64,000 nucleotides of DNA, taken from Prorocentrum cordatum. Lineage: Eukaryota. The stretch covers positions 248,001-312,000 of the forward strand of contig CAUYUJ010000159.1 of the NCBI GenBank assembly GCA_963575745.1. The letters run 5' to 3'. The notes under the pieces were generated by a model. The model was not told where the DNA came from. It ran no database searches and saw nothing but the letters and a program-made list of their open reading frames with translations. The translations under genes and the position numbers were made by a program. Positions 1 to 64,000 of the stretch are shown here, one piece after another. The stretch's first letter is position 1, and each line of letters opens with the position of its first letter.

Positions 1-1424
1 AATCCACAGCACCTTGCGCGGCATGTCGTGGATCGGGAGCAGGGCGATAAGCCAGGGAGGGGAAGCAGAGAAGTGGGGCATCAGCCCACCACGCCACTGT
101 TCACATACCCAATAGAGTCGAGAACATCGAGCACAATGGGTAACAGCATCGAAACAGGAAAGAGTAATAGGGTCGAGCGGGTCGGAAGGGACAACTAAGA
201 AGACAAGCGTGAGGATGAGTGTGCAACCTGGCCGACGTGTTCATACCGCGAGCAAGGATACGCAAGAAAATGAAACCCGCATGAGGGCCTGAGCGCTTCA
301 CAACAAATGTTACCGCCATCACAACGTGGACCGTAACCTCCTCCGAAAAAAGGACCCCCATCCACCTCCTCATTCGCAGCGGCAGCATCGCGCAAACATG
401 GGGCGAGAACTCGGGCAGCGCCACTCACATACGCGTGACGGTCGCCTGCAGGGGCGCTCCGCCCTCAGGCATGCCTGTCGGTGTAGCGCGCAAAATGCCA
501 TGAACACTGCGGAAAAATTCGCCCAGCCAGACATTGTCCTCGCAACGCTGGCCTCATCGCTCCGAAATGATCTTGCCAGGCCCTCTAAGATCTCCAAGGT
601 TTCGTCGCACCTCCAGACCCGACGGAATTTCAACGCCCGAGATACCACTTCCAAATTCTTTAACCGGCAAAGAACTCCCAAGTTCGCCAGGTCGGCGAGA
701 ATCTCGTGCTTAAAGCAAAACCTCGGACCGATCACCATTACCTGGACGGCACTCTTGCATGCAGCATGCGCGGCGTGGGAAGGGGGCGCAAACTGCAGGA
801 TAAATGACAACATGCTTTAGCGGAGAGCGCGGGGCGTCGGGATATTCTCCACGAGGGCAAGGCCTGCCTGTCTGACCCCCCGAACACGAAGAGCAACTTT
901 CGCCGCCGGTTTAGTCCAGCAGCTATCAGCAGCTGAAACTCCAATCATCCCGTCAAGATATTCACGCGCCGTCGCCGCGACGACCTGCGCCTGGGCGAGC
1001 TCAGGGAGATGCCCACAGTCATATCGCTGCAGCGTCACCCGAGAGACCGTCGAACTCACAAGCACAATGCGCGCGGCAATATTCAAAGATAGACCGACGG
1101 CGGCACCGATAACACGAAACGTGTCAAACAGCCTGGACATGTGACGCAGAGTGCGTCGAAGTCCATATATTCAGCCATCCGTATATTTGAGCCCCCCCCC
1201 CCCCCCCCCCCCCGACAACTCTCACGGACAAAATCTTGTAGAGGAGCAGCCCGTCGAATGCAGGGCCGCCCCGTCGAGCCCCTACGAGCAACGCAAATCG
1301 TCTCAGAAACCTGTCCCGCGATCGAAATCAACGCAGTGCCATCGCTATCAAACATCCAAAAGACAACTGGACAATGAAAGTAAGAACTCCCATCTCGGCC
1401 AGAACCTCCAGGGGCCAATCCATC

Positions 1425-1433
1425 GAGAGAGAG

Positions 1434-1489
<56 letters not shown>

Positions 1490-1653
1490 AAAAAAAAAAA
1501 AAAAAAAAAAAAAAGAAGGAGAAATCTATATATATAGAGAGAGAGAAGAGAGACAGAGAAAACAATTGAGAAAAAAAAGAAAGAGAGAGCGAGAGAGAGA
1601 GAGAGAGAGAGAGAGAAAAAAAAAAAAGAAAAGGAGAAAGAGAGAAGGAGAGA

Positions 1654-1686
<33 letters not shown>

Positions 1687-1951
1687 CGAAACAAAAAAGG
1701 GAGAGAGAGAGAGAGAGAGAGGGTGCGAGAGAGAGAGAGAGAAAAGAGAAATAGAGAAAGAGAGAAAGAGAGAGAGAGAGAGAGACAACAATAAAAGAAA
1801 GAGAGAGTGAGACAGAGAAAGATAGGGCGAAAGAGAGAACTAAAAAGAGAAAGAGAGAAGGAGAGAGAGAGAGAGAGAGAGAAAACAAAAAAAGAAAGAG
1901 AAAGAGAGGGTGAGAGAGAGAGAGAGAGACAACAATAAAAAGAAAAAGAGA

Positions 1952-2011
<60 letters not shown>

Positions 2012-2066
2012 TAAAACAAAAGGAGAGAAAGCTTTAACGAGAGAGACAGAGAGATAGAGAGAGAGG
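1425..2066. repeat. Compound (GA)n/A-rich microsatellite
   Basis: Direct reading; splits the RT region of the degraded LINE. Confidence 0.95.
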
Positions 2067-3662
2067 GGGAATGCAGCAGAGTAGCCCGCCAGCGCCAACG
2101 AACTGTCCTGTCTGCCCTGCGCGCGCCCAGGCCTGAACTACACGCCTGCCACGTCGAAAACAATCGAGCGAGCAACATCATTGCGCGGGCGGCGCATGCG
2201 CGAGCTCACCAGCTCGGCGATAAGTATTGGCCATGGAAAATGGACGAACGACTGCATGGGGTCCTATAATTCAGGACTCGCGCCATCCCTAGACTCACCT
2301 CTTCGGAAGGAAAGCCACCGGCACCTCCAACATATCCCGCGGTAGATCCCAATGCCCCCCCCCCCCCGACCAGGCCCCGATGAACATTGAAGAGGACGCG
2401 CGGAGCGCCCCCGAGACGCCAGCGGCAGTGCGGGGCCCCGCGAGGTCCAGGCATACTATGTTTCCTTTGTTCTGATGATGTCCCGCATAAAAGTCTCGCG
2501 GTCCACTTCCCAAGACGCCGATTCTCATGCAGGCACCTGTCGGACAGAAGACAGTAGGTCCCCCCAGTGGTTCCGCCAGGTCTGCCGAGGCAGCAGGGGC
2601 AGGGCATGGGTGGCCATCTGGGCACAGGGCTCCTTGAAACCGCGCGCGGCGACGGCGCTGCTGCCGGAGCACTTTCCGCCGCGCAATAGTTCCCCTCCGT
2701 CTCTGGAAGCCATCTGGCGGGCCACTCTCGAGTTCCAGCGCGGCAGCTTCTAAAATATCTAAGTGCAACTCGCGGACGCGTTGGCAAAAAAGCTTGACTA
2801 TCAGCACAAACAACGGTAGAGTCATCGATATAATCAGATAGTTGCAGGTAGTATGTCAAGGCATTGCCATTCAACTTTATGCTCTGAAGTCTCCAACCTC
2901 CAATCGTAGTCATGGCCCAGCGATGGCGCCCATCGCGCGCGGCAGCGACCCTAAACTTAACGCGGCGACGGGCGCGGGAAGCAACCGAGTGCATGCGCGC
3001 TTTAGTCCAGGCAAGCGCTCGCCACCCCCATCCGCGGGGCTGCACGTCGACGTCGTCGACGCGATGGGAATGCGATCCGAGGGCGCGTCAATCGTCGAGA
3101 GTCCGATCGTCGATGTCATAGCCGCCGCGTCAGCAAGGATAGCACTGGGCAGCGAGCGGCAAATTCTGCCCAGCCTAGAAGCATGGCCAATCACGCGATC
3201 CACAATAGCACGACGCGCGTCCACTTCAGGGCGCAACTCGATCAAATCGGGGAGGTGGGAGTCGAACGCCCGGGCATGGCATCGGCCCCCAGGGCTCCAC
3301 GTGCCACCGCGCGCTTCGCGGCGCCCTCCCCCTTCCAGAGTGAAGTTCCGGTCCCCCGACAGGATCCTGATGCGCTCAGCAGACATCAGAACGCCCCGAC
3401 TAACCAAACGCAGTGCATGCAAATATGCATTGACATGCTCAGAGGCGTTCGGCACGCGTGCGCTCTCGCAATATTACACTGCCCAAGCGTGCCCTTCATA
3501 GCGGCGGTTAGCGCCGGGCCATCGGTCAGCGGGCGGCGCTCAATTCAAGTGGACAGACGCGCGACAGACTTGCCTGCGGCTGCGACCGCCCCCCCCCCCC
3601 CCCAGCGCCAGCGCGATCAGGAAACAACGAGAAGCCGGACTATGCCAGACTTGCGGGCGGGA

Positions 3663-4058
<396 letters not shown>

Positions 4059-5600
4059 GACCCGCGGGTTCCTGGGATAGCGAAAACGTTCGCAGGACTG
4101 GCGCAAACGCTCGAACGCGGCAATCATCTTCTGGGCACGGTCTTGACTAGGGGGCTGAACAGACACGATCATTCCCCCAGCATTCCACGAGCACGCAGAG
4201 AAGGGAGAGGGAGGACAGAAAAAAGGCAATCACACTTCTCGATCGGGCACATCGCACGGCGCTGGACTAATTACGAGCGACGGCAGAGGTGAAACAGGCG
4301 AAACTGCAGACAACTGTGGCGCAGGCTGATCACATGCGGCTGGGCCGCGCACCTCGCCCACGAGCACGCCCCCCTCGCCCAGCGCGCAAGCCCCCTCGGT
4401 CGCAGTCGCCGGGGGCGCCCGCCAAGCGCCATCCTACAGTTGCAGCTTGTTCTTCGTAGCAATATCGGTGATGAGATCAATCTCGGCGCCCGTGAACCGC
4501 CATCGGCACAACTCCCCGCGGCGCGGTGCCATCGCGAAAAAGCTTCCTTCCGTCTTCAGCGCGAACAGCGCCCATGAATCCTGGCCAATGGAGATCGGAG
4601 GCCGCCGAGAACCATTGCCCGAGCAACCCGTGCGCAGGTTCACATTCCAGACACCTTTGTTCACGAGCTTGATCTTCATCGGCCCCCCAAGGCATGAGAG
4701 AGTCGCTGCTCCTCATCCTCGCGGAAGGACGAATATCACCACGCGCGCGAAACAAAAGTCTCGGCGCGATCACGACAGTCGGGCCAACTCGAAGCAGACG
4801 TGGAAGCCCACTGTTTGAAACGCGTCGCTGCCTAAGATGCGTTGAAGATCACCGAATATGAGCGACTAGTGCGCTGGAATCTGGCCCCCGTGTCAGCGAC
4901 GATCTCTCGTGGCATCTGCGTCTTGTGCCACTCCCAATGCCACGTGGCGATGCTGCGGCATAACTTCACGGGGTCAGCCGCCAATCCATGCGCGGCGCGG
5001 GTTGCTCTGACCCTTGTCAGCGGCAGTTCCCGTAAAGAGGTCAACGGCAGCAGGAGTAGCAGCTCGCTTGCGACTGTGACCTTGCTCGGCGCTAGCAGCA
5101 GTGGAACACGGGCGCGAGGACGATGCGAACTGCTCGTCTAGGTCGTGAAACAAGCCTCCATGTTCGCTTCCATCTCGGCATCGGCAGCGCGTTATCGGCC
5201 ATCGTCATCAACTACAATGGGGGCATTCGAAATCTGCTGAAACCTCACCTCCCACTAAGAAGACATCGTAGACACTACGTTTAGCAACTCTTGTGCAGAA
5301 GAGACCTGTTGGGCCTGAAGGCCTTGACCCTGGATCTCGAGCTCGTCGGTGCGTGAATTGGCCGAGCTGATCGCCGTGAGCAAGTCGCTTCCGAAATGTC
5401 GGCACCTCCCGACGTCATGGCAGCAGTATGAGAGTCGACTGTAAAACGCTGAGAAGAGCTTACACTAGCAAAATGCGCGAATAAGCTCGCACTGTGCAGC
5501 GCGAAAAAGAAGCAAGGAACCTGCTCGGGCAAACACCTGTGGTTCCAGGCGCGCACGGCCGCCTCGCCACCTCGAAACGGGGGAGTTCCCGATATTGCCG

Positions 5601-5637
5601 CTTGAGCAAAAATGGTTTGAACCAAAATTGCTACGGA
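5601..5637 (-). other. Full-length dinoflagellate spliced leader followed by a tandem relict SL
   Basis: Reverse complement is TCCGTAGCAATTTTGGTTCAAA (19/22 match to DCCGTAGCCATTTTGGCTCAAG), then immediately CCATTTTTGCTCAAG (14/15 match to SL nt 8-22). Confidence 0.88.
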
Positions 5638-5689
5638 TCTTCCCACCCCTGCACTTTTTCCTCCCCCTCTCCCCCCTCCACTTTGCATT

Positions 5690-6222
5690 GGGCGGCAATA
5701 TTAGCCGCCCTGGCTCCCTGTTCCCGCGGATTCTGTATCCTTCCGGCGGCGGTCACATTTCCTGCTGCGCCGTGGGCGGGGCCACTCGAGCTCACAACGC
5801 CGTGTGCGACCTATCCTACGACTTTCCCTGGACAGCTGACGACGTCACCAAGAAGGAGCCTCTGGAGGTGATCCTTTCCCGTCCATCGTTTCGCCCCGCC
5901 GATGCGCTGTTTCCCGCGGTCCTGTCGGGCCTCGCGGCAACGCTGGACGTAGGAATCACCTGCGTGGAAGCCGTAAGTAGCGGGGCCGCGGCAGCGGCGA
6001 TGTACCAGCGGATAATTAGTGAGCGCGAATCCTTCGCGGAGTAGCTGGCCGCGCAGAACGTCGCCTGCATGCCAGGGGTTGGGGCGAACTTCGGCCGCCC
6101 GCACCCTGGCGCGTTCACCGTGATCCGTGATCCGCGCGCCATCGCGAGTCGGGTCGCTAGGCAGCGCGGGCACGCGTCTCAGCAGGTCGTACTGCGCCAA
6201 TTATCGCGCAATGTTGGCGCTG
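5690..6222 (+). pseudogene. C-terminal Zn-knuckle/restriction-like endonuclease fragment of a CRE-type non-LTR retrotransposon
   Basis: H.SCCAVGG.T.AHNAVCD...KEPL....RPAD.....TLDVGI...MPGVGANFGRPH matches the CCHC plus PD-(D/E)xK RLE layout. In-frame stop at 6042-6044. Confidence 0.7.
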
Positions 6223-6224
6223 AT

Positions 6225-6397
6225 CAGAGAAAAGAAAACTGGCGCTCCGCGCGGATTTCTTGGATCAGCGCTGGACCCCCCTCCATGGCGCGCGGAGCGC
6301 GCCAGGGACGGCGCCGGAGGCGCCGCCAGAGGGGTCCCAGCGCAGATCCGAGAAATCCGTGCGGAGCGCCAAAAGTCTATGGAATTTGTTCTTTTTC
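6225..6397. mobile_element. T-shaped palindromic MITE-like element, family T copy 1
   Basis: ~40-bp inverted arms (6240-6279 / 6331-6371) enclose two GC hairpins: TGGCGCGC-GGA-GCGCGCCA and CGGCGCC-GGA-GGCGCCG. Confidence 0.7.
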
Positions 6398-6730
6398 GAC
6401 CTGCGATCGCCAGGCGCGCGGCGCGCACGAGCTTAGCCGGCAGATGTGGGCAGGCCTCCCGGGCTCGAGCCCGGTGCCCCTAGCGTGCGCGCCGCTCGCG
6501 CGCACCCCGATGCAGCGGAGATTGCCTGCCGCGAGTGCACCACTCAGGGCGCGTTCCTTGCCCGTCCTTTCCCTTTTGTTCGGCCTCCTCTCCCCATCGT
6601 TCCTCCTCCTCCTCCTCGTCCTCCTCCTCCTCGTCCTCCTCCTACTCGTCCTCCTCGTCCTCCTAGGTGGCTCCGCAGCGGGCCGCGCGCCGCCGCAGCA
6701 TTTTGCCCCGCGGCCGCCGCGGCCCGTGCC

Positions 6731-7936
6731 ATTGCAGAGCCCCCAGCGCCGACGGCGCGCAGCCCGAGCAGACCCGCGAGGTCACGCTCCCCTGCCTGGC
6801 ACAGGCGCCTCCGCAGGCGCAGGAGCCAGGCGCGCCAGGATCTCCAGCTGGCGAACGCCCGCCTCCTCCTGAACCTCCACCACGGCAGCATGGCACCGAC
6901 GCAGTGGACGACGTGCAAGCAGTGCAAGATGTGGTGGTGGATATCGCAGATGGAGTCGCGCGACTACTGGTGCTCCTGCGGCTGCCGAGTTGCTAGGCCC
7001 AAAGGAGATATGACGAAGGGCGACGGCAACGCAGGCAAGGGCAAGGGCAAGGGCAAGGATATGGACAAAGACAAGCAGCACCGTACTGACGGTGCCACGG
7101 GCTCCAACCAAAAGAAGGGCTTTGCGCAGATAGCCACGGCCTTGCAGACGATGACGAGCTCCCTGGCCACCCTCCAGTGCGACAACAAAGACGGCATCGC
7201 CAAGCAGCTTACGAGTGTGGCCACGGCACTCCAAGCAGCGGCGAGTTCCCCAGCACAGGTTCCCAAGTCCCGAGCACTACGGTTGGCAGAAGCAGCAAGG
7301 AAACTCGAGGACGCGAACAAAAAGTACAAATGGGCGTTCGATGCAAAGCAGTCGGCGGACGAGAAGGCGAAGAAGGCAACAGAGTGGCTCACGGCCAGCG
7401 CCGACGACGCCCTGAACGCGGAGAAGGAAATAGAGATGATCCAGCAGGAGGGCAAGGAGAAGCCGAAGAGCATATTCGACCAGCTGCTGAACGCAGACAC
7501 GGAGATGATCCAGCCTTCGGAGATCGAGATCGCCGAGGTCGAGGCGCACTTCCAATACGATGAGGACATGGATGAAGAAGGAAAGCGGCAAGTGGAATTA
7601 GCGAAGAAGCAAGTCCTGGAGCATCTACGGCAGACGGCATCAACCTTCAGGGGCCAGCTGAAAGACCACTTGCAGCAGGCGAAAGACAAAGCACAGCAGG
7701 AGCGCGCCACAATCACCCAGGCCTACAAGAAGCGCAAGGCGGGCTCAGGTGAAGTATCGAAGGAGACGCAGGCAGCCCCAGCAGCGGCCCCAGCTCCAGC
7801 AGCAGCGCCCGCACCTGCAGGCGAGCCCGACGACATCCTCGTCGACGGTGCAGACGCCTTCCTGGAGCAGCGCAGGAAGGCGGAGGAGGCAGCTGGCGGC
7901 AGCGGAGGGGCAAGCGCTGGCTCAGGCCAGCACTAG
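6731..7936 (+). CDS. LINE-A ORF1 (first AUG 6890; putative AUU start 6731): Cys Zn-finger, KG repeat, long coiled coil
   Basis: W..CKQC...WCSCG, GKGKGKGK, and heptad-rich Ala/Glu/Lys helices. Intact frame. Confidence 0.75.
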   Translation: MAEPPAPTARSPSRPARSRSPAWHRRLRRRRSQARQDLQLANARLLLNLHHGSMAPTQWTTCKQCKMWWWISQMESRDYWCSCGCRVARPKGDMTKGDGNAGKGKGKGKDMDKDKQHRTDGATGSNQKKGFAQIATALQTMTSSLATLQCDNKDGIAKQLTSVATALQAAASSPAQVPKSRALRLAEAARKLEDANKKYKWAFDAKQSADEKAKKATEWLTASADDALNAEKEIEMIQQEGKEKPKSIFDQLLNADTEMIQPSEIEIAEVEAHFQYDEDMDEEGKRQVELAKKQVLEHLRQTASTFRGQLKDHLQQAKDKAQQERATITQAYKKRKAGSGEVSKETQAAPAAAPAPAAAPAPAGEPDDILVDGADAFLEQRRKAEEAAGGSGGASAGSGQH

Positions 7937-10213
7937 GGACCACAGCGGAGGGGCAGGCGACCCGTTGGCGACGCCGAGCCCCTGGACCGCACGATCTTTT
8001 TCGCCAACATATCAACGTGGGGACCTACGGCCAAGAGTTGGATCCGACGCGACGGGCTTCAGCAATACTATGGTGCTTATGCGCTACAGGAAACACACTT
8101 GGCACATGCACAAATCAATAACGTGGAATACGAGCTGCAGAGATCTGGGTTCCCAGCAGTTTTCACGGAAGCCAGGCAGAGCGAGAAGAACCTGAAGGGG
8201 TCCCACGGTGGCACAGCTGTCATCACCAAGGGCCACCTGAAGGCTACCTCTTTACGCCACAAGGCACGGGCAGACACGACCTCGAGTGTGACTACTCTCC
8301 AAGGGCCGTGCGACATGGATATGATCGACTGGACGCCAGTCACGCTCCACTTGAAGGGCACATCGCTGCTCATCATCTCCCTCTACTTGGACCCGAACGC
8401 CTCCCTCGTCGACGGGGTAAACGACAGGAAGTTGACCTCGCTCGCGGCATTCCTACATGCTACCTCTGTGCCGTGGATCATCTGCGGCGACTTTAATTGC
8501 GAGTTCGACGCACTCGAGGAGACAGGGTGGCCGACGGCACTGGGCGCGACGGGTGTGGTCCAATTGCCAGAGGGCCAGAACACGTCCTTCTTAGGTGACG
8601 CGACCCCCTCGAACATAGGCTACGCCCTGGTCAACCCTGGTGGCCAGAAACTTGTTCGAGGTATACACGCTGTTCACGATGTACCTGGGAAACCACATGT
8701 GGGGCTGGTTATTGCAATACAGGCAGCGGCGCAGGTGAACGAATGCAGGAGATTATGCATGCCGAAAGCATCTCCCCACCCCAAGTTGTCGAAGAAGGCC
8801 AACCCCAACAGCAAAGCAGCAAAGAAGAAGAAGAAGAAAGCAGCGCTACCAGTCCTGGACGAGTCTGACAGCCTCTCCGATGACGAGGCCGCCGAGACCG
8901 TCACGGCGAGATGGGAAGCCCTTGGACCAGACGGTTGTAAGAGAAACCAGACTGGGGCGATCGCTGACGTCGAGACCAGCAGACCCGTCCCAAGACGAGT
9001 CGTCACACAAATGGACAGCGAGGACATAGACCCCTTCGTCGACCTAGATGCGAACCTTCTTCTTAACACGGACGGCAACATACTCATGCCCGAAGATGGC
9101 GAAGGGGCCTGGGACACACCAGAGGCGAAGGATACTACTCAAAAGGCGGAGAGCACGGATGAGACCATGCACGACCCAAATGCAGCCACGACCAACTCGT
9201 CGGACCTGTCGAAGGAAACCCACAGGACCTCCTCACAGACGATGCAGCAGCGGATCGCGGACAAAGCAGCAGGGGTGATCACCGCAATCAGGGGCGATGC
9301 TTGGGAGGTGGCAGCGCAACTGCAAACCTTGGAGTCGACTGACACAGCCCCCGAGCACATAAAGCAGAGTGCAGCATACAAGACCGACCTGAACGGTACT
9401 GAACGACTAGGGCGGCAACACCACCAGTTCATCGGCACGCTGGAGAAATTCTATTGCATGGCTTACAAAGTGGATTGGGCAGGCAGAGCAGTATTTCGCG
9501 GGCGTGGGCACCCTTACGATTACAAGACAGCGCAGCTGACTGGTGAAACAGACTGGTGGAACAGGGCCGACATAGTGCAGAGCACCCTGGTCAAACTACA
9601 AGAACGCGGGCGAGGCCTTCAACAGCAGGAAGCACGCGCCAGCGCAGGACGACGCCTCGTTCGGGAAGGACTGCCACCAGTTGAGAAGGGGGCCTCGCAC
9701 GCTGACATGCACCACCAGCAGATATGGGCAGATAAGATGACAGCGCTGGAACCGATACCACTCAAGCAAGACATGCGGGACAGCAGCAAGCAGTGCAATC
9801 TATGGTTGGCGAAAGCAGAGAAGACCATCGGAGTACGGCATCGGATCAATAAGCCGCCACCCCGACATGAGCATGATATACATACTGAATACGGCACCAT
9901 ATGCAGCCCGAAGGATACGATTGACAAGCGTGGTGTCGATTTTCAAAGGTTATGGGAACGCGAAGATGCACCACATACATCACACGAAGGTTATTTGAAG
10001 GAACTCAGACGAGATGCGCGAGAAGAAAATGAACACGACCCCTGGACCATCGAGGACCTGATCAAGTGCTCGAAAGGCGAACCCGACAAGGGAAAGGGAG
10101 TGGACATGATTTGCACGACGGACCTGAAAAGACTACCCACCGCAGGGAAGCAGACCCTGATCAGCCTCCTCAACCAATGTGAGCGGGACCTTACCTGGCC
10201 GTGGCAGTTGTTA
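7937..10213 (+). pseudogene. LINE-A ORF2 5' part: apurinic-like endonuclease + linker + RT domain 0
   Basis: IFFANIST, LQETH, GGTAVI, ISLYL, IICGDFN, SNIGY, KPH motifs. The frame continues in phase directly after the ORF1 UAG and reads into foreign sequence until 10708. Confidence 0.8.
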
Positions 10214-10292
10214 CCGTCGGCAAACTGGTTCATGAAGGCAGCGGAGGAGAAGACAGAGGAGACTGCGGATGATCGAGATACAGATACCGAGC

Positions 10293-11640
10293 ATGCCCAA
10301 CTGGCCCGCTCCTCGGGGTTGGGCACAAGTGCGACGCAGAGCACCAGTCCAGCATCGCAGACGCACAAACGTCGCCACGATGCTGGATCGGCCCCAGGTG
10401 GCACGCACTGCTCGCCCGCAGCCGAAAGGCCGTCGAGGGTTGAGGGTACCGACCATCTGGGGTGTCAGAACGCGGCTTCTCAGATGCCCACCCGTCGCCA
10501 TGCCGCTGGATCCGCCCCAGGTAGCACGCACTGCTCGCCCACAGCCCAAAGGCCATCGAGGGTAGAGGGTATCGACAACCTGGGGAGCCAGAACGCAACG
10601 ACCAGTCACAGCTCACGAGCGGCAGCGGAGACAATAACCAGAAGAAGGAGAAGCCGCACTCAATTCCCCGACACGAGAGCGCCCCTGCAGCAGGGCATCA
10701 TGATGTAAATACGGGGTTCCCGCGCCATCGAGGAGGCTGAAGCGCCACTCCACCGAGCAGATGAAGACCCGCGGCCTGATTACCCTCCAGAACATGAAGT
10801 TGGAGCAATCAGAGGAGTATCACCCGCGGGCACCCACACATCTGGGAAGATCTTTGCAGAGAGCTCGGGCGCTACGACGCGAACCCGTTCGGCTAACCCG
10901 ACGACGAGAGCAGGCCCGACCCCGAGGGCCCACGCGCCGACACGCGCGGGCCCGCCACCTCCAGTGCAAGCAGAAGCACGACCAGAAGGTGAACCACGGC
11001 TCCGCGCGCCTCCGCAAGACGCGCGCGGAGTTAAGGCGGCCTCAGGGCGCGGCCCTGGACAAGGTACGAATGCCCAACTGGCCCGCCCCTCGGGGTTGGG
11101 CACATGTGCGACTCAGAGTACCAGTACTACGGCCAGACGCAGAACACGAGAGGCGACAGCTGGTACAACCAGCAGAAGGAGAAGCAGACCTCAGCTCCCC
11201 GACACGTACACCCTCCTGCAGCAGGTCAACAAGAAGCAGTTACGAAAAACTCACGCCATCGAGGAGGACGTGGCACCACTCCTCCACGCTGACGAAGACC
11301 CTCGACCTGCTCACCTATCGCACCACGCACCTGAAGCTGGAGAGGGTCGAGGAGGCCCACCCTCGGGCACCCCCACGTCGGGGGCGCCCTCGAAGAGGGC
11401 GCGGGCACTACGACGACGCGGACCACTACGGCAAGCCCGACGGCGAGAGGGAGGCCGACCCCGAGGGCCCACGCGCCCACGCGCGAGGGCCCGCTCCCAC
11501 CTGCTGAGGCCGCAGCTCGCCAAATCGGCATGCCACGGCTCCGCACGCCTCCGCAAGATGCGTGCGGAGAAAGGGCGGCCTCAGGGCGCGGCCCTTGACG
11601 ACGGCTCCGAGCGCCTCCGCCAGACGCGCTCGGAGAAAGG
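10293..11640. repeat. Nested duplications: 123-bp tandem pair, ~540-bp diverged pair, and two copies of a structured 56-bp motif
   Basis: cgtcgcca..gctggatc at ~10370 and ~10493; cgccatcgaggag...gaagaccc at ~10721 and ~11254; atgcccaactggcccgc...gttgggcac at 10293 and 11070. Confidence 0.75.
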
Positions 11641-11732
11641 GCGGGGCCCAGGCCCGCGGCCCTTGAGCGGAGCCCCGCGCGGGGGTGCGCGGGGCCAGAC
11701 TCGCACCTGCGAGAGGCGGAAAGCCCTGAAAG

Positions 11733-11843
11733 TCCTCCTCGTCCTCCTCGTCCTCCTTCTCCTCCTCCTCCTCCTCCTCCTCCTCCTCCTCCTCCTCCTC
11801 CTCCTCCTCCTCCTCCTCCTCCTCCTCCTCCTCCTCCTCCTCT
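11733..11843. repeat. (CCT)n microsatellite
   Basis: Direct reading. Confidence 0.95.
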
Positions 11844-12249
11844 CGTCTCCCAGAGAGCACTGTTTGGGTTCATGTGCAACTCATCGGCGGCCGAGTCGGG
11901 AAAAATCGAGTCGGCGGAAATCGGCAGGCTAGCAGGCCTCCAATGAGAAATCGACACCCGAATCAGAATCCTAAATCGAATCAGATCGGAATCGGGAACC
12001 ATTGAAATCGAATCAAATTGAATCGGAATAGTCGAAGCGAACCCTACCTTCCTCCTCTCCCTCCCTCTGATCTCCTCTCCTCCTGCTGGCCTCCCTCCGC
12101 ATCTCCGTGTAGGGCGCGGGTGCGAGCATGCGCTCTCGCCGCGCGTTGTGCGCAGCGGGCGTTTTCCTCCTCTTCCTCGTCCTCGTCCTCCTCCTCCTCC
12201 TCCTTTCTCCTTCGCCCCCCCTCCTGGTCCTCCTCTTCCTTTTGCTGTG

Positions 12250-12650
12250 GCCACGCTGGCAAGACAGGGCGTCCTCAGAAGCACCCGTCCCGCGAGAGTG
12301 GTGCGGCCGCACTGGCAGGACAGAGTATCCCCATGAGCGCCGGTCCCGCGGTACAGACTTACCTGCTTCACTTTTCCTGGAGAGGTCGAGCTTTGAAGTT
12401 TACGTGGTCGTGCACGGAGCTTGGGCTCGCATTTACTGATGGTCTGCCATGCGCTTCTTTCGAGACTGGAACAAAAAGCTCCGCATCTGTACATGTATCT
12501 CCTCCTCCTCGTAACCTCCCCTCTCCAATGTTTCCTCCTTGCCGCAACATCTACCGCCGCCTCCTCCGCAGCACGCTTCCGGCCGTCGCCTCCATTCACG
12601 TGCCCCTCGATGAGGGGCACGCGCGCCGACCATCATCCAACCAAGCGTCC
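12250..12650 (-). pseudogene. Possible Cys/His-rich 3' terminus of a LINE ORF2
   Basis: KH....Y.YRCGAF...SKC...HGDTLSCQCG...LRTPC resembles the Cys-rich tails that follow RNase H in the other LINE fragments here. Confidence 0.3.
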
Positions 12651-14799
12651 ACAGCAGGACGCCATTCCCACCCCTGCATAGCCTGGCTCCCGGCGCAGTT
12701 ACAAGGAAATAAACAAGTTATGTTGGGCGGCTGAGTACTCCGGGGTGCACCTGTTAGGTCGGGCATGTCCTCCCACTGGCAGATTTTGGAAGAACACTAA
12801 CACATGTTCAAAAACTATTCAAAAATAGTCGACAAATAGTCCTTATAATATTGTTTACCTATTTTTGAAATTTCCTCCTGTAGAGGGACGTGCCCGACCC
12901 CTGTTTCTGCGATCTTCGAGCCTGGCTGACCGAATCTGCCCCTCCAGATGGGGAGCCGCTCGGCTGCCCAGGGCCGAGGGAGGGGAAGGAGGGGAGGAGG
13001 GCGCGAGGAAGCGGAGGGAGGGAGGGCGCCGAGAAAAGCCTTGTCTGGCACGCAGGGGGACCCCAGGGGGGGCTCCGTGGTGTGTCCTGGGCGGGGTCCA
13101 CGGGGTTCTGGTAGGAGGAGGAGGAGGAGGAAAAGGAGGAGGAGAAAGGATCGACTCCGCAGGCATACGCGCGCGATCACAGCTCGAGAGATCTGTTGGC
13201 TCCATCGTTGAGATGCTTGCTACCGAGCGGAAACTCGTGCGATCCGTGTTCAATTGCGTAGCCTCTCCGTCCTGCGAGTGCGGACAAACATGAGGGGGGG
13301 CGAAAACGAAGAGCGTCGCGCGCCGCGGTTCGAGCCCGCGAGCCATCCAGCCATGCGCCCGCAGGAACAAAGTGAACCCGATCGGCCCCCTCACTTTACC
13401 AATTTCGAAGACGACGGCACAGCTTCACAAGCAGTCTACGTATGAGATGCGCCGAGGGCCACAAAGAGCGGGAGCAAGGACGTCCAGCTTGCCTGACACA
13501 AATCTCTAATAGCCTGATCATGTCGACGGTACTAGATACCCTCCCATGAGAGGTGAATTGGAGCATCACCCCGTGCACTCTGCATGGGTCACATGCGGTG
13601 TCCACACAGGCACAAGTGATCTCTGAGTGACCAGGGGAGCGGAAGCGTCATGGCTGTGGTATGGATGGTAGAACCTACTCACCACACGCACAATGGAGTA
13701 TCTATACGATGTGAGCTGAGCAGCGTTGGCGTCACAAATTGGTGGAGACCGAAAGAGAGTGCAACATTTTCGGGCCGCCTGAATTAAACCGCCGGGCCTA
13801 CTTTCATCCGGAGGGCAGCTGCCACGAACTCAGGCCCCGAGCCCACGCCAGAGAGCTTTCCAGATCAACCTGTTGCGAGAGGTGCCCCAGGGAATCGGAG
13901 CCACGGATTCAAGGGGGCGGGAATATCCAGCCCTCCACAGGTCCTCGGGGGCACATCTCCAAAGCGGCGGGTATGGTCACATCCCCGGCCTGGACTGGCG
14001 CCCGATTCTCGGCGCGCGGGGCCCGAATTCTGACCCGGGGAGACCAGGCTGCGTATGGCCAAAGGTGTCCCCGACCGAAGGCGCTCCCAGAAAGTTCCTG
14101 GGAGGCCCAGGTGGACCCCCAGATCACTCCTCACGAGGCCCAAGGAACCCCAAGGGTTCCAGACCCCAACCCCCGACATTATGTTTTTGTTCACACAGTC
14201 GACTCCTGGCCCTAAAGGTCTCGACCTCTCCTCCAAGACCGATTGTTAATCCTGAATTATTTTGTCATGGTCCTGGTACCCGGTAAGCGCCCTAGAGGGG
14301 CACACATCATCAAACACATCCCATCGTGACTTTTTCACGACGCGGGGGGGTCTGAGGATAGTGCGAAAACCAAGGTACACCTTGGGCCGGGAGCACCCTT
14401 GGCAACCTCCCACCGCAGGTCAGCCACGATCACCCTCCCAGGCATCTGAACAGGGGGGCGGTCTGGCCGGCGGCCGCACGAGCAGCCGCGGGGAGGCAGA
14501 CGGGCGCGGCAGGGAGAGGCGCGACGAGGAACCACACGCCTTTTTCGCACCTCCTCCTCCTCCTCCTCCTCCTCCTCCTCCTCCTCCTCCTCCTCCTAAT
14601 CCCTCTGACCAGAACTGGCGCATCAGGGGCGGCCTGCGTCTCATGACGCATTTCCATATCTCGCACCAGCATGGCTCCCCCTGTCGCGGCGATGGTGTCT
14701 CTTTTGTAGTCTGGGCCATGGTTGCTGTACGATCGATGAAATTATTTCACTGGGGTGCCAATTGTCCTTGTAATGGAGAGCGGTTGTGTAAGATTTCTT

Positions 14800-17700
14800 T
14801 TAACTTTCGCTACATCGGTGTGTCTTGTCGGAGTGGCATCGGAGAGTGGGAGCGTGATTTGGCGACGTCAGCATTGCGTTGCCGTTCCAAGCTTCAGCAA
14901 CCATCCACTGAGAGCCGAACCGATGGGTGGCAGGCTATCACATGCCTGCAGAAGAGGCGAAAGCGACAATATTCGGCGCCTCCTCCTGTGCCTGGGTCCT
15001 CAGCAACAACGCGGAGATTCGGTCGTTCTGAAAGAGCGAGTCCACTGCTGGCTGCCCGGTCGACGCCTCGAAACGGGGCGGTTTCGCGGCAGCGAGACAA
15101 ACATAATGCAGGCCCTCGACGCGAACTGGCCGCTACCGTGGACTCATCACTGCAGCGAGGAAAAAGGCCACCACAAATCCTGCGCAGGGTCGTGGCAGCA
15201 CCTGACAGCTTATGTTGAGTACACTCCTGACCCAAATTGTTGCAGCGTCTCAAGATCTACGATCCACACACAGTGCAGAAACAAAAACAACATGTGTTCA
15301 GCAGTTCCTCTGAACATTCGGCAGTGAGCCAGGGAGTACCCGAACGACAATTCTAGAGCCTTTCGCCAGGTCGGACTCATAATTTGACAACCGAACATGA
15401 GCCTGGAAGACGGGACGGGCCAGGATTTTGCGGCAATGGAGGCATTCGGAGCGGCCTTGCTCCAAGTCCTGCCGCACAGGCCAACTCCAGATGGATGTTT
15501 CAAGCTTGGACCTTGGGCCCACGCTCGAACAGTCGAATCTATCCTAAGGAAAGACTGCCAAACCTTGCCTACCACACGTTCAGTAATGCGGAGTCGTTTA
15601 CACCTCCTGTCCACCTCCTCCATTTCGAACGGGAAAGGGGTGGTCGAGGAGAGCTTGTTCGGCCTGGGCATCTGCAACTGTCCAGCCCGATGCGGCGTTC
15701 ATGACCTGGAAGGGCGTCAATGATACTTCTGCCCCGGTGAGCTGGCGCGTACAGGGCAGGGGGCACGTGCGCACTCTTCTCGCGCATCAGCGCCTCACGC
15801 GTAAGTCCCGCATGTCGGTGCGCCCTTGAAACATGGCGCGCTGGGCCAACACCAGACAACTGAACTACCGTCATGCTGCCCCCGTGCCTGCCCCCAGTTC
15901 CTGAAACATGGGACGCAGGGCCATGGCCGGATGTTCGCCAGCTTGGGACGTTTGCGGCAAGGTGCCCACGCTGTTCCCCGAGCCCTGGCCACAATCTCAC
16001 CAGGCCCAGGACCCAAGAACATCCAGGAATGAGATGCCCGCGAAAGCTAACGGATACAGCGACGCGCCGCGAACCACCCACACAAACATCAAGACCTCGC
16101 AGGTCCACCGAATCCCACGGCACGGCCGACCCAGCAGTTGCATGCAGCGTCGAGTCAGGAAGAACAGCCTGTCTTCACAAACGGGCGCTTCGCCGTGCCA
16201 ATCAGGAGGCACGTCCTCCAGCGCAGCAGCGCTGGCCCGAGCGGCATCGGGGCGCATGCGCTGCCAGACGCGGCGCCGCGCCTCATCGGGTTGCCCGCAA
16301 AGCGGGCGCAATCCGTTGGCCGGGCGCCCGCGCGGACGGGGTCTGGCGAGCGACCGCGCGCCTCGATGGAAACGAGTGAAGGCCGCGTGCTTTCCCACTA
16401 GGCTGGGCCACCCCCTGGGGTCCGAAGGCCTTCTTGATGGGGTTCAACGCAAACGCGGGCCACTCGGGGGCCATGGGCGCGCGGCCCTCTCGCGCCGACG
16501 CTGAGTAGCGAGGTCGGGGCACTGGGCGAGCAAGGAAGAAGAGGCGCACCCCGCGCGGGCCCCCTTACCCCCGTCACCCCGAAAAACCGAAGCAGACGTC
16601 GACACCCGCCCCCACCCGTGCAAACTAAAACGCATGCACAAGGCAGGGCCGATGGGATTTCGTCAAGGAGCCTGATCGTCGAAGGTGACGGTGCGCCAAA
16701 TTCGACAGAGATCCCCAATCGCACGCATCGAAATTCCGGGGCAGGTGAGCGCGAGCCAAACCACCTCAGCCCAATGCAAAACAGGGCCGACAGCAGCGCG
16801 CCACATGAGCCCCCAAGAATCGCAAGCTTGGCTTGGAGAAAATACCCGAAAGGCCGAGGCCAGTAGGAAAGTGAGACCCGACGAGCCTGCATAATGAACT
16901 CGCGATTAATCATTCCCACAACCGCCGATCCCAATCTTGCCGCCAACAAAACTAGCCGCGCATATTTTCCCAGTCCGACCTCTCTGCCGAGGACGCCTAT
17001 GCGGGTAGCGCTGCAGCGCGCGATGGCGACGACGCGCGTCGCGAAAACGCGTCTGGCGCTTTCGCAGCGCAGTGCGCGCCGTGACCCTCTCCTCTGGGAC
17101 GGCGCCATGCCAATGCCCAGGGGGACCGCGCCGTTGGAAGCCTGGCCCGGCATCGCGCCGAAGTGGCGCGCGATGAGCTCGGCCAATGTAAAACGGATGC
17201 CAGCGTGCAAATCTTGTCTGGATGAACTGCCGCCTTGAGCTAATTTCGGAAAACAATGGGGCCAGCCGCGGCACCTCTCGTAAAAGCCGCAATCACCTCC
17301 CTCTCCTTCCCCGCCGCGGTCACGCCAGCATCGTCAACGCACGAAAATCACCGCGCATCCCCGCGGGCCGAAACGAAATTGTCGAAAGCTTCGATGCTGT
17401 AGACTCGAACGGAAATGTCGTTAGGGATGTCCCGGGCAGGAAGCCCCGAGGAGGCATGGCAAGGCAGAGCCGAAGACTGAACCCCCGATCTTAGAAATCG
17501 AGGTCACGCCACTTGCGCATCGCCCGCGCTTTCGCCCCGTCGATGTCGCGATCGAGAGAGCGCCGCTGGAGGTCGTCTAATTAGGACGACTCGTGATACT
17601 TAACCCCGCCCCAGTAGAATCTTCGCGTCGCCCCATCATCGCGATGGGCTGCTCGACGCGCGCGCCCTGATGCCGCGCAGCGTCCCCGGCGAAGTGGCCA

Positions 17701-19679
17701 GGCCCAGAGGCCCACCATTTTCTGGGATACCAATCGTTGAATTCTTACAGCCGCCGCCGCAGCCCCTCCCCCCCAAACTCGCGCGGGCCCCGCGGGCGGC
17801 CGGATCGGGCGGGGGCCCCGCGTAGGTTTGTCCCCGAGAGCGGGAAGAAGAAACCAGGAAGTTGCCTCGGAAAAAGGCCCAGGATCTCGATCGCCTGCAC
17901 CGGCGCAGAAAGTTTCAAGAGCCGCATCCGACGAGCGGCTGAACTGTTTGGGGTGCAACATAACGAGGGATTGGGGGGCGTCGTGGGAGAACCTGGCACG
18001 CGCGCTCCGCAGCTCGGCCGCCGACGGCCGAGGACGAAAGTATCAGGCGGCACGCGGGGCGCATGCCAGGACTCAGCCAATCTGCCAACTCTACGCCTTC
18101 GCGCCGAAGGAGAGGCTTGGGGCTGCTCGAGAAAACTCCAGGACGGGTCTGCACGCCCGTGGGATGTCATGTTTGTCATAAGCTTAGTGAGCCGGCGCGT
18201 GACCCGAGCCCCCCCTTCCAAAGCCTGCCCCTGCCACTCGCCCCAACTATCCTGATGCTGCTTGTCGATGGTCTTCCGGCTCCCAAGTGGCTGCGCCCCC
18301 GCGAACTTAGAAACTTCCGGCGCTCTTCGCACCAATCGGCTTGAGCGCCTGACGAAGAGTAGCGACTCGCTGGGCTTCCTGCCCGTCGCAACGCAGAGTC
18401 CAAAAGGATGCCGGCCCCCCCTCCTGGGCGAGGGCCGCTTTCTGAAGCCTCGCAATGGCCCGAATCGATTCTCTCAGACGCTGATCAAACCAGATCCCCT
18501 GCCCGCGCTGCTGGGCAGGAGATTCCAACGCCGCCACCTTTGGCGCAAGCTGTGCCGGCAAGAGAATGACAAAAAAACAAAGCGCTTTCTGACAACTCGC
18601 GAAAAGGGCCCCGCCCGCGCGCCTGACAGCCCCAGCGGCGTCGCCCTAGATGGAGCCACAAATCCAATCGCATCCGACAAGAAACGCGTGCTCCTAATCG
18701 AGTCGCTCACATATGACGCGGGGCAAACGGACGCTCATCGTGCGCATCGCCCCACTCTTGAGATAACCGCAGATCACGTCAAGGGGGCGCCAACACGGGG
18801 TGTCAACGACAAAATGCATCAAACGATCAGGGGCCAAGATGCCCGCGCAATCCGCTGGCCATCAAAAGCCGAGACGCGATCGAACGAAGACCGCCACCCC
18901 TGCCCGGGCTCGGCCAGCCCCGCCAGGGGAGGGGGGGGGGGGGGGGGGGCGAAAGCATGTTCCACCCTTGGCCCCCCGCCGAGAAGGCCCGCGGTCGCGG
19001 AGATATGCGACCTCCTGCGCTGGCGGGGTGCTCGCCGAGGAAACTCGCAGAGGCTCGGGGGGCGTCGGCCAACTGATGCCGTCGCGCGCCTCAATGCAGC
19101 TGCCCTGGCCGTCAAACTCCGAGGGCAGCGGGGCCCCGGGGGCGGGGGAGGGCGTGGGGCGGGAACTCCGAATTCAGAACCCACGCCCACCGCGCGGGGG
19201 CATTTTTCTAAACGCGCCGCTCGACGCGTCGCAGCGCGCCACCGAAACGCCCAGCGAAGGTGGCCTTGCCCATGCCGCCCCCGGCCGCGGCCAAGATGTG
19301 ATTGATGGCGTCGTCGTCGAGTTCGTCGAGGCCCATGTCATCCGGGGCTCGCGCGCCCCCGCCCCCAGCGCCGCTTGAGCCGTCGCCGCCGATGCCGGGG
19401 GGGGGGCGCCGAAGCCGCCGCCGCCAGCCGCGCAGCGCGACTGCGCTGTATCTAGATTCGGCGCCTCCTCGGCAACGACGCTCTCGCCGAGGACCTCGGC
19501 GAAGAGCTTGAGCGCATCCAACCCCGCGAACCTCTCGAGAGCATCCTCCCGCGGGCGCTGGCGCAGGACCAACTGATCGACCTCGAGAGACACGGTGTGG
19601 GAGACAGAGAGTGCATGTGACCAACTCCCGATGGAGTGCACAAGAGAATTCGTCTGTTGCGCCGATCTGTGTTCGCAGA

Positions 19680-19774
<95 letters not shown>

Positions 19775-20930
19775 TTATGTCTCTCATGCTATGTATAGTA
19801 TCATTCTCTCTTTCTCTCTTTCTCTCTCTCCCCATCTCTCTCTCTATATCTCTTATTGTTGTTCCCTCTATCTCTCTCTCTCTCTCTCTCTCTCCCTCTC
19901 TCTTCAACCGCGCGCGCGCTTTTCAACTGCTCGGCGATGGGCTGCTCCAACTTAGCTGTCTTTGTCGCGGCCCGCCTGAGCATGTGACCGATGTTCGCGC
20001 GCTGGGCAAATCCTGGCTCGATCGCAGTCGCAGCTGTTTCGGTCTCGCCCAGCTGCTCGCCCCGGAGGGGTCTCGCTTGAACAAGTTGACACCCGAGCTG
20101 CTTAATCTTCTCTTTGAACATGACTTGTGCCGAAACTTACTTCCCAGCATTGTTGGCAGCCGTCGAGGGCGCAGAATTGCCCCTCCATCCGCCGCTGGCC
20201 ACCAATTCATCAAACCGCTTCTGCAGCGCGTCGAACTTCTGCTTGGTCGGGTCGCGTCCGCCAGCGCCGCGCCAGCGAGGCAGTGCATCGCGCCGAGGAT
20301 GATCGCCCTCAGCAGCTGCCGTGCGCTGACGAGCACGACGAGCAACGCGGGCAGGTGCTTGCTCGCCGCGCCCGGGCGCAATCTTGGAGGCCCAGTTCGC
20401 GTTCCCCCCGCACTGGGCGCACGCCCAGTGGATTGCCCGCGAGGGCCCGTGAACTGCCTCCGCAGAGGCGCGCGAAAGACTGCGCAGCCAAAAAAATGGC
20501 ACGCAGCAGCGACTGCCGCGCTGAAGACTGCCGCTGCGAGCGCTGGCCAAAATGCCTGACCCAGAATGGCTCTTGCCGTTCGGCTGGAGACTTTGCCCAG
20601 GGAGTGAGGAGTGCACCCGCGGAGATCGCGATGCTGGCTTTCCTCCCCCCCCCCTCCTCCTCCTCCTCCTGGAGGAGATGGGTGAGCAGAACGGCGGCGG
20701 AGCTCCTGCCTCCCCGACGCCTCGGACCTGGGGCCGCCGAGGGAGGGGCAGCTGGGGCGGCGCCTGGCCCCCGCCCTGGCCCGAGCAGCGCCCTCGACGG
20801 GCGCTTGGACATGGGACAAACAATCGGGGTGAATTGAAGAGGACGCGCGAGAGGACACAACACCCTTCCGATGCCACACTTCCACAGGAATGCAGAAAAC
20901 AGGGGCCGCAAAACGCAGGACACAAAGGTA
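14800..20930 (-). mobile_element. Heavily degraded full-length LINE (ORF1 Zn-finger/coiled coil ... RT ... Zn-finger/RNase H region)
   Basis: WACAQCGGNANWASK (RanBP2-like, ~20410) plus coiled-coil remnants; GPRPI and FYWGGVKYHE (RT motifs 2/A, 17590-17830); RAWAQGP and CRMFRGTAEH (post-RT, 15290-15530). Many frameshifts. Confidence 0.5.
19683..19903. repeat. (CT)n microsatellite
   Basis: Direct reading. Confidence 0.95.
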
Positions 20931-23039
20931 CATTTGACTCAGCAGGGTCAACTCACCAATTAGCCTCGACCGCAACGAAGGCAAACTGCGTCGCGGGGAA
21001 GGCAAACGGAATCCAGACTCAGAGGTTGCGCGGCCTGCAGATCGAGATCCCTGCGGGCAACGAGGCGCCCGCGTGGATCGTGGGTCATGCGTGCGTTCAA
21101 GTGTTCCCAGTCGCCGTCGCCAGTGGAGAGAACCTTCATATTGGCGGACTCACGATGCTGGCGAGCGGGTTGGGGGTGGCGAGGTGCTACAAAGAGGGGG
21201 CGGTCTCTCGACGGGGGCCCGCGCGTGGGGCTCGCTTGAAGGACAGGAGGACGGTTGCCGGGATATGTGATTGGCTTGCGAAAGCGCTCTGGGCGCAAGG
21301 TAGATTGGCGTTGCTCTCTGGCTTCGACTTGTAAGATGGCTTCGGTCTGCGGCCACGCGCGAAGGGCGTGGTCGAAGAGGTGAGTCGCCTGCCCTCGGCC
21401 CGCACGGCCGCGCGCTACAGGGCTACGTAGGCAACGAGGTGCGAATGGTCTCGAGAGAAGCCCGAGAAGTGCGAGATGTGCGAGCCGCGAGAAGTCTGGG
21501 TCGCGAGTGGTATGCTTTTCCTGGAGTGGGGCCTGCTTTCATGGAGTAGGGTGGGCCTCGCCTATCGACCGCGCGGCAATCTTCGAGGGGTCGGCCCCCT
21601 CGGTGCGCAGCGTGATCCCGCTGAAATCAGTCAACCTTCGTCGCGCGCTGGTTCCACGTCCTGGGCTTCAGGACAGCGTACTGATATTGTTGGATATAGT
21701 CTACCCACCGGTGGCCTGCTCCGTGCAGCAGCGAATGCGATGGGACTTCGGCCGATTGGGCAAAGCATTTCGCAGTGGTGATGAAGCGGCTCGATTCGCC
21801 CAGTCCTTCGGGGAAGCGTTCGCCCCTTGCACCGACGACTTCGACGAGCTCTACTCGGCAACGGCGCCTGATGCCGCGAGAAGGCCCTGGGATGGAGACG
21901 GTGTCGGAGGTAGCCCAATACTACCTTGATGGGACAAGATACAGCTCAATTTCGAGCGGAGCGCGACCGAGCTGAACGCTTTCGACTACTAGCAGGGTGC
22001 AGTTGGATGCGCGAGGCGCCATGGCGTCGGCGGGCGAGCGCCCACGGCGTCTGCGAGCGAGTCTCGACGGCTTCGAGCGCAAACGGGGGGGCGCAAGAGG
22101 AGAAGGTCGCGATGCCGGTGGAGGAGATGAGCGAGCAGAACGGCTGTGATGCTCTTGTCCCTACGGGGACCACTGCTCCTACGGAGCGCCAGAAATTTGG
22201 TGGAATGGTTATCTCTGCGGCGCCGGCTGTTCCTACGGCGCCCCAGAATAGTGGAATGAAGTTTTCTACGGCGTCGACGGGCTCTATTGCGCCCCACAAC
22301 AGGTAGTGGGAGAGGTGTTTCAATGACGTCGGCTGCTCCATCGGCGTCCCCGACTGGGGGCGGGATGAGTTGCTCGATGGCTCCCACGGCTACTTCGGAG
22401 TCGAGGGCTAATTCGAGGACGACTGCGAGAATGGCGAAAGACAAGAGTGCGCCCGCGGAGGACCCGATCGTGAGAGGAAGAGGCGGTCTGAGTGAGGAGC
22501 GACAGGGTAGCGGTAGGCAGGGCGGTTGCAGCTGTGTAAATAGCAAGCAGCAAAAAGAGCGTTGTAGCAGACATCACTCAGCAGATTTGGCCTTTTTTGC
22601 CCCAAAGCTTTGCCTCAGGGAGCATGTCAAGCTTCTTGAGGTTCGTCGCCGTTGACGAGCGAAGACAACTCGGGGCTCCCAAGGGGGGTGGGCTCTTGTA
22701 GTCTTCATGCGGGCGCGCACTGCAGGCCGTGCATTCTGTTTTGTGCAATGTGTAGCATAGTCGAGTCAAACTCAGACTTTCGGCCCGATGCAGGTCCAGT
22801 CCTGCCTTGTCCTCCCCCACCTTTTCCTCTCCTCCTCGTCCTCCTCTTCATGTTCCATTTACCTCCTCCTCCACCACGACCTCCTCCTTCTCCTCCGCCC
22901 TCCTCCTTTGCATCCTCCTCTTCCCTCGCCTCTGTTCCATTTCCGCCTATCACTATTCCCCCTCCTACTTACCCACCCATTTATCCTCCTATGCTTCTCT
23001 TCCCACGCCTATTCCTCCTCTTCTTCCTCTCGGCGCCGA

Positions 23040-24655
23040 GCGGGGTCCCGCTAGCCGCATTATACCTTCATGTGTCTACGCCGCCTACCCAGGCAACCGT
23101 CCTCACTCTAAATTTGGCAACGCGCCTGACTCACATAAAATCCTCCACTTGCTCAGCCCATCTTCTAATGCATTGGCTCCAGCTGTGAATGAAGATGTGG
23201 TGGTTGGTAAATACACCCCTCTTGCTGCAAGAATGTGCACTTCGTGGCCAAATGCCGCCACTATGGCCCATGCTGCCGCGGCTTTGTTCCCCCCGGAACC
23301 CTCCGTCGGACTGCAAGAACACGTTACGTCGTACATATTGCGAGTGTTGTGGAAGAGGCCACCTCATACCCCATGAACGCTCGATGTCCATCGTGCGGTT
23401 CGCTAAAGCATCAGCCAAACTGTTTTGCTCCCTTGGGACCCACTTCGCCGGGTCAGCCACGACCGTCGCAGGTAACCACCCAGCCTCTAAAATGCCCATC
23501 ATGTTCCGTGTGATGCGTGTGAATACTGGCCGCAAGTACGGCGTATGGAGTCGCATATGGCCGCAGACCACATCTTTCAACGGCTGGCAGTCCAAGATGG
23601 CCGCGAAATGTCCACAAGCAGCCTCCCACTCGACAGCGGGGGGCTTTGCTTCCAGAGGGATCGTCTCCTCAATCCTTGTCTCCTCACTCCGAGCTCGCTT
23701 TGGATGACGGGCCCGCGCCGCCTGCCTTTCCGTCGTCTCCTCGATGCGGCCAGCCTTTCCCGGCAGGAGTGGCAAATCCCATCGTGCGCAAGTGGTGTCG
23801 ATGAAGTGCCGCTCGTGCTTCGATCAGTCCGCCATGCTGCTGCAACTGTCAATCATGGTCTTCCAGCCGTGCCCGCATACGAGTACGAACGCATCATCCC
23901 AGAAAGCTCTCGCCCCAGGAAGCATTTGTGTGCAACGTGCCCTCTTCCGCGTCTCGAAACGAGCATCTTTGATCGAATCCCACCATGTACAATCCCTGGC
24001 TGACCGGATGGCACAGGTCGGTGAGCGCTTGTCCCTGTCACTCCAAGCTGCCCTGAAAATGTTCCGCAATACGTAGTGGTGAGCAAACTGGATTGACAGC
24101 TCAAAATGCGGATGCTCGTACGTTTGCTGTAGCCCCATAGTGTTTCCTGCGGCGCACGTCCCATTTTCAACACTTTCTGGAGCCAGCCGAACTCCCAACG
24201 CTTCAATGCCAACAAACTCGAAGATGCCACTGTCCAGGAACTCGAACCGAATACAGCTGATGTGCTTGGGGGTTCGGCCCACGCCTGCATCTTGGCGCGA
24301 GTGCTGGCCGGACCGAAAAACTGTTTGGAATGAGCCCATAACTTCCGTTCAGCTTTTGATAAGCGATGCTGCAGACTCGCTGTCGAACTCCCCGCTCCAT
24401 CCAATAAGGAACCCAAGCAATCCATACTGTCCGCTCGTTCATACTGCAAGATTGCGCCACAAGGGCACGACACAGATATAGTGGATTCTCGTCCTGCCGC
24501 GGCTCCTCCCCAGAGGAGGTAAATGAAGTAGGCTTCCAACTGAGCTTGTGCAGGTAGATTACGTCGCACAGCTCCTGAGTCATGACAGCGATGTGCTCGG
24601 GGCAGGTGGCGATGAGCCATATGTTGTCGGTGTACACCACGTGATTGTATACCCT
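23040..24655 (-). pseudogene. 5'-truncated LINE fragment: RT C-terminus + RNase H
   Basis: VYTDNIWL (motif C variant), thumb remnants, VFLQSDGGFRG and KWVPREQNSLADALAN (RNase H motifs). Frameshifted. Confidence 0.75.
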
Positions 24656-24794
24656 ATTCCTCCTCCTCCTCTTTTTCCTCCTCCTGCTCCTTCTCCTCAT
24701 CTGTTTTTCCCCTCCTTCATCCTCACTCCTCCTCCTCATCCTCCGCCTCCTCCTCCTCTTCACTCCTCACTCCTCCTCCTCCATTCCTTCTCCT

Positions 24795-25315
24795 TATAGT
24801 TAACTCATCCCTGTCGCAGCCCGGAGACGGTCGAAAGGGCGGGCCAAGCGTTTCGCGTGTGAGTCCCTCACGACGAATGCTCCCGAAACTTGAAAATTAC
24901 AACATCTTCACACGTGGATGGCGGCCCGCTTTCAAGCGCCGCGCACATGGGTAAAACAAATGCAACAGCTTCACGGGTGGAAAACGGCTCCTTAAGAAAA
25001 AAATGTGAATCTCGCCTGAGCGCCGCGCACATTCGACTTAAGAATTTGCACCAATTTCATTACATATTCTCGTGGTAACGTCCCAGACATGGCGATTTGG
25101 CACGATGCCGGAATGGCAGGGCGCAACAGCCACATTGATTCGCGGCGTTCAAGCCCCAAGAGTGGTGTTCTGGCACTAGTCCAGATTTCCAAATGGTTGT
25201 CTTCCAACGGGGCACTTCCCTCAGTGAAAACAAATCCGTGTAGGAGCCTATGAAGACAGAACTTGGAGGGTGCGTTCATTGCAATATCGTTGGTGAGCCT
25301 TGGGTTTACACTGAT
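24795..25315 (+). mobile_element. Dispersed non-coding repeat, family S copy 1
   Basis: Starts taactc.tccctgtcgca.ccc..ga..ggtcgaaag and ends ggttt.cactg.tcc, as does copy 47787-48390. Embedded in CCT tracts. Confidence 0.65.
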
Positions 25316-25380
25316 CCTCCTCCTCCTCCTTGTCCTCCTCCTCCCACTCCTCACCCATCCTGCCCCACACTGCCTCTTCC

Positions 25381-25415
<35 letters not shown>

Positions 25416-25539
25416 ACTCCCCCTCCTCCTCGTCCTCATGATGCTCTTCCTCTCCTCCTCGCCCCCCCTCCACATTTTCCCTCCAGCTCCTCCATCTCCT
25501 CCTCCTCCACCTCCTCCTCCTCCTCCTCCTCCGCACCAC

Positions 25540-25551
25540 CATCAGCATGAC

Positions 25552-25618
<67 letters not shown>

Positions 25619-25619
25619 G

Positions 25620-25661
<42 letters not shown>

Positions 25662-25885
25662 GCATCATCATCAGCATCATCATCAGCATCATCATCACCA
25701 CCATCTCTGTTACGATCATCACCACCATCATCAGAGTCGTAGTCTTCATCATCGTCATCATCACCATCCGCGTCATCATCATCATCATCATCATCATCAT
25801 ATCATCATCATCATCATCATTGATTATTCTTCTCCATCAGCATCATCAGCATCATCATCATCAACATCAGCATCATCACCATCGT
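25540..25885. repeat. (CAT)n microsatellite
   Basis: Direct reading. Confidence 0.95.
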
Positions 25886-26144
25886 CATTCCTCATACTTC
25901 AGTATCCTCACTTCCCCCATCTGTTCCTCCTCCATGTCCCCTCTTCTTATTAGTACTACTATTATTATTAGTAGTATTATCATTATTCGTAGTATTATCA
26001 TTATTAGTATTATTATTCGTCTTCGTCCTCCTCCTCCTCCTCCTCCTCCTCACTACCCCTCCTCTCTCCTCCTGCCTTGTTCTGCCTCCTCATTCTGATT
26101 ATCCTCACTCTTCCTGCCTCCTACTGCCTCGTTCTCCTCCTCTT

Positions 26145-26186
<42 letters not shown>

Positions 26187-26214
26187 CCTCCTCCTTTTCC
26201 TCCTCCTCAATTAT

Positions 26215-26918
26215 CCGCCACCGTGCCTCTGGGCACGGAGTGGGCGTGCCCTCAGGTCCTTTGCCTAATCTTGTTGTAAGCCTCAGTCCTCGCTCCTCAG
26301 GGAGTCTTAAAACTTGCGAAAACTTGGCGCAAACTCCAAACTCCAAAATCCAAAATTTGGCAAAACTTGGCGCGTGCCCCCTGGGGCTTCCCGCGTGCCT
26401 CCCTGGCTCCGGGAAGTGTTGTCGCATGAGCCCCAAGACGGGCGGAAAAGGGCACGAAGAAGTCCCCAAAACGGTCCAAGAAGTCTCCGAATCGCGAACG
26501 ATCGTTCCAAGACGCTCAGAATGGCCCCCAGACGGCCCAAAAGGCATCCAAGACGCCCAATGAGGCATCCGAGAGGCCACCCAAGAGGACCCCAAAAGGC
26601 CCACACAAGTGAGTTCCTTTTGGTTTTTAAATGATTCTGGCGTTCCCCGAGACGGCCCAAGAGGGCCCCAAGACGGCCCAAGAGGCGCCCAAAACGGCCC
26701 AACAAGGCCCCAAGACGACCCCAAAACGGGCCTTAAAACAGAAAATCCGAGCCATCTGCCCCAAGAGGGCCCCACGAGGCCCCAAGAGGCACCCAGGAGG
26801 CCCCCTAGAGGCACAATTGAAGCCCCAAGAGGCCCGTAAGAAGCCACCAAGAGGCGCTCCACGAGATCCCAACGAACATCCAGTAATCTTCATACCCACA
26901 ACCCAGGCACGGTGGCGG
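26215..26918. mobile_element. Non-autonomous element with 14-bp inverted repeats and an internal (CCCAAGAnGG)-like degenerate array
   Basis: ccgccaccgtgcct at 26215-26228 and aggcacggtggcgg at 26905-26918. Related ccaagacggcccaagag arrays occur at ~34680-35010 (opposite strand) and ~62640-62780. Confidence 0.55.
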
Positions 26919-27777
26919 GCTGGGCCAAAAGCGAATCGAGACATCATGTGTACCTTGACTCTGTTCCAAAGATGTTCGGACCTCTCTGCGTGTTGTTCTT
27001 AATACAATGGTTCAAACATTTATTTCCGCGTGTATGTATATTATCAAATTGTTTCGGTGCCTCGAAACCGTGATCCAGCTGCAGCGAGTGCCTCATTTTC
27101 GGATAGGCGCTGTGATCCCGTCGTTCAAAATGGCGCTCTCGCCGCAACGCAGGCCCCTTTTCTGAATCCGAATCCTTTTTCATTGCTGCCCCCCCCTCAT
27201 TTCCCGTCCTCCGCCTTCCTCTGGTCCGTCTGCTCCTTCCACTCCTTCCACTCCAGTTCCTGCTGCTACTATTCGTCGTCCTCGTCCTTCCTCATCCTCC
27301 TCCTTCTTCTCCTGCTCATCCTCCTGCTCACCAGCCAACTCCTCCTCCTCCTCCTCCTCCTCCTCCTCTTCCTCCTCCTCCTCCTCCTCCTCCTCCTCCT
27401 CCTCCTCCCCCTCCTCCTTCTGATTGCCCATCGCTCGACGGGGTCGTTTTTTGGGAGATCCAGATCGGCTATGACACGCGTCCGTAGAGGAAAGAGAAGG
27501 CACAATGGGAAAGGATGGGAGGGAGCGATAGGATATCAGACATGGCGCGGGAACACCTAGCGTGTCCTTATTCCATTCCTCCTTTCGATTTCGGTGGCGC
27601 GTTTGGGCGGACCGCACCGAAAAATAACCTCCCTGGCGAGATGCCCATTTTTCGCGCAAGAAACATCCCAGAACGGCATGTTCTCACGGGCCAAGGTTGT
27701 GACCGCCCGGCCGCCTACGTTCCACGTGCCGGAACTGTGCCAGTCTGTCTGTGGATACCCCTCGCCACACGAGTATT

Positions 27778-27780
<3 letters not shown>

Positions 27781-27820
<40 letters not shown>

Positions 27821-27868
27821 GTACATATATATATGTGTATATATATATATATGCATGTATATATGTAG
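27781..27868. repeat. (TA)n/(TATG) microsatellite
   Basis: Direct reading. Confidence 0.9.
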
Positions 27869-28134
27869 ATGTTTATATGACCGCCGTGAGGCCCATCGGG
27901 CCCCTTCCGGCGATCAATGGACGATTGTGGCTCGATGCGTTCCCCCCTGAACCCATGCACCCCGACGTCGTCCCCTGGCTTTCGGGTCATGGCCCCGCTC
28001 CCCGCCGGTTGTTCGGGAAGCTTCGGGCACCCCCGCAAAGCTCTCGGCGAGGCGCAGCTGCGGGAGGGCAGCCCGAGGCTGGAAACCGCCGAACGCCTAC
28101 GAAAACGCCCGAGAATCTCAAATCCCGAATCCTG

Positions 28135-28282
28135 AAACAGAAAGCTGCATAAACATAAACTTTGCGCTGGATACTCAGGCGGCACATCCGCGCCGCCCCT
28201 GGCGCGCTCCGCGCGCCAGGAAGGAGGGTCCATCGCAAAACCATGAAATCCGCGCGCGCAGTTGAAACTTTATGTCATACTG
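28135..28282 (-). mobile_element. Family T palindromic element, copy 2 (degenerate, reverse orientation)
   Basis: cccctggcgcgctccgcgcgccaggaaggaggg core, flanked by gcataaacataaact...actttatgtcat. Confidence 0.6.
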
Positions 28283-29487
28283 TCCTCTCCTCTTCGTAAT
28301 CCGAAACTCCCCCTGATGGTGATGATGGTGATTCTGGCAATGATGATGGTGAGACGAGGGACGAGGAGGGTAAGGACGAGCTAAATTGCCAGCCGGGAAT
28401 TTGATTAGAGGGGGGGCGGGCAGCATTAAGAACCCTCTGGGGTTATCTCCTCTTCGATTTGGATGCCCAAAATGGGTACGGGAAGAATGGGGACGATGCA
28501 TAACAACACATGTTATGTAAAATCGACAGCGGCGGCTGTTGGGCAGGCGAGCTTGGGCGGCGATGCCGACAACGAGTCCTCTTCAGAATGAACAAGAGCT
28601 GCTGCTGGACTTTGTGCCCATTGCTTCCTTAAGCATCTCGGAGCCCCCGACTCGAAACCCGAAGCAAATTACCCCAGGACAGGGCCCGCCAGCTGTATTT
28701 CCCTTTCGCCCCTAGCACGAGCGGGAGCGCGGGCAGCTTAATGCTGCGACGGTAAATGTTCTTTATCGTGTCTGGGACCATCTCGGTCCCCCCGATTCGA
28801 AATCCGAAGCTCCCCCCCCCTCCCCGAGCGCGCCCCCAACCGTGTTCCCGGCCGATCCTCCCCTGGCCCGTCCCTCGGGGGCCCCTGCGCGCCGCGCTGG
28901 CGGGTAGCCGCGAGCGCGGGGCCCGCGGCATCGGTGGCGTCCAGATGGGGGGGGGAACGTCCACGAGGAGGAGCGTTCGCAGATCGGGGCGCGGCTCGGA
29001 GAATCTCCCTTCTGCTTCTTCCTTCCCCCCTCCACCTCCTTTCCCCCCCCCTCTCGTCGCCACAGCTGGCCCGAGGCACGTGCGCGGCCCTGGAGGCCTC
29101 CCAAGCGGGGTCCGAGTAGATGGGGTCGGAGGACCTCGTCGCATCGCCGCCGTCGGCGATGCAAAAATCGGTCTCGGCATCGAGCCGCACCGTCGATGCA
29201 TAGGCGATGCGGTGCAGTCCTCTGATCCCATCTGCTTGGACGCGATCTGGGAAGCCCGGAGGCCCACGGGGGAGACAAGGGGGGCGCACTGAGATAAGAT
29301 GACGGCCCATGAAAATCCGGGGAGACATCTCCTTGATATCCCTCCCTAAGTCATCAACACCCTCTTGTGAGCATCGTTTCAACGATGCTTATCCTCACGG
29401 GCGTGGCCTGGGCCCCACTGCCAGAGCTGCCCCCCTCAATGGGAATATAGGCTGTTCCCTTCGGGTTTCGAGGCGCATCGCTAGAAG

Positions 29488-29655
29488 AACAAAGACGGCA
29501 TAAACATAAACTGTTGGCGCTCTGAGCCGGACCCCCCTCCTTGGCGCGCGGAGCGCGTCAGGGGAGGCGCCGGAGGCGCCGCCCGGTGGGCCCCGTTGCG
29601 GACGCTCAAGAAATCCGCGCGGAGCGCCGAAAATTCATGTTTATGCCGTTTTTTC
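29488..29655 (+). mobile_element. Family T palindromic element, copy 3
   Basis: acggcataaacataaa...ttcatgtttatgccgt termini plus the twin GGA-loop hairpin core. Confidence 0.7.
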
Positions 29656-30171
29656 CGGCACCAGGGGCGCCTGTCCCAGGGCGGCTGGAAAGTTTCTACC
29701 TGGACGTGACATCGTAGGACTATAAACTTTCAAGCCGCCCACACGGCGAACAAGTTAATTTTACACCGTTCTTCGCCCGACTGGAGTGGTGGGGTTGAAG
29801 GGGCCCTGGAACACACAAATAAATATACACAAATGACAGGATTCCCCATGTATTCCCCATACGTTATGGGTTTTGTCTTCCCCCCCACTTCCCATATTTT
29901 CCCATATTCTCTGTGTCTGTGTCTTTGTTTCCCTCCTGAGGGGTGGTGGGGCTCGGGATGGGGATGGGGATCCGCCCCCGAGGCGGCATGGCGGTGGCGG
30001 AGGCCGCGCCAGGCCGCCGCGACGCGGCGCCCCCGCCGCGCGTCATGGGCACCCCTAAGGCATGTAGCCCTCGACCTGCACGCATCGGCCGGCGACCTGC
30101 GTCGCGCGGCGCTAGACGATGACGATGACGATGTGGTCACAAAGTGCACTCACTTTAGCATTTCGAGGGAG

Positions 30172-30276
30172 AACATCGTCATCGTCGTCATCATCACCAT
30201 CACCACCATCATCATTATCATCATCACCAGCACCATCACCAGCACCAGCACCAGCACCAGCACCATCATCATCATG

Positions 30277-30328
<52 letters not shown>

Positions 30329-30475
30329 CCATCACCATCATCATCATCATCATCAACATCGTCATCGTCATCATCATCATGGTCATGGTCATGAACATGG
30401 TCATGGAAATGGTCATGGTCATGGTCATCATCATCACCATCATCATCACCATCATCATCATCATCATCATCATCG

Positions 30476-30560
<85 letters not shown>

Positions 30561-30608
30561 AATCATCACCATCACCAACACCATCATCATCATCACCATC
30601 GTCATCGT
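30172..30608. repeat. (CAT)n microsatellite
   Basis: Direct reading. Confidence 0.95.
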
Positions 30609-31899
30609 CGGGGGGCGGGCTCTCTCTGAGGATTTGGCCATGGCAGGCAGCAGTTGGTGGTGCAGACCCGTGATGTGAGCCTGGCCAGAGAGACTAGAGC
30701 GCCCTTTTCGTATCAGGCGCTGCTGGCTAGCGTGAGCGATGCCCTTGCAGTACTAGCGACGGTCACGTCACAACGGAACCCCCATGACGTGCCGGGAGGC
30801 AACCTTCTGGACACCGCATACCGTTTCGTGCAGAAGGAAGGATTGCTCTTCTCGACGGCACGGTCTTATACACACTCATTTAAAACCGACTTCAGGCCAG
30901 CGTGCTTTGTTGCATATCTCCCACAGAGACGATTGTAGTCTTCACTATTGGGATGCTGCGCGGTCTGTTTGCAGCGCTTCCTGCAAACCTACATCTGATT
31001 TGTTTTTTTCTGGATAGCGTGTACTGTCTCCATGCATCTTCTTTATTGTTCCTCGGCGCTCCAAGCGGGCCCCGCTGAGAACTGTCGCATTGCCTGGCAA
31101 AGCCAAACGTTCGGACCCGTTTTCAGCCATGGCGCCCGTACTCGTAAGGACGTCGTAGATCAAGAGCCATCACTTGTCCATGGGCTCGCAGTACGCTCTC
31201 ACACGAGTTGTAGTTATCCGCTGTCGCGGTCCCCGCAGAGTCGCCGAAGTCGAAGTTGCCCGAGCAACGTCAAAGTAACCCGACAATGCGCAAGAAAATG
31301 GCCGACAGTCCTTGCCGGGCATTGCTGTCACAGGTATACGCGGGGCAGGGACGACAACAACCGGGGATACGCTTTCTATGCCAATAGTCCGTACGACTTG
31401 CTCTAGCAGAATCCTTTCAATGTGGGAAATCAGGTCTTGAACATCGCGCGAATTGAACCATGCAATTCCGATATGAACATGACGTCTTCGCTGCTGGGCA
31501 CATCGACAAGTTTGACAAAATAATTCCCATGCGTACGGAAATGTTATGCAAGGAATCGGGCCGAAGTCTTCAAACATATCACGTTGACAGTCGGCGATGC
31601 GACGCGGCTCATTCCACGGGTCTGAGGGCGCTCAGAGGGCGAGCATATCCCTTCGTCTGAATGCGAGGTCTCCCTCGCACGATGGAGCCTCGCCGCGCAG
31701 GCCGTTTTTCTACTGCGTTGAGTAGCTGCACGCAAGCTAAGTTCCGCGTCGAATCAACGACACTTGTTTCCATTCGAACGCAGCATTTTCCGATTTTTAA
31801 CAGTCAACGACTGTAACGCAGCATTTTCCGATGCATTGCGCATGGACTAGCAAAACCACTCGAAGGGAACCAATAACGGGCCTGGGGGCGGACTGCCAG

Positions 31900-33655
31900 G
31901 GGGTGGAGCCGCATGCAGTGTTGCACTCTCCGCGCCCGGATTATTGAAAAGCGCCTGCGCTTTGCCACCACCACCCGCGCTGCACGGCGATCGCGAGGTG
32001 CAGCGCCTGCGTCGAGAGCTCGCCCGGAGAGCCTGGGCTTCGGAAGTGGGCCAGGCATCGTGAAGCAAATGGCATGGCGCGCCCGTCCTTTTCAATCGCC
32101 ACCACCGCCGCTGCGCGAGCACGCAACACGCAAAAGGCTCGTCGCTGCTGCCAATTGCCAACTGCATGCGCTCGCCAGCGGCGCGCTGCAAGGCCTGACA
32201 GTACTCCTTTACGTTCACGCGGGACGACGCGGACATGGTTCCACTGCAGATAATGAATGACCGTGGACTGTTTTTGCACGCAAAGTGCGCGCGGCGCTTT
32301 CGAAACTCACGCAGCGACGTACGCGAGCCTCATGCGAGCGAGCCCATTGTGCCACTTCGAGCAGAGGGGAGAAAAGAGAAGCCCTGCTCCCCATATAGAC
32401 GGCCAAACTACTGCCCAGTCTTTCGCGCTCTCTTGTCTTACGCTTACGTGGGGAATGCGCGTGCTATTCGTATTCTACGCGCGGGAAAATTGCAGGCACC
32501 GCTGTGCTCGTTCGCTGCGGCCTTCGGGGGGAGGCAGACCGCGGCGCCCTCTCGACGCGTCGATCATCGCCGTACGCAGTATTCCTTACATTCGAGCGAT
32601 GAGCGCGGCGCGGGCGCCCCCCTGCAGGTTGGCCCACGCGGGGCCTGCTCACCGCGACAACCGCGCGAGGCGTCCACCAGCGACGACGAGTCCCCTGCGA
32701 AGGCGGCGGGGGCCAGCGCAGTCTGATGCCCATCCAGAGCGTCGATGCCCAACGACCCAGGTATGCGCCAACGATTATCCGAGGAGCTAGCTGCGCCTCT
32801 CACACTCTGTCCAGACCCATATGCATGCTCCGCCGCGAGCGGCTCAGCAACTCAAACATAGGCAACAATCCCCAGACTCGCGGAGCTGAGCGAAGGGACT
32901 TTTTCGCAACGCACAGCGTTGCACATGGTTCTGAAGTTGCAAATCCTGCGCCGCGAGCTCTTCCAGAGAACCTGGGCCTCGGAAAAGCGCGAGGCGTCGC
33001 GACGCAAGTCGCGAGCGACCTGCGCGAGCGCACAGCGCGCGCGAGGCTCGTCGCTGCTGATGTTTGCCAGCTGCAAGCACTCGCCGGCAGCCCGGCGCGA
33101 GGCCTGCCAGTGCTCCTTTTCGCCCACGCGGGGCGACGCGGACGTGGCGCCGCGGCAGACGCTGACCGCGGGCGGCTCTTTCTGCAGAGCGCGCGCGGCG
33201 TTTTCGAAGCTCGCGCAGCGGCGCGCGGGGGCCCGGCGCAAGCGGGCCCAGGAGTGCCACTTCGCGCTGAGGGGGGACCCCCTGCACTCCATATAGACGG
33301 GCGATGCGCTCTCGGGTCTTTCGCCGAGGGAAGCGGCGTTCGCCGCCATTGTGATCATGCTTTCTTCACTTACGTTGCCGAACCATTGAGTGCTATGTCT
33401 GCGCACGGGGGAACGGGGGGCGCCGCGGCGCCCTCTCGCCGCGGCCCAGGGAAGGGGGCAGACCGCGGCGCGCCCGCTCGACGCACCGAGAAACTCCGAC
33501 CGCAAGATTCCTCGCTTTCGAGCGAGTGGCGCGGCGCGGGCGCCCCCCGCAGGTCGCCCCGCCCCCCGCGCCCCGCCCGCCGCGGCGCGAAAAACCGTGC
33601 AAGGCATCCGCCGGCGACGACGAGTCCTCCGCGACGGCGGCGGGGGCAAGTGATG
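31900..33655. repeat. Diverged tandem duplication, unit ~0.9 kb
   Basis: aggctcgtcgctgctg...cacgcggg.cgacgcggac, ccatatagacgg and cgacgacgagtcc blocks each recur about 0.9 kb apart. Confidence 0.75.
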
Positions 33656-35094
33656 GCGCCGCGGATGGCGCCTAGCGTCGTCTCTGCCTCGCGCGGGCGC
33701 CGCTGCCCGGCGCGCAGTGCGATTGCGCCGCGCGCGTCGCCCTCGCGTCTAGCTGCGGCCTGATGCGAGATGCCGCGAAAACTCTCGCCAGCGCGGGCCC
33801 CGCGGAGCGGTTCTGACTAGTTTTGAGGGCGCCTCTGGACGGTCGTGGCGGCGTGCGACGGCGGATCTCGGATCGTTCCGTCCCTGGGCGTGAACCGAAC
33901 TGCGCGAATGCTCGCGCGACACCGACAGCTCCTCGCGGCTGGCGACTGGAAGCTTCCTGGAAGGGGGGCGCGCCCCGCGTCGGGGGCGGCGGGCCGAAAC
34001 CGCGCGCGCCACTGCAAGGGGGCGCCCATGGTGAAAAGTGACGCGCGGACCCGCCGTGGCCAGAGCGCCCGCGAGAGCGCATATTCGCGGGGACGCGTCG
34101 ATAATAGCGCGCGCGGGCGCGACGACCAAGCCTCCGCCAGGCAGACGGTCGGGCACCCCGTGAGTCGCGACGAACAGGGCGCGCGTAGTGAAGCGCAGGG
34201 GGCCCGCAACAAGTCCCGAAGCGTTGGGGGGGGGATTGCAGCGTCGCCGCGGCTTCCGAAGTTATGATATCCAACGCGGACTGGGACTTGCCCGCGGGAG
34301 CGGAGGCCAGCGGCGAGGACGGGGCGACGTGGACAACGCAACCGAGCTGCCCCCGCTGGGTCTGCGGAGTCTCGCCGGGCCGCGGGGGCCCCCGTCGAAA
34401 GGCGCGCCAACGCGCCTAGATGCCCGCGGCGCACGAGCCGAGGCCGCAGCGCACGCGTCTCGTGGAGGCGTTCCCGTCGACGCCCGCGGCCTTCGCGTCG
34501 ACGCCGAGGAGGCGGGCGGGAAGCTGCCAACGTTGAAAGGCCAGTGCGTGCGCGGCGGCCTCCCGGACCTGCTGGTTCGTTGCCCGAGACTCCGCCGCCC
34601 CCATCGACATCCGCCCCCGCTGCGGATGCCTCTGCAGTGGAGGAAAACTGCGGGCGGCAAGGAGGAGGTCCGGCCCGTCTGGGGGCTCTCTCGGGCCGTC
34701 TTGAAGCTCTGTTGGGCCGTCTTGAGGTCTTCTTGGGGGCCTCGTGGACCGCTTTCAGGCAAGATTGGGGGCTTCCTGGCCCATCGTGGACGCTGGCAAG
34801 ACCGAAAAAACGAATATGTCAAATGCACGCTTCCGGGGCAAAAATACTGCGATGTTTGTCTTTTGGGGACCCTTGGGGGGGCCTCTTGGGCCTTGGGTCG
34901 TCTTGGGGCCTCTTGGGCCTTGGGGGCCTCTGGTTGGGGGGGGCCATCGAAAACCGCCTTTGGCTCTCTGAAAGCGCTCTTGGGCCTGCTTGGGGGCCTC
35001 TTGGGCCGTCATGTGGGCCCCGGTCCCCCCGTGCCCTGCCGCGGTCCTTGGGCGCGGCCAGGGAGCCTCGTCCGCTGGGAAAAAGAAACAGAGA

Positions 35095-35538
35095 GTGTGT
35101 GTGTGTGTGTGCGTTTCAACTTTGACAATCATTGGAGACATCATTTTCGGCTCCTGCGAGCTAGGGGATGTCTCGGGGCCAGCCACGCATGCAGTATGTG
35201 CGTAGCTAGATTTCAGATTGTCTGTATGCATGCTCCTTAGTTCATGTGCGTAGAAAGATTCCAGGTTGTCTGTATGCATGCTTTCTTTAGTTGCCCTCTC
35301 AGTCCGCCTCGCACGCACCATAGCTTTTCATCTCGAGCCTCCGCTGACGGAGGGTTTAGGGCGCCACTCAAGGCCCGAGGGCCGCAGAGATTCTCGGCCC
35401 CCCGTCACCGCAGGCACGGTTCACACGATCGCTCGAGGAAAAGGGTTTGATCTCTACTGAAGGCCACAGCTGGAGGAGGGTCGACGCCAGGTACCGTGAG
35501 CAATACGTGATATTGAACGAAACTCATCACAAGTGTGT
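35095..35538 (+). repeat. 5' pseudo-LTR of the PLE
   Basis: Same as 41200-41643 except for 6 transitions (offset 6105). Contains an internal ~48-bp tandem duplication (35196-35292). Confidence 0.95.
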
Positions 35539-35614
35539 TTCTGGGGGAGTGGAGCGTGCATCTTCGGACTTCGTGCGCCACGCCCAGACATCCATAGCCC
35601 CCACGTGTCTCAGC

Positions 35615-35974
35615 TCAGCTTCCTTCATCTCGGCTGATTTCACGACCTACGTGTTTCATTTCATAACCTACGTGTCTTATTTCATAATCGACGTGTTGCA
35701 TTTCCACATCTGCGTGGCTCATTTCTTGCTCTACGTGTTTCATGTCATAACCTACGTGTCTCATGTCATAATCTACGTGTTGCATTTCCACACCTGTGTG
35801 GTTCATTTCTTGCTCTACGTGCTCAATTTCACCATCTACGTGTTGTATTTCGCCATCTCCGAAGTTTATGTCACGCTCTACGTGCTCAATTTCATAACCT
35901 ACGTGCTGTATTTCACCACCTGCGTGGTTCATTTCATATTCTACGTGTCCAATTTCATAACATATGTGGTTCAT
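35615..35974 (-). CDS. Antisense 119-aa heptad-repeat (E-M/I-x-H-V-x-x) coiled-coil protein, hypothetical
   Basis: AUG start; 16 heptads with M/I at position a and V at position d; substitutions are mostly conservative (E/D, M/I, V/A/T). Confidence 0.5.
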   Translation of the reverse strand: MNHICYEIGHVEYEMNHAGGEIQHVGYEIEHVERDINFGDGEIQHVDGEIEHVEQEMNHTGVEMQHVDYDMRHVGYDMKHVEQEMSHADVEMQHVDYEIRHVGYEMKHVGREISRDEGS

Positions 35975-35976
35975 TT
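35641..35976. repeat. 21-bp tandem array, 16 units (consensus cataacctacgtgttgcattt), with an 84-bp higher-order period
   Basis: Indel-free 21-nt periodicity; units 2-5 recur as units 6-9. Confidence 0.95.
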
Positions 35977-36096
35977 TGTACTCTATAGGTCAACGGCCCT
36001 GGAGCGGACCCCACTGGAGGTGATAGAACGCAAGGTGTTTTGACGCAAGCATCAGATACGTTGCAGTCAAGATCAGATCGACGGATATCCCAATAT

Positions 36097-37372
36097 ATGG
36101 CTCAACGGATGCGACTTACTACCTTTGCTGGGACGAAGCTATTGGTTGCGATGACACGGGATATCCAGGCCGTTGCAGGATGGTCTTCGGAGCTGGCCGT
36201 CCATACTAACCTTCGCTCGCATAAGCCTTACTCGTCCTCCGTGGCTTCCTTATACTCGGCAGCTCTGTGGCAGGTCCTTTGCCCTCTCCCGTCGGAGGTG
36301 TTCATTGAAGCCGTCCGCACCCTGCAACGTGAAGCTTTGGAGTGTGCGACGGTCTCAGGAGTGTCATCCTATGTTGGCGTGCTCGCTTTGGCTCTCACGA
36401 CGTGCTCGACGATTTGTCGAATCCGCAGCCTCTTTACTGGAGGCCGAAAATCACGGGGCCGAGCCAGACACCTCTGCCATTGTCTTCCACCTGTGCTGCA
36501 GTCTGCGTTTGCACGCCCAGGAGAGGCGGATCTTTGTCAGGCTGTGGAGCTACTCGGTTTTGTCCTCCTCCAGGCTCGGTGCACCCAGGACCCGATCCAG
36601 AAGGTGGGCCACGGGCCCCACGACCTCTGCTTCATATACCAACTGGGCTCCCAAGGGCTCTACATAGGTCAAGGGGCGCTGCTCCGTGGCTCGTCGGCCA
36701 TCTCTGGAGGAGTCGGTCGATTCCGTGAGCATCTTCGTGGGCTCAAATGTGCGTCGCAAGGGATCCCCACAAAGGAGCTCAGCAGGTACCTCAAGTTGGC
36801 CCCTGGTTGTCAGCGATGGCTCCTCATGTTCTTTGTGGCGCTTACACACACATCTCGTGCGCACGCCCTTGAGTGCACATATAGCGTACAGCCGTCCCGA
36901 GGCGAACAATCTACCTAACCCTCACCTTGGGCGTCTTCGGGCTCGCTATCGATCCCACCCTCGAGCACGCCGCCGTCGTGCCCAACGCCGTATACATACG
37001 CCTGTCGCACATGAGCACACAGTACTCCAACAAGCATGGTATGATCGACGTATCGATGCCCAGTGCACTCGACGCCTAGGTTTTTCGGCACACCTCGCTG
37101 CACGACACCGGTGGCAACACCTTCTCCAGCATAGGTTTCATGATCTATATGATATCCTTCTCGCTCGGCATGCTAACGGCCGCCATCTGCACGGACCGCT
37201 TAACATTTATGACCAAGCTTGTTTGCTCCTACTCCTTAGATGGCTTGCTTTATCTACCAACGATGTCGATTGGGATCTTGTGTGTCGACGGCGTAAGTTC
37301 GGGACTGACTACCTCTATGCCCTGTGGGAATTCAATACCTATTTCCTCACTGGATGGACCGAATCCGAGTGA
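36097..37372 (+). pseudogene. PLE ORF N-terminal part: GIY-YIG endonuclease + basic linker (frameshifts at ~36873 and ~37355)
   Basis: FIY(36631)...LYIG(36658)...RFREH...RY...ALE, then after a shift AHIAYSRPEANN, giving the conserved GIY-YIG Y/Y/G/R/E/N residues. A second shift joins the RT frame. Confidence 0.8.
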
Positions 37373-40300
37373 GATCTGCACTTGCTGCGCGTTTGCACTC
37401 AGTTGGTCTTCCCAAGCCAGGTGAAAAGATTATTAAAGTTGATGACGCTTGGGAGGCCCAACGTGTTCGGCATTGGTTGGCTCAGGTCATCCAGCAGGCG
37501 CGCCCGACTAGGCCAGCTCGGGCCAACTGGGCGGTCCGCTTGATACGTTTGATGTCTCGCCCTGTGCTCACGATACGCAAACGTTTTACCGACATCACGC
37601 GAGCCTTTCGCCAGACCGAGTTCACGGAACTCGGTCGCCTCAGCATGTCGGATTTTGCCGCTGCCGCTCGCGGTGATGATATGCAGCGAGCCCCTCAGAA
37701 CGGTCGCATGCCGCTACTCGCACAGTCTACCCCATACCGTGACACTTCTATGTTATCATGTAAGCGATGGCTTGGTACCCAGGGCCTGGATCGGAACATC
37801 TACCCGCCGCATCGCCCCCCTCGCCAACGCCCTACTCCGCAACCCACCCATGACGAACGACGTTATCATGACGTGACGGAGGCTCGCAAACAGCTTGAGG
37901 ACCGAGCCTCTGGAGGCCCATGCGGGACATGCTTTACGGTTGAAGACAAGGACCCAAACACGATTTGGCGGGTCAGCAGTATATATCAGCTAGCACGGTG
38001 GCTTTGTATGCTTCGTCGTGCCCATGATCGTTGGCGTGTGGTTAATACGTCGGTCGATGCTATGCTATCTTGGTATCGATTGCTCTATGACTACACCATC
38101 CCCAAGTCTATGCGTGCACGTGGGGAAGGGGCACTTAACCAAGGACATCTTCCCAACGTTTACAGTACGATTAAGTTGAAGTGCTGGGATGGAGGGGCCT
38201 CGGTACCCAATGGAGGGCGTCATAAATGTACTAAACCTCAACACAGTTGTTTTCGTAACATATGCAGCTTTGTCCGCCTCCCATCCCATATGTTGTATCG
38301 TTCCCTCAGCCGTGCTCTCACCTTCCTGGCGAACCAAGTGCATCCAGGTTGGGCTTTTACTTCTTTAGACACGGCAGTGCCCAGCTTTGTGGCGCAGTTC
38401 ACTCAGCTGACTTCCCACCCGATGGGCGAACCGTGCTGCTGCCGAGGGTGTGGCCGCCGCATGCTCAGCCCAGGTCTTGTGGTCGGGGATGCAGGCCAGG
38501 CTTACGAAGCCATCGCTCTCGACCGCATTTACGGCTGCCTTGATCGCCTGTTCGACCAGCTGGAGTCGGAGAAAAAACAACGCTGTGTTACGGTCATGCG
38601 TACTCAGCGATCTCATGTCTTCTTCGGTGGCGGAGCGGATCGGCGCCTGTGGGACCGTACTGTGTGGTCTCTTAAAAGTATCCGTCGTGCTCTTGGGGGC
38701 TTTCTAGGGATGAGATGGTTTGTCATCTGTGGCCTCGTCGTTCAACAAGTTAGGGGCATCCTGATCGGAGGCCCCCTCAGCGGGGCCATTCTGCACGCGG
38801 TACTGAGTGATTTAGAGTTCCAGGCTGACAAGAAGTTCCCCAGGCGTCGTCGGCATGTGGCTACAGGCAGGTACGTGGATGACATTATACTAGCGTCCAA
38901 GGTGCGCTGCAGTCGGTGTCTTAAACGTATGGTCCATCATGTCTATGGCTGCACGGTAAAGTTTGATTTCACCGACTCCGTATGCCCTAATACACGCACA
39001 GTCGCAGTTCCCCACCTCGAGGCCACCTTCTTCCTCACCCTCACTACCGCCCACACGTACATCATACACAAGAATGAGGCGTATGCGTTCACAGGGAACA
39101 TCACGTCCCTCGCTAAGCAGTCTATCCTCCCGTTTCTAGGCTCGTTCACTCCTAATCAACTTCAACAGCACCGAGCCGAACTGCGTGGACGTTTGCAACG
39201 CTGGAGAAACTTAAAAGTGTGTGCGTTCAATTGGTTGATTCTGGTATCTACTGATGTTTTGATGTATCTTCGGTTGGGTTATCATGAGAAGCATATTCGA
39301 AGGATTTGGCATTCTATAGCACCACCTTCTAAGTTTATGGAAATAAGCCAGACAGCGATCCAACTCGTACTCTACACTTCCAGAAGTCTGCGAACCCCAC
39401 CCGAGTTGCTTGTAGCCCTTTCCTCTCAAAGCCTCCCGAGCCAAGATTCGTGCCCACCCTTGAGTGCACCTTCGAGCTTGACCCAGCCCTCACCCGTGCC
39501 GATGTTCAGTTCGTGGCGCAACAAGGGCATCGGCAAGGGCGGCAAGTCTGGAGGCGCGGGTGGTCCGTATGGTGGCCCACGCGCCCCACGCTACAGCGGC
39601 CCCCAGCAGCGGAACTGGGGATACGATCGTGGCGGCGGTGGTGGCGGCCAAGGCTTCGCGGGCATGCTTGGCCAGATGACCTCAGTCATGGACAACATCG
39701 CTGCCCTGGGTGAGCTTACGCGGGTGGGTCACGCGCTCTCGCAGGCTCAGCAGCCCCACCCCCAGGGTAGTGGCTCGACGCCCCCAGCCTCGGGCACGGC
39801 GGCAGTACCGGGTGCAGCTGAGCCCGCAAGGGATCTGGTCAAGGCGCTGACTGAGGTCCTGCAGACCAACGCTCCAGGGGATACCAGGCTCCAGCAGACG
39901 GTGGAGCGCTTGCAAAGCCTCGTTGGGACAGGTACTCCAGTGTCAGGATCAGGCTCGCAAGCAGCGTCTGGTGCAAACTCCCTGGAGTCCAACCCTGTGA
40001 TCCAGCAGATGCGGGCCAGCCTCACCAGCATCCAGGCGACAGTTGATCAACATGGTCAGCAGATTTCCTCCCTTACCTCTACTCTTTCTTCGACAGCCGA
40101 GGACTCACGTGCGACCCGTGAGATGATGGAACGCATGTTGGGAACGCCGCAGCAGAATCGGGAGACCCTCCTTACCCCACCAAGGCTCTTGCGACAGACG
40201 GAGTCTCCGCCTGGCCCTGGACCCTCAGCTGTACCACCACGTGCACCTACGGCCGCTGAGGAGGGACTTGCTGATGGCACCCCGCTGTTCAGCCCCATGA

Positions 40301-40611
40301 TCAATGCGGCCACCCACAGCTCCGCACTGGAACGGCTTGGGATCAGCGCCACGCGCGCCAACATGGCCCAGCTGGCCCAGGAGATCACGATGAGCGAGGG
40401 CGCATCCCTTCCTTTCGCGGAGTGGTGGACCCAGGCTTCGAGGTGTAAGTCTGTGGGACAATGGGGTACCAAGCTTCAGGCCTTTGGCCTGCCGCAAGCT
40501 GAGCTTGCCAACATCAGCAGTTTCAACAAGGTGGGTCAGATGCTCTTCGCCCACCTGCTGAAGAGTGGTGCGTGGGCTCAGACTGACCAGCAGTATACCC
40601 TCCTTCAATGA
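37324..40611 (+). CDS. PLE reverse transcriptase with fused 369-aa Gly-rich/coiled-coil C-terminal extension
   Basis: RT motifs as listed for the element (YVDD 38872-38883). Cys/His inserts KCW..HKC..HSC and CCCRGC. The extension begins at Met 39502. Confidence 0.85.
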   Translation: MGIQYLFPHWMDRIRVRSALAARLHSVGLPKPGEKIIKVDDAWEAQRVRHWLAQVIQQARPTRPARANWAVRLIRLMSRPVLTIRKRFTDITRAFRQTEFTELGRLSMSDFAAAARGDDMQRAPQNGRMPLLAQSTPYRDTSMLSCKRWLGTQGLDRNIYPPHRPPRQRPTPQPTHDERRYHDVTEARKQLEDRASGGPCGTCFTVEDKDPNTIWRVSSIYQLARWLCMLRRAHDRWRVVNTSVDAMLSWYRLLYDYTIPKSMRARGEGALNQGHLPNVYSTIKLKCWDGGASVPNGGRHKCTKPQHSCFRNICSFVRLPSHMLYRSLSRALTFLANQVHPGWAFTSLDTAVPSFVAQFTQLTSHPMGEPCCCRGCGRRMLSPGLVVGDAGQAYEAIALDRIYGCLDRLFDQLESEKKQRCVTVMRTQRSHVFFGGGADRRLWDRTVWSLKSIRRALGGFLGMRWFVICGLVVQQVRGILIGGPLSGAILHAVLSDLEFQADKKFPRRRRHVATGRYVDDIILASKVRCSRCLKRMVHHVYGCTVKFDFTDSVCPNTRTVAVPHLEATFFLTLTTAHTYIIHKNEAYAFTGNITSLAKQSILPFLGSFTPNQLQQHRAELRGRLQRWRNLKVCAFNWLILVSTDVLMYLRLGYHEKHIRRIWHSIAPPSKFMEISQTAIQLVLYTSRSLRTPPELLVALSSQSLPSQDSCPPLSAPSSLTQPSPVPMFSSWRNKGIGKGGKSGGAGGPYGGPRAPRYSGPQQRNWGYDRGGGGGGQGFAGMLGQMTSVMDNIAALGELTRVGHALSQAQQPHPQGSGSTPPASGTAAVPGAAEPARDLVKALTEVLQTNAPGDTRLQQTVERLQSLVGTGTPVSGSGSQAASGANSLESNPVIQQMRASLTSIQATVDQHGQQISSLTSTLSSTAEDSRATREMMERMLGTPQQNRETLLTPPRLLRQTESPPGPGPSAVPPRAPTAAEEGLADGTPLFSPMINAATHSSALERLGISATRANMAQLAQEITMSEGASLPFAEWWTQASRCKSVGQWGTKLQAFGLPQAELANISSFNKVGQMLFAHLLKSGAWAQTDQQYTLLQ

Positions 40612-40629
40612 GCGCCCGCCCCAGCTCCC

Positions 40630-41049
40630 ATGAAAGCTTCTGTTTTTGACACTTCTCTGCTGGCGACGTGGAACGATGTGGTCTGGCCAATGATACGCCT
40701 CTTCTTTGTGCTGGTGCCCCTCGTTATCTTTGGTTGGACGGCTTACCAGGCGTGCCTCTTCGTTGGCTTCGCTCGTTTTTCGGCAGAGGAGATTCTCACT
40801 TTCTCTATTCAACGTGTGGTTGCCATCGTTCCCTTCCTGGCGATCCGCGTACTTGCCTCCCTTACGTGGCCAGGACTTGGATCGTGGGCTAGTTCTCTAT
40901 TGACGGGTACCTTTGGAGGCTCTGACCCAAACACTGAGACCCCACATATTCTGGACCTCCCCGTGTACGGTGATCGTGAGAAATGGGCTTGGTTCGCGGC
41001 GGTGGTGCAGCCTGTCCTGGTGGGGCTCTGTGCATGGCTCCATCACTAG
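40630..41049 (+). CDS. 139-aa predicted multi-pass membrane protein inside the PLE
   Basis: AUG 18 nt after the RT stop; about three hydrophobic Trp-rich segments (aa ~17-48, 63-93, 119-137); ends 150 nt before the 3' pLTR. Confidence 0.6.
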   Translation: MKASVFDTSLLATWNDVVWPMIRLFFVLVPLVIFGWTAYQACLFVGFARFSAEEILTFSIQRVVAIVPFLAIRVLASLTWPGLGSWASSLLTGTFGGSDPNTETPHILDLPVYGDREKWAWFAAVVQPVLVGLCAWLHH

Positions 41050-41199
41050 ACCCGTGAACCTATTGCCTATCATGCCTCTCCTCTCCGCTAATCTTCTGAG
41101 TGATGCCTGTTGCAGGTGTGTGATAGCTTCTGCCTTACGTCTGAGGCTTGAGTACTGTCGCAGCTGTCTTTTCCCTCCCCTGACCTGTTTGGACGGGTT

Positions 41200-41643
41200 G
41201 TGTGTGTGTGTGTGTGCGTTTCAACTTTGACAATCATTGGAGACATCATTTTCGGCTCCTGCGAGCTAGGGGATGTCTCGGGGCCAGCCACACATGCAGT
41301 ATGTGCGTAGCTAGATTTCAGATTGTCTGTATGCATGCTCCTTAGTTTATGTGCGTAGAAAGATTCCAGGTTGTCTGTATGCATGCTTTCTTTAGTTGCC
41401 CTCTCAGTCCGCCTCACACGCACCATAGCTTTTCATCTCGAGCCTCCGCTGACGGAGGGTTTAGGGCGCCGCTCAAGGCCCGAGGGCCGCAGAGATTCTC
41501 GGTCCTCCGTCACCGCAGGCACGGTTCACACGATCGCTCGAGGAAAAGGGTTTGATCTCTACTGAAGGCCACAGCTGGAGGAGGGTCGACGCCAGGTACC
41601 GTGAGCAATACGTGATATTGAACGAAACTCATCACAAGTGTGT
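41200..41643 (+). repeat. 3' pseudo-LTR of the PLE
   Basis: Direct repeat of 35095-35538; runs into (GT)8 at 41638-41653. Confidence 0.95.
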
Positions 41644-41963
41644 GTGTGTGTGTTGGTGAACAGTCGCGCACGAGCGCGCTCGCAATGCTCGTGTCCCAGC
41701 CCCCCTACCCTGCCTCGGCTGCGCCCAAGATTCAGGTCCCTCCTTGTCTCGCCTGCGCTCAAAGATCGCCCATCCTTCCCCTGCTCTCCCGTGCCGCCCC
41801 CCTTGCGCGGACGACGGATGGACGACGCTGCACAACACCGAACAGCAAAGGGCGAACGCCGAACGACTGGCGACGACCGAGCCCCGACCGAGAAAGGTCC
41901 GGCCTGCGGAAGGAGACCTGAAGATCCGCTACAATGCCTCCCAGAAAATGGAGCGGGGCTGGA

Positions 41964-42098
41964 GTCGGCGGTTCAAAGATGGGGTCCTGAGGGATGGGGC
42001 CCTAAGGATAGGAAGAGATCCAAGCGTGAATTTACATTGTTTGAGTCACCTCGTCCTTAGGACCCCATCTCTCAGGACCTCATCTTTGAACCGCCGAC
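41964..42098. mobile_element. 135-bp MITE with ~45-bp TIRs and a 3-bp TSD (GGA)
   Basis: gtcggcggttcaaagatggggtcctgagggatggggccctaagga / tccttaggaccccatctctcaggacctcatctttgaaccgccgac, with gga on both flanks. Confidence 0.8.
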
Positions 42099-43265
42099 GG
42101 AGAACAGGTGCTCCTGGTCTCGGAACCGATCCGGGCATCGCATGCTTGGATTTTCTGTCACAAGCTTCCCGTCGCACTCCCCGAGGCGGCCGTTCTTGGA
42201 GGGCCCGGGCGCAGGCCCGCGGCGAGACGCCTCCGCCCCCGGAGTCAGCCTTCCAAGAGGCTGGAGAGGTGGCGGGAAGCTGGCGTCTCGGGCACGACTC
42301 CGAGAGGAGCGGGCGCGCGAGCGCGCGCACGCACAGCGGGGGCGTCTCCGAAAGGGGGGGGGCTGTCCAAGAGGGGGAAGGTCGCAGAACATGGCCCGAG
42401 GCATCTGCACGGAACCTTGAGGGGGAGGAGGAAGAGAAGGAGGAGGAGGAGGAGGACGAGGAGGACGAGGAGGAGGAGGGGGGCATGCCCCGAGCAGTGC
42501 GGTGATGCGCCACAGAAGCCTGCGCTCTCAACCTGGATCGGGAAGCTCCCCCATCTGCCACGGGGCGGCCCATGGGTCCCTGCGTGGATAATTAAGCATC
42601 TGCACGGAAGCCCCAAGCCAAAAAGGAGAACGAACGAGCGAGGGAGGCGACACAGAGTGAGAGAGATATAAAGCACGAGGCATGGCGCGGCTACGTCTGG
42701 TGCGGAAACCCTCATCAATTCTCGCGAACGTCCAGGACAAAGGGGGCCAGGGGAAATACTGAACAAAAAGAGGGCGCCATGACATCCAGGGTGACATCAT
42801 CGCCCCTGCCATGATATCCGCCCGCCCCTGGTCATCACCACCGTCTTGGCCGCCCCCGAGAACACTTCGAACCTCAATGCTCTGGAGCACTTTAGCATGA
42901 AAAGAAGAAGTCCTGAGGGAAATGGGTCCTGGTCCCCGGGGCCTTCCCCCGGGACGAGAATTTCATCCTGATCGTTTTCTGACAATCCCGGGGCCCGTGG
43001 AGGGGGAACAACTTCAGGACCCGATTTTTGACGAAGCCAGGACGCGGACAACATCGGGTGAGGATAACTCGAGGATCTCTGTGATCAGGCGGCAGTGGAG
43101 GATGTCTCGGGCGACGCGGCCTTGTCACAGCGGTCCGGAACGGTCTGGAACAGATTTTTCGTCGTCCTTGCCCCGTCCGATCCCAGGGCCCGTGAAGGGC
43201 CCTCGGGAAACCGGAAGCGGCGAAAAGCCTCGGGACCGATGTCCCTGGGGGGCCCATTCCTTCAT

Positions 43266-43412
43266 TAGAAAAGAAAAAGCACTATAGACATGAACTCTTG
43301 GCGCTCGCGCGGATTTCTTGGATCTGACCTGGCCCCCCCTCCCTGGCGCGCGGAGCGCGCAAGGGGCGGCGCCGGAGGCGCCGCCAAGGGGGGCCCCGCC
43401 CGAATCAAAGCT
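43266..43412 (+). mobile_element. Family T palindromic element, copy 4 (right arm truncated)
   Basis: tggcgctcgcgcggatttcttggatc left arm plus the twin GGA-loop hairpin core. Confidence 0.7.
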
Positions 43413-43699
43413 CTAGCCTGGCCCCTCCTCGTATCTCGTCCTCCTCCTCCTCCTCCTCCTCCTCCTCCTCCTCCTCCTCCTCCTCCTCCTCCTCCTCCTC
43501 CTCCCCCTCCTCCTCCTCCTTTTGCGCCGCCCTGGGGGGCCCCGAGTCCGGTGAGGCCCCCGGGCAAGCGGGCGGCGCGCCGCGCGCGCCCGCGCCCAGC
43601 GGCCGCCGCCCGCTGCTGGCGCTGGCGCCAGGCCGCCGCCGCCGGCGGGCCGCCTCCGCCGCTGGGCCGCCGAGCGGGCGCCGCTGAGCCGCCGCGGGG

Positions 43700-45284
43700 C
43701 CGCCGCCGCCGCCGGGGGCGCCGCCGCCGCCGCGCAGCGCCAGCGCCCTCCTCCAGCGCCGAAGCCGCCGCGGGCCGCGGGCCAGGCGGTTGTGACGTTG
43801 GGGGTCTGAATCACCCCCACGCCTGGCCCGATGTCGCGCCCGCGGCGGCGGCCGCCGCAGCCTCCAGCAGCCTGCTCGCGGGCACCCCGCTGCCGCCGCC
43901 GGCGTGGCCCAGCCCCCAGCAGCTGGATCAGACGCCCAGCAAGAACAGCCTGCATGGCCTGCTCGGGAGCCTGGCCCTCGAGGGCAAGGACGAGCACCTG
44001 CGCCAGCGCGAGCTTTCCCTTTTCGTGGCCGCGTAGGGCCGCCCAGTGCTCGAAACGAGCGCCAGACAGCCGGGGGCCAGTGGTGCGGGTGCTTCCCAAG
44101 AGCGCCCCCTGCTTTCTCAGCGGCGTCGGCCTCCCACGGCGCAGGCGGCGCCGCGAAGGGCGGCGGCGGGTCGGGTCGCTAGCGGCCGGCGCTGCGAGGA
44201 AGAAGGCGGCGAGGTCGCGGGCCACGCCGGGCCCCGTCGCCAGCTTGCTCGGCCCTGCGGCGGCCGCGGCGGCACGGCCTACCTCGCCAAGCACGATGAG
44301 CTCGTGCGTGCGGCGCGCTAGTGTCTCAGGGCTGCGGTGTGTCTGGCGGTCGGCGGCGGGTTCTCCCGGTCGCGCCGTTGCTGCCCACAGCGCTGCCCAC
44401 TCGCCTGCCCAGGCCTGGCGGAGCCGCCAAGGCAGGCCAAAGCAACACTTTAGCAGCAGACGGGCGACCCTTGATGCTGCTGACGGGCGGGATGGCGAAC
44501 AGCAGCCGCGGCAGTAAGAGAAGCCGGGCCCAGGCTGCCTCATTCGCGGGTTCCGCGGCGCCACCGTGCGCAGGGCCGCCGCGAGCACGTCGGCGACTGC
44601 CGTGGTCAGGCTGGCCGGGGCTGCACTCCACGTCGGCACGGCCTCCCGCAAGGCACCATGCAGGTCGACGCTCGCCCGCCAGGCCAATCCCGGGAGCTCG
44701 CCCGCCTCCGCCGCCAGAGCGTGTCGCGCCCGAAGGTCGTTGTCCGGAGCGTCGGCGGCGGCTGGTGGGCCCGTCCGTGGCGGCGGCGCCATGCAGGCGA
44801 GGACCTCCGTGCGCGCCTCCTCTGGCAGCGCCGCGAGTCCTTCCACGCTGCCCGAGGAAATCCCGCCCGCAATGCACGCGGGGTGCCAGAAATGCCTGTC
44901 AGGGTTGGCCCGGCTCGCGAGCCGCACCGCATTCGGAACGAAGCCTTGGCAGCAGACATGGCATGCCGCGACGTACTTGCGCGGGGCCTGCAGGCTGGCG
45001 ACCCACGTGTGCACCCAGGAAGGGCGCCCGCCTGCCGGCGCGGGCGACACTTCGGCAGCAACGACGCCATGGTCGTCGCCAGGGGAGGCGTCGGGGGGCC
45101 GCGCGCGTGCCGTCGCCTCGCGCGAGGAGGCTGGGGCCGCCCCACTTGTCTCCTCCATAACCTCATCAGGAACAGCAGCACCAGGCGGGCCGCCGGCAGC
45201 AGCGGCGCCAGGGGCGCCACCAAGGAAGGCTGCCGGCAGCTGCGAGCTCGCCGCTGCGTCGCGCTCGGAGGCGGGAGTCCCCAT
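43700..45284 (-). pseudogene. 5' part of a CRE-type (RLE) non-LTR retrotransposon ORF with an N-terminal PARP-like Zn finger; truncated in the RT
   Basis: YVAACHVC...RL...WHPAC; AWARLLLLPRLLF; AWAGEWAALW; GEVGRA; GPRLSGARFEH; LAGRLIQL. These match the pre-RT and RT domain 0-1 motifs of CRE-like elements. Confidence 0.65.
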
Positions 45285-45869
45285 GCGCGTATCTTCGTCG
45301 TCGTCCTCGTCCTCCCTCCTCTCTCCTCCTCCTCCTCCTCCTCCTCCTCCTCCTCCTCCTCCTCCTCCTCCTCCTCCTCCTCTTCCTTCTCCCTCCTCTC
45401 TCCTCCTCCCTTCTCTCTCGCCTTCCTGCTCGTGTGACTGTAGACCCAAGCAGACGAACCTGTTCGCAGGAGCGCCGCGGCGGCCGCGCGCTCGCAGGAG
45501 TGCCGGCCGGCGGCCCCGAGCGCGACCCGCTCACGGGCGGGGGCGGAGCCTTCGAGCCGTGGAGGCTCTCGAAGGCGAACTGCGCGGCCTCCGCGCGGAG
45601 GGCCCGCCCCGCGGACGGCGGCGGCGGCGGCGGGAGCGGGCAGCAGGTGAAGCTCCTCGTTCCTCCTCCTCCTCCTCCTCCTCCTCCTCCTCCTCCTCAG
45701 CCTCCTCATTCCACCTCCTCCTCCTCCTCATCCTCCTCCTCCTGCCTCCTCCTCCTCCGCCTCCTCCTGCCTCCTCATCCTCATCCTCGTCCTCGTCCTC
45801 CACCTCCTCCTCAGCCTCTTCCTCCTCCTCCTCCTCCTCCTCCTCCTCCTCTCTTGGTGGGGGTCGGGC

Positions 45870-47590
45870 GTGGGATATGATACTCTACTCGCCTGCGTGC
45901 CTCGCCATCCAGGCGGCCCAGGCTGCTCGCGTGGCGTCGGACCGACGCTCGCTGTTCCTGCAGGATAAGGATGGATGCTGTGATACCCCAGTCTTGTGGA
46001 AGCCGATGCTCGAGCTCATGCGGCTGAAGCCCAGCTCGGATTGGGGTGTGCATCACCAGAATGTACTGCGTGGCTTGATTGTTGGCTTTCACTGGTGCCA
46101 GCTTAGGCTATACCAGCATGAACCAACTCTTCCTGTGGAATGCCAGCTGTGCTCGGCTGGGTGCGGCAGTTTTTTTCATCGGGCGGTTATGTGTGCCACG
46201 CGCTGGAAGCCTGGAGGCGTGACAACCTCGCGTCGGCCCCCCGGGCCTGGCGCGAGAGGTTTTCAAGGGGCGTGTTTCCCGTTCTGGGGGTTCTCCTTCG
46301 GGAGGAAACCTTTCCAGCCTGATTGGCAATGCAGGTGGGTTGGAGCGCAGCCTCCCTTCCTGCTCGACGGCGGCTTTGCCTTCTGTGACGGCTCCTGCCT
46401 CGATGCGGATTCCCAACGGTGAGGGTGGCGGGCTGGACGTTCATGTTGCACAATACTCAGCATCAACTCATCGGAGGGCTGTACGGGGCAGTCCCGCCCG
46501 ACTTCGGAGTGCAGCAGTCCGCCGGAGACGAGGAGCACTACGCGGTGCTCCAACTAGCCGAGCACGCGCTGGGCACTTATTATGTTCTGATTGACTGTCG
46601 GTCGACAATCTCGTGCTGCCAGAAGCCTCGAGCCTCGCAGGCAGCGACTGATCCTCGAGCGCACCTCAGGCGCAGGGTGCACGCTCGCGAGGCTTGTGTG
46701 CAGAGAGACTTCGTGCATGTGAAGGCTTACACGACGGCCAGACCAATGCTGGAAAACAAGATTTCGGCCTTCCACCGCAAAGGGAACGCCCTCATCGACT
46801 CGTGAGTCAAGAAGGGGGCCGCCTTCGCTCGTCCGAACCTGTCGGCGGTGCACTTCTTGGAAGGGTGCAGGGCCGTCGCGTCTCAGGTGTGCAGGTTTGT
46901 GGCCAGGGTTTCGAAGCAGTTGGCCGACCTCGAGCTTCGTGACCACCTGGATTTGATGTACCTTAAGAGAACAAATTTAAAGGCTTGGCCCCCTGATGTG
47001 CCGTATCCTGAGTGCGACCCTGGTTCTGGGGGGGACTCCGATGAGCCTCTGGCAGGCTCGGAACCTGGGCCCTCAGGAGCTGCCGCTCCCAGGGGACCGT
47101 GGCTCATCCAGGACCACCAAGTGTTGGAGGCCGCCATTTTGGACGGCAAGTCAAAACCGATGCTGTATTACTCCTTGTGCTGGCAGTATGGTGTGTATCC
47201 CGGCCAGCGCGGGTTGATGGGACTGTTTGTTGGTCTTCGCCACCTCTCGGAAGGCCCTGGCCGCTCGCAATCGGCTTCAGGGCTCCCAGCACCCGACTCG
47301 TCCCGATGTGGCCCTGGGGGATGGTCGGATGGTCGCCCGCAGTCGGTGTCGACTCGGGCCCGCTGGGCGGGCCACTTCGGGGAGTCGGTGGAAGGGGAGC
47401 CCGTGGCGAGGGGAAAGATCCCACGCTTCTTGCCGCAGGGCCCCCTCTCCGCAGGTGGACCTTGTTGCGAGTCTGCGAGCGCTTGGATTCGCCGACCGCG
47501 AAGAGGCGGAGCGGATCGGCCAGCACGCACCCGAGGCCAGGGCCGAGCGCACGAGGAGCGCGGCCGAGCCTGAAGAGGCCCCGGGCTTAG
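45870..47590 (+). pseudogene. 5'-truncated LINE fragment: Zn-finger + RNase H + tail
   Basis: CQLC..G.GSFFHR..C; FCDGSC...RVAGW; QSAGDEEHYAV; LIDC; HVKAY; GNALID. Frameshifts and stops present. Confidence 0.75.
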
Positions 47591-47786
47591 CTTCGGGGGG
47601 CGGGGGGTGCTCTGTCGCAGGACCCGCCCGAGGTGGGTCGCAGCCTCGCGGGGACAAACATGTCTCCTCGGATGAGCACCGCACCCCTTTTCCCCCCTCT
47701 TCTCTCCCCCTGGCTCCTCCCTTCATTGGCGTTGAACCTCCTCCTCCTCCTCCTCCTCCTCGTGCCTTCCCCTCCGCTCCTTTTCC

Positions 47787-48390
47787 TTACAGATAACTCC
47801 TCCCTGTCGCACCCCGAGGCTGGTCGAAAGTGCGAGCTGGGCGTTTCGCTTGACACTTCCTCACCGTCTACAATCTTGAAGTTTAGAAACTGGCAGCAGC
47901 TTCGCGGATTGAGCGCGGGTGGGTTGCAATGTGTGGCTCCCGCCTTCGCGCTGCGCACACCCGTTCATAACAATATGATGAGCTTCGCGGATTGAGGGCG
48001 GGTGGTTGTCAACACGTGGCTTTCGCATTAGCGCCGCCCACATTCGTTTTTCTTGCGCGTCAGAATTTCACGGATTCCAGTGGTCAACGTGCCAGAAATG
48101 GTGATTTGGATGGGCCCAAGATTGTGAGGGAGCCACATATACGTTGATTTGCGGTGCTGAAGTCACAGGAATGGTGGTCTGGCGAGGTTTAGGATCATCA
48201 AGACGCAACGGTCATCTTGATTCGTTTCGTTGGAGTCCCGGGAACGGTGTCTTGGCACGCTTCAGGATCGTCAAACGGTTCCCTCCCATCCAGGCAGTCC
48301 CCTCAGGGGAAATGAACCTGGCCTGCGGCGAGGAAGCCTGGAGGGAGGGATTATTCCAACATTTTGATGAGTCGTTGGTTTCCACTGGTC
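47787..48390 (+). mobile_element. Dispersed non-coding repeat, family S copy 2 (two internal ~84-bp units)
   Basis: Same start and end as 24795-25315. Confidence 0.65.
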
Positions 48391-48703
48391 CTCCTCCTCC
48401 TCCTCCTCCTCCTCCTCCTCCTCCTCCTCCTCCTACTCCTCCTCCTCCTCCTGGTCTTCCTCCCTTCCCCTGCTCCCTCGTTGTACCCCCTCCTCCTTTC
48501 TCATCCTCCTCCCCGGCCTCCACTTTCTCCGTCCTCCTCCTGCTCCCTCCTCCTGCCCCCTCCTCCTCCTGCCCACCTCTTCCTCCTCCTCCTCCTCCTC
48601 CTCCTCTTCCTCCTCCTCCTGCTCCCCCTCCTCCTCCTCCTCCTCCTCCTCCTCCTCCTCCTCCTCCTCCTCCTCCACCATCCATTTTCCTTCCACAAAA
48701 GCG

Positions 48704-49166
48704 TCTCCCTGTCGCACCCCGAAGCCAGTTTTTAGGGCGTGCTGGGCGTTTCGCCTGAGACGTCATCACCACTTGTGACTCTGAAGCTTGAAAACTGGCG
48801 ACAGCGTCACAGATGGAGGGCGGGTCGTTTTAAACATGTGGTTATCGCTTTAGCGCGGCGCACATTCGCTTTCAACATTTGCAAGAGCTTAGCTGATTGA
48901 GGGCGGGTCGTTTTCAAAATGCGGCTCTCGCCTCAGCGCGGCTCACACTCGCTGTAAACAGTTGCAAGAGTTTCACTGGTTGAGGGCGGGTAGTTTTCAA
49001 AATGTGGCCCTCGCCCTAGCGCGGCGCACATTCGTTTTAGACAGTGCAAGGAGTTTCACTGTATTGAGGGCGGGTCGTTTTCAACATGTGGTTCTCGCTT
49101 TTTAGCGCGGCGCACACTCGTTTAAATAAATTGCAAGAGCGTCACTGCTTGAGGGCGGTTCGTTTT
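48704..49166 (+). repeat. Family S copy 3 with ~4.3 tandem 83-85-bp units
   Basis: gagggcgg starts at 48816, 48899, 48982, 49066 and 49151. Confidence 0.85.
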
Positions 49167-49484
49167 CTCTCCTCCTTCTCCTCCTCCTCCTCCTCCTCTT
49201 CCTCCTGCTCCTCCTCCTTCTCCTCCTCCTCCTGCTCATCCGCCTCCGCCTCCACCTCCGCCTCCGCCTCCGTCTCCTCCTCTGCCTCCTCCTCCTCTTC
49301 TTCTTATTTTCTCATTATTAAAATTACTATTCGCCTCCGCCTCCTCCTCCTCCTCCTCCTCCTCCTCCTCCTCCTCCTCCTCCTCCTCCTCCCCCTCCCC
49401 CTCCCGATCCTGCTCCTCCTCCTCCTCCTCCTCCTGCTCCTCCTCCTGCTCCTGCTCTCCTCCTCCTCCTCGTCTTCCATCCTT

Positions 49485-50580
<1,096 letters not shown>

Positions 50581-50944
50581 GCTTCTCCGCCTGCTCCTCC
50601 TCCTCCTCCTCCTCCTCCTCTCCCTCCTCCTGCCCCCGCCCCTGATCTCCTCCTCCTCGCTCTCCTCCATCTCCTCATCATCCTGCCTTCTCCTGCCTCC
50701 TACTGCCTCCTCCTCCTGCTCCTTCTGCTCCTCCTGCTCCTCTTGCTCCTCTTGCTTCTCCTGCTCCTCCTGCTCCTCGTGCTCCTCCTGCTCCTCCTGC
50801 TCCTTCGGATCCTTGTGCTCCACATGCTCATCATGCTCCCGCTCCTTCCTCATGCTCCTGCTCCTTCTTCTTCCGACACCGATGGGAGCATGGACTGCTG
50901 CACTGACGAATGACATGCAAAACGAAGCGGCAGCGGCATCGGCG

Positions 50945-53900
50945 TCAGCCAGCACGGTGCCTGTCCGCCGCGAAGCGGCCCCACCCGTGACCCTCGAAAT
51001 AAGGGTCGTAGGGCACATAGAAATCCTGCACCTGTGGCGGGACCTCGGGGACCTGACCGACTTCCAGCAAATCACAATTACGTACAGTATGAATGAGCGC
51101 CTGGGCAACAATCTTACATAACTGCGAAGGATATTGCTTTGCTGCTGCAGTACGAAAAACGCCATTCCCTCGGACCCCGACAAGCTCTTCGGGATGTGAG
51201 GTGTGGGGGCATTTGCCCCTGCCTGGCAACTGAGCAACTAAATCACGAAACGTCGGCACATTAACGCACAACATGGTAGTTGGTTTCTTAGACCGAGCAC
51301 CACACGTACATTGATCTAAATTCAGAAACCTGATGTCAGCACGAGCTCTAAAACCATACACTGCACCCATCTCGGGGAGGCGCCAGATCGAGGGGAGGTG
51401 AGGGGCCTCCGGTTCAAGAGGATGTTCTAAAATACAGGCAGCTCCTACAGCCGCACAAACGTACACGACCTGAAGCATAGTCTGCAACAAACGATTGCCG
51501 AGCATAACCTGTTTCCATTCAGAGGGCGAGCGGGCCACTAGGCCCCATAAAAATTCCCTGGACCGCAGGATACGAGGCTTCAAACCCCCATTAGGCGGTG
51601 GATTCGCACGGCCCTTGGACCAGGTCTCGCATGGGGGCCCTCCTACAGCTCCGAGGGCCTGCCCTGTCCACAACATGTCTAATATTTTATCGACCGAGGC
51701 TTCTACTGTAAGGTCGCCTCGGTCAGGACTATTGGCAACGTCGATAGATAACATTACCACGGGTACTCTCGCGGCCATCTGAAGCATTTCAAAGTGGGCT
51801 TGCACGTCGTCTGCCCGACGTTGGCCACTGAAAAGATGCAAGGAAAATCGCACTTCTGACGGTGAATTACAGAACACGGCGGGGGCATCTTCATTCTGGT
51901 CCCGTCCGCGCTCGACGCCGTCAGTCGTGGCTCTGGCAATGTTAGCCTCGACTGGGCCTCCCAGCACAGGTCCAATAAAGGCAACTGGCGGTGCGGTAGC
52001 TGCATTCCGACATTCCCCCCGCCCCCGACCAGACCTCGCCGCCCGAGCATCTTCCTTCCGCAGCTCCAGCACTCGCTCAACTGGCATGGGCTTCAAATGG
52101 TGCGCAAGCACCGTGAGGCATCGGCTCGAGCCGAAGCGGAGGTGGCGAAGTAGCCGCCCTCTGGTGTGCCAATCTTGGCCGCAGGCGTGACAACAGGATC
52201 CCAGTGCCAACGCTCCTGCTAGGTCAAACTCTGGATGCGCAAGAGTGCGGTGCCTTCCCCACGCCGCCTTGGTATTAAACACTTCTTCGCACTCTCTGCA
52301 CGGAAACACGACATTGTCAGCAACTTTTTTGAGGACGGGGGGTACGGGGAGATTACCACGCTCGCAAATGGCAACTGGCTTAGATTGCCACACAGCAACC
52401 TCGCAGCTCGCCAAGTGCTCTGCCATGGCGCCTCTCTCCGCCTCTCTACACCAAGAAGTCCATTTTTTGGGGCAATCTCGGGCTACGCCAATCCACCACG
52501 GCAAATCACCGACAGGAGACCACTCGATCGGGATCGTGATCCGATCATACATCCACCAGATGTCTTGCCTCACAAGATACGCCCAACTATTCTTAACACT
52601 GACTAGTGCGTCAAGCATGTGCAACAACCCGTCCGATCCGAACCTCAAGACTTTTTCCAAAAACCGAAGCCTCCTGAGGCGCAGGGTGACGAGAGCAGGG
52701 AGACGGCGGCATCTGAGGTAAACCTCAGGCGTCGACCAATCACACACATCGTCGAGGTCCTGCCTCCGAAGGCCCACGGCAGCCCTGAGAGGGGCCATAA
52801 ACGCAGTTTCCAAGTACTTCTGATTACCTGCATTGAGTGCGGACCATACAGCACCATGGAAGAGCACTCGGCTGTGGCAGAGAGCAGCAGCATACTTGAC
52901 ACGGGTGTCAACAGGTAAATCGTTGCTACGGGTGAAAACCGCCTTCTTCAGTCCCCCGAGTACCCCCAACTGAGTGTGGTGCCTACGCGCAAGCTCCGCA
53001 TTCATAGCACCCGAATCTTGCACCATAGATCCCAAGTGCCTACACACGCTAGCAACAAAAACGGAACGCTGGATCGCAGGGACCCACATCTCCCCCTTAA
53101 ACGCGGCTATCTTCGCTTTAACAACCTTCTTGCCCTCGCCGATAGGGTGGAACAACAGGGTCGATTTGCCCTCCCCGTAGTTGACGACAAACCCCCTCGC
53201 CGTCATCACTTGATGCACAGCTGTTACGACAACTTCGGCCAACTTGCAGCAGTCTCGTGCCTTGGCACATGCCTGCAGCACTGCAAGATCGTCCACATAC
53301 GAAGGTGACCCTATGCGGCTGTCCAACTGCTTGTCGCGGCTGGTGAAGGTGCGTCCTACCCGCGGGCACATGTCTTCAACGTTTAAGTCGATACCTTCTG
53401 CGAAAAACCTCATCCTCAACTCCTCATGCACGGGGGCAAAAGCGAGGGTAAAAAAGAAATCTGCAGGGGGCATGCCCGGCCTTGCTCCCAACGTCGCTTG
53501 TGCCACGGACGTAGCATCTTTTACCTGGAACCAAGTGCTCGAGTTGACATCGGCAACTGCATCTCTCAAGTGCGGGTTACCTACCCTGTCGAACACAGCT
53601 GGCTCTGCCAGCAACTGTCTCATCACCCCTTCAAGAGCTAGCGGCAACTGCAGATTGTCGATGATTTCCTCCAAGTCCTGCTGTGCTGACGGCAAAGCGG
53701 TCAAAAACTCACGAATGACTGTGTGAAACGCTGCTTTTAGGTCCGTGAAAAAAAGCACAGACGTATACCCCAGATGCCTAGCAAGGTCCTGAAAAACCCT
53801 TACTTGAAGCGATGCACCCGCCGTGCCTCTTCCTGAACGGCCCCCGTGCTGATCACAGTCCAACAGGACCGACGCAACGTCATGGATTTTGCGCCGTAGG

Positions 53901-55918
53901 AACTTGTGGTGATGCTTACAGACGTGCACGCCCAACAGGATCTCCCGAAAGTTTTTTAACAACCGAGCATCCCCCTTTTTGTACAAGTCGTGCGCCACCC
54001 CACCCTTCCATGCCAAGGGTTCCCGGCATGCCATCTGTACTTTTAAGACGAGTGGCAGCAGAATCTGTGCACTGAGGTCTGGTGCGGCCTGATACAGATC
54101 ATTGGTGCACAAATCGTGCCCTGCTGCCCTGCGCCGCGCCGCACACTGGATGTCGCGCTGCAGTCCCGCTAAAGAATACAAGTCTGCCAACTCACGATGC
54201 CCGCTCGAGTGGAACTGCTGCTGCTGTTCATTATAGCGGGCCACGAGCTCTGGTACTGTACAAATCTTGGCTCTCTCAGTGGCTGCGAAGTGCTCTAAGA
54301 GCCCTCGTGCCAGGGCCTCACGTGACTCGCACGGCTGGCCTTCCTCGTTCACCCTCATAGGCAACACGTTTTTGTCCCCAGACTTACGCCCACCCCCAAA
54401 GGCAAGCAAACACTTAACTCCAGACCACTCCACACGGCCATCTCCTGAGTTAATAGCATCATTGATTTCAGTGGCCTTTTCTTCCAGGAACCGAGTGCGA
54501 TCACTCCGTAGCTTACGGCGAATCACATACTGCGAGGATCTCAGGAAAGCTACGCAAGCCCCGTGAAACTCCTGAACCCCGTGGACCTGATCGACCCACA
54601 ACCGAGCAGCAAACGTGAGGATGCCTACAGCCGAGTCAAACTCAGGAAGCGCCTCTCGAACAGCTGCCACCTGCGGGTCATCATGTGCCTTGATGAGTGA
54701 CGCAGCAAAAAACAGGATAGGCCTAGCGTCTTCCCCTTTATAGGCACGGAGCACTCCACGCACGGTCCTCCTGAACCTGATACCCCACAAGGTTTCATCC
54801 CGAACATAGCTTTTGGTGGGACCCGGCTTGGTTTTACGAAAGTGACGCTCCGCGCACTCCTGGAAAAACTTCGTGATCATACTGAAATGCTGGTTCACGT
54901 CTACTGACCAATGCACGCGTGGTGCAGACTGCAGGTCGCTTCTAAAAGCCTGCTGCTTCTCAGGATCCCGCATAGCTTCTTTGCCCAAGACGGGGCATGC
55001 CTTTTTTACGTCAAACTGCTCAGCCCATTGCAACTTCACGTATGCTGGGAAGTGATCCTGATGACTGCGCGCAACATCAAAGTCATGCAGCACTCCATGC
55101 TCAATCACATGTCCAAGCCAACACCTCGGCGTGCACACGTAGTCGACACGATGCTTAGCTCCCTGCTTATTGAGCGTGTAAGACGGGGTTGGGGAGGGAC
55201 CGAAGGTGGAGGGGGCGCCCAAGCCATTAGCAGACAACAAACTATTGAAGAGACCCCCGTTACTGTCCTCCTTGGCTGCCTGATGCGACCCGATAGCTTC
55301 TGTTGGATTAGCACCTACTTTAGCATTGGCATCGAGCAAGAGAATGTCCACCCCGAACTTGGCTACGCTGCGCGTGGTCTCCTCCCACCACTGCTTGCGC
55401 AACCTGAGCGGGGCCTCTGGACAGGGACCGTGCCCCACCAGCACGACAGTGCGCCAGCATGGAGCATTGATTTTAACAACTAGCAGGCGCGGGCAGGCCT
55501 GCACCACGATGCAGTGCCTTGGCTTGAGAAAAACAGGTTTCCCCCCCACAGTGGCGTATGGAACCTTGAGGTTGACCCATAACTCGCACCCAAAATTCTT
55601 TCCCTCCTCCGCCCCCGATGCCAGGCAGTAAAATTCGTCGGCAGTGCGACTGCCGCGAGGCGTCCTCGCCTCCTGCACGCCTACGAGCAACGCCGCTGCT
55701 TCCTGAAACTGTTGCCTCAACCATTGGCCTCGCAAGACAGTCCTTTCGCCCTTTACCGTATCCTGCGCTGTCTCAGCATTATACGTGACAAGTATCATGG
55801 AGCGTTGCACCGCCTTTTGAACCTCTTCGTCGAGCTCTGGCTGCAAACGTGTGGCAGGCAAGGCGCGCACATATAAGCCAGCTCCATCGCAACACATGTG
55901 CTGGGGCCGACAAGGCAA
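50945..55918 (-). CDS. LINE-DNMT ORF2 main part: APE + RT + 2 C2H2-like fingers + C5-MTase
   Basis: APE: VTYNAE, VQEAR, LDAN, RVDY, QDHFP. RT: AAGHD, LYKKG, FREI, TDLKAAF, GARPG, YVDDL, HLG. Finger: CRECEEVF...HRTLAH. MTase: LHLFSG (I), SIDV (II), GGPPCETWS (IV, catalytic Cys), LEHP (VI), KKPT (VIII), YP..LC (X). Confidence 0.92.
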   Translation of the reverse strand: MPCRPQHMCCDGAGLYVRALPATRLQPELDEEVQKAVQRSMILVTYNAETAQDTVKGERTVLRGQWLRQQFQEAAALLVGVQEARTPRGSRTADEFYCLASGAEEGKNFGCELWVNLKVPYATVGGKPVFLKPRHCIVVQACPRLLVVKINAPCWRTVVLVGHGPCPEAPLRLRKQWWEETTRSVAKFGVDILLLDANAKVGANPTEAIGSHQAAKEDSNGGLFNSLLSANGLGAPSTFGPSPTPSYTLNKQGAKHRVDYVCTPRCWLGHVIEHGVLHDFDVARSHQDHFPAYVKLQWAEQFDVKKACPVLGKEAMRDPEKQQAFRSDLQSAPRVHWSVDVNQHFSMITKFFQECAERHFRKTKPGPTKSYVRDETLWGIRFRRTVRGVLRAYKGEDARPILFFAASLIKAHDDPQVAAVREALPEFDSAVGILTFAARLWVDQVHGVQEFHGACVAFLRSSQYVIRRKLRSDRTRFLEEKATEINDAINSGDGRVEWSGVKCLLAFGGGRKSGDKNVLPMRVNEEGQPCESREALARGLLEHFAATERAKICTVPELVARYNEQQQQFHSSGHRELADLYSLAGLQRDIQCAARRRAAGHDLCTNDLYQAAPDLSAQILLPLVLKVQMACREPLAWKGGVAHDLYKKGDARLLKNFREILLGVHVCKHHHKFLRRKIHDVASVLLDCDQHGGRSGRGTAGASLQVRVFQDLARHLGYTSVLFFTDLKAAFHTVIREFLTALPSAQQDLEEIIDNLQLPLALEGVMRQLLAEPAVFDRVGNPHLRDAVADVNSSTWFQVKDATSVAQATLGARPGMPPADFFFTLAFAPVHEELRMRFFAEGIDLNVEDMCPRVGRTFTSRDKQLDSRIGSPSYVDDLAVLQACAKARDCCKLAEVVVTAVHQVMTARGFVVNYGEGKSTLLFHPIGEGKKVVKAKIAAFKGEMWVPAIQRSVFVASVCRHLGSMVQDSGAMNAELARRHHTQLGVLGGLKKAVFTRSNDLPVDTRVKYAAALCHSRVLFHGAVWSALNAGNQKYLETAFMAPLRAAVGLRRQDLDDVCDWSTPEVYLRCRRLPALVTLRLRRLRFLEKVLRFGSDGLLHMLDALVSVKNSWAYLVRQDIWWMYDRITIPIEWSPVGDLPWWIGVARDCPKKWTSWCREAERGAMAEHLASCEVAVWQSKPVAICERGNLPVPPVLKKVADNVVFPCRECEEVFNTKAAWGRHRTLAHPEFDLAGALALGSCCHACGQDWHTRGRLLRHLRFGSSRCLTVLAHHLKPMPVERVLELRKEDARAARSGRGRGECRNAATAPPVAFIGPVLGGPVEANIARATTDGVERGRDQNEDAPAVFCNSPSEVRFSLHLFSGQRRADDVQAHFEMLQMAARVPVVMLSIDVANSPDRGDLTVEASVDKILDMLWTGQALGAVGGPPCETWSKGRANPPPNGGLKPRILRSREFLWGLVARSPSEWKQVMLGNRLLQTMLQVVYVCAAVGAACILEHPLEPEAPHLPSIWRLPEMGAVYGFRARADIRFLNLDQCTCGARSKKPTTMLCVNVPTFRDLVAQLPGRGKCPHTSHPEELVGVRGNGVFRTAAAKQYPSQLCKIVAQALIHTVRNCDLLEVGQVPEVPPQVQDFYVPYDPYFEGHGWGRFAADRHRAG

Positions 55919-55925
55919 CGTGAAC

Positions 55926-57905
55926 TCAGCATGGTTCGAAAATGGAATACTGTTGTTTGTCAGCTTCTGGCAAATCGAGCAACCAATTCCATTCCAGCTC
56001 GGGTGCGTGGTAAAGCTGCTGCACTATCCATGGGGGAGTGCAGTCATATACAAAATCACGAGTAGACTTGGCCAGATCGTCGGCCATCTCGTTCCAACAA
56101 TGCTTGTTATGTCCGTAGACATGCAGAATATGCACTGGCACACGGGCGGAAGCAATCTTGTAAATGTGTCTTGCCAGCGCTCCCAGCTTGGGTTCAGCAT
56201 GCGGATACTGCTTGCCGAGCGTTATGGCTATGGCCACTTCGCAATCAGAAAATATCGTGACGGGGTAAAGCTCACACTGCTCGCACTGCTGCATGGTATA
56301 GCTAATCACCCAAATCAACGACCAAATCAAAGCCACCGTCTCGGCGGTGATCGAACTGACATCTTTTTCGAGCTGCATTCCAATCGTGGCACAGACGGTC
56401 CCGGCCAAAAATCCCAAAAACCGAACATCTCCTTCTTCGTCCAAGCAAGTTGCTACCATTGCCCAACCGCTAAGTCCTCGCTCTGCCGTTAGAGAGCCGT
56501 CTGGAAACAAAGCAATGGGACCCATCGGCACCTCGCTAGGCGCAGCCGCCCCCAGCGCGAACTCCGCCTCCGCCTTGAGCTGGACTTCCCCTACCTCCCT
56601 CAAAAGGCAAAGAGGCGGCATCTCACCAATGCATCGAACGATCCGATCGGCACCCGAGAAATCGCATTTGGCATAGCCGTCGATGCCCACCAGCAGCGCC
56701 TCTAAACTTATGACTGTTTTTGGTGTAGTGCAGGCCTGACCCGATCCCCCATCCTCGGGCAAACCATCGCACTCATCAACAACAAACGTGCGAACCTCGG
56801 TCTCTCCCCAAGAGACTCGAGTTCTGCTGCGCTCGGCGGAAGCGGAGGCCGCGCTGGGCATGATGCACGTGCCTGGCGACTCGCAAACGACTTGAAAACT
56901 CGGACTGCCAGCGCTGACCGTAGACAAGCATAGGTCCCAGCCTGTCACGGAGCTCTCGTCCGAAGCGGTGTCGTCTCCCCCCCGCCGCCCAAGCTCGCCC
57001 ACGCAGTCCCACCCACCCATATCGCTATCGGCAGATGCGTCAGACGCGCACGGCGAGCATATGATCCAACCTTGCTGCTCCGCAACTGGGCTCCCAGCAC
57101 TCAGTTGCACGAAGCTCGTGTCTGATGCATCTGCATACAGGTCGTCATCTGTGTCATATTCATGCACGCCCGAAGCCCCAGCGTGCCCAGCCATGTATCC
57201 AAATGACATGCTGGAATCGAGTGAAACGTTATCGTCCGTCATCTGAGTGCCTGCTGCCTCTGCAACAGGCTGCGTCTGTGCTGCCGAGCTGTCTGCTCCC
57301 GCTGACGGTTGAAAGTCATGCGCATCGTTAAAGGCATGCTGCAGTTGCCTGGGCGTGAGCGGATCTTCAAAATGCAGGAAAGACTCCCAGAACAGATTCG
57401 CTCGCGTCCTGGCTGCATCCCCTTCGGCAGTGGTTAAAAGCGACATGCCCGACGCCTCTGCTTGCCACTGATCCCGCGTCATCTGCAGTGCGGCAAGGGC
57501 GTGTACGATATGCTCGTGCCACTCATCAGCGTGCGTGCTATTAACTGTCCTACGCCTCAGACGGTTCAACCTGCTAGTGTACTCGTCACGATCATGCTGT
57601 GCCAACGCCCAAGCACGGTCACATATATCGCGAGCTGCTATCACGCATGCCTGTGCTGACGTGGCAAGCGGCGCAAAGATGGCACTGGTACGAGTTTGCC
57701 ATGAGACCCAGGCAACGCACTCGTCCATCCAACTATCATACGCTACATCAATGCCCTGCATGTGGGCCATGGTCGACCACGGTCGGCTCTGGCCTGCAAG
57801 TGATCTGGCTAGCACGCTGGCTGCGTGCTCGGCTGCACCCATGCCCAGGTGCGCACTACAAGATTTACGTGTTGCAAAAAGGTCGGGATGATATTCCCGC
57901 CGCAA
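55926..57905 (-). CDS. LINE-DNMT ORF2 N-terminal part including RNase H; joined to the APE-RT frame by a one-nucleotide shift near 55947
   Basis: FPDGS...GWA, SITAETVAL, IFSDC, HVYGH..H.WNEMADDLAK. The two frames overlap open over ~55926-56023. Confidence 0.82.
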   Translation of the reverse strand: MRREYHPDLFATRKSCSAHLGMGAAEHAASVLARSLAGQSRPWSTMAHMQGIDVAYDSWMDECVAWVSWQTRTSAIFAPLATSAQACVIAARDICDRAWALAQHDRDEYTSRLNRLRRRTVNSTHADEWHEHIVHALAALQMTRDQWQAEASGMSLLTTAEGDAARTRANLFWESFLHFEDPLTPRQLQHAFNDAHDFQPSAGADSSAAQTQPVAEAAGTQMTDDNVSLDSSMSFGYMAGHAGASGVHEYDTDDDLYADASDTSFVQLSAGSPVAEQQGWIICSPCASDASADSDMGGWDCVGELGRRGGDDTASDESSVTGWDLCLSTVSAGSPSFQVVCESPGTCIMPSAASASAERSRTRVSWGETEVRTFVVDECDGLPEDGGSGQACTTPKTVISLEALLVGIDGYAKCDFSGADRIVRCIGEMPPLCLLREVGEVQLKAEAEFALGAAAPSEVPMGPIALFPDGSLTAERGLSGWAMVATCLDEEGDVRFLGFLAGTVCATIGMQLEKDVSSITAETVALIWSLIWVISYTMQQCEQCELYPVTIFSDCEVAIAITLGKQYPHAEPKLGALARHIYKIASARVPVHILHVYGHNKHCWNEMADDLAKSTRDFVYDCTPPWIVQQLYHAPELEWNWLLDLPEADKQQYSIFEPC

Positions 57906-58065
57906 ACCAGGTGGAGAGGTGCCAGCTGTGGCTCCTCATCATTACCTGCCAACAGAGGCGTCATGGGCACACCTGCCCAGTCAGTAGTGAACGAACTCCT
58001 CGAGGCTGTCGACGGTGCTGCAACATCCCTGCGTGCATCGTCTTCTGGCTCGAGTCTGGTCGAAC

Positions 58066-59898
58066 TCACGCACCTCCGTCTGCTGGAGTCGCTGCTGCCG
58101 CCGCGGCTGCGGTGCGCGCCTCGGGCACCGAGGCCGCCCCTGCTCTCTTCTCCTTTCTCGGCGGAGAAGCCGTCGTTTTGTCCACCTCGATCATCGTCTT
58201 GTCCGCCATCCCGTCGATCCTGCGCACCTCCGCCTGGACTGGCGACTCGTACTCGTGCGTGACACTCTCCGTCGGCGCTGGCAAGTAGGGATCGTCGAGC
58301 TGGGACGCCGTGGTCATTGGAGCCCACGGCTGCGTCGGCTGTGAGCATTGCGGTCTGTGTATCACTGGTGTCGGCTGGCTGCTCTTGCCCTCGGCGTCGC
58401 CTGGCTCCACTGGCGATGTTGGCGAGCAGCTCATCCTTCCACACTTGGACGGGGCCTTCGGTGACGCCATTGCCGTCTTGGGCTGGCCCATGGGCGTCCC
58501 TGGCGCGGCATTCACACCTGCTGGTGTAGGCGGCGACCGCTGCGCTGGCGGCGGCGTCGTCTGTCCAGGCGTAGGCATCCCCCCAATCGGTGTCCTCGGT
58601 GCCGCTGCCACTGGCGTTGCTGGCGATCTCTGCGCAGGCGGCGGTGTTGATTCCACATCCATGGGCTCCGTCTCTGCAGCTACGGCTTGCGCTGGCGGCT
58701 GCGGTGGGAACGCTGGCGGCGGCCTCTGCGGCACTGCTGCCGCTGCCGCTGGCACGGCCTGGGGCGCTGTCCCTCCGCTGGCGCCAGGCGTTGCAACACC
58801 CGACGCCGCCGCGGTAAACCCCATCGCCGACATGACCATGCCCATCTGCCTGTCCTGCTGCTCCATGCGCATCATCATCTGCTGCATCATCATTTCGATC
58901 GGAGACAACTGCTGCTGCGGCTGGAAACCTGGAGGCGGTGGTGGTGGGATGTGCGACGGCGCTGGACATGGTGCCGCACCCGCTGGCACACCAAAACGCC
59001 CAGGCGGCTGCTGCAGCCCTTGCCCATGCTGGGCGGCTGCGGCTGCCTGCATCTCCATCTCCTCTTCTTGGCGCTGCACCTCCAGCTCTGCCAGGTAGTC
59101 GTCCAGCTTGTTCACTTCGTCGCATAGCTCCTCTTCCTGCGTCTGATATGTGGCGATACGGGCTCTGGTATTGCTTAACTTGTCGATCGTGGCCTTCTTC
59201 TTGGCACGCATGGCTTCGATCTGCTGCCATGTTGGCTGGGTCGAACCCATCATGCACTTGAGCACGCTGAGCTTCTCGTCGAGCTTGGTCGCCTCTCCCT
59301 CGTCCGCCGCCCTTCTCGCCGCCATCGCCATCTTCGCATACTCCACCATGCGGTTGCGGGTCGCATCCTGAAGCTGCTTCTGCGCCATGGGCTCCACTGG
59401 CGGTTCGTGGTAGAGCTGGCCGAAGTCTGCGGCCTCGGCCTTTGTCATCGGGACGATCCTGGAGATGTACATTTTCACCTGCTTGTCGACTGGCTGTGAC
59501 TTCGGCTTGCGGCTGGCACTGCGATCCCTTCGATCCCGTCTGTCGCGCTCTGCCCGTGCATCTGCTGCCATCTGATCCCTTTGTACATATTGACGTTGCC
59601 CACGGGCGATCGATGCTGACGGCGGCCGAGCAACCTCCCCTTGGCGCAGACGATTCTGATGATGACCTCCGCACAAGCAACGCTGGTGATTCTTGACGTA
59701 CCGCCCGCATGGGCAGTTCCAGTGTCCGAAGTTTGTCATGGCCGAATGGTGTTGCTGGAGCACCTCTGTCGCACGGAGCACTGCCAACAGGACTCGTGCT
59801 CTTGTTCGCCGTCTTCTCAACCTCTTGTGCCAGGATGCCTCCTTGGCTGTCGCAGACTGGGAATGTGTGGGATTGTGAGATGTATTCTTCGCCGTAAT
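58066..59898 (-). CDS. LINE-DNMT ORF1 (first AUG 59739; putative AUU start 59898): Cys finger, coiled coil, Pro/Ala-rich tail
   Basis: W.CPCG....RCLCG, a long heptad region, and a low-complexity C-terminus. Intact frame. Confidence 0.75.
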   Translation of the reverse strand: MTAKNTSHNPTHSQSATAKEASWHKRLRRRRTRARVLLAVLRATEVLQQHHSAMTNFGHWNCPCGRYVKNHQRCLCGGHHQNRLRQGEVARPPSASIARGQRQYVQRDQMAADARAERDRRDRRDRSASRKPKSQPVDKQVKMYISRIVPMTKAEAADFGQLYHEPPVEPMAQKQLQDATRNRMVEYAKMAMAARRAADEGEATKLDEKLSVLKCMMGSTQPTWQQIEAMRAKKKATIDKLSNTRARIATYQTQEEELCDEVNKLDDYLAELEVQRQEEEMEMQAAAAAQHGQGLQQPPGRFGVPAGAAPCPAPSHIPPPPPPGFQPQQQLSPIEMMMQQMMMRMEQQDRQMGMVMSAMGFTAAASGVATPGASGGTAPQAVPAAAAAVPQRPPPAFPPQPPAQAVAAETEPMDVESTPPPAQRSPATPVAAAPRTPIGGMPTPGQTTPPPAQRSPPTPAGVNAAPGTPMGQPKTAMASPKAPSKCGRMSCSPTSPVEPGDAEGKSSQPTPVIHRPQCSQPTQPWAPMTTASQLDDPYLPAPTESVTHEYESPVQAEVRRIDGMADKTMIEVDKTTASPPRKEKRAGAASVPEARTAAAAAAATPADGGA

Positions 59899-59983
59899 CG
59901 CGCGCGCCCCAGTCACCAGCAATGCAGCTGAAACTGGCCAGGGGCGCGGCGCCTAAGCCCCGAGCTCACAGGCACTTCGGATG

Positions 59984-60001
59984 CCTGAGCCCAGGATGGC
60001 T
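59984..60001 (-). other. Degenerate spliced-leader relic at the LINE-DNMT 5' end
   Basis: Reverse complement AGCCATCCTGGGCTCAGG vs SL AGCCATTTTGGCTCAAG, exactly at the boundary with the flanking microsatellite. Confidence 0.6.
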
Positions 60002-61610
60002 TTGCTCCTGCTCCTGCTCCTGCTCCCGCTCCTCCTCCTCCTCCTCCTCCTCCTCCTCCTCCTCCTCCACGTGTCTATTCCTCCTCCTCCTCCTCTTCCT
60101 CCACCTCTTCCTCCTCCTCTTCTTCCTCATTCTCCTCTTCCTCCTCCTCTTCCTCCTCCTCCGCCTCCTCGTCCTCCCCTCCTCCTTTTCCACCTCCTCC
60201 TCTTTCTCTTCCTCCCCTCTTCCTCCTCCTTCTCCTTCTCCTCCTCTTTCTCCTCCACCTTCCTGTTCCTCTTCTTCGTCCTCCTCCTCCTCCTTCTCCT
60301 CCTCCTCCTACTCCCTCCTTTGCGCGCGCGAACTTGCATCTGTTGACTGCTGTCAAGCAGGAGGGCGGCAGAAAATCGCTAAGAGTATTCCACAACTCGG
60401 ATCTCATGTCCAGTGTGCTACGAGATAAAAGCAACCTACCCTGTGCACGGGCACGTGTTTAAGAGGGAAGGGGATATGGGATTCCAGAGACATGTACTTT
60501 CAACGGACGGCATGTGTGATTCCATGCGCCCAACGGCGTCTTGCGAGACGTAGAGGTCTCCTCTGTGTCCTCCCCGGCGACCAGCTAATGTCCTTTGCTT
60601 CTCCCGCGCATGGCCACAACTCGCAATGCCGCACCACTGGTTTGCCTGACGGTTCGAAGTACTTCCGCACCCGGCGACAAACATGTGCCAAGAAGTTGTC
60701 CCCCTTGACTGCGCAGCGCACACAGGAACAACAATGCACACGCACCCTGCCGCCGCACACACACACACACACACACACATCGCGGCGGGTGCGGCGTGGA
60801 TCCGAGTGCAACCAAGAAAACTGCTGCAGCCATGCTCTCCATCAAGCGATCGATACTTTGCCTGTACCCGTGCTCCTGCCACAGCTCCCCCACGGGCTGG
60901 GGAGCGTGCCGCATATGAGACATCGAATACCAGAGAACATGAGTTCGTGAATGCTCTATCCCCCTGCCGCCCCGAATGGGGACCTCAGCGGGGGCGTGGA
61001 CAAAACGCCGACCGCCGCTCCATGGAACAGAAACACAAATAGGAACTGATGTTTTGCACCAAGTCTGAACTCCCGTAGGCTTTGGAAACCTGATCGGTTC
61101 ACTCTCATCGAGGCCGTGGCCCCATTTGCCCAGGTTCGGCACCCCCACGAGCTCCTCGGGGGAGGACCGCAAATAGCCCTACACTGGAGCGCAAAGTCTT
61201 GGAATCACCCACCGTGCCTGCAGTTTCGGGCCCACAGCTTCGCAACTGTAGTTCCGCGTCCTGCGCAGCCACAGTGAAGGTGAACCGACGCATCGAGACT
61301 CGGCGCCCCGAGCTCCAAGCCTGGCGATCGTCTCACTCGAGGGAAGGTGATGCCGCGCCTCCACGGACGTGTACTCCACGACGCCCATGCCTGGCAACCG
61401 ATCAGAATCCACACTCGCACACGGGTGTAGCAAATGAGTGCCCGCAATCAAACTGCATGTCTGACCCTTTTTTGTCCCGCCCTGAGGCACCGAGGACAGA
61501 CGCAGTACGCGGATGCGAGGCCACGTGTACGGATTGACAAAACTGCAAACAACGAATCCGATATAACATGTTAGCTGGCGTGAACCCTACGCACTGTGTT
61601 CTAGCATACC

Positions 61611-61764
61611 ACGTGGTGCAATCTACGTGGTGTAACCTACGTGGTGCAATCTGTGTGGTGCAAACTACGTAATGCAACCTACGTGGTGCAATTCGTGTGG
61701 TGCGACCTACATGGTGCAATCAATGTGGAGTGATCTACGTGGTGCAATCTATTTGGCGTAATTC
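61611..61764. repeat. 14-bp minisatellite (acgtggtgcaatct), ~11 units
   Basis: Indel-free 14-nt period. Confidence 0.9.
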
Positions 61765-62953
61765 ACTTTGCAATTGACAACTCCACTTCTCGCGCACCCA
61801 TCCCACCCACCCACCCGCAACTTGGCTTGCAAAACCCGTGCGGCGGCGATTGTGATGACTGCTTGGCGCTGGCTGGCGCATCGATGCGGCCGCGCAAGCC
61901 TGCGCATGCTCGCGCGCAGAAGGGCCAGCCGGCCTGGCGCGACCGACGCGCCGCGGTGGCGCTGACCGCTGAACTTTCCAGCGCGTCTGGCAGGTCGCGC
62001 TGACGCGTGGCATCATGGCGACGCTGACAACGGCACAAACGATGATGATTGACCTGTGTTGGTGTCGGCGATAGCGATGACGACGGTAAGACAAATGACG
62101 GCGCCGATGGTGACCACGCCGACGTCGGTGATGAAGGTTTTGGGAGGCATTCAACATGCGCGCGCGGCCGACGGGCGCGAGTGGCCCGCATTGTATCATT
62201 TGACAGGGATCGTGCCCCCCCCCCCCATACGCGCGCAAAGGGCCTTCGAACGATTCCGACACGCACGCGCGAGACGCACGTTAGATCGAATTTGATGAAA
62301 TGTTGAGAACAATGCGATTCTCCAAAGAAGTCGAAGGAGCGCGCGTGCTCAGACCATGTTTGAACAATCATGCTGCACGACCACATGTTTCTAGACGTGT
62401 TCGGGAAACTCGATATTGAACTCCGCGTGAAAACAAACAAGTGTTTGACGGATGTCGGCATGCGCGCGCGACGACGCGCGCGTGTGCACTTCGTCTTTTT
62501 TGTTGTAAGTGGCTCTCGGACATGACCCATGACTTTTGATAACGAGAGTGCGCGTGTTGCGTTTTCTGCAAAAAGATAAGGGGCCGATGCCGGCTGGGCT
62601 GGGATGGTAGCTCCGATGTCTACTGGGGTTTGTCGCGTGCCCCCTGGGCTCCGGCGCGTCTCCCCGCGTGATGTACCCAGAAGGCTCCAAGAGGCCTTCA
62701 AGACGGTACAAGAGGGCCCCGAAACGCTGAAATATCGTTCCAAGACACCCAAGACGGTCTCATAATGGCCCAAAAGAATTGAGAGAACGCGTTTCACGGG
62801 CGCTTGCCTTGGGAACTTTCGGCGGCGCGTTTCAAACCGGGGGGCGCCCCCCACCCCCAACACTCGGCGCCGTCGATCAAAACCAGGGGGACTCCCCTCC
62901 CCCACAAACCCCCCCCTCCCGACCCCACCCCCCCTCCGTGTGTGGGGAATGCC

Positions 62954-63166
62954 TCGATCACGATTCGTCGATTCTCCGTTCGGTCGGCCGCCTCGGCCGG
63001 CCACCTGGGGATGGAAGTTCCCACAACTTACGTCGATCACGATTCGTCGATTCTCCGGTCGGTCGGCCGCCTCGGCCGGCGACCTGGGGATGGAGGTTCC
63101 CACAGCTTACGTCGATCACAATTCGTCGATTCTCCGGTCGGTCGGCCGCCTCGGCCGGCCGGCGAC
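62954..63166. repeat. 79-bp tandem repeat, ~2.7 near-identical units
   Basis: tcgatcac starts at 62954, 63033 and 63112. Confidence 0.9.
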
Positions 63167-63541
63167 TGTTTAGATTGCCACTGGGGGCCAGGATTTGGAG
63201 CGAGGGGCCCAGGGATGGCCTCCTGTGGTGCCGCAGGCTGCACGTGAGGAATAAATCGCGTCTCAAGTGCATCCTGGTTTTTGCTGTGTTACGCGGTGCG
63301 TGAGGCATGGCATGGCATAGCATTGAGTAGTGGCGCCGGCGGTGCACAATAGTAATTCGGTTGAGGACCTTGGCTCAAGGCCCCGGCCGAGTGCCGCAGG
63401 GAAGTCCCTATCGAGACCATGTTTGGGGACTTCTTGAGGACCTAAGGCATAATGTTTGGCGCATTCGGTCGGCACCAATTCGCCTCAGAAGCGCGGGGAG
63501 CGTGGCAACACCATCCCCGCGCCAATGATATATTTGTCCTG

Positions 63542-64000
63542 TTTGGCTCAAGACTCGACGTCCGAGCGAGGAAAACATGCCCGAGCAGAGGAGCAATAAA
63601 GCGCGGCAACGCCGTTTGCTCCTCCGTCTCACTCGTACTTGTGACACCCTCCTCAGGCTTAGGTTCCATCTCCCGATCGACGATACTCTCCATAATCCTT
63701 TTCCCATACCTCGTTTCAGAGCCCCGGTTATACTTCGCACAGGGAGTGAGTATAGAAGAACTGGCACAGGAAGAAGATCAATGAACAACGATATGATGTA
63801 TTCTGCGCACCCGTTCGTGGACCAGCACCCGCTGATGTCCACAAGGGTTATGAGCCCAACCGGACCTTCAGCTTCCTTTCCCGCATCCTCTTCGACGACC
63901 ACCTGGACGCCTTTCTCGGCATGTGTTGCAGGATCGGGCACGTGGATGATCCGAACGTGTCACGCGTGCGCCGACGTGATGACAGGGCCCACTGTCACGT
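63542..64000 (+). other. SL relic (tttggctcaag) followed by an AUG ORF (63577) open to the window end; probable 5' end of a retroposed element or gene
   Basis: 11-nt exact match to the SL 3' end at 63542-63552; a second ttggctcaag at 63370-63379; MPEQRSNKARQRRLLLRL... has no stop before 64000. Confidence 0.4.

Follow-up and report, generated by a model that had tools for sequence, protein, structure and literature searches.

The question raised by this locus is where the ORF1 protein begins in two LINE-like elements whose ORF1 frames carry a shared Arg- and His-containing peptide directly upstream of the first ATG.

Two elements share a leader peptide ahead of the first ATG

In the window, by which we mean the whole 64,000-nucleotide stretch of DNA that was analysed, element A reads ARAI-x21-WHRRLRRRRSQARQDLQLANARLLLNLHHGS-M (6722-6892, + strand) and element B reads ARAI-x21-WHKRLRRRRTRARVLLAVLRATEVLQQHHSA-M (59907-59737, - strand). 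Within both ORF1s, a WH(R/K)RLRRRR...HH..M stretch lies directly 5′ of the first ATG and aligns between A and B without gaps; the coordinates, translations and gapless alignment given in the original prediction were borne out when the window sequence was re-read. Beyond A and B, the 64-kb window holds no further copies of the leader. The two elements can be mapped as follows.

Element A (+ strand)
6693..6705, +: outer DinoSL-like relic (CCGCAGCATTTTG) after a (CTC)n repeat, likely the 5′ end region of the copy; local DinoSL alignment score 19
6724..6739, +: inner DinoSL-like relic (CCGTGCCATTGCAGAG), the "ARA-I" segment, which holds ATT 6731-6733; SL alignment score 17
6752..6754, +: in-frame ACG, candidate non-AUG start of the long ORF1p; context gcgccgACGg, -15 codons from W
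6788..6883, +: leader core, SPA + WHRRLRRRRSQARQDLQLANARLLLNLHH, matching the family consensus; predicted single long helix
6890..6892, +: AUG1, putative start of the short ORF1p isoform; context ggcagcATGg
6893..7003, +: Zn-knuckle region (W..C..C...C.C) after AUG1; alignments A1, A2 and A4
6752..7936, +: ORF1, from the candidate ACG to TAG (7934-7936)
7937..10708, +: ORF2, APE-type endonuclease (Exo_endo_phos 2e-5), in ORF1's frame directly after the TAG

Element B (- strand)
59984..60001, -: outer DinoSL-like relic (AGCCATCCTGGGCTCAGG) just after a (GAG)n repeat; SL score 19
59953..59955, -: in-frame TAG bounding the leader frame, 41 codons 5′ of W
59887..59901, -: inner SL-like stretch GCGATTACGGCGAAG, which holds ATT 59898-59896 and the adjoining in-frame ACG 59895-59893
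59746..59832, -: leader core WHKRLRRRRTRARVLLAVLRATEVLQQHH
59737..59739, -: AUG1, putative start of the short ORF1p; context tcggccATGa; ORF1 stop TGA 58068-58066
57809..59710, -: second ORF, +2 frame, 633 codons, stop-free, from the next ATG (AUG2, 59710-59708); overlaps all of ORF1

From W to M, A and B share 16 of 33 residues in the leader frame, against 3, 4, 5, 9 and 3 in the other five frames. The corresponding nucleotide identity is 42/99 (42%), divided among the codon positions as 14/20/8 of 33, and many of the differences are CGC<->AGR or CTC<->TTG. Chance likeness of the two leaders is ruled out by this frame-specific identity together with 20,000 column shuffles, in which the mean was 5.3 and the maximum 12 identities (p<5e-5). 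The homology runs past M into a Zn knuckle (W.C..C...C.CG..VARP), which comes next in both copies; BLASTP of A against B, as a single comparison, gave 18/42 identities with E=0.28, and nothing in the two ORF1s was aligned beyond this leader match. In each copy an ATT codon (6731 in A, 59898 in B) lies 22 codons before W, and the 21 codons in between are identical only at random level (19/63 nt).

The leader frame of A is open back to 6437, whereas that of B has a stop at 59955-59953. Neither copy has an in-frame ATG upstream of the leader, and ATG is absent in any frame for 380 nt (A) and 391 nt (B) 5′ of the ORF1 ATG, so the earlier statement that no AUG precedes the peptide holds for A and B, in every frame.

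A large family conserves the leader as protein

A profile made from the A and B leaders matched 86 cluster representatives at E<=1e-3 in 1.84 billion proteins. A translation-level scan of DNA, whose pattern ignores gene calls and takes in only loci with an exact EPAWHRRxR (the narrow alignment A3), confirmed at least 27 metagenome loci among the 599 pattern matches listed. These 27 loci and the window's two copies make up 24 lineages, which are related and not phylogenetically independent; from their SL relics (see below), we infer that the metagenome loci come from dinoflagellates. Other searches returned less: an earlier metagenome scan with A/B-specific patterns confirmed 0 of 596 pattern matches, homologous-protein searches with the element A ORF1 (404 aa) and with its leader plus Zn knuckle (104 aa) gave no match, and the best score in an ESM Atlas search was 0.80, below the level of a lead.

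The family consensus of the leader is EPAWHRRxRRxRxxARxLLRVAxAxxLLxxHH. No part of the ORF1 protein is better conserved than the leader across 40 aligned family sequences, in which its H, R, R, R, H and H are invariant, and no family in a Pfam scan of these 40 members covers the leader; one member of the 40 has a Zn_ribbon_RanBP match at 7.4e-9. The spacing from W to HH is exactly 27 residues in 75 of 83 parsed database proteins, 64 of which (out of the same 83) have a Met at most 17 residues after HH; among the lineages, AUG1 lies 4-18 codons from HH in 23/24 and 41 codons away in L004. Among the 15 metagenome lineages whose ORF1 terminates within the locus, 13 have a reading frame of 363-490 codons counted from W; in 6 more the frame is still open at the locus edge.

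Over all pairs of 22 lineages, leader identity by codon position is 0.60/0.70/0.34, and amino acid identity is 0.59 in frame as against 0.26 and 0.22 in the shifted frames. Pairwise dN/dS (NG86) for the leader is 0.08, 0.15, 0.03 and 0.16 in four pairs; two further pairs give 0.30 and 0.47. The purifying selection on which the original prediction depended is thus seen both in dN/dS and in codon-position identity, and by these comparisons the 32-codon block EPAWHRRxRRxRxxARxLLxxxxAxxLLxxHH evolves under purifying selection at the protein level. Conservation as a by-product of an overlapping ORF2 frame (see below) was discarded as an explanation: variation falls on third positions of the leader frame, and L005, L010 and L013 have an ORF2 frame that does not open until 3′ of W.

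We consider it extremely unlikely that the leader is untranslated now, either as the dead relic of an AUG-started ORF or as a nucleic-acid element that mimics coding. The weak BLASTP match between A and B would suit such an origin, but the low dN/dS values (0.03-0.16) were obtained between copies with intact ORF1, residues are kept where third positions are near saturation, the identity is frame-specific, the segment with the six invariant residues is the best conserved in the protein, and an Rfam scan of the window gave 0 matches.

The leader has no AUG of its own

When the leader frame is traced back to its upstream stop or to the end of the contig, an in-frame ATG is found in only 3/24 lineages, at -41, -69 and -130 codons, and in seven lineages an in-frame stop lies 16-30 codons before W with no ATG between. 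From W-120 to AUG1, zero ATGs in any frame are found in 21/24 lineages (3.9 expected), and all 24 together hold 6 ATGs against 46.3 expected. In 72 predicted proteins, the distance from the start Met to W takes 49 different values, from 7 to 119. A family ATG at or upstream of the leader, which the earlier reading had singled out for checking, is therefore confined to three lineages at unrelated distances. By these counts a near-universal AUG follows a leader that lacks an AUG of its own. The ATG counts and dN/dS between them dispose of both objections that had been foreseen (an upstream family ATG and a lack of selection), and they support the central claim that the leader is an AUG-less N-terminal segment of ORF1, under selection, which gene finders that require an ATG start overlook.

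Alternatively, the AUG might come from beyond the copy, on an upstream exon joined by cis-splicing or in a host ORF that reads through, which would make the leader an internal part of a fusion protein. The frame of element A, open for 120 codons upstream of W, would allow this, as would the upstream ATGs that gene callers find in some copies. However, a stop interrupts the leader frame 15-49 codons ahead of W in 13 of 22 parsed loci, near-identical copies diverge 5′ of their SL relics (L005 vs L006, L002 vs L003), the start-Met distances in predicted proteins are scattered as described, and DinoSL offers no AUG; we regard an outside AUG as very unlikely.

Frame constraint begins at a conserved ACG

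In 19/23 lineages an in-frame ACG is present in codons -15..-4 from W, whereas each of the other two frames has one in 4 (L001, with 6 codons upstream, was omitted from this count). In 5000 shuffles that preserve mononucleotide composition only, the count averaged 4.7 and never exceeded 12, and the rate in the ORF1 body predicts an ACG in this zone in 15% per lineage. A purine stands at -3 in 16/19 and at +4 in 16/19 of these ACGs, and RCC precedes 8/19. The codon is often repeated, as ACG-ACG in L008, L016, L019 and L027 and as ACG-ACC-ACG in L002, L007 and L023.

Comparisons of related lineages place the boundary of coding constraint at the same point. L002 and L007 differ by a 1-nt indel directly 5′ of the ACG and then, up to W, by 6 synonymous and 2-3 non-synonymous changes; L024 and L025 differ by two 1-nt indels 5′ of the ACG; L008 and L016 differ by a 1-nt indel at -33, followed by 42 invariant nt around ACG-ACG and by 13 mostly synonymous changes in the leader. 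In the lineage pairs compared, non-3n indels were found only 5′ of the ACG. As read from these alignments, frame constraint begins at the ACG, and translation of the leader most likely starts at this conserved codon rather than at AUU.

Four of the 23 lineages (L011, L013, L017 and element B) have no ACG in the -15..-4 zone, and the ACGs of the window are themselves atypical: that of A is at -15 with C at -3, and that of B is at -21, outside the counted zone, in the context gcgattACGg (A at -3, G at +4). The zone is also enriched in Thr codons (55/276 codons; ACC 15, ACG 28), so the ACG could belong to a Thr-rich N-terminus started elsewhere. No consistent RNA hairpin was found 3′ of the ACG (mean z -0.59, 8/19 below -1, mononucleotide shuffles).

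C-to-U RNA editing could turn the conserved ACG into AUG in some transcripts, the leader then being AUG-initiated on edited mRNA only. Dinoflagellates edit RNA, and plant organelles make start AUGs from ACG in this way; conservation of ACG specifically, and not of GUG or of CUG, which is usually the better near-cognate codon, would also be explained. Tandem ACG-ACG and a Kozak-like context suit near-cognate scanning equally, though, and C-to-U editing cannot mend lineages with ATT instead of ACG, which makes this account decidedly unlikely in our view.

Spliced-leader relics and the AUU codon

The original prediction had both leaders opening at AUU. This part of it is not borne out: the ATT lies in a degenerate DinoSL relic, which in element A reads CCGTGCCATT, and in several lineages such relics are followed by stops or 1-nt indels. 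Across the family, GCCAT[TA].. occurs 53-81 nt 5′ of W in 14/23 lineages; the GC[CGT]AT of element A, at W-69, falls within this range and at the matching place in L002 and element B. An upstream SL score >=18 is reached in 9/22 lineages but in 0/22 ORF1-body controls, and L025 has a perfect CCATTTTGGCTCAAG SL match. In the window, a DinoSL score of 18 is reached by 0.6% of 30-nt stretches; the relic at 6693..6705 is the best upstream SL match of element A, and elsewhere there are 4 DinoSL matches with <=3 mismatches against 0.79 expected.

At the level of sequence, the degenerate SL relics mark copies made from SL-capped mRNA. In both A and B, a DinoSL relic precedes the coding region in the sense orientation, as in the DinoSL-relict retrocopies of Slamovits and Keeling (2008), via PMC6050394. 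As treated in the portions of PMC6050394 that concern them, those retrocopies also have degenerate relics, sometimes two serially, about 50-150 nt upstream of the coding region, and were reverse-transcribed from trans-spliced mRNA, but there host genes were copied and here it is the retrotransposon's own mRNA. The DinoSL sequence quoted in PMC6050394 has no AUG. A start inside the spliced leader (frame SVAILAQ) was rejected, as outer relics lie in frames 7/8/7 and stops and 1-nt indels follow.

Initiation of the long isoform at the AUU or AUA of the inner relic, or at some other near-cognate codon 5′ of the ACG, appears unlikely. In A and in B the ATT does lie at the same distance from W and has G at -3, and GC[CGT]AT is in the leader frame in 10/14 of the lineages that have it, although these are not independent and merging related ones reduces the count to about 6/9 groups. 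The segment that such a start would add, however, has in-frame stops between relic and leader in L019, L024 and L025, 1-nt indels between relic and ACG (L024 vs L025) or just 5′ of the ACG (L002 vs L007), and random identity from ATT to W in A vs B; the frames of the outer relics (7/8/7) tell in the same direction. An AUU start may apply to a minority of lineages: L011, L013 and L017 have no nearby ACG, and in-frame ATTs are found at about -10 in L011 and -9 in L013.

ORF2 and the identity of the elements

Matches to Exo_endo_phos identify an APE-type endonuclease in ORF2 of element A (2e-5), L012 (1.1e-5) and L002 (0.0019). This family was not found in element B, which has an RNase_H match (1e-5); the RVT_1 score is only 0.056 in B with no match in A, and the metagenome loci end before the RT region. 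A Pfam scan gave no family match in either window ORF1. The label "LINE-DNMT" that had been given to element B is not borne out: no DNMT family was matched in the ORFs scanned. In this the window elements differ from the SymbioLINE-Dnmt elements of Symbiodinium (de Mendoza et al. 2018, PMC5890265), whose ORF1 carries a cytosine methyltransferase (DNMT); none was found in the ORF1 of A or B. The text of PMC5890265 on SymbioLINE, in the portion concerned, does not mention a leader, a non-AUG start or an ORF2 overlapping ORF1.

In 16/23 lineages, element B included, the next AUG after AUG1 opens ORF2, in a frame that is stop-free across all of ORF1 (L022, which is cut, was omitted). In 11 of 12 loci tested, the ORF2 frame has 0-1 stops against 5-15 expected, with P(0) <= 0.007 each; the exception is element A. 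In element B, AUG2 sits 29 nt after AUG1, and the second ORF has 0 stops across ORF1 against 11.9 expected (codon shuffle of ORF1). The overlapping-frame layout suited to leaky scanning is therefore found in B and 15 other lineages and not in A, where ORF2 is in frame after the TAG and the first 81 nt (27 codons, 7937-8017) are ATG-free. Between L010 and L012, the overprinted N-terminal part of ORF2 has no detectable conservation, and similarity begins just past the ORF1 stop.

A leaky-scanning model

We think that the leader is probably the true N-terminus of a minor, longer ORF1p isoform in a large dinoflagellate LINE-like family. Ribosomes scanning the mRNA would initiate inefficiently at the in-frame ACG 4-15 codons before W, often ACC-ACG or ACG-ACG with purines at -3/+4; the start sites in the window would be ACG 6752 (A) and ACG 59895 (B). 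The majority would continue scanning as far as AUG1 (6890 in A, 59739 in B), where synthesis of the short ORF1p would begin, and the 5′ region would be kept AUG-free in all frames so that leaky scanning can work. In most lineages, B included, further leakage would reach AUG2 and give ORF2, in another frame that is stop-free across ORF1.

The larger proposal, to which we give even chances, is that one SL-capped, AUG-poor mRNA yields three products by ordered leaky scanning: the long ORF1p from the ACG, the short ORF1p from AUG1 and ORF2 from AUG2. As part of the same reading, the N-terminal 330-400 codons of ORF2 would be overprinted on the whole of ORF1 and constrained only to stay open, with AUG2 10-142 nt past AUG1. 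The context of AUG1 is mostly strong (purine at -3 in 20/24), so leakage to AUG2 would be limited. A bolder variant has the ACG edited to AUG as a switch. If true, this cascade would be a LINE architecture with ORF1 nested in ORF2, a layout that would solve ORF2 translation where trans-splicing makes mRNAs monocistronic.

AlphaFold2 models of 23 sequences place a helix at residues 13-42, with block-mean pLDDT of 92-98. The leader is thus predicted to form one 30-residue helix with an Arg-rich first half and an amphipathic second half, through which the long isoform may bind RNA and/or be targeted to the nucleus or nucleolus. The original prediction's suggestion of a helix for RNA binding or nuclear targeting would fit such an Arg-rich structure.

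Comparison with known systems

A close arrangement is that of the Sendai virus P/C mRNA, on which an ACG (C′), then an AUG (P) and then another AUG (C) are used by leaky scanning. Both have a weak ACG, an AUG and then an AUG in another, overlapping frame on one capped mRNA, with no other AUGs between. Here, however, the ACG and first AUG share a frame and would yield a long and a short form of a single protein, we are dealing with a cellular retrotransposon, the whole of ORF1 (360-590 codons) is covered by the overlap, and the arrangement is a prediction from sequence. Glyco-Gag of murine leukaemia virus is a CUG-initiated N-terminal extension of Gag, and there too a nucleic-acid-binding structural protein of a retroelement has two forms, the longer from an in-frame near-cognate codon upstream. 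It differs in using CUG rather than ACG and in adding a signal-anchor/glycosylated domain rather than a short Arg-rich helix, as well as in host and element class.

Among host genes, the high-molecular-weight isoforms of FGF2 start at CUGs and carry an Arg-rich nuclear-targeting extension, and yeast ALA1 has two successive in-frame ACG starts. The basic segment added by a near-cognate start resembles the former (a targeting role for our leader being only inferred) and the redundant tandem ACGs the latter, but those are single host genes and this is a mobile-element family of many lineages. R2 and L1Tc likewise have a non-LTR ORF without AUG, served by an HDV-like ribozyme. Like them, the present family has a conserved N-terminal part of a non-LTR retrotransposon ORF ahead of any AUG; unlike them, it matched no ribozyme family (Rfam, 0 matches in the window), it has a spliced-leader relic at its 5′ end, and it conserves one particular near-cognate codon. 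In its passages on non-AUG initiation and leaky scanning, the review PMC3894237 gives these only as viral options. A full-text search of openly accessible papers, with PMC5890265 covered in its main text, returned no description of the leader, the ACG start or the ORF2 overlap.

The most conserved part of the ORF1 protein in a widespread dinoflagellate retrotransposon family thus falls outside any AUG-started ORF, and standard annotation accordingly truncates ORF1 or extends it to arbitrary upstream ATGs. The family is also a natural case, in many lineages, for studying how start codons are chosen in dinoflagellates, a group in which initiation on spliced-leader mRNAs has received very little study, and its conserved ACG and AUG-free 5′ region supply precise sites for such work. 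An ORF2 that in most lineages would start at the second AUG and overlaps all of ORF1 touches on two wider issues: the long-standing puzzle of LINE ORF2 translation, and the ways in which retroelements adjust to hosts that trans-splice and whose genomes they helped inflate.

Reads placed on element A give short contigs of family copies only. Those listed read differences that lie in the A leader or shortly past AUG1 affect codon positions 1, 3, 3, 2, 3 and 3, none of them creating an ATG, and the X1 unitigs among the placed reads start exactly at 6731.

A leader conserved at the protein level in two LINE-like elements

Two LINE-like copies in the window, elements A and B, each carry a block of the type EPAWHRRxRRxRxxARxLLxxxxAxxLLxxHH, which we call the leader, 5′ of the first AUG of ORF1 (AUG1; 6890 in A and 59739 in B). 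Its W and HH serve as landmarks below.

6722-6892, + strand: leader of element A, reading ARAI-x21-WHRRLRRRRSQARQDLQLANARLLLNLHHGS-M
59907-59737, − strand: leader of element B, reading ARAI-x21-WHKRLRRRRTRARVLLAVLRATEVLQQHHSA-M
6437, + strand: position from which the leader frame of element A is open
59955-59953, − strand: TAG that limits the leader frame of element B

The gapless pairing of these leaders in the original prediction was borne out: they align without gaps, and from W to M 16 of 33 residues are identical in the leader frame (the remaining five frames give 3, 4, 5, 9 and 3), as compared with a mean of 5.3 and a maximum of 12 when the alignment columns were shuffled 20,000 times. 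Nucleotide identity over the same stretch is 42/99, falling as 14, 20 and 8 of 33 at codon positions 1, 2 and 3, and Arg and Leu are retained despite codon changes between CGC and AGG or AGA and between CTC and TTG. It is this kind of conservation, at the protein level despite low nucleotide identity, that is the decisive evidence for the A/B leader. When the stop-to-stop ORF1 frames were compared by BLASTP, the leader was the only stretch aligned (18/42 identities, E = 0.28 for this single comparison), and both proteins have a Zn knuckle 3′ of the Met. No further copy of either element was found within the window; family copies matching A occur, as short contigs, in four sequencing runs.

No in-frame ATG lies 5′ of the leader block in A or B, and 5′ of the ORF1 ATG no ATG in any frame occurs over 380 nt (A) or 391 nt (B); ATG-to-ATG gaps this long make up 1.3-1.4% of those in the window, and both of these contain simple repeats. 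Among the rows listed for reads over A, no ATG-creating change was found.

A protein family carrying the leader

The leader observation is confirmed and extends beyond the A/B pair. Word-based protein searches with element A as query gave no match, nor did a metagenome scan with A/B-specific patterns. The profile search suggested in the original prediction did uncover a family: a two-sequence profile (A plus B) matched 86 proteins at E ≤ 1e-3 (best 4.5e-10) among 1.84 billion cluster representatives, with the common block [ST]EP[AS]WHRRxRRxRxxARxLLxxxxAxxLLxxHH[SG]. These proteins come from metagenome assemblies and one transcriptome set, and their annotation is absent or "hypothetical protein". 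The shared block is followed by a Met, a basic or Gly-rich linker and then the Zn knuckle, which is RanBP2-type in 1 of 40 members scanned (7.4e-9); longer members have Lys/Glu/Gln/Ala-rich segments that, judged by eye, resemble coiled coil. Conservation within these proteins is highest in the leader (H, R, R, R, H and H are invariant in 40 sequences), and no Pfam family covers it.

Of the 86 proteins, 83 were parsed: W and HH are exactly 27 residues apart in 75 of them, and 64 have a Met no more than 17 residues after HH. For 72 proteins the predicted start is the sole Met upstream, and its distance from W ranges from 7 to 119, with 49 distinct values; given this scatter, the gene callers merely extended each frame back to any available ATG.

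From 23 aligned sequences, with the A segment 6758-7066 first, AlphaFold2 predicts a single helix that begins at A/W and ends at the second H (residues 13-42; block-mean pLDDT 92-98); a small beta element of lower confidence comes after it, and the mean pLDDT is 73.9. The predicted helix is Arg-rich in its first half and has a hydrophobic stripe along its second, features that suggest RNA binding and/or nuclear targeting.

Two family members deserve mention. P0006 (83 aa), found in a transcriptome set that carries a green-algal label (Pyramimonas), is a piece of ORF1 that includes the leader and has a Zn knuckle nearest to that of element B; it shows that the leader region is present in RNA, and either reflects dinoflagellate contamination or hints at a wider family range. 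P0011 (607 aa, from the representative library) contains at least six tandem units of ~85 residues with the leader-like ARWHRALRRRRSAARKRIRAAK; here a gene caller has read across tandem repeats of the 5′ part of such an element.

Purifying selection and a scarcity of upstream AUGs

Scanning metagenome contigs with back-translated EPAWHRRxR, ignoring gene calls, gave at least 599 pattern matches and at least 27 confirmed loci (L001-L027), all of which carry the exact EPAWHRRxR by design of the scan; the leader is present in all 27 confirmed loci listed. Clustered with A and B at 85% identity across the leader's first 87 nt, the listed loci fall into 24 lineages, with a median pairwise identity of 52%. 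Since the lineages share ancestry, counts over them are not of independent events.

The original prediction would have been undermined by a family-wide ATG at or upstream of the leader, or by a lack of purifying selection. Only 3 of the 24 listed lineages (L004, L016 and L027, at −69, −130 and −41 codons) have an in-frame ATG 5′ of W within the stretch bounded by the upstream stop or the contig end, and seven have an in-frame stop 16-30 codons 5′ of W with no ATG between. From W−120 to the ORF1 AUG, 21 of the 24 are ATG-free in all frames (3.9 expected), and the listed lineages contain 6 ATGs in total versus 46.3 expected; the shuffles behind these expectations keep mononucleotide content only. 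In 15 listed metagenome lineages ORF1 ends inside the locus, and in 13 of these it extends 363-490 codons from W without a stop; in 6 further ones it is still open at the locus edge.

Across all pairs of the 22 listed lineages with canonical spacing, identity over EPA plus W to HH is 0.60/0.70/0.34 by codon position, and residue identity is 0.59 in frame versus 0.26 and 0.22 in the shifted frames. Purifying selection is also evident from the NG86 dN/dS of the leader, which lies between 0.03 and 0.47 in six pairs: L008-L016, 0.03; L002-L007, 0.08; L005-L010, 0.15; L024-L025, 0.16; L011-L007, 0.30; and L005-L012 (7 differences), 0.47.

A spliced-leader relic and the candidate start codon

The original prediction had both ORF1s opening at AUU. 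The best local match to the dinoflagellate spliced leader (DinoSL; the sequence used agrees with that in PMC6050394) 5′ of W scores at least 18 in 9 of 22 listed lineages versus 0 of 22 equal-length ORF1-body controls, and CCATTTTGGCTCAAG is perfect in L025. Copies that are otherwise nearly identical (L005 vs L006, L002 vs L003) become dissimilar just 5′ of these relics; the copies therefore derive from SL-capped mRNA. The relics are spread over the frames relative to W (7/8/7) and are therefore not coding. A second, inner relic reads (A)GCCAT[TA].. and is found 53-81 nt 5′ of W in 14 of 23 listed lineages (exact AGCCATTTTGG in L008). It is in the leader frame in 10 of these 14 related, non-independent lineages, and an in-frame stop lies 3′ of it in L019, L024 and L025.

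6724-6733, + strand: inner relic of element A, CCGTGCCATT, 69 nt from W, as in L002
− strand: inner relic of element B, GCGATT, 69 nt from W, as in L002
6752, + strand: in-frame ACG of element A, codon −15 from W, with C at −3 and G at +4
59895, − strand: in-frame ACG of element B, codon −21 from W, with A at −3 and G at +4, directly 3′ of the ATT

The Ile codon of ARAI is the ATT of this inner relic, and the 21-codon spacer from ATT to W has random-level identity between A and B (19/63 nt). AUU is probably wrong as the start, and ACG is the better candidate. An in-frame ACG occurs 5′ of W in almost all listed loci, and ACC-ACG-ACC-ACG and ACG-ACG are frequent forms. With each lineage counted once over codons −15 to −4 (excluding L001, with 6 codons available), it is in frame in 19 of 23 listed lineages versus 4 and 4 in the other frames; 5000 mononucleotide shuffles gave a mean of 4.7 and a maximum of 12, and the ACG rate of ORF1 bodies predicts 15% of lineages. 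Other CpG codons have no such bias over the three frames (GCG 11/8/11, TCG 7/7/5). Around the first ACG of these 19 listed lineages, position −3 is a purine in 16, position +4 is a purine in 16, and RCC stands directly before the ACG in 8.

In alignments of related loci, the switch from non-coding to coding sequence falls at the ACG. Between L002 and L007, a 1-nt indel directly adjoins its 5′ side, and of the changes from there to W six are synonymous and two or three are non-synonymous; both 1-nt indels between L024 and L025 are 5′ of it; and L008 and L016 are separated by a 1-nt indel at −33, share 42 invariant nucleotides that reach from 5 codons 5′ of ACG-ACG to W, and differ by 13 mostly synonymous changes within the leader. 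The ACGs of A and B are farther from W than the family norm, and L011, L013 and L017 have no nearby ACG (L011 and L013 have an in-frame ATT at about −10 and −9). The leader is very probably translated from a non-AUG start, and the ACG is fairly likely to be that codon. The proposed selected, non-AUG N-terminal isoform thus stands in kind, given the AUG-free region and the dN/dS values, with its codon revised. ATG-based gene callers miss the leader, part of the ORF1 N-terminus.

Arrangement of ORF1 and ORF2

57809-59710, − strand: stop-free frame overlapping ORF1 in element B; the next AUG (AUG2) is the ATG at 59710, and its ORF ends at 57809 (633 codons)
7934-8020, + strand: ORF1 TAG to ORF2 in element A, context TAG GGA CCA ...

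Of the 12 loci tested, 11 have an alternative ORF1 frame that contains at most 1 stop, where shuffling the codons of that ORF1 predicts 5-15 (P of 0 stops ≤ 0.007 in each of the 11); stops in the third frame are about as frequent as expected. Overlapping frames with 0 or 1 stop are found in element B (0 stops vs 11.9 expected) and in L002, L005, L008, L010, L012, L014, L017, L019 and L021. This frame extends for ~1000 codons and contains an APE endonuclease (L012, 1.1e-5; L002, 0.0019), and is therefore ORF2, within which ORF1 appears to be nested in B and these loci. Between L010 and L012, no similarity was detected in the part of ORF2 overlapping ORF1; 40-50% similarity begins at residue 394-418, just beyond the ORF1 end.

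The next ATG after AUG1, 10-142 nt on, is out of frame in 16 of 23 listed lineages (excluding L022, a cut locus), and in these 16 its ORF passes the ORF1 stop or leaves the locus; the exceptions are L013, L015, L018, L020, L024, L025, L026 and A. An out-of-frame AUG2 and an AUG-free 5′ region are what a leaky-scanning cascade would require, in which ACG, then AUG1, then AUG2 would be used in order on one mRNA. Such a cascade would also explain why the upstream start is never AUG. Systems that invite comparison include Sendai P/C, MLV glyco-Gag, FGF2, yeast ALA1, R2 ribozymes and ACG-to-AUG editing. No such leader or layout was described in the full-text literature searched on dinoflagellate retrotransposons, non-AUG starts and leaky scanning; in passages of a review on how non-LTR elements are translated, non-AUG initiation and leaky scanning figure solely as strategies of viruses (PMC3894237).

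Element A is the exception among the 12, with 11 and 5 stops in its alternative frames. Its ORF2 (endonuclease, 2e-5) directly follows the ORF1 TAG in the same frame, each of the five ATGs that come next after AUG1 is in frame 0, and no ATG occurs in the 81 nt (27 codons, 7937-8017) 3′ of the TAG. Either this TAG is subject to stop-codon readthrough or this copy carries a broken fused ORF. The same frame has a second stop at 10706-10708. The leader frame of L024, open for at least 1048 codons, looks like a fused form.

Other features of the elements and the window

Element B continues at 50945-57935 (−) as two long ORFs of 669 and 1692 codons, each overlapping the preceding one by ~100 nt in another frame. 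It has a C2H2 finger and an RNase H (1e-5) upstream of its sole reverse transcriptase match, a weak one found in B only (RVT_1, 0.056). SymbioLINE has a DNMT in ORF1 and conserved UTRs (PMC5890265); no DNMT domain was found in the ORFs scanned of element B, despite its earlier label, LINE-DNMT.

The window contains four matches to the 3′ part of DinoSL at up to 3 mismatches (0.79 expected) and is dinoflagellate-like by this measure. Two adjacent relics at 5601-5631 (−), ACCATTTTTGCTCAAG and GCAATTTTGGTTCAAA, are the mark of a retrocopied gene with its 5′ end there; the others lie at 20555-20570 (−) and 63537-63552 (+). Long triplet repeats with complementary motifs precede both elements on their own strands, (CTC/CCT)n at 6580-6665 (+) before A and (GAG/GGA)n at 60010-60300 (−) before B, which could reflect a target preference or chance. 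The 3′ part of element A (10293-11666, +) has internal direct repeats at 72-86% identity, in units of ~120 and ~470 nt. Finally, a very abundant short repeat at 6240-6382, ~300 nt 5′ of element A, has a summed contig depth of ~77,000 in sequencing run X1 and ~10,000 in run X3, and many contigs connect both its strands, giving an inverted-repeat structure.

Follow-up and report, generated by a model that had tools for sequence, protein, structure and literature searches.

In the 64,000-nucleotide stretch of DNA analysed here (the window), a retroelement of 6.1 kb sits in a (GT)n microsatellite and is flanked by direct repeats, which raises the question of what lineage it belongs to and which of the open frames between its repeats are its genes. 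An earlier note, made from the sequence alone, had proposed an undescribed dinoflagellate lineage of Penelope-like elements (PLEs) with a multi-gene, virus-like accessory set. We read positions 35095-41653 as one insertion of an autonomous PLE with an N-terminal GIY-YIG nuclease, of the Chlamys/Naiad type, from a large undescribed marine-protist family whose host is likely a dinoflagellate, and we put the probability of this reading at about 0.72. Relative to the PLEs described in the portions of the literature available to us, two conserved features appear to be new: an enzyme tail predicted to self-associate, and a small membrane protein encoded in frame behind it.

An insertion in a (GT)n microsatellite

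The insertion, given here in plus-strand coordinates, opens with an upstream pseudo-LTR of 444 bp (35095-35538), which repeats part of the element's 3' end in tandem and starts with (GT)n at 35095-35112. One full element unit of 6105 bp follows (35539-41643), matching the repeat spacing and consisting of a 5' leader, ORF1, ORF2 and a 3' region that ends in GTGTGT. The downstream pseudo-LTR (41200-41643) is the element's true 3' end, and the remainder of the (GT)n target forms the right flank (41644-41653). An internal (GT)n also marks the start of the repeated 3' region (41199-41217), as it does at L001, a second locus of the family. The 444-bp direct repeats claimed earlier are real: 438 of 444 bases are identical, and the six differences are transitions in every case, three of them at CpG. 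The pseudo-LTRs and microsatellite target proposed in the earlier note are likewise borne out by (GT)n at the start of both repeats and by the continuation of the right repeat into extra (GT)n, the targeting being judged from the single insertion in the window. Across 34900-41800, Rfam searches gave zero matches to hammerhead or other families at E<=1 and did not find a SECIS element.

The 5' leader contains a 21-bp tandem array of about 16 units (35637-35976), found with a tandem repeat finder, whose consensus unit is open in four of six frames; it is the source of plus-strand open frames and of an antisense heptad ORF (35615-35974, minus strand) that had been counted among the element's genes. 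That ORF exists, but because it lies within the array and the unit is open in so many frames, we reject it as a gene and regard it as a by-product of the repeat. Pfam gave only weak, coiled-coil-type matches to the ORFs of the array, none reaching the cut-off.

ORF1, its nuclease and its reverse transcriptase

Searching 1.84 billion representative proteins yielded 640 matches at E<=1e-3, of which 309 reached E<=1e-10 and 66 reached E<=1e-30. In this family ORF1 is one long frame of about 1,500 aa that encodes, in order, a helical N-terminus, a GIY-YIG nuclease, a KR-rich linker, a region aligning with the telomerase RNA-binding domain (TRBD), the reverse transcriptase (RT) and a C-terminal extension. 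The placement of GIY-YIG before the RT is therefore as first described, with the addition, unnoted by the earlier reader, that in the window the coding sequence is split over three pieces, two of them read in frame 1 (35989-36915 and 37309-40611) and the one between them in frame 2 (about 36872-37336). The frame changes, mapped by tblastn to about 36870 and 37337, arise because two bases and one base are missing relative to other copies, whose contigs carry +2 and +1 bases at exactly these two sites. At the first break (36870-36871) the additional bases, GA, are present in all covering contigs (depth 34/34 in X1, 4.4/4.4 in X3 and 3.86/3.86 in X4; X2 has no coverage at this site). At the second (37336-37338) the additional base is C (23.1/32.4) or G (5.92/32.4) in X1 and C (3.16/3.16) in X3. 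Three relatives (P0001, P0002 and P0003) encode nuclease through RT as a single uninterrupted ORF. On this comparison the window copy reads as broken, assembly errors being the alternative.

The first piece holds the N-terminal helical region and most of the nuclease, with the GIY motif at 36631-36648, YIG at 36658-36675, R..EH at 36715-36732 and the catalytic E at about 36871. The nuclease ends in the second piece, which also carries its conserved N (36890-36910), the KR-rich stretch (36956-36991) and the rest of the linker. Y, Y.G, R, H and E do not vary among the 19 sequences compared, and N hardly varies. Pfam GIY-YIG was not matched, and Foldseek on the nuclease model (mean pLDDT 86.9) gave nothing significant (best E 0.86). 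When the model was compared with 48,161 PDB chains, the best four were all GIY-YIG enzymes, at Z scores that are middling (below 8): I-TevI 6.7 (rmsd 2.3, 74 residues aligned), T4 EndoII 5.8, PD-T4-3 5.3 and UvrC 4.8. As modelled, then, the fold matches GIY-YIG enzymes, and the catalytic residues are invariant. The CxC motif, noted before as not evident, is absent from the linker: among 23 relatives, none of 480 linker columns is more than 50% Cys or His.

The first part of the third piece (37309-39408) comprises the TRBD-aligning region and then the RT, whose thumb extends to about 39408. Its motifs are DKD (37939-37962), RT1/RT2 with a Cys/His insert (38170-38271), CxxC (38437-38454), motif A (38485-38511), motif B (38755-38784), YVDD (38866-38892) and a further CxxC (38908-38925). 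YVDD is conserved, as are motifs A and B, with D524/D525 in 69 of 69 sequences. The extra Cys/His residues seen earlier in the RT can be sharpened to eight positions, each kept in 94-100% of the sequences covering it, which number 65-74. Pfam RVT_1 matched weakly, under its cut-off (E 0.0079), and the best PDB sequence match was Tetrahymena telomerase RT (E 0.0014). The structure model has pLDDT >90 across most of residues 1-700, and with Foldseek its ranks 1-17 were telomerase RTs (E 1.7e-10 to 6.5e-6), followed by a group II intron RT (2.5e-5). A second aligner also placed telomerase RTs in the top 16 (Z 13.8-18.9, 330-459 residues aligned); R2 (13.6) and group II RT (13.4) were level with the weakest of these and about 5 Z under the best. 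Among solved structures, the modelled RT is closest to telomerase RT.

The C-terminal extension

The extension claimed earlier is present and occupies about residues 700-1100 of a frame piece 1100 aa long. It begins with a Gly/Ser/Pro/Gln-rich stretch (39439-39810, residues 711-834) that is predicted to be disordered from its composition and its pLDDT <50 and is found in relatives too. Next comes a long helix (39982-40140, residues 892-944; helix 896-944 in the model), for which a parallel coiled coil of three strands is predicted, and finally a compact helical domain (40276-40608; pLDDT about 90 or more from residue 990) that bears a conserved WW...K...QW motif and matched nothing in Pfam or among PDB sequences. 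W50, W51, K58, Q62 and W63 are conserved, with the extension alignable in relatives at 17-35% identity only. The ORF1 stop falls 46-50 residues past the motif in 14 of 20 motif-bearing proteins and 4-61 residues past it in the other six. Non-synonymous change lies below synonymous change (pN/pS 0.31/0.62 against L001), and judged from these alignments the extension is conserved in the family and under purifying selection, which the earlier note had named as a point to be checked.

Modelled as a trimer, the extension scored 0.57 (runs 0.58, 0.45 and 0.57), a value to be read with the caveat that coiled coils can score highly for generic reasons; the best of three controls scored 0.00. The predicted interface is residues 892-944, in register, with a partner pLDDT of 42-43 only and at least 24% of contacts shared between runs. 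In calibration, done with two copies where three were used here, the tool's mark was reached by 21 of 30 one-chain pairs and 0 of 23 single chains. On these models the extension probably trimerises the enzyme through the coiled coil.

ORF2 and the TGA junction

A single in-frame TGA (40609-40611) separates ORF1 from ORF2 (40612-41049), a segment of 120-140 aa in the ORF1 frame with three hydrophobic stretches; the window and L001 share this arrangement, and the stop position is conserved in relatives. The downstream membrane ORF of the earlier note is thus present, its ATG-started form spanning 40630-41049 (139 aa) with a conserved internal Met at residue 21. Its nine homologues, known solely from the subfamily near the window copy, are 57-98% identical, and six of them finish with the same LHH ahead of the stop. 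In L001 its order and frame relative to ORF1 are the same. This ORF shows constraint: pN is 0.22 against a pS of 0.73 over 138 codons, so by sequence comparison ORF2 is conserved and under purifying selection.

Neither the extension nor ORF2 has a known domain, as might be expected if both were passengers, or frames open by chance, that contribute nothing to the element. We consider this very improbable, given that motifs, stop position and frame are conserved in relatives at 17-66% identity and that non-synonymous change is well under synonymous change in both. How ORF2 is expressed is a closer question. ORF2 may be a read-through tail instead of a separate gene, because it continues the ORF1 frame behind one TGA; this is so in two of two loci with a visible junction, and the spacer between the ORFs, poorly conserved as it is, has an indel of three bases that keeps the frame. 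The competing explanation, a separate small gene starting at ATG 40630 or at the conserved internal Met, deserves serious weight, at somewhat less than even odds. In a dinoflagellate, such a gene could be expressed through spliced-leader trans-splicing at an AG just upstream, of which there is one 8 bases before the ATG, or through re-initiation after ORF1. It would fit the ATG that opens the window ORF2, the Met at residue 21 retained in 8 of 10 aligned sequences, the lack of a stable, read-through-promoting RNA structure 3' of the TGA (z 0.42 and -0.52), and the count of 0 among 178 proteins examined that join the ORF1 end to ORF2. Against it, L001 has no ATG at the conserved ORF2 start, and some database 'M' starts may be alternative start codons picked by gene callers. 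The G that directly follows the TGA likewise speaks against read-through.

Relation to known elements

The closest resemblance is to the Chlamys elements of green algae, Chara, spike mosses and Physarum, which are PLEs that carry the nuclease at the N-terminus and measure 3.3-8.2 kb, enlarged by tandem repeats, according to the available part of Craig et al. 2021 (PMC8557442). Could the family instead be a separate deep branch of telomerase/PLE RTs that acquired GIY-YIG independently, and so not a PLE in the strict sense? The missing CxC, the bare match to RVT_1 and the eight conserved RT Cys/His positions, which PMC8557442, in its main text as available, does not mention for PLEs, would suit such a branch, as would the suggestion in that paper that PLE RTs may have gained the nuclease on several occasions. 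We nevertheless find it quite unlikely, since the element matches Chlamys as described there in so many respects: a nuclease with conserved R, H, E and N that lacks CCHH or CX2-5CxxC, the KR-rich stretch, a DK motif whose third residue is not fixed, the long spacing from RT motif A to B, pseudo-LTRs, insertion into (CA)n-type microsatellites, no canonical hammerhead, element size and internal tandem repeats. Some Chlamys members are also extended (Chlamys-1_cBra) or CxC-less, the latter including the described relative Physarum_Pp1 (PMC8557442). A Naiad/Chlamys-type PLE without CxC is thus a partly supported assignment, with clade membership suggested by layout and predicted fold. Of the lineage first proposed, the N-terminal GIY-YIG, telomerase-like RT, pseudo-LTRs and (GT)n target stand, whereas the CxC of Naiad/Chlamys is lacking.

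In contrast to Chlamys, CxC is missing here in all 23 relatives, eight RT Cys/His positions are conserved, a conserved membrane ORF follows in frame after one TGA, and the host is apparently an alveolate; the extension combines a Gly-rich stretch, a coiled coil and the WW..QW domain and is not Josephin-like as in the available account (PMC8557442). With Naiads, which are found in invertebrates, the element shares nuclease-before-RT order, an insertion-in-fingers domain, pseudo-LTRs, microsatellite targets and the lack of a hammerhead, whereas Naiads as presented in the same text have CCHH, a Zn-finger linker and DKA, prefer (TA)n and are short and single-ORF (PMC8557442). Some Naiads carry in-frame UGA codons read as selenocysteine (PMC8557442, in part), while for the window element a SECIS was not found. 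The description of the clade as essentially single-ORF was too strict, because that paper, as available, describes extensions at the C-terminus as well as an additional gag-like ORF in Chara elements. Athena/Terminon and other bdelloid rotifer retroelements likewise combine PLE-type RTs with additional ORFs, including coiled-coil ORFs (PMC5408684, PMC8557442); in the accessible text they are telomeric and as a rule have no fused nuclease (PMC5408684), and within the tests made here their additional ORFs bear no relation to those of this element. No counterpart of the extension as a self-associating enzyme tail, and no small membrane protein in frame after a stop, was found for PLEs in the portions of these sources available. 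The multi-gene accessory set does not survive, as the extension belongs to ORF1, the heptad ORF is an artefact and the membrane ORF lies in the ORF1 frame; nor is there support for virus-like or packaging components, a gag or capsid domain not being found in the element and no relatives being found in viral contigs.

Telomerase RT gives the RT model its best structural match, which takes in the region ahead of the RT core, and it shares the long insertion between motifs A and B, but identity is only 9-15% and the present RT belongs to a mobile element that is multi-copy, encodes a nuclease and has terminal repeats. Two more distant systems offer functional analogies only, with neither a sequence nor a fold relation apparent. 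In LINE-1 ORF1p a trimeric coiled coil is joined to the part of a retrotransposon that handles RNA, whereas here the predicted coiled coil would be fused to the RT itself. In retroviral gag-pol a second module in frame behind a single stop is reached by read-through, whereas the downstream module here is a membrane segment.

We propose that the nuclease would nick (CA)n/(GT)n DNA and that the GU-rich 3' end of the element RNA could pair with the nicked repeat for target-primed reverse transcription. The upstream pseudo-LTR might stem from a second template or continued copying, with microhomology making the join at the internal (GT)n, and by analogy with Penelope and Chlamys-3_cRei may carry the promoter. 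The modelled coiled coil would make the enzyme trimeric, and as a guess the Gly-rich stretch and end domain could hold RNA. Occasional TGA read-through would yield a membrane-anchored fraction of ORF1; ORF2 might also be made independently.

Host

The four relatives with any organism label are all EukProt entries under the Pyramimonas sp. data set: two ORF2 homologues (72% and 63% identity) and two RT pieces (62% and 42% identity). These labels either conflict with a dinoflagellate reading or indicate contamination or transfer. Taken at face value, together with a window GC of about 0.51-0.72 in 2-kb bins and the GC-richness of many green algae, they would suit a prasinophyte host (Pyramimonas or a relative) and a green-lineage Chlamys-type PLE within its known host range. 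We regard this as unlikely: culture transcriptomes are prone to cross-contamination, which could account for the Pyramimonas label, and the window contains a dinoflagellate spliced leader that chance would not supply. The dinoflagellate host of the earlier note thus gains a marker in the window and is at odds with the green-algal labels of the four relatives. The marker is a relict tandem spliced leader of the kind that marks retroposed dinoflagellate mRNAs, a full copy and then a truncated copy at 5601-5636 (minus strand); the chance expectation for the longer motif is 0.00 in 100 shuffles.

A nuclease-first, probably Penelope-like element inserted in (GT)n

The element at 35095-41653 has the terminal organization of a Penelope-like element (PLE). 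The 444-bp direct repeats reported in the earlier note are real: 35095-35538 and 41200-41643 are identical at 438 of 444 bases, and the six differences are all transitions, three of them at CpG. (GT)n opens both repeats; the right one closes with GTGTGT, after which more (GT)n follows, and unique sequence runs up to 35094 on the left and resumes from about 41654 on the right. The upstream repeat is a copy of the element's 3' end, which is the pseudo-LTR trait of PLEs, and at L001, a metagenome locus holding a second example of the element's 3' part, the 3' repeat continues into 5' body sequence. Measured from left-repeat end to right-repeat end, the unit spans 6105 bp and has a GC fraction of 0.557, versus 0.597 in the remaining window; with four relatives as tblastn queries, this is the only copy in the 64 kb.

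At the single insertion site observed, the target is (GT)n, i.e., (CA)n on the opposite strand. An insertion bias toward (CA)n or (C)n is recorded for Chlamys, a group within the Naiad/Chlamys clade of PLEs with an N-terminal nuclease (PMC8557442). We found neither the hammerhead ribozyme that canonical PLE clades carry in their repeats nor any other Rfam family at E ≤ 1 in 34900-41800, and the hammerhead is also missing from most Naiad and Chlamys elements (PMC8557442). In the whole window, no Rfam family was found at gathering scores and a tRNA search found none; within the element, no spliced-leader relict was found. In the insertion that we envisage, the nuclease would cut one strand of (CA)n/(GT)n DNA, a GU-rich RNA end would base-pair with the nicked repeat and prime cDNA synthesis, and the upstream repeat would derive from a partial second copy joined at internal (GT)n. 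Transcription starts in the upstream repeat in both Penelope and Chlamys-3_cRei (PMC8557442).

A single ORF1 in a multi-copy family

In the window copy, the coding sequence for nuclease, linker, reverse transcriptase (RT), and C-terminal extension (ORF1) is divided among three open frames on the forward strand, at 35989-36915 (frame 1), 36668-37369 (frame 2), and 37309-40608 (frame 1). Three relatives identified by a word-based search, once aligned, span all three pieces as a single ORF, and tblastn places the frame changes of the window copy at about 36870 and 37337. We aligned contigs of four public runs (X1-X4) to the element. At 36870, two additional bases are present in all covering contigs (depth 34 of 34 in X1, 4.4 of 4.4 in X3, and 3.86 of 3.86 in X4; X2 contigs give no cover at this site), and at the second break, at 37336/37337, one additional base is present in nearly all (depth 23.1 plus 5.92 of 32.4 in X1 and 3.16 of 3.16 in X3). 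Because other copies carry these bases, the sequence comparison indicates that the family has one ORF1, from which the window copy lacks two bases and one base, respectively. Each break falls in a short mono- or dinucleotide repeat, and thus the frame breaks may be either real slips or assembly errors.

The 222 aligned X1 contigs comprise 52 at ≥99% identity, 69 at 95-99%, 52 at 90-95%, and 49 below 90%, a spread from which it follows that the family is multi-copy, with copies of varied age. Differences among X1 copies over 35000-41750 are dominated by C>T (65 places) and G>A (37), against counts of 39 for T>C and 29 for A>G; this pattern fits decay of methylated cytosines. Near-identical pieces also occur in three further runs, which are marine or plankton metagenomes, and one metagenome scan found a single locus, L001. 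A HMMER search of 1.84 billion representative proteins yielded 640 matches at E ≤ 1e-3, of which 309 reach E ≤ 1e-10 and 66 reach E ≤ 1e-30. Full-length members are 1,100-1,830 aa long and share 20-41% identity with one another, and some sit on contigs of 0.24-2.6 Mb, which are assemblies of eukaryotic size. Pfam gave no match above cut-offs for ORF1, for the nuclease piece, for the small downstream ORF (ORF2), or for 16 relatives.

In an alignment of full-length relatives (A3), the N-terminal 100-250 residues of many members contain a hydrophobic stretch and a conserved GGRK/GRR before the nuclease. In the window, the first in-frame ATG of ORF1 is at 36097, with a 21-bp tandem array just upstream. 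The antisense heptad ORF that had been counted among the element's accessory genes lies inside this array of about 16 units, whose consensus unit is free of stops in four of six frames, and we found no evidence that it is a gene; its Pfam matches are weak coiled-coil look-alikes below cut-offs. Chlamys elements, too, are known to contain tandem repeats (PMC8557442).

GIY-YIG nuclease and linker

As in the Naiad/Chlamys clade, a GIY-YIG nuclease lies N-terminal to the RT within one ORF, as seen in three protein relatives with a single ORF1 (P0001-P0003). Its motif residues map to 36631-36910 in the window. Across 19 sequences, the invariant columns of the nuclease part are Y80, Y88, G90, R107, H111, and E158 only, with Y80 belonging to GIY, Y88 and G90 to YIG, and an N that is nearly invariant. 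No Cys column is conserved in these sequences and H111 is the sole conserved His, so this nuclease lacks the CCHH motif and the zinc-finger linker found in other PLE nucleases. This is the Chlamys pattern, in which the CCHH motif and the CX2-5CxxC linker are lacking and R, H, E, and N are kept.

Pfam did not recognize the GIY-YIG domain, and Foldseek returned no match at E ≤ 0.001 for the nuclease model (mean pLDDT 86.9). When the model was aligned to 48,161 PDB representative chains, the four best matches were I-TevI (Z 6.7; rmsd 2.3 over 74 aligned residues), T4 EndoII (Z 5.8), PD-T4-3 (Z 5.3), and UvrC (Z 4.8), and lower ranks include Slx1, HIGLE, Eco29kI, and Hpy188I. Because these predicted fold matches agree with the invariant residues, we regard the GIY-YIG assignment as safe, with the GIY and YIG strands and the catalytic R, E, and N of the alpha/beta fold all present, though the Z values are middling.

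The linker has a KR-rich stretch after the nuclease and, before the RT core, a DKD motif corresponding to the DK(G/A) of the clade (D213 in 56, K214 in 53, and D215 in 55 of 57 sequences). The CxC motif is absent, as the earlier note had it: across 23 sequences, none of 480 linker columns exceeds 50% Cys/His, the highest Cys column (one column) reaches exactly 50%, and stray C.C occurs in four sequences at unaligned places. CxC is likewise missing from Physarum_Pp1.

Reverse transcriptase

The family keeps RT motifs A, B, and C (YVDD), with D524 and D525 present in 69 of 69 sequences (residues of the RT and extension are numbered in the 1100-aa frame piece from 37309). The structural model is confident over residues 1-700. 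Foldseek against the PDB placed telomerase RTs at ranks 1-17 (E 1.7e-10 to 6.5e-6), next a group II intron RT (2.5e-5), and then retron, DRT9, LINE-1, and R2 enzymes. With a second aligner the top 16 matches were telomerase RTs (Z 13.8-18.9 over 330-459 residues), below which came R2 (Z 13.6) and a group II RT (Z 13.4); its telomerase matches start at about model residue 86 and so take in the part that corresponds to the telomerase RNA-binding domain. The best match of a PDB sequence profile was also a telomerase RT, that of Tetrahymena (E 0.0014). No PLE structure is among the fold matches listed. PLE RTs and telomerase are sister groups (PMC8557442), and the telomerase-like fold predicted here would be expected for a PLE, as a likeness of folds rather than a phylogeny.

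Motifs A and B are separated by 93 residues (D394 to G487), among which the model has extra helices and strands. A gap of this length would fit the insertion-in-fingers domain that the Naiad/Chlamys clade has between RT3(A) and RT4(B). The Cys/His inserts noticed earlier in the RT prove to be a conserved set of eight positions, each kept in 94-100% of 65-74 covering sequences: C292, C307, H312, and C314 lie between RT1 and RT2, C378 and C381 closely precede motif A, and C534 and C537 closely follow motif C. They look like one or two putative metal sites. We found no description of this set in the literature searched, including the part of Craig et al. 2021 (PMC8557442) available to us, whose alignment-figure supplements may show RT Cys motifs.

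A conserved C-terminal extension

The C-terminal extension pointed out earlier is indeed conserved, as a part of ORF1 and not as a gene of its own. It consists of a Gly-rich stretch predicted to be disordered (residues 711-834), a set of helices including a long one at 896-944, and, from residue 990, a compact end domain modelled at a pLDDT of about 90 or more. All three parts can be aligned in relatives, at only 17-35% identity, and in comparison with L001 the extension has pN 0.31 and pS 0.62 over 131 codons. Within the end domain, W50, W51, K58, Q62, and W63 are conserved, and among the 20 stored proteins with this motif, the ORF1 stop comes 46-50 residues past it in 14 and 4-61 residues past it in the other six. 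The end domain has no Pfam match and no PDB sequence match, and a PDB sequence profile of the extension turned up nothing beyond weak resemblances to coiled coils (best E 0.041). On a quick unrooted RT tree of 23 sequences, several deep branches have the extension, whereas one long-branched group lacks it.

Three copies of residues 835-1100 modelled together scored 0.57 (runs 0.58, 0.45, and 0.57), versus 0.00 for the best of three controls; the score mark was reached in calibration by 21 of 30 proteins whose solved structure is a pair of one chain and by none of 23 solved as single chains, a set that three copies do not resemble. The modelled interface is formed by the long helix, parallel and in register, with a partner pLDDT of 42-43 and at least 24% of contacts common to the runs. 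The model lends support, not proof, to a trimeric coiled coil in the extension. No extension of this kind, a putatively self-associating tail of the RT, is described for PLEs in the literature searched, which includes the accessible part of Craig et al. 2021 (PMC8557442).

ORF2 behind a single TGA

The downstream membrane ORF proposed earlier is also real. ORF2 encodes 139 aa (40630-41049) with three hydrophobic segments, approximately residues 15-46, 54-82, and 119-137, and it has nine homologues at 57-98% identity, in which the SAEE.LTFS.QR core is invariant; six of the nine share LHH directly before the stop. The order at L001 is that of the window, with the ORF1 end followed by ORF2, about 150 bases, (GT)n, and the repeat region. 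Between the two copies, pN is 0.22 and pS 0.73 over 138 codons, giving a corrected ratio of about 0.1 with synonymous sites near saturation. Since pN is well below pS and both homologues and order are conserved, ORF2 is, by these sequence criteria, a real coding sequence.

In both the window and L001, ORF2 is in the ORF1 frame after exactly one TGA, a relation that had been missed, and the frame is kept by a 3-base indel in the otherwise poorly conserved ORF1-ORF2 spacer. This arrangement suggests read-through of the TGA, which would put a membrane anchor on part of the ORF1 molecules. Translation of ORF2 from its own start is possible: no stable RNA structure was found 3' of the ORF1 stop, and none of 178 stored proteins is an ORF1-ORF2 fusion. 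Two other readings of the TGA were rejected. Selenocysteine would call for a SECIS element, of which an Rfam search of 34900-41800 found no match, and use of TGA as a sense codon in the host disagrees with the preceding 1100 codons, none of which is TGA. The literature searched, including the accessible part of Craig et al. 2021 (PMC8557442), describes no PLE with a membrane ORF placed in frame after one stop codon.

Host range and proposed movement

We put the probability that the host is a dinoflagellate at roughly 0.8. On the reverse strand at 5601-5636 is the dinoflagellate spliced-leader motif in full form with three mismatches, and directly after it a truncated form with one mismatch; in 100 shuffles, the chance expectation for the longer motif is 0.00. 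We take this motif to be the spliced-leader relict of a retroposed mRNA, and the tandem of full and truncated leaders presumably means that the mRNA was retroposed twice; downstream of it we found no long ORF. The relict argues against a host in the green lineage or among slime moulds. In favor of such a host are four relatives of the RT and ORF2 (P0053, P0157, P0158, and P0175), the only labelled ones, which come from a data set of the green alga Pyramimonas sp.; that label implies either contamination, or a family common to both, or transfer from one phylum to another.

With Chlamys the element shares its layout in nearly every trait tested, yet the known hosts of Chlamys belong to the green lineage or slime moulds, and the present host apparently falls outside that range. 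The literature searched describes no nuclease-first PLE from a dinoflagellate. Mobile elements are poorly catalogued in dinoflagellates, whose genomes are huge and rich in repeats; the family is of clear interest to researchers of both retroelements and dinoflagellate genomes. The 2021 description of nuclease-first PLEs covered animals, the green lineage, and slime moulds (PMC8557442), and a large marine-protist family, probably of dinoflagellates, would extend their range to alveolates. The CxC motif has been proposed to direct the nuclease to microsatellites (PMC8557442), and the element, with its one observed insertion in (GT)n in the absence of CxC, would offer a test case for nuclease targeting. 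It would likewise be a test case for the second question raised in PMC8557442, the role of accessory domains.

The packaging and virus-like components suggested for the element in the earlier note find no support: no capsid-like domain was found and viral contigs scanned with the RT core and with ORF2 held no relative. A PLE evolving toward a virus-like life, in which trimers formed by the enzyme's own tail, and membrane anchoring of a fraction of it by a three-helix segment gained through read-through, would assemble RNA and protein on membranes or vesicles for passage from cell to cell, strikes us as very improbable. Were it true, the close relatives labelled as dinoflagellate and as green alga would reflect horizontal transfer and not contamination.

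Other features of the window

Elsewhere in the window, a 923-aa open frame at 7937-10705 on the forward strand contains an endonuclease domain of AP type (E 2e-5 for Exo_endo_phos in Pfam) and has no PDB sequence match; open frames at 6437-7933 and 10709-11929 adjoin it, and it is probably a LINE-like retrotransposon. On the reverse strand, 50948-59965 holds three long open frames that overlap one another (1692, 669, and 718 aa), possibly another large retroelement, with an RNase H domain (E 1e-5) in the middle frame and neither a Pfam nor a PDB sequence match for the 1692-aa frame. Long (GAG)n/(CTC)n arrays at 42419-42497 and 43417-43545 form an inverted repeat about 930-1000 bases apart and give rise to poly-Glu, poly-Gly, and poly-Pro open frames, and a long (GA)n-type microsatellite at about 3540-4290 gives rise to open frames of Arg-Glu and Leu-Ser repeats.
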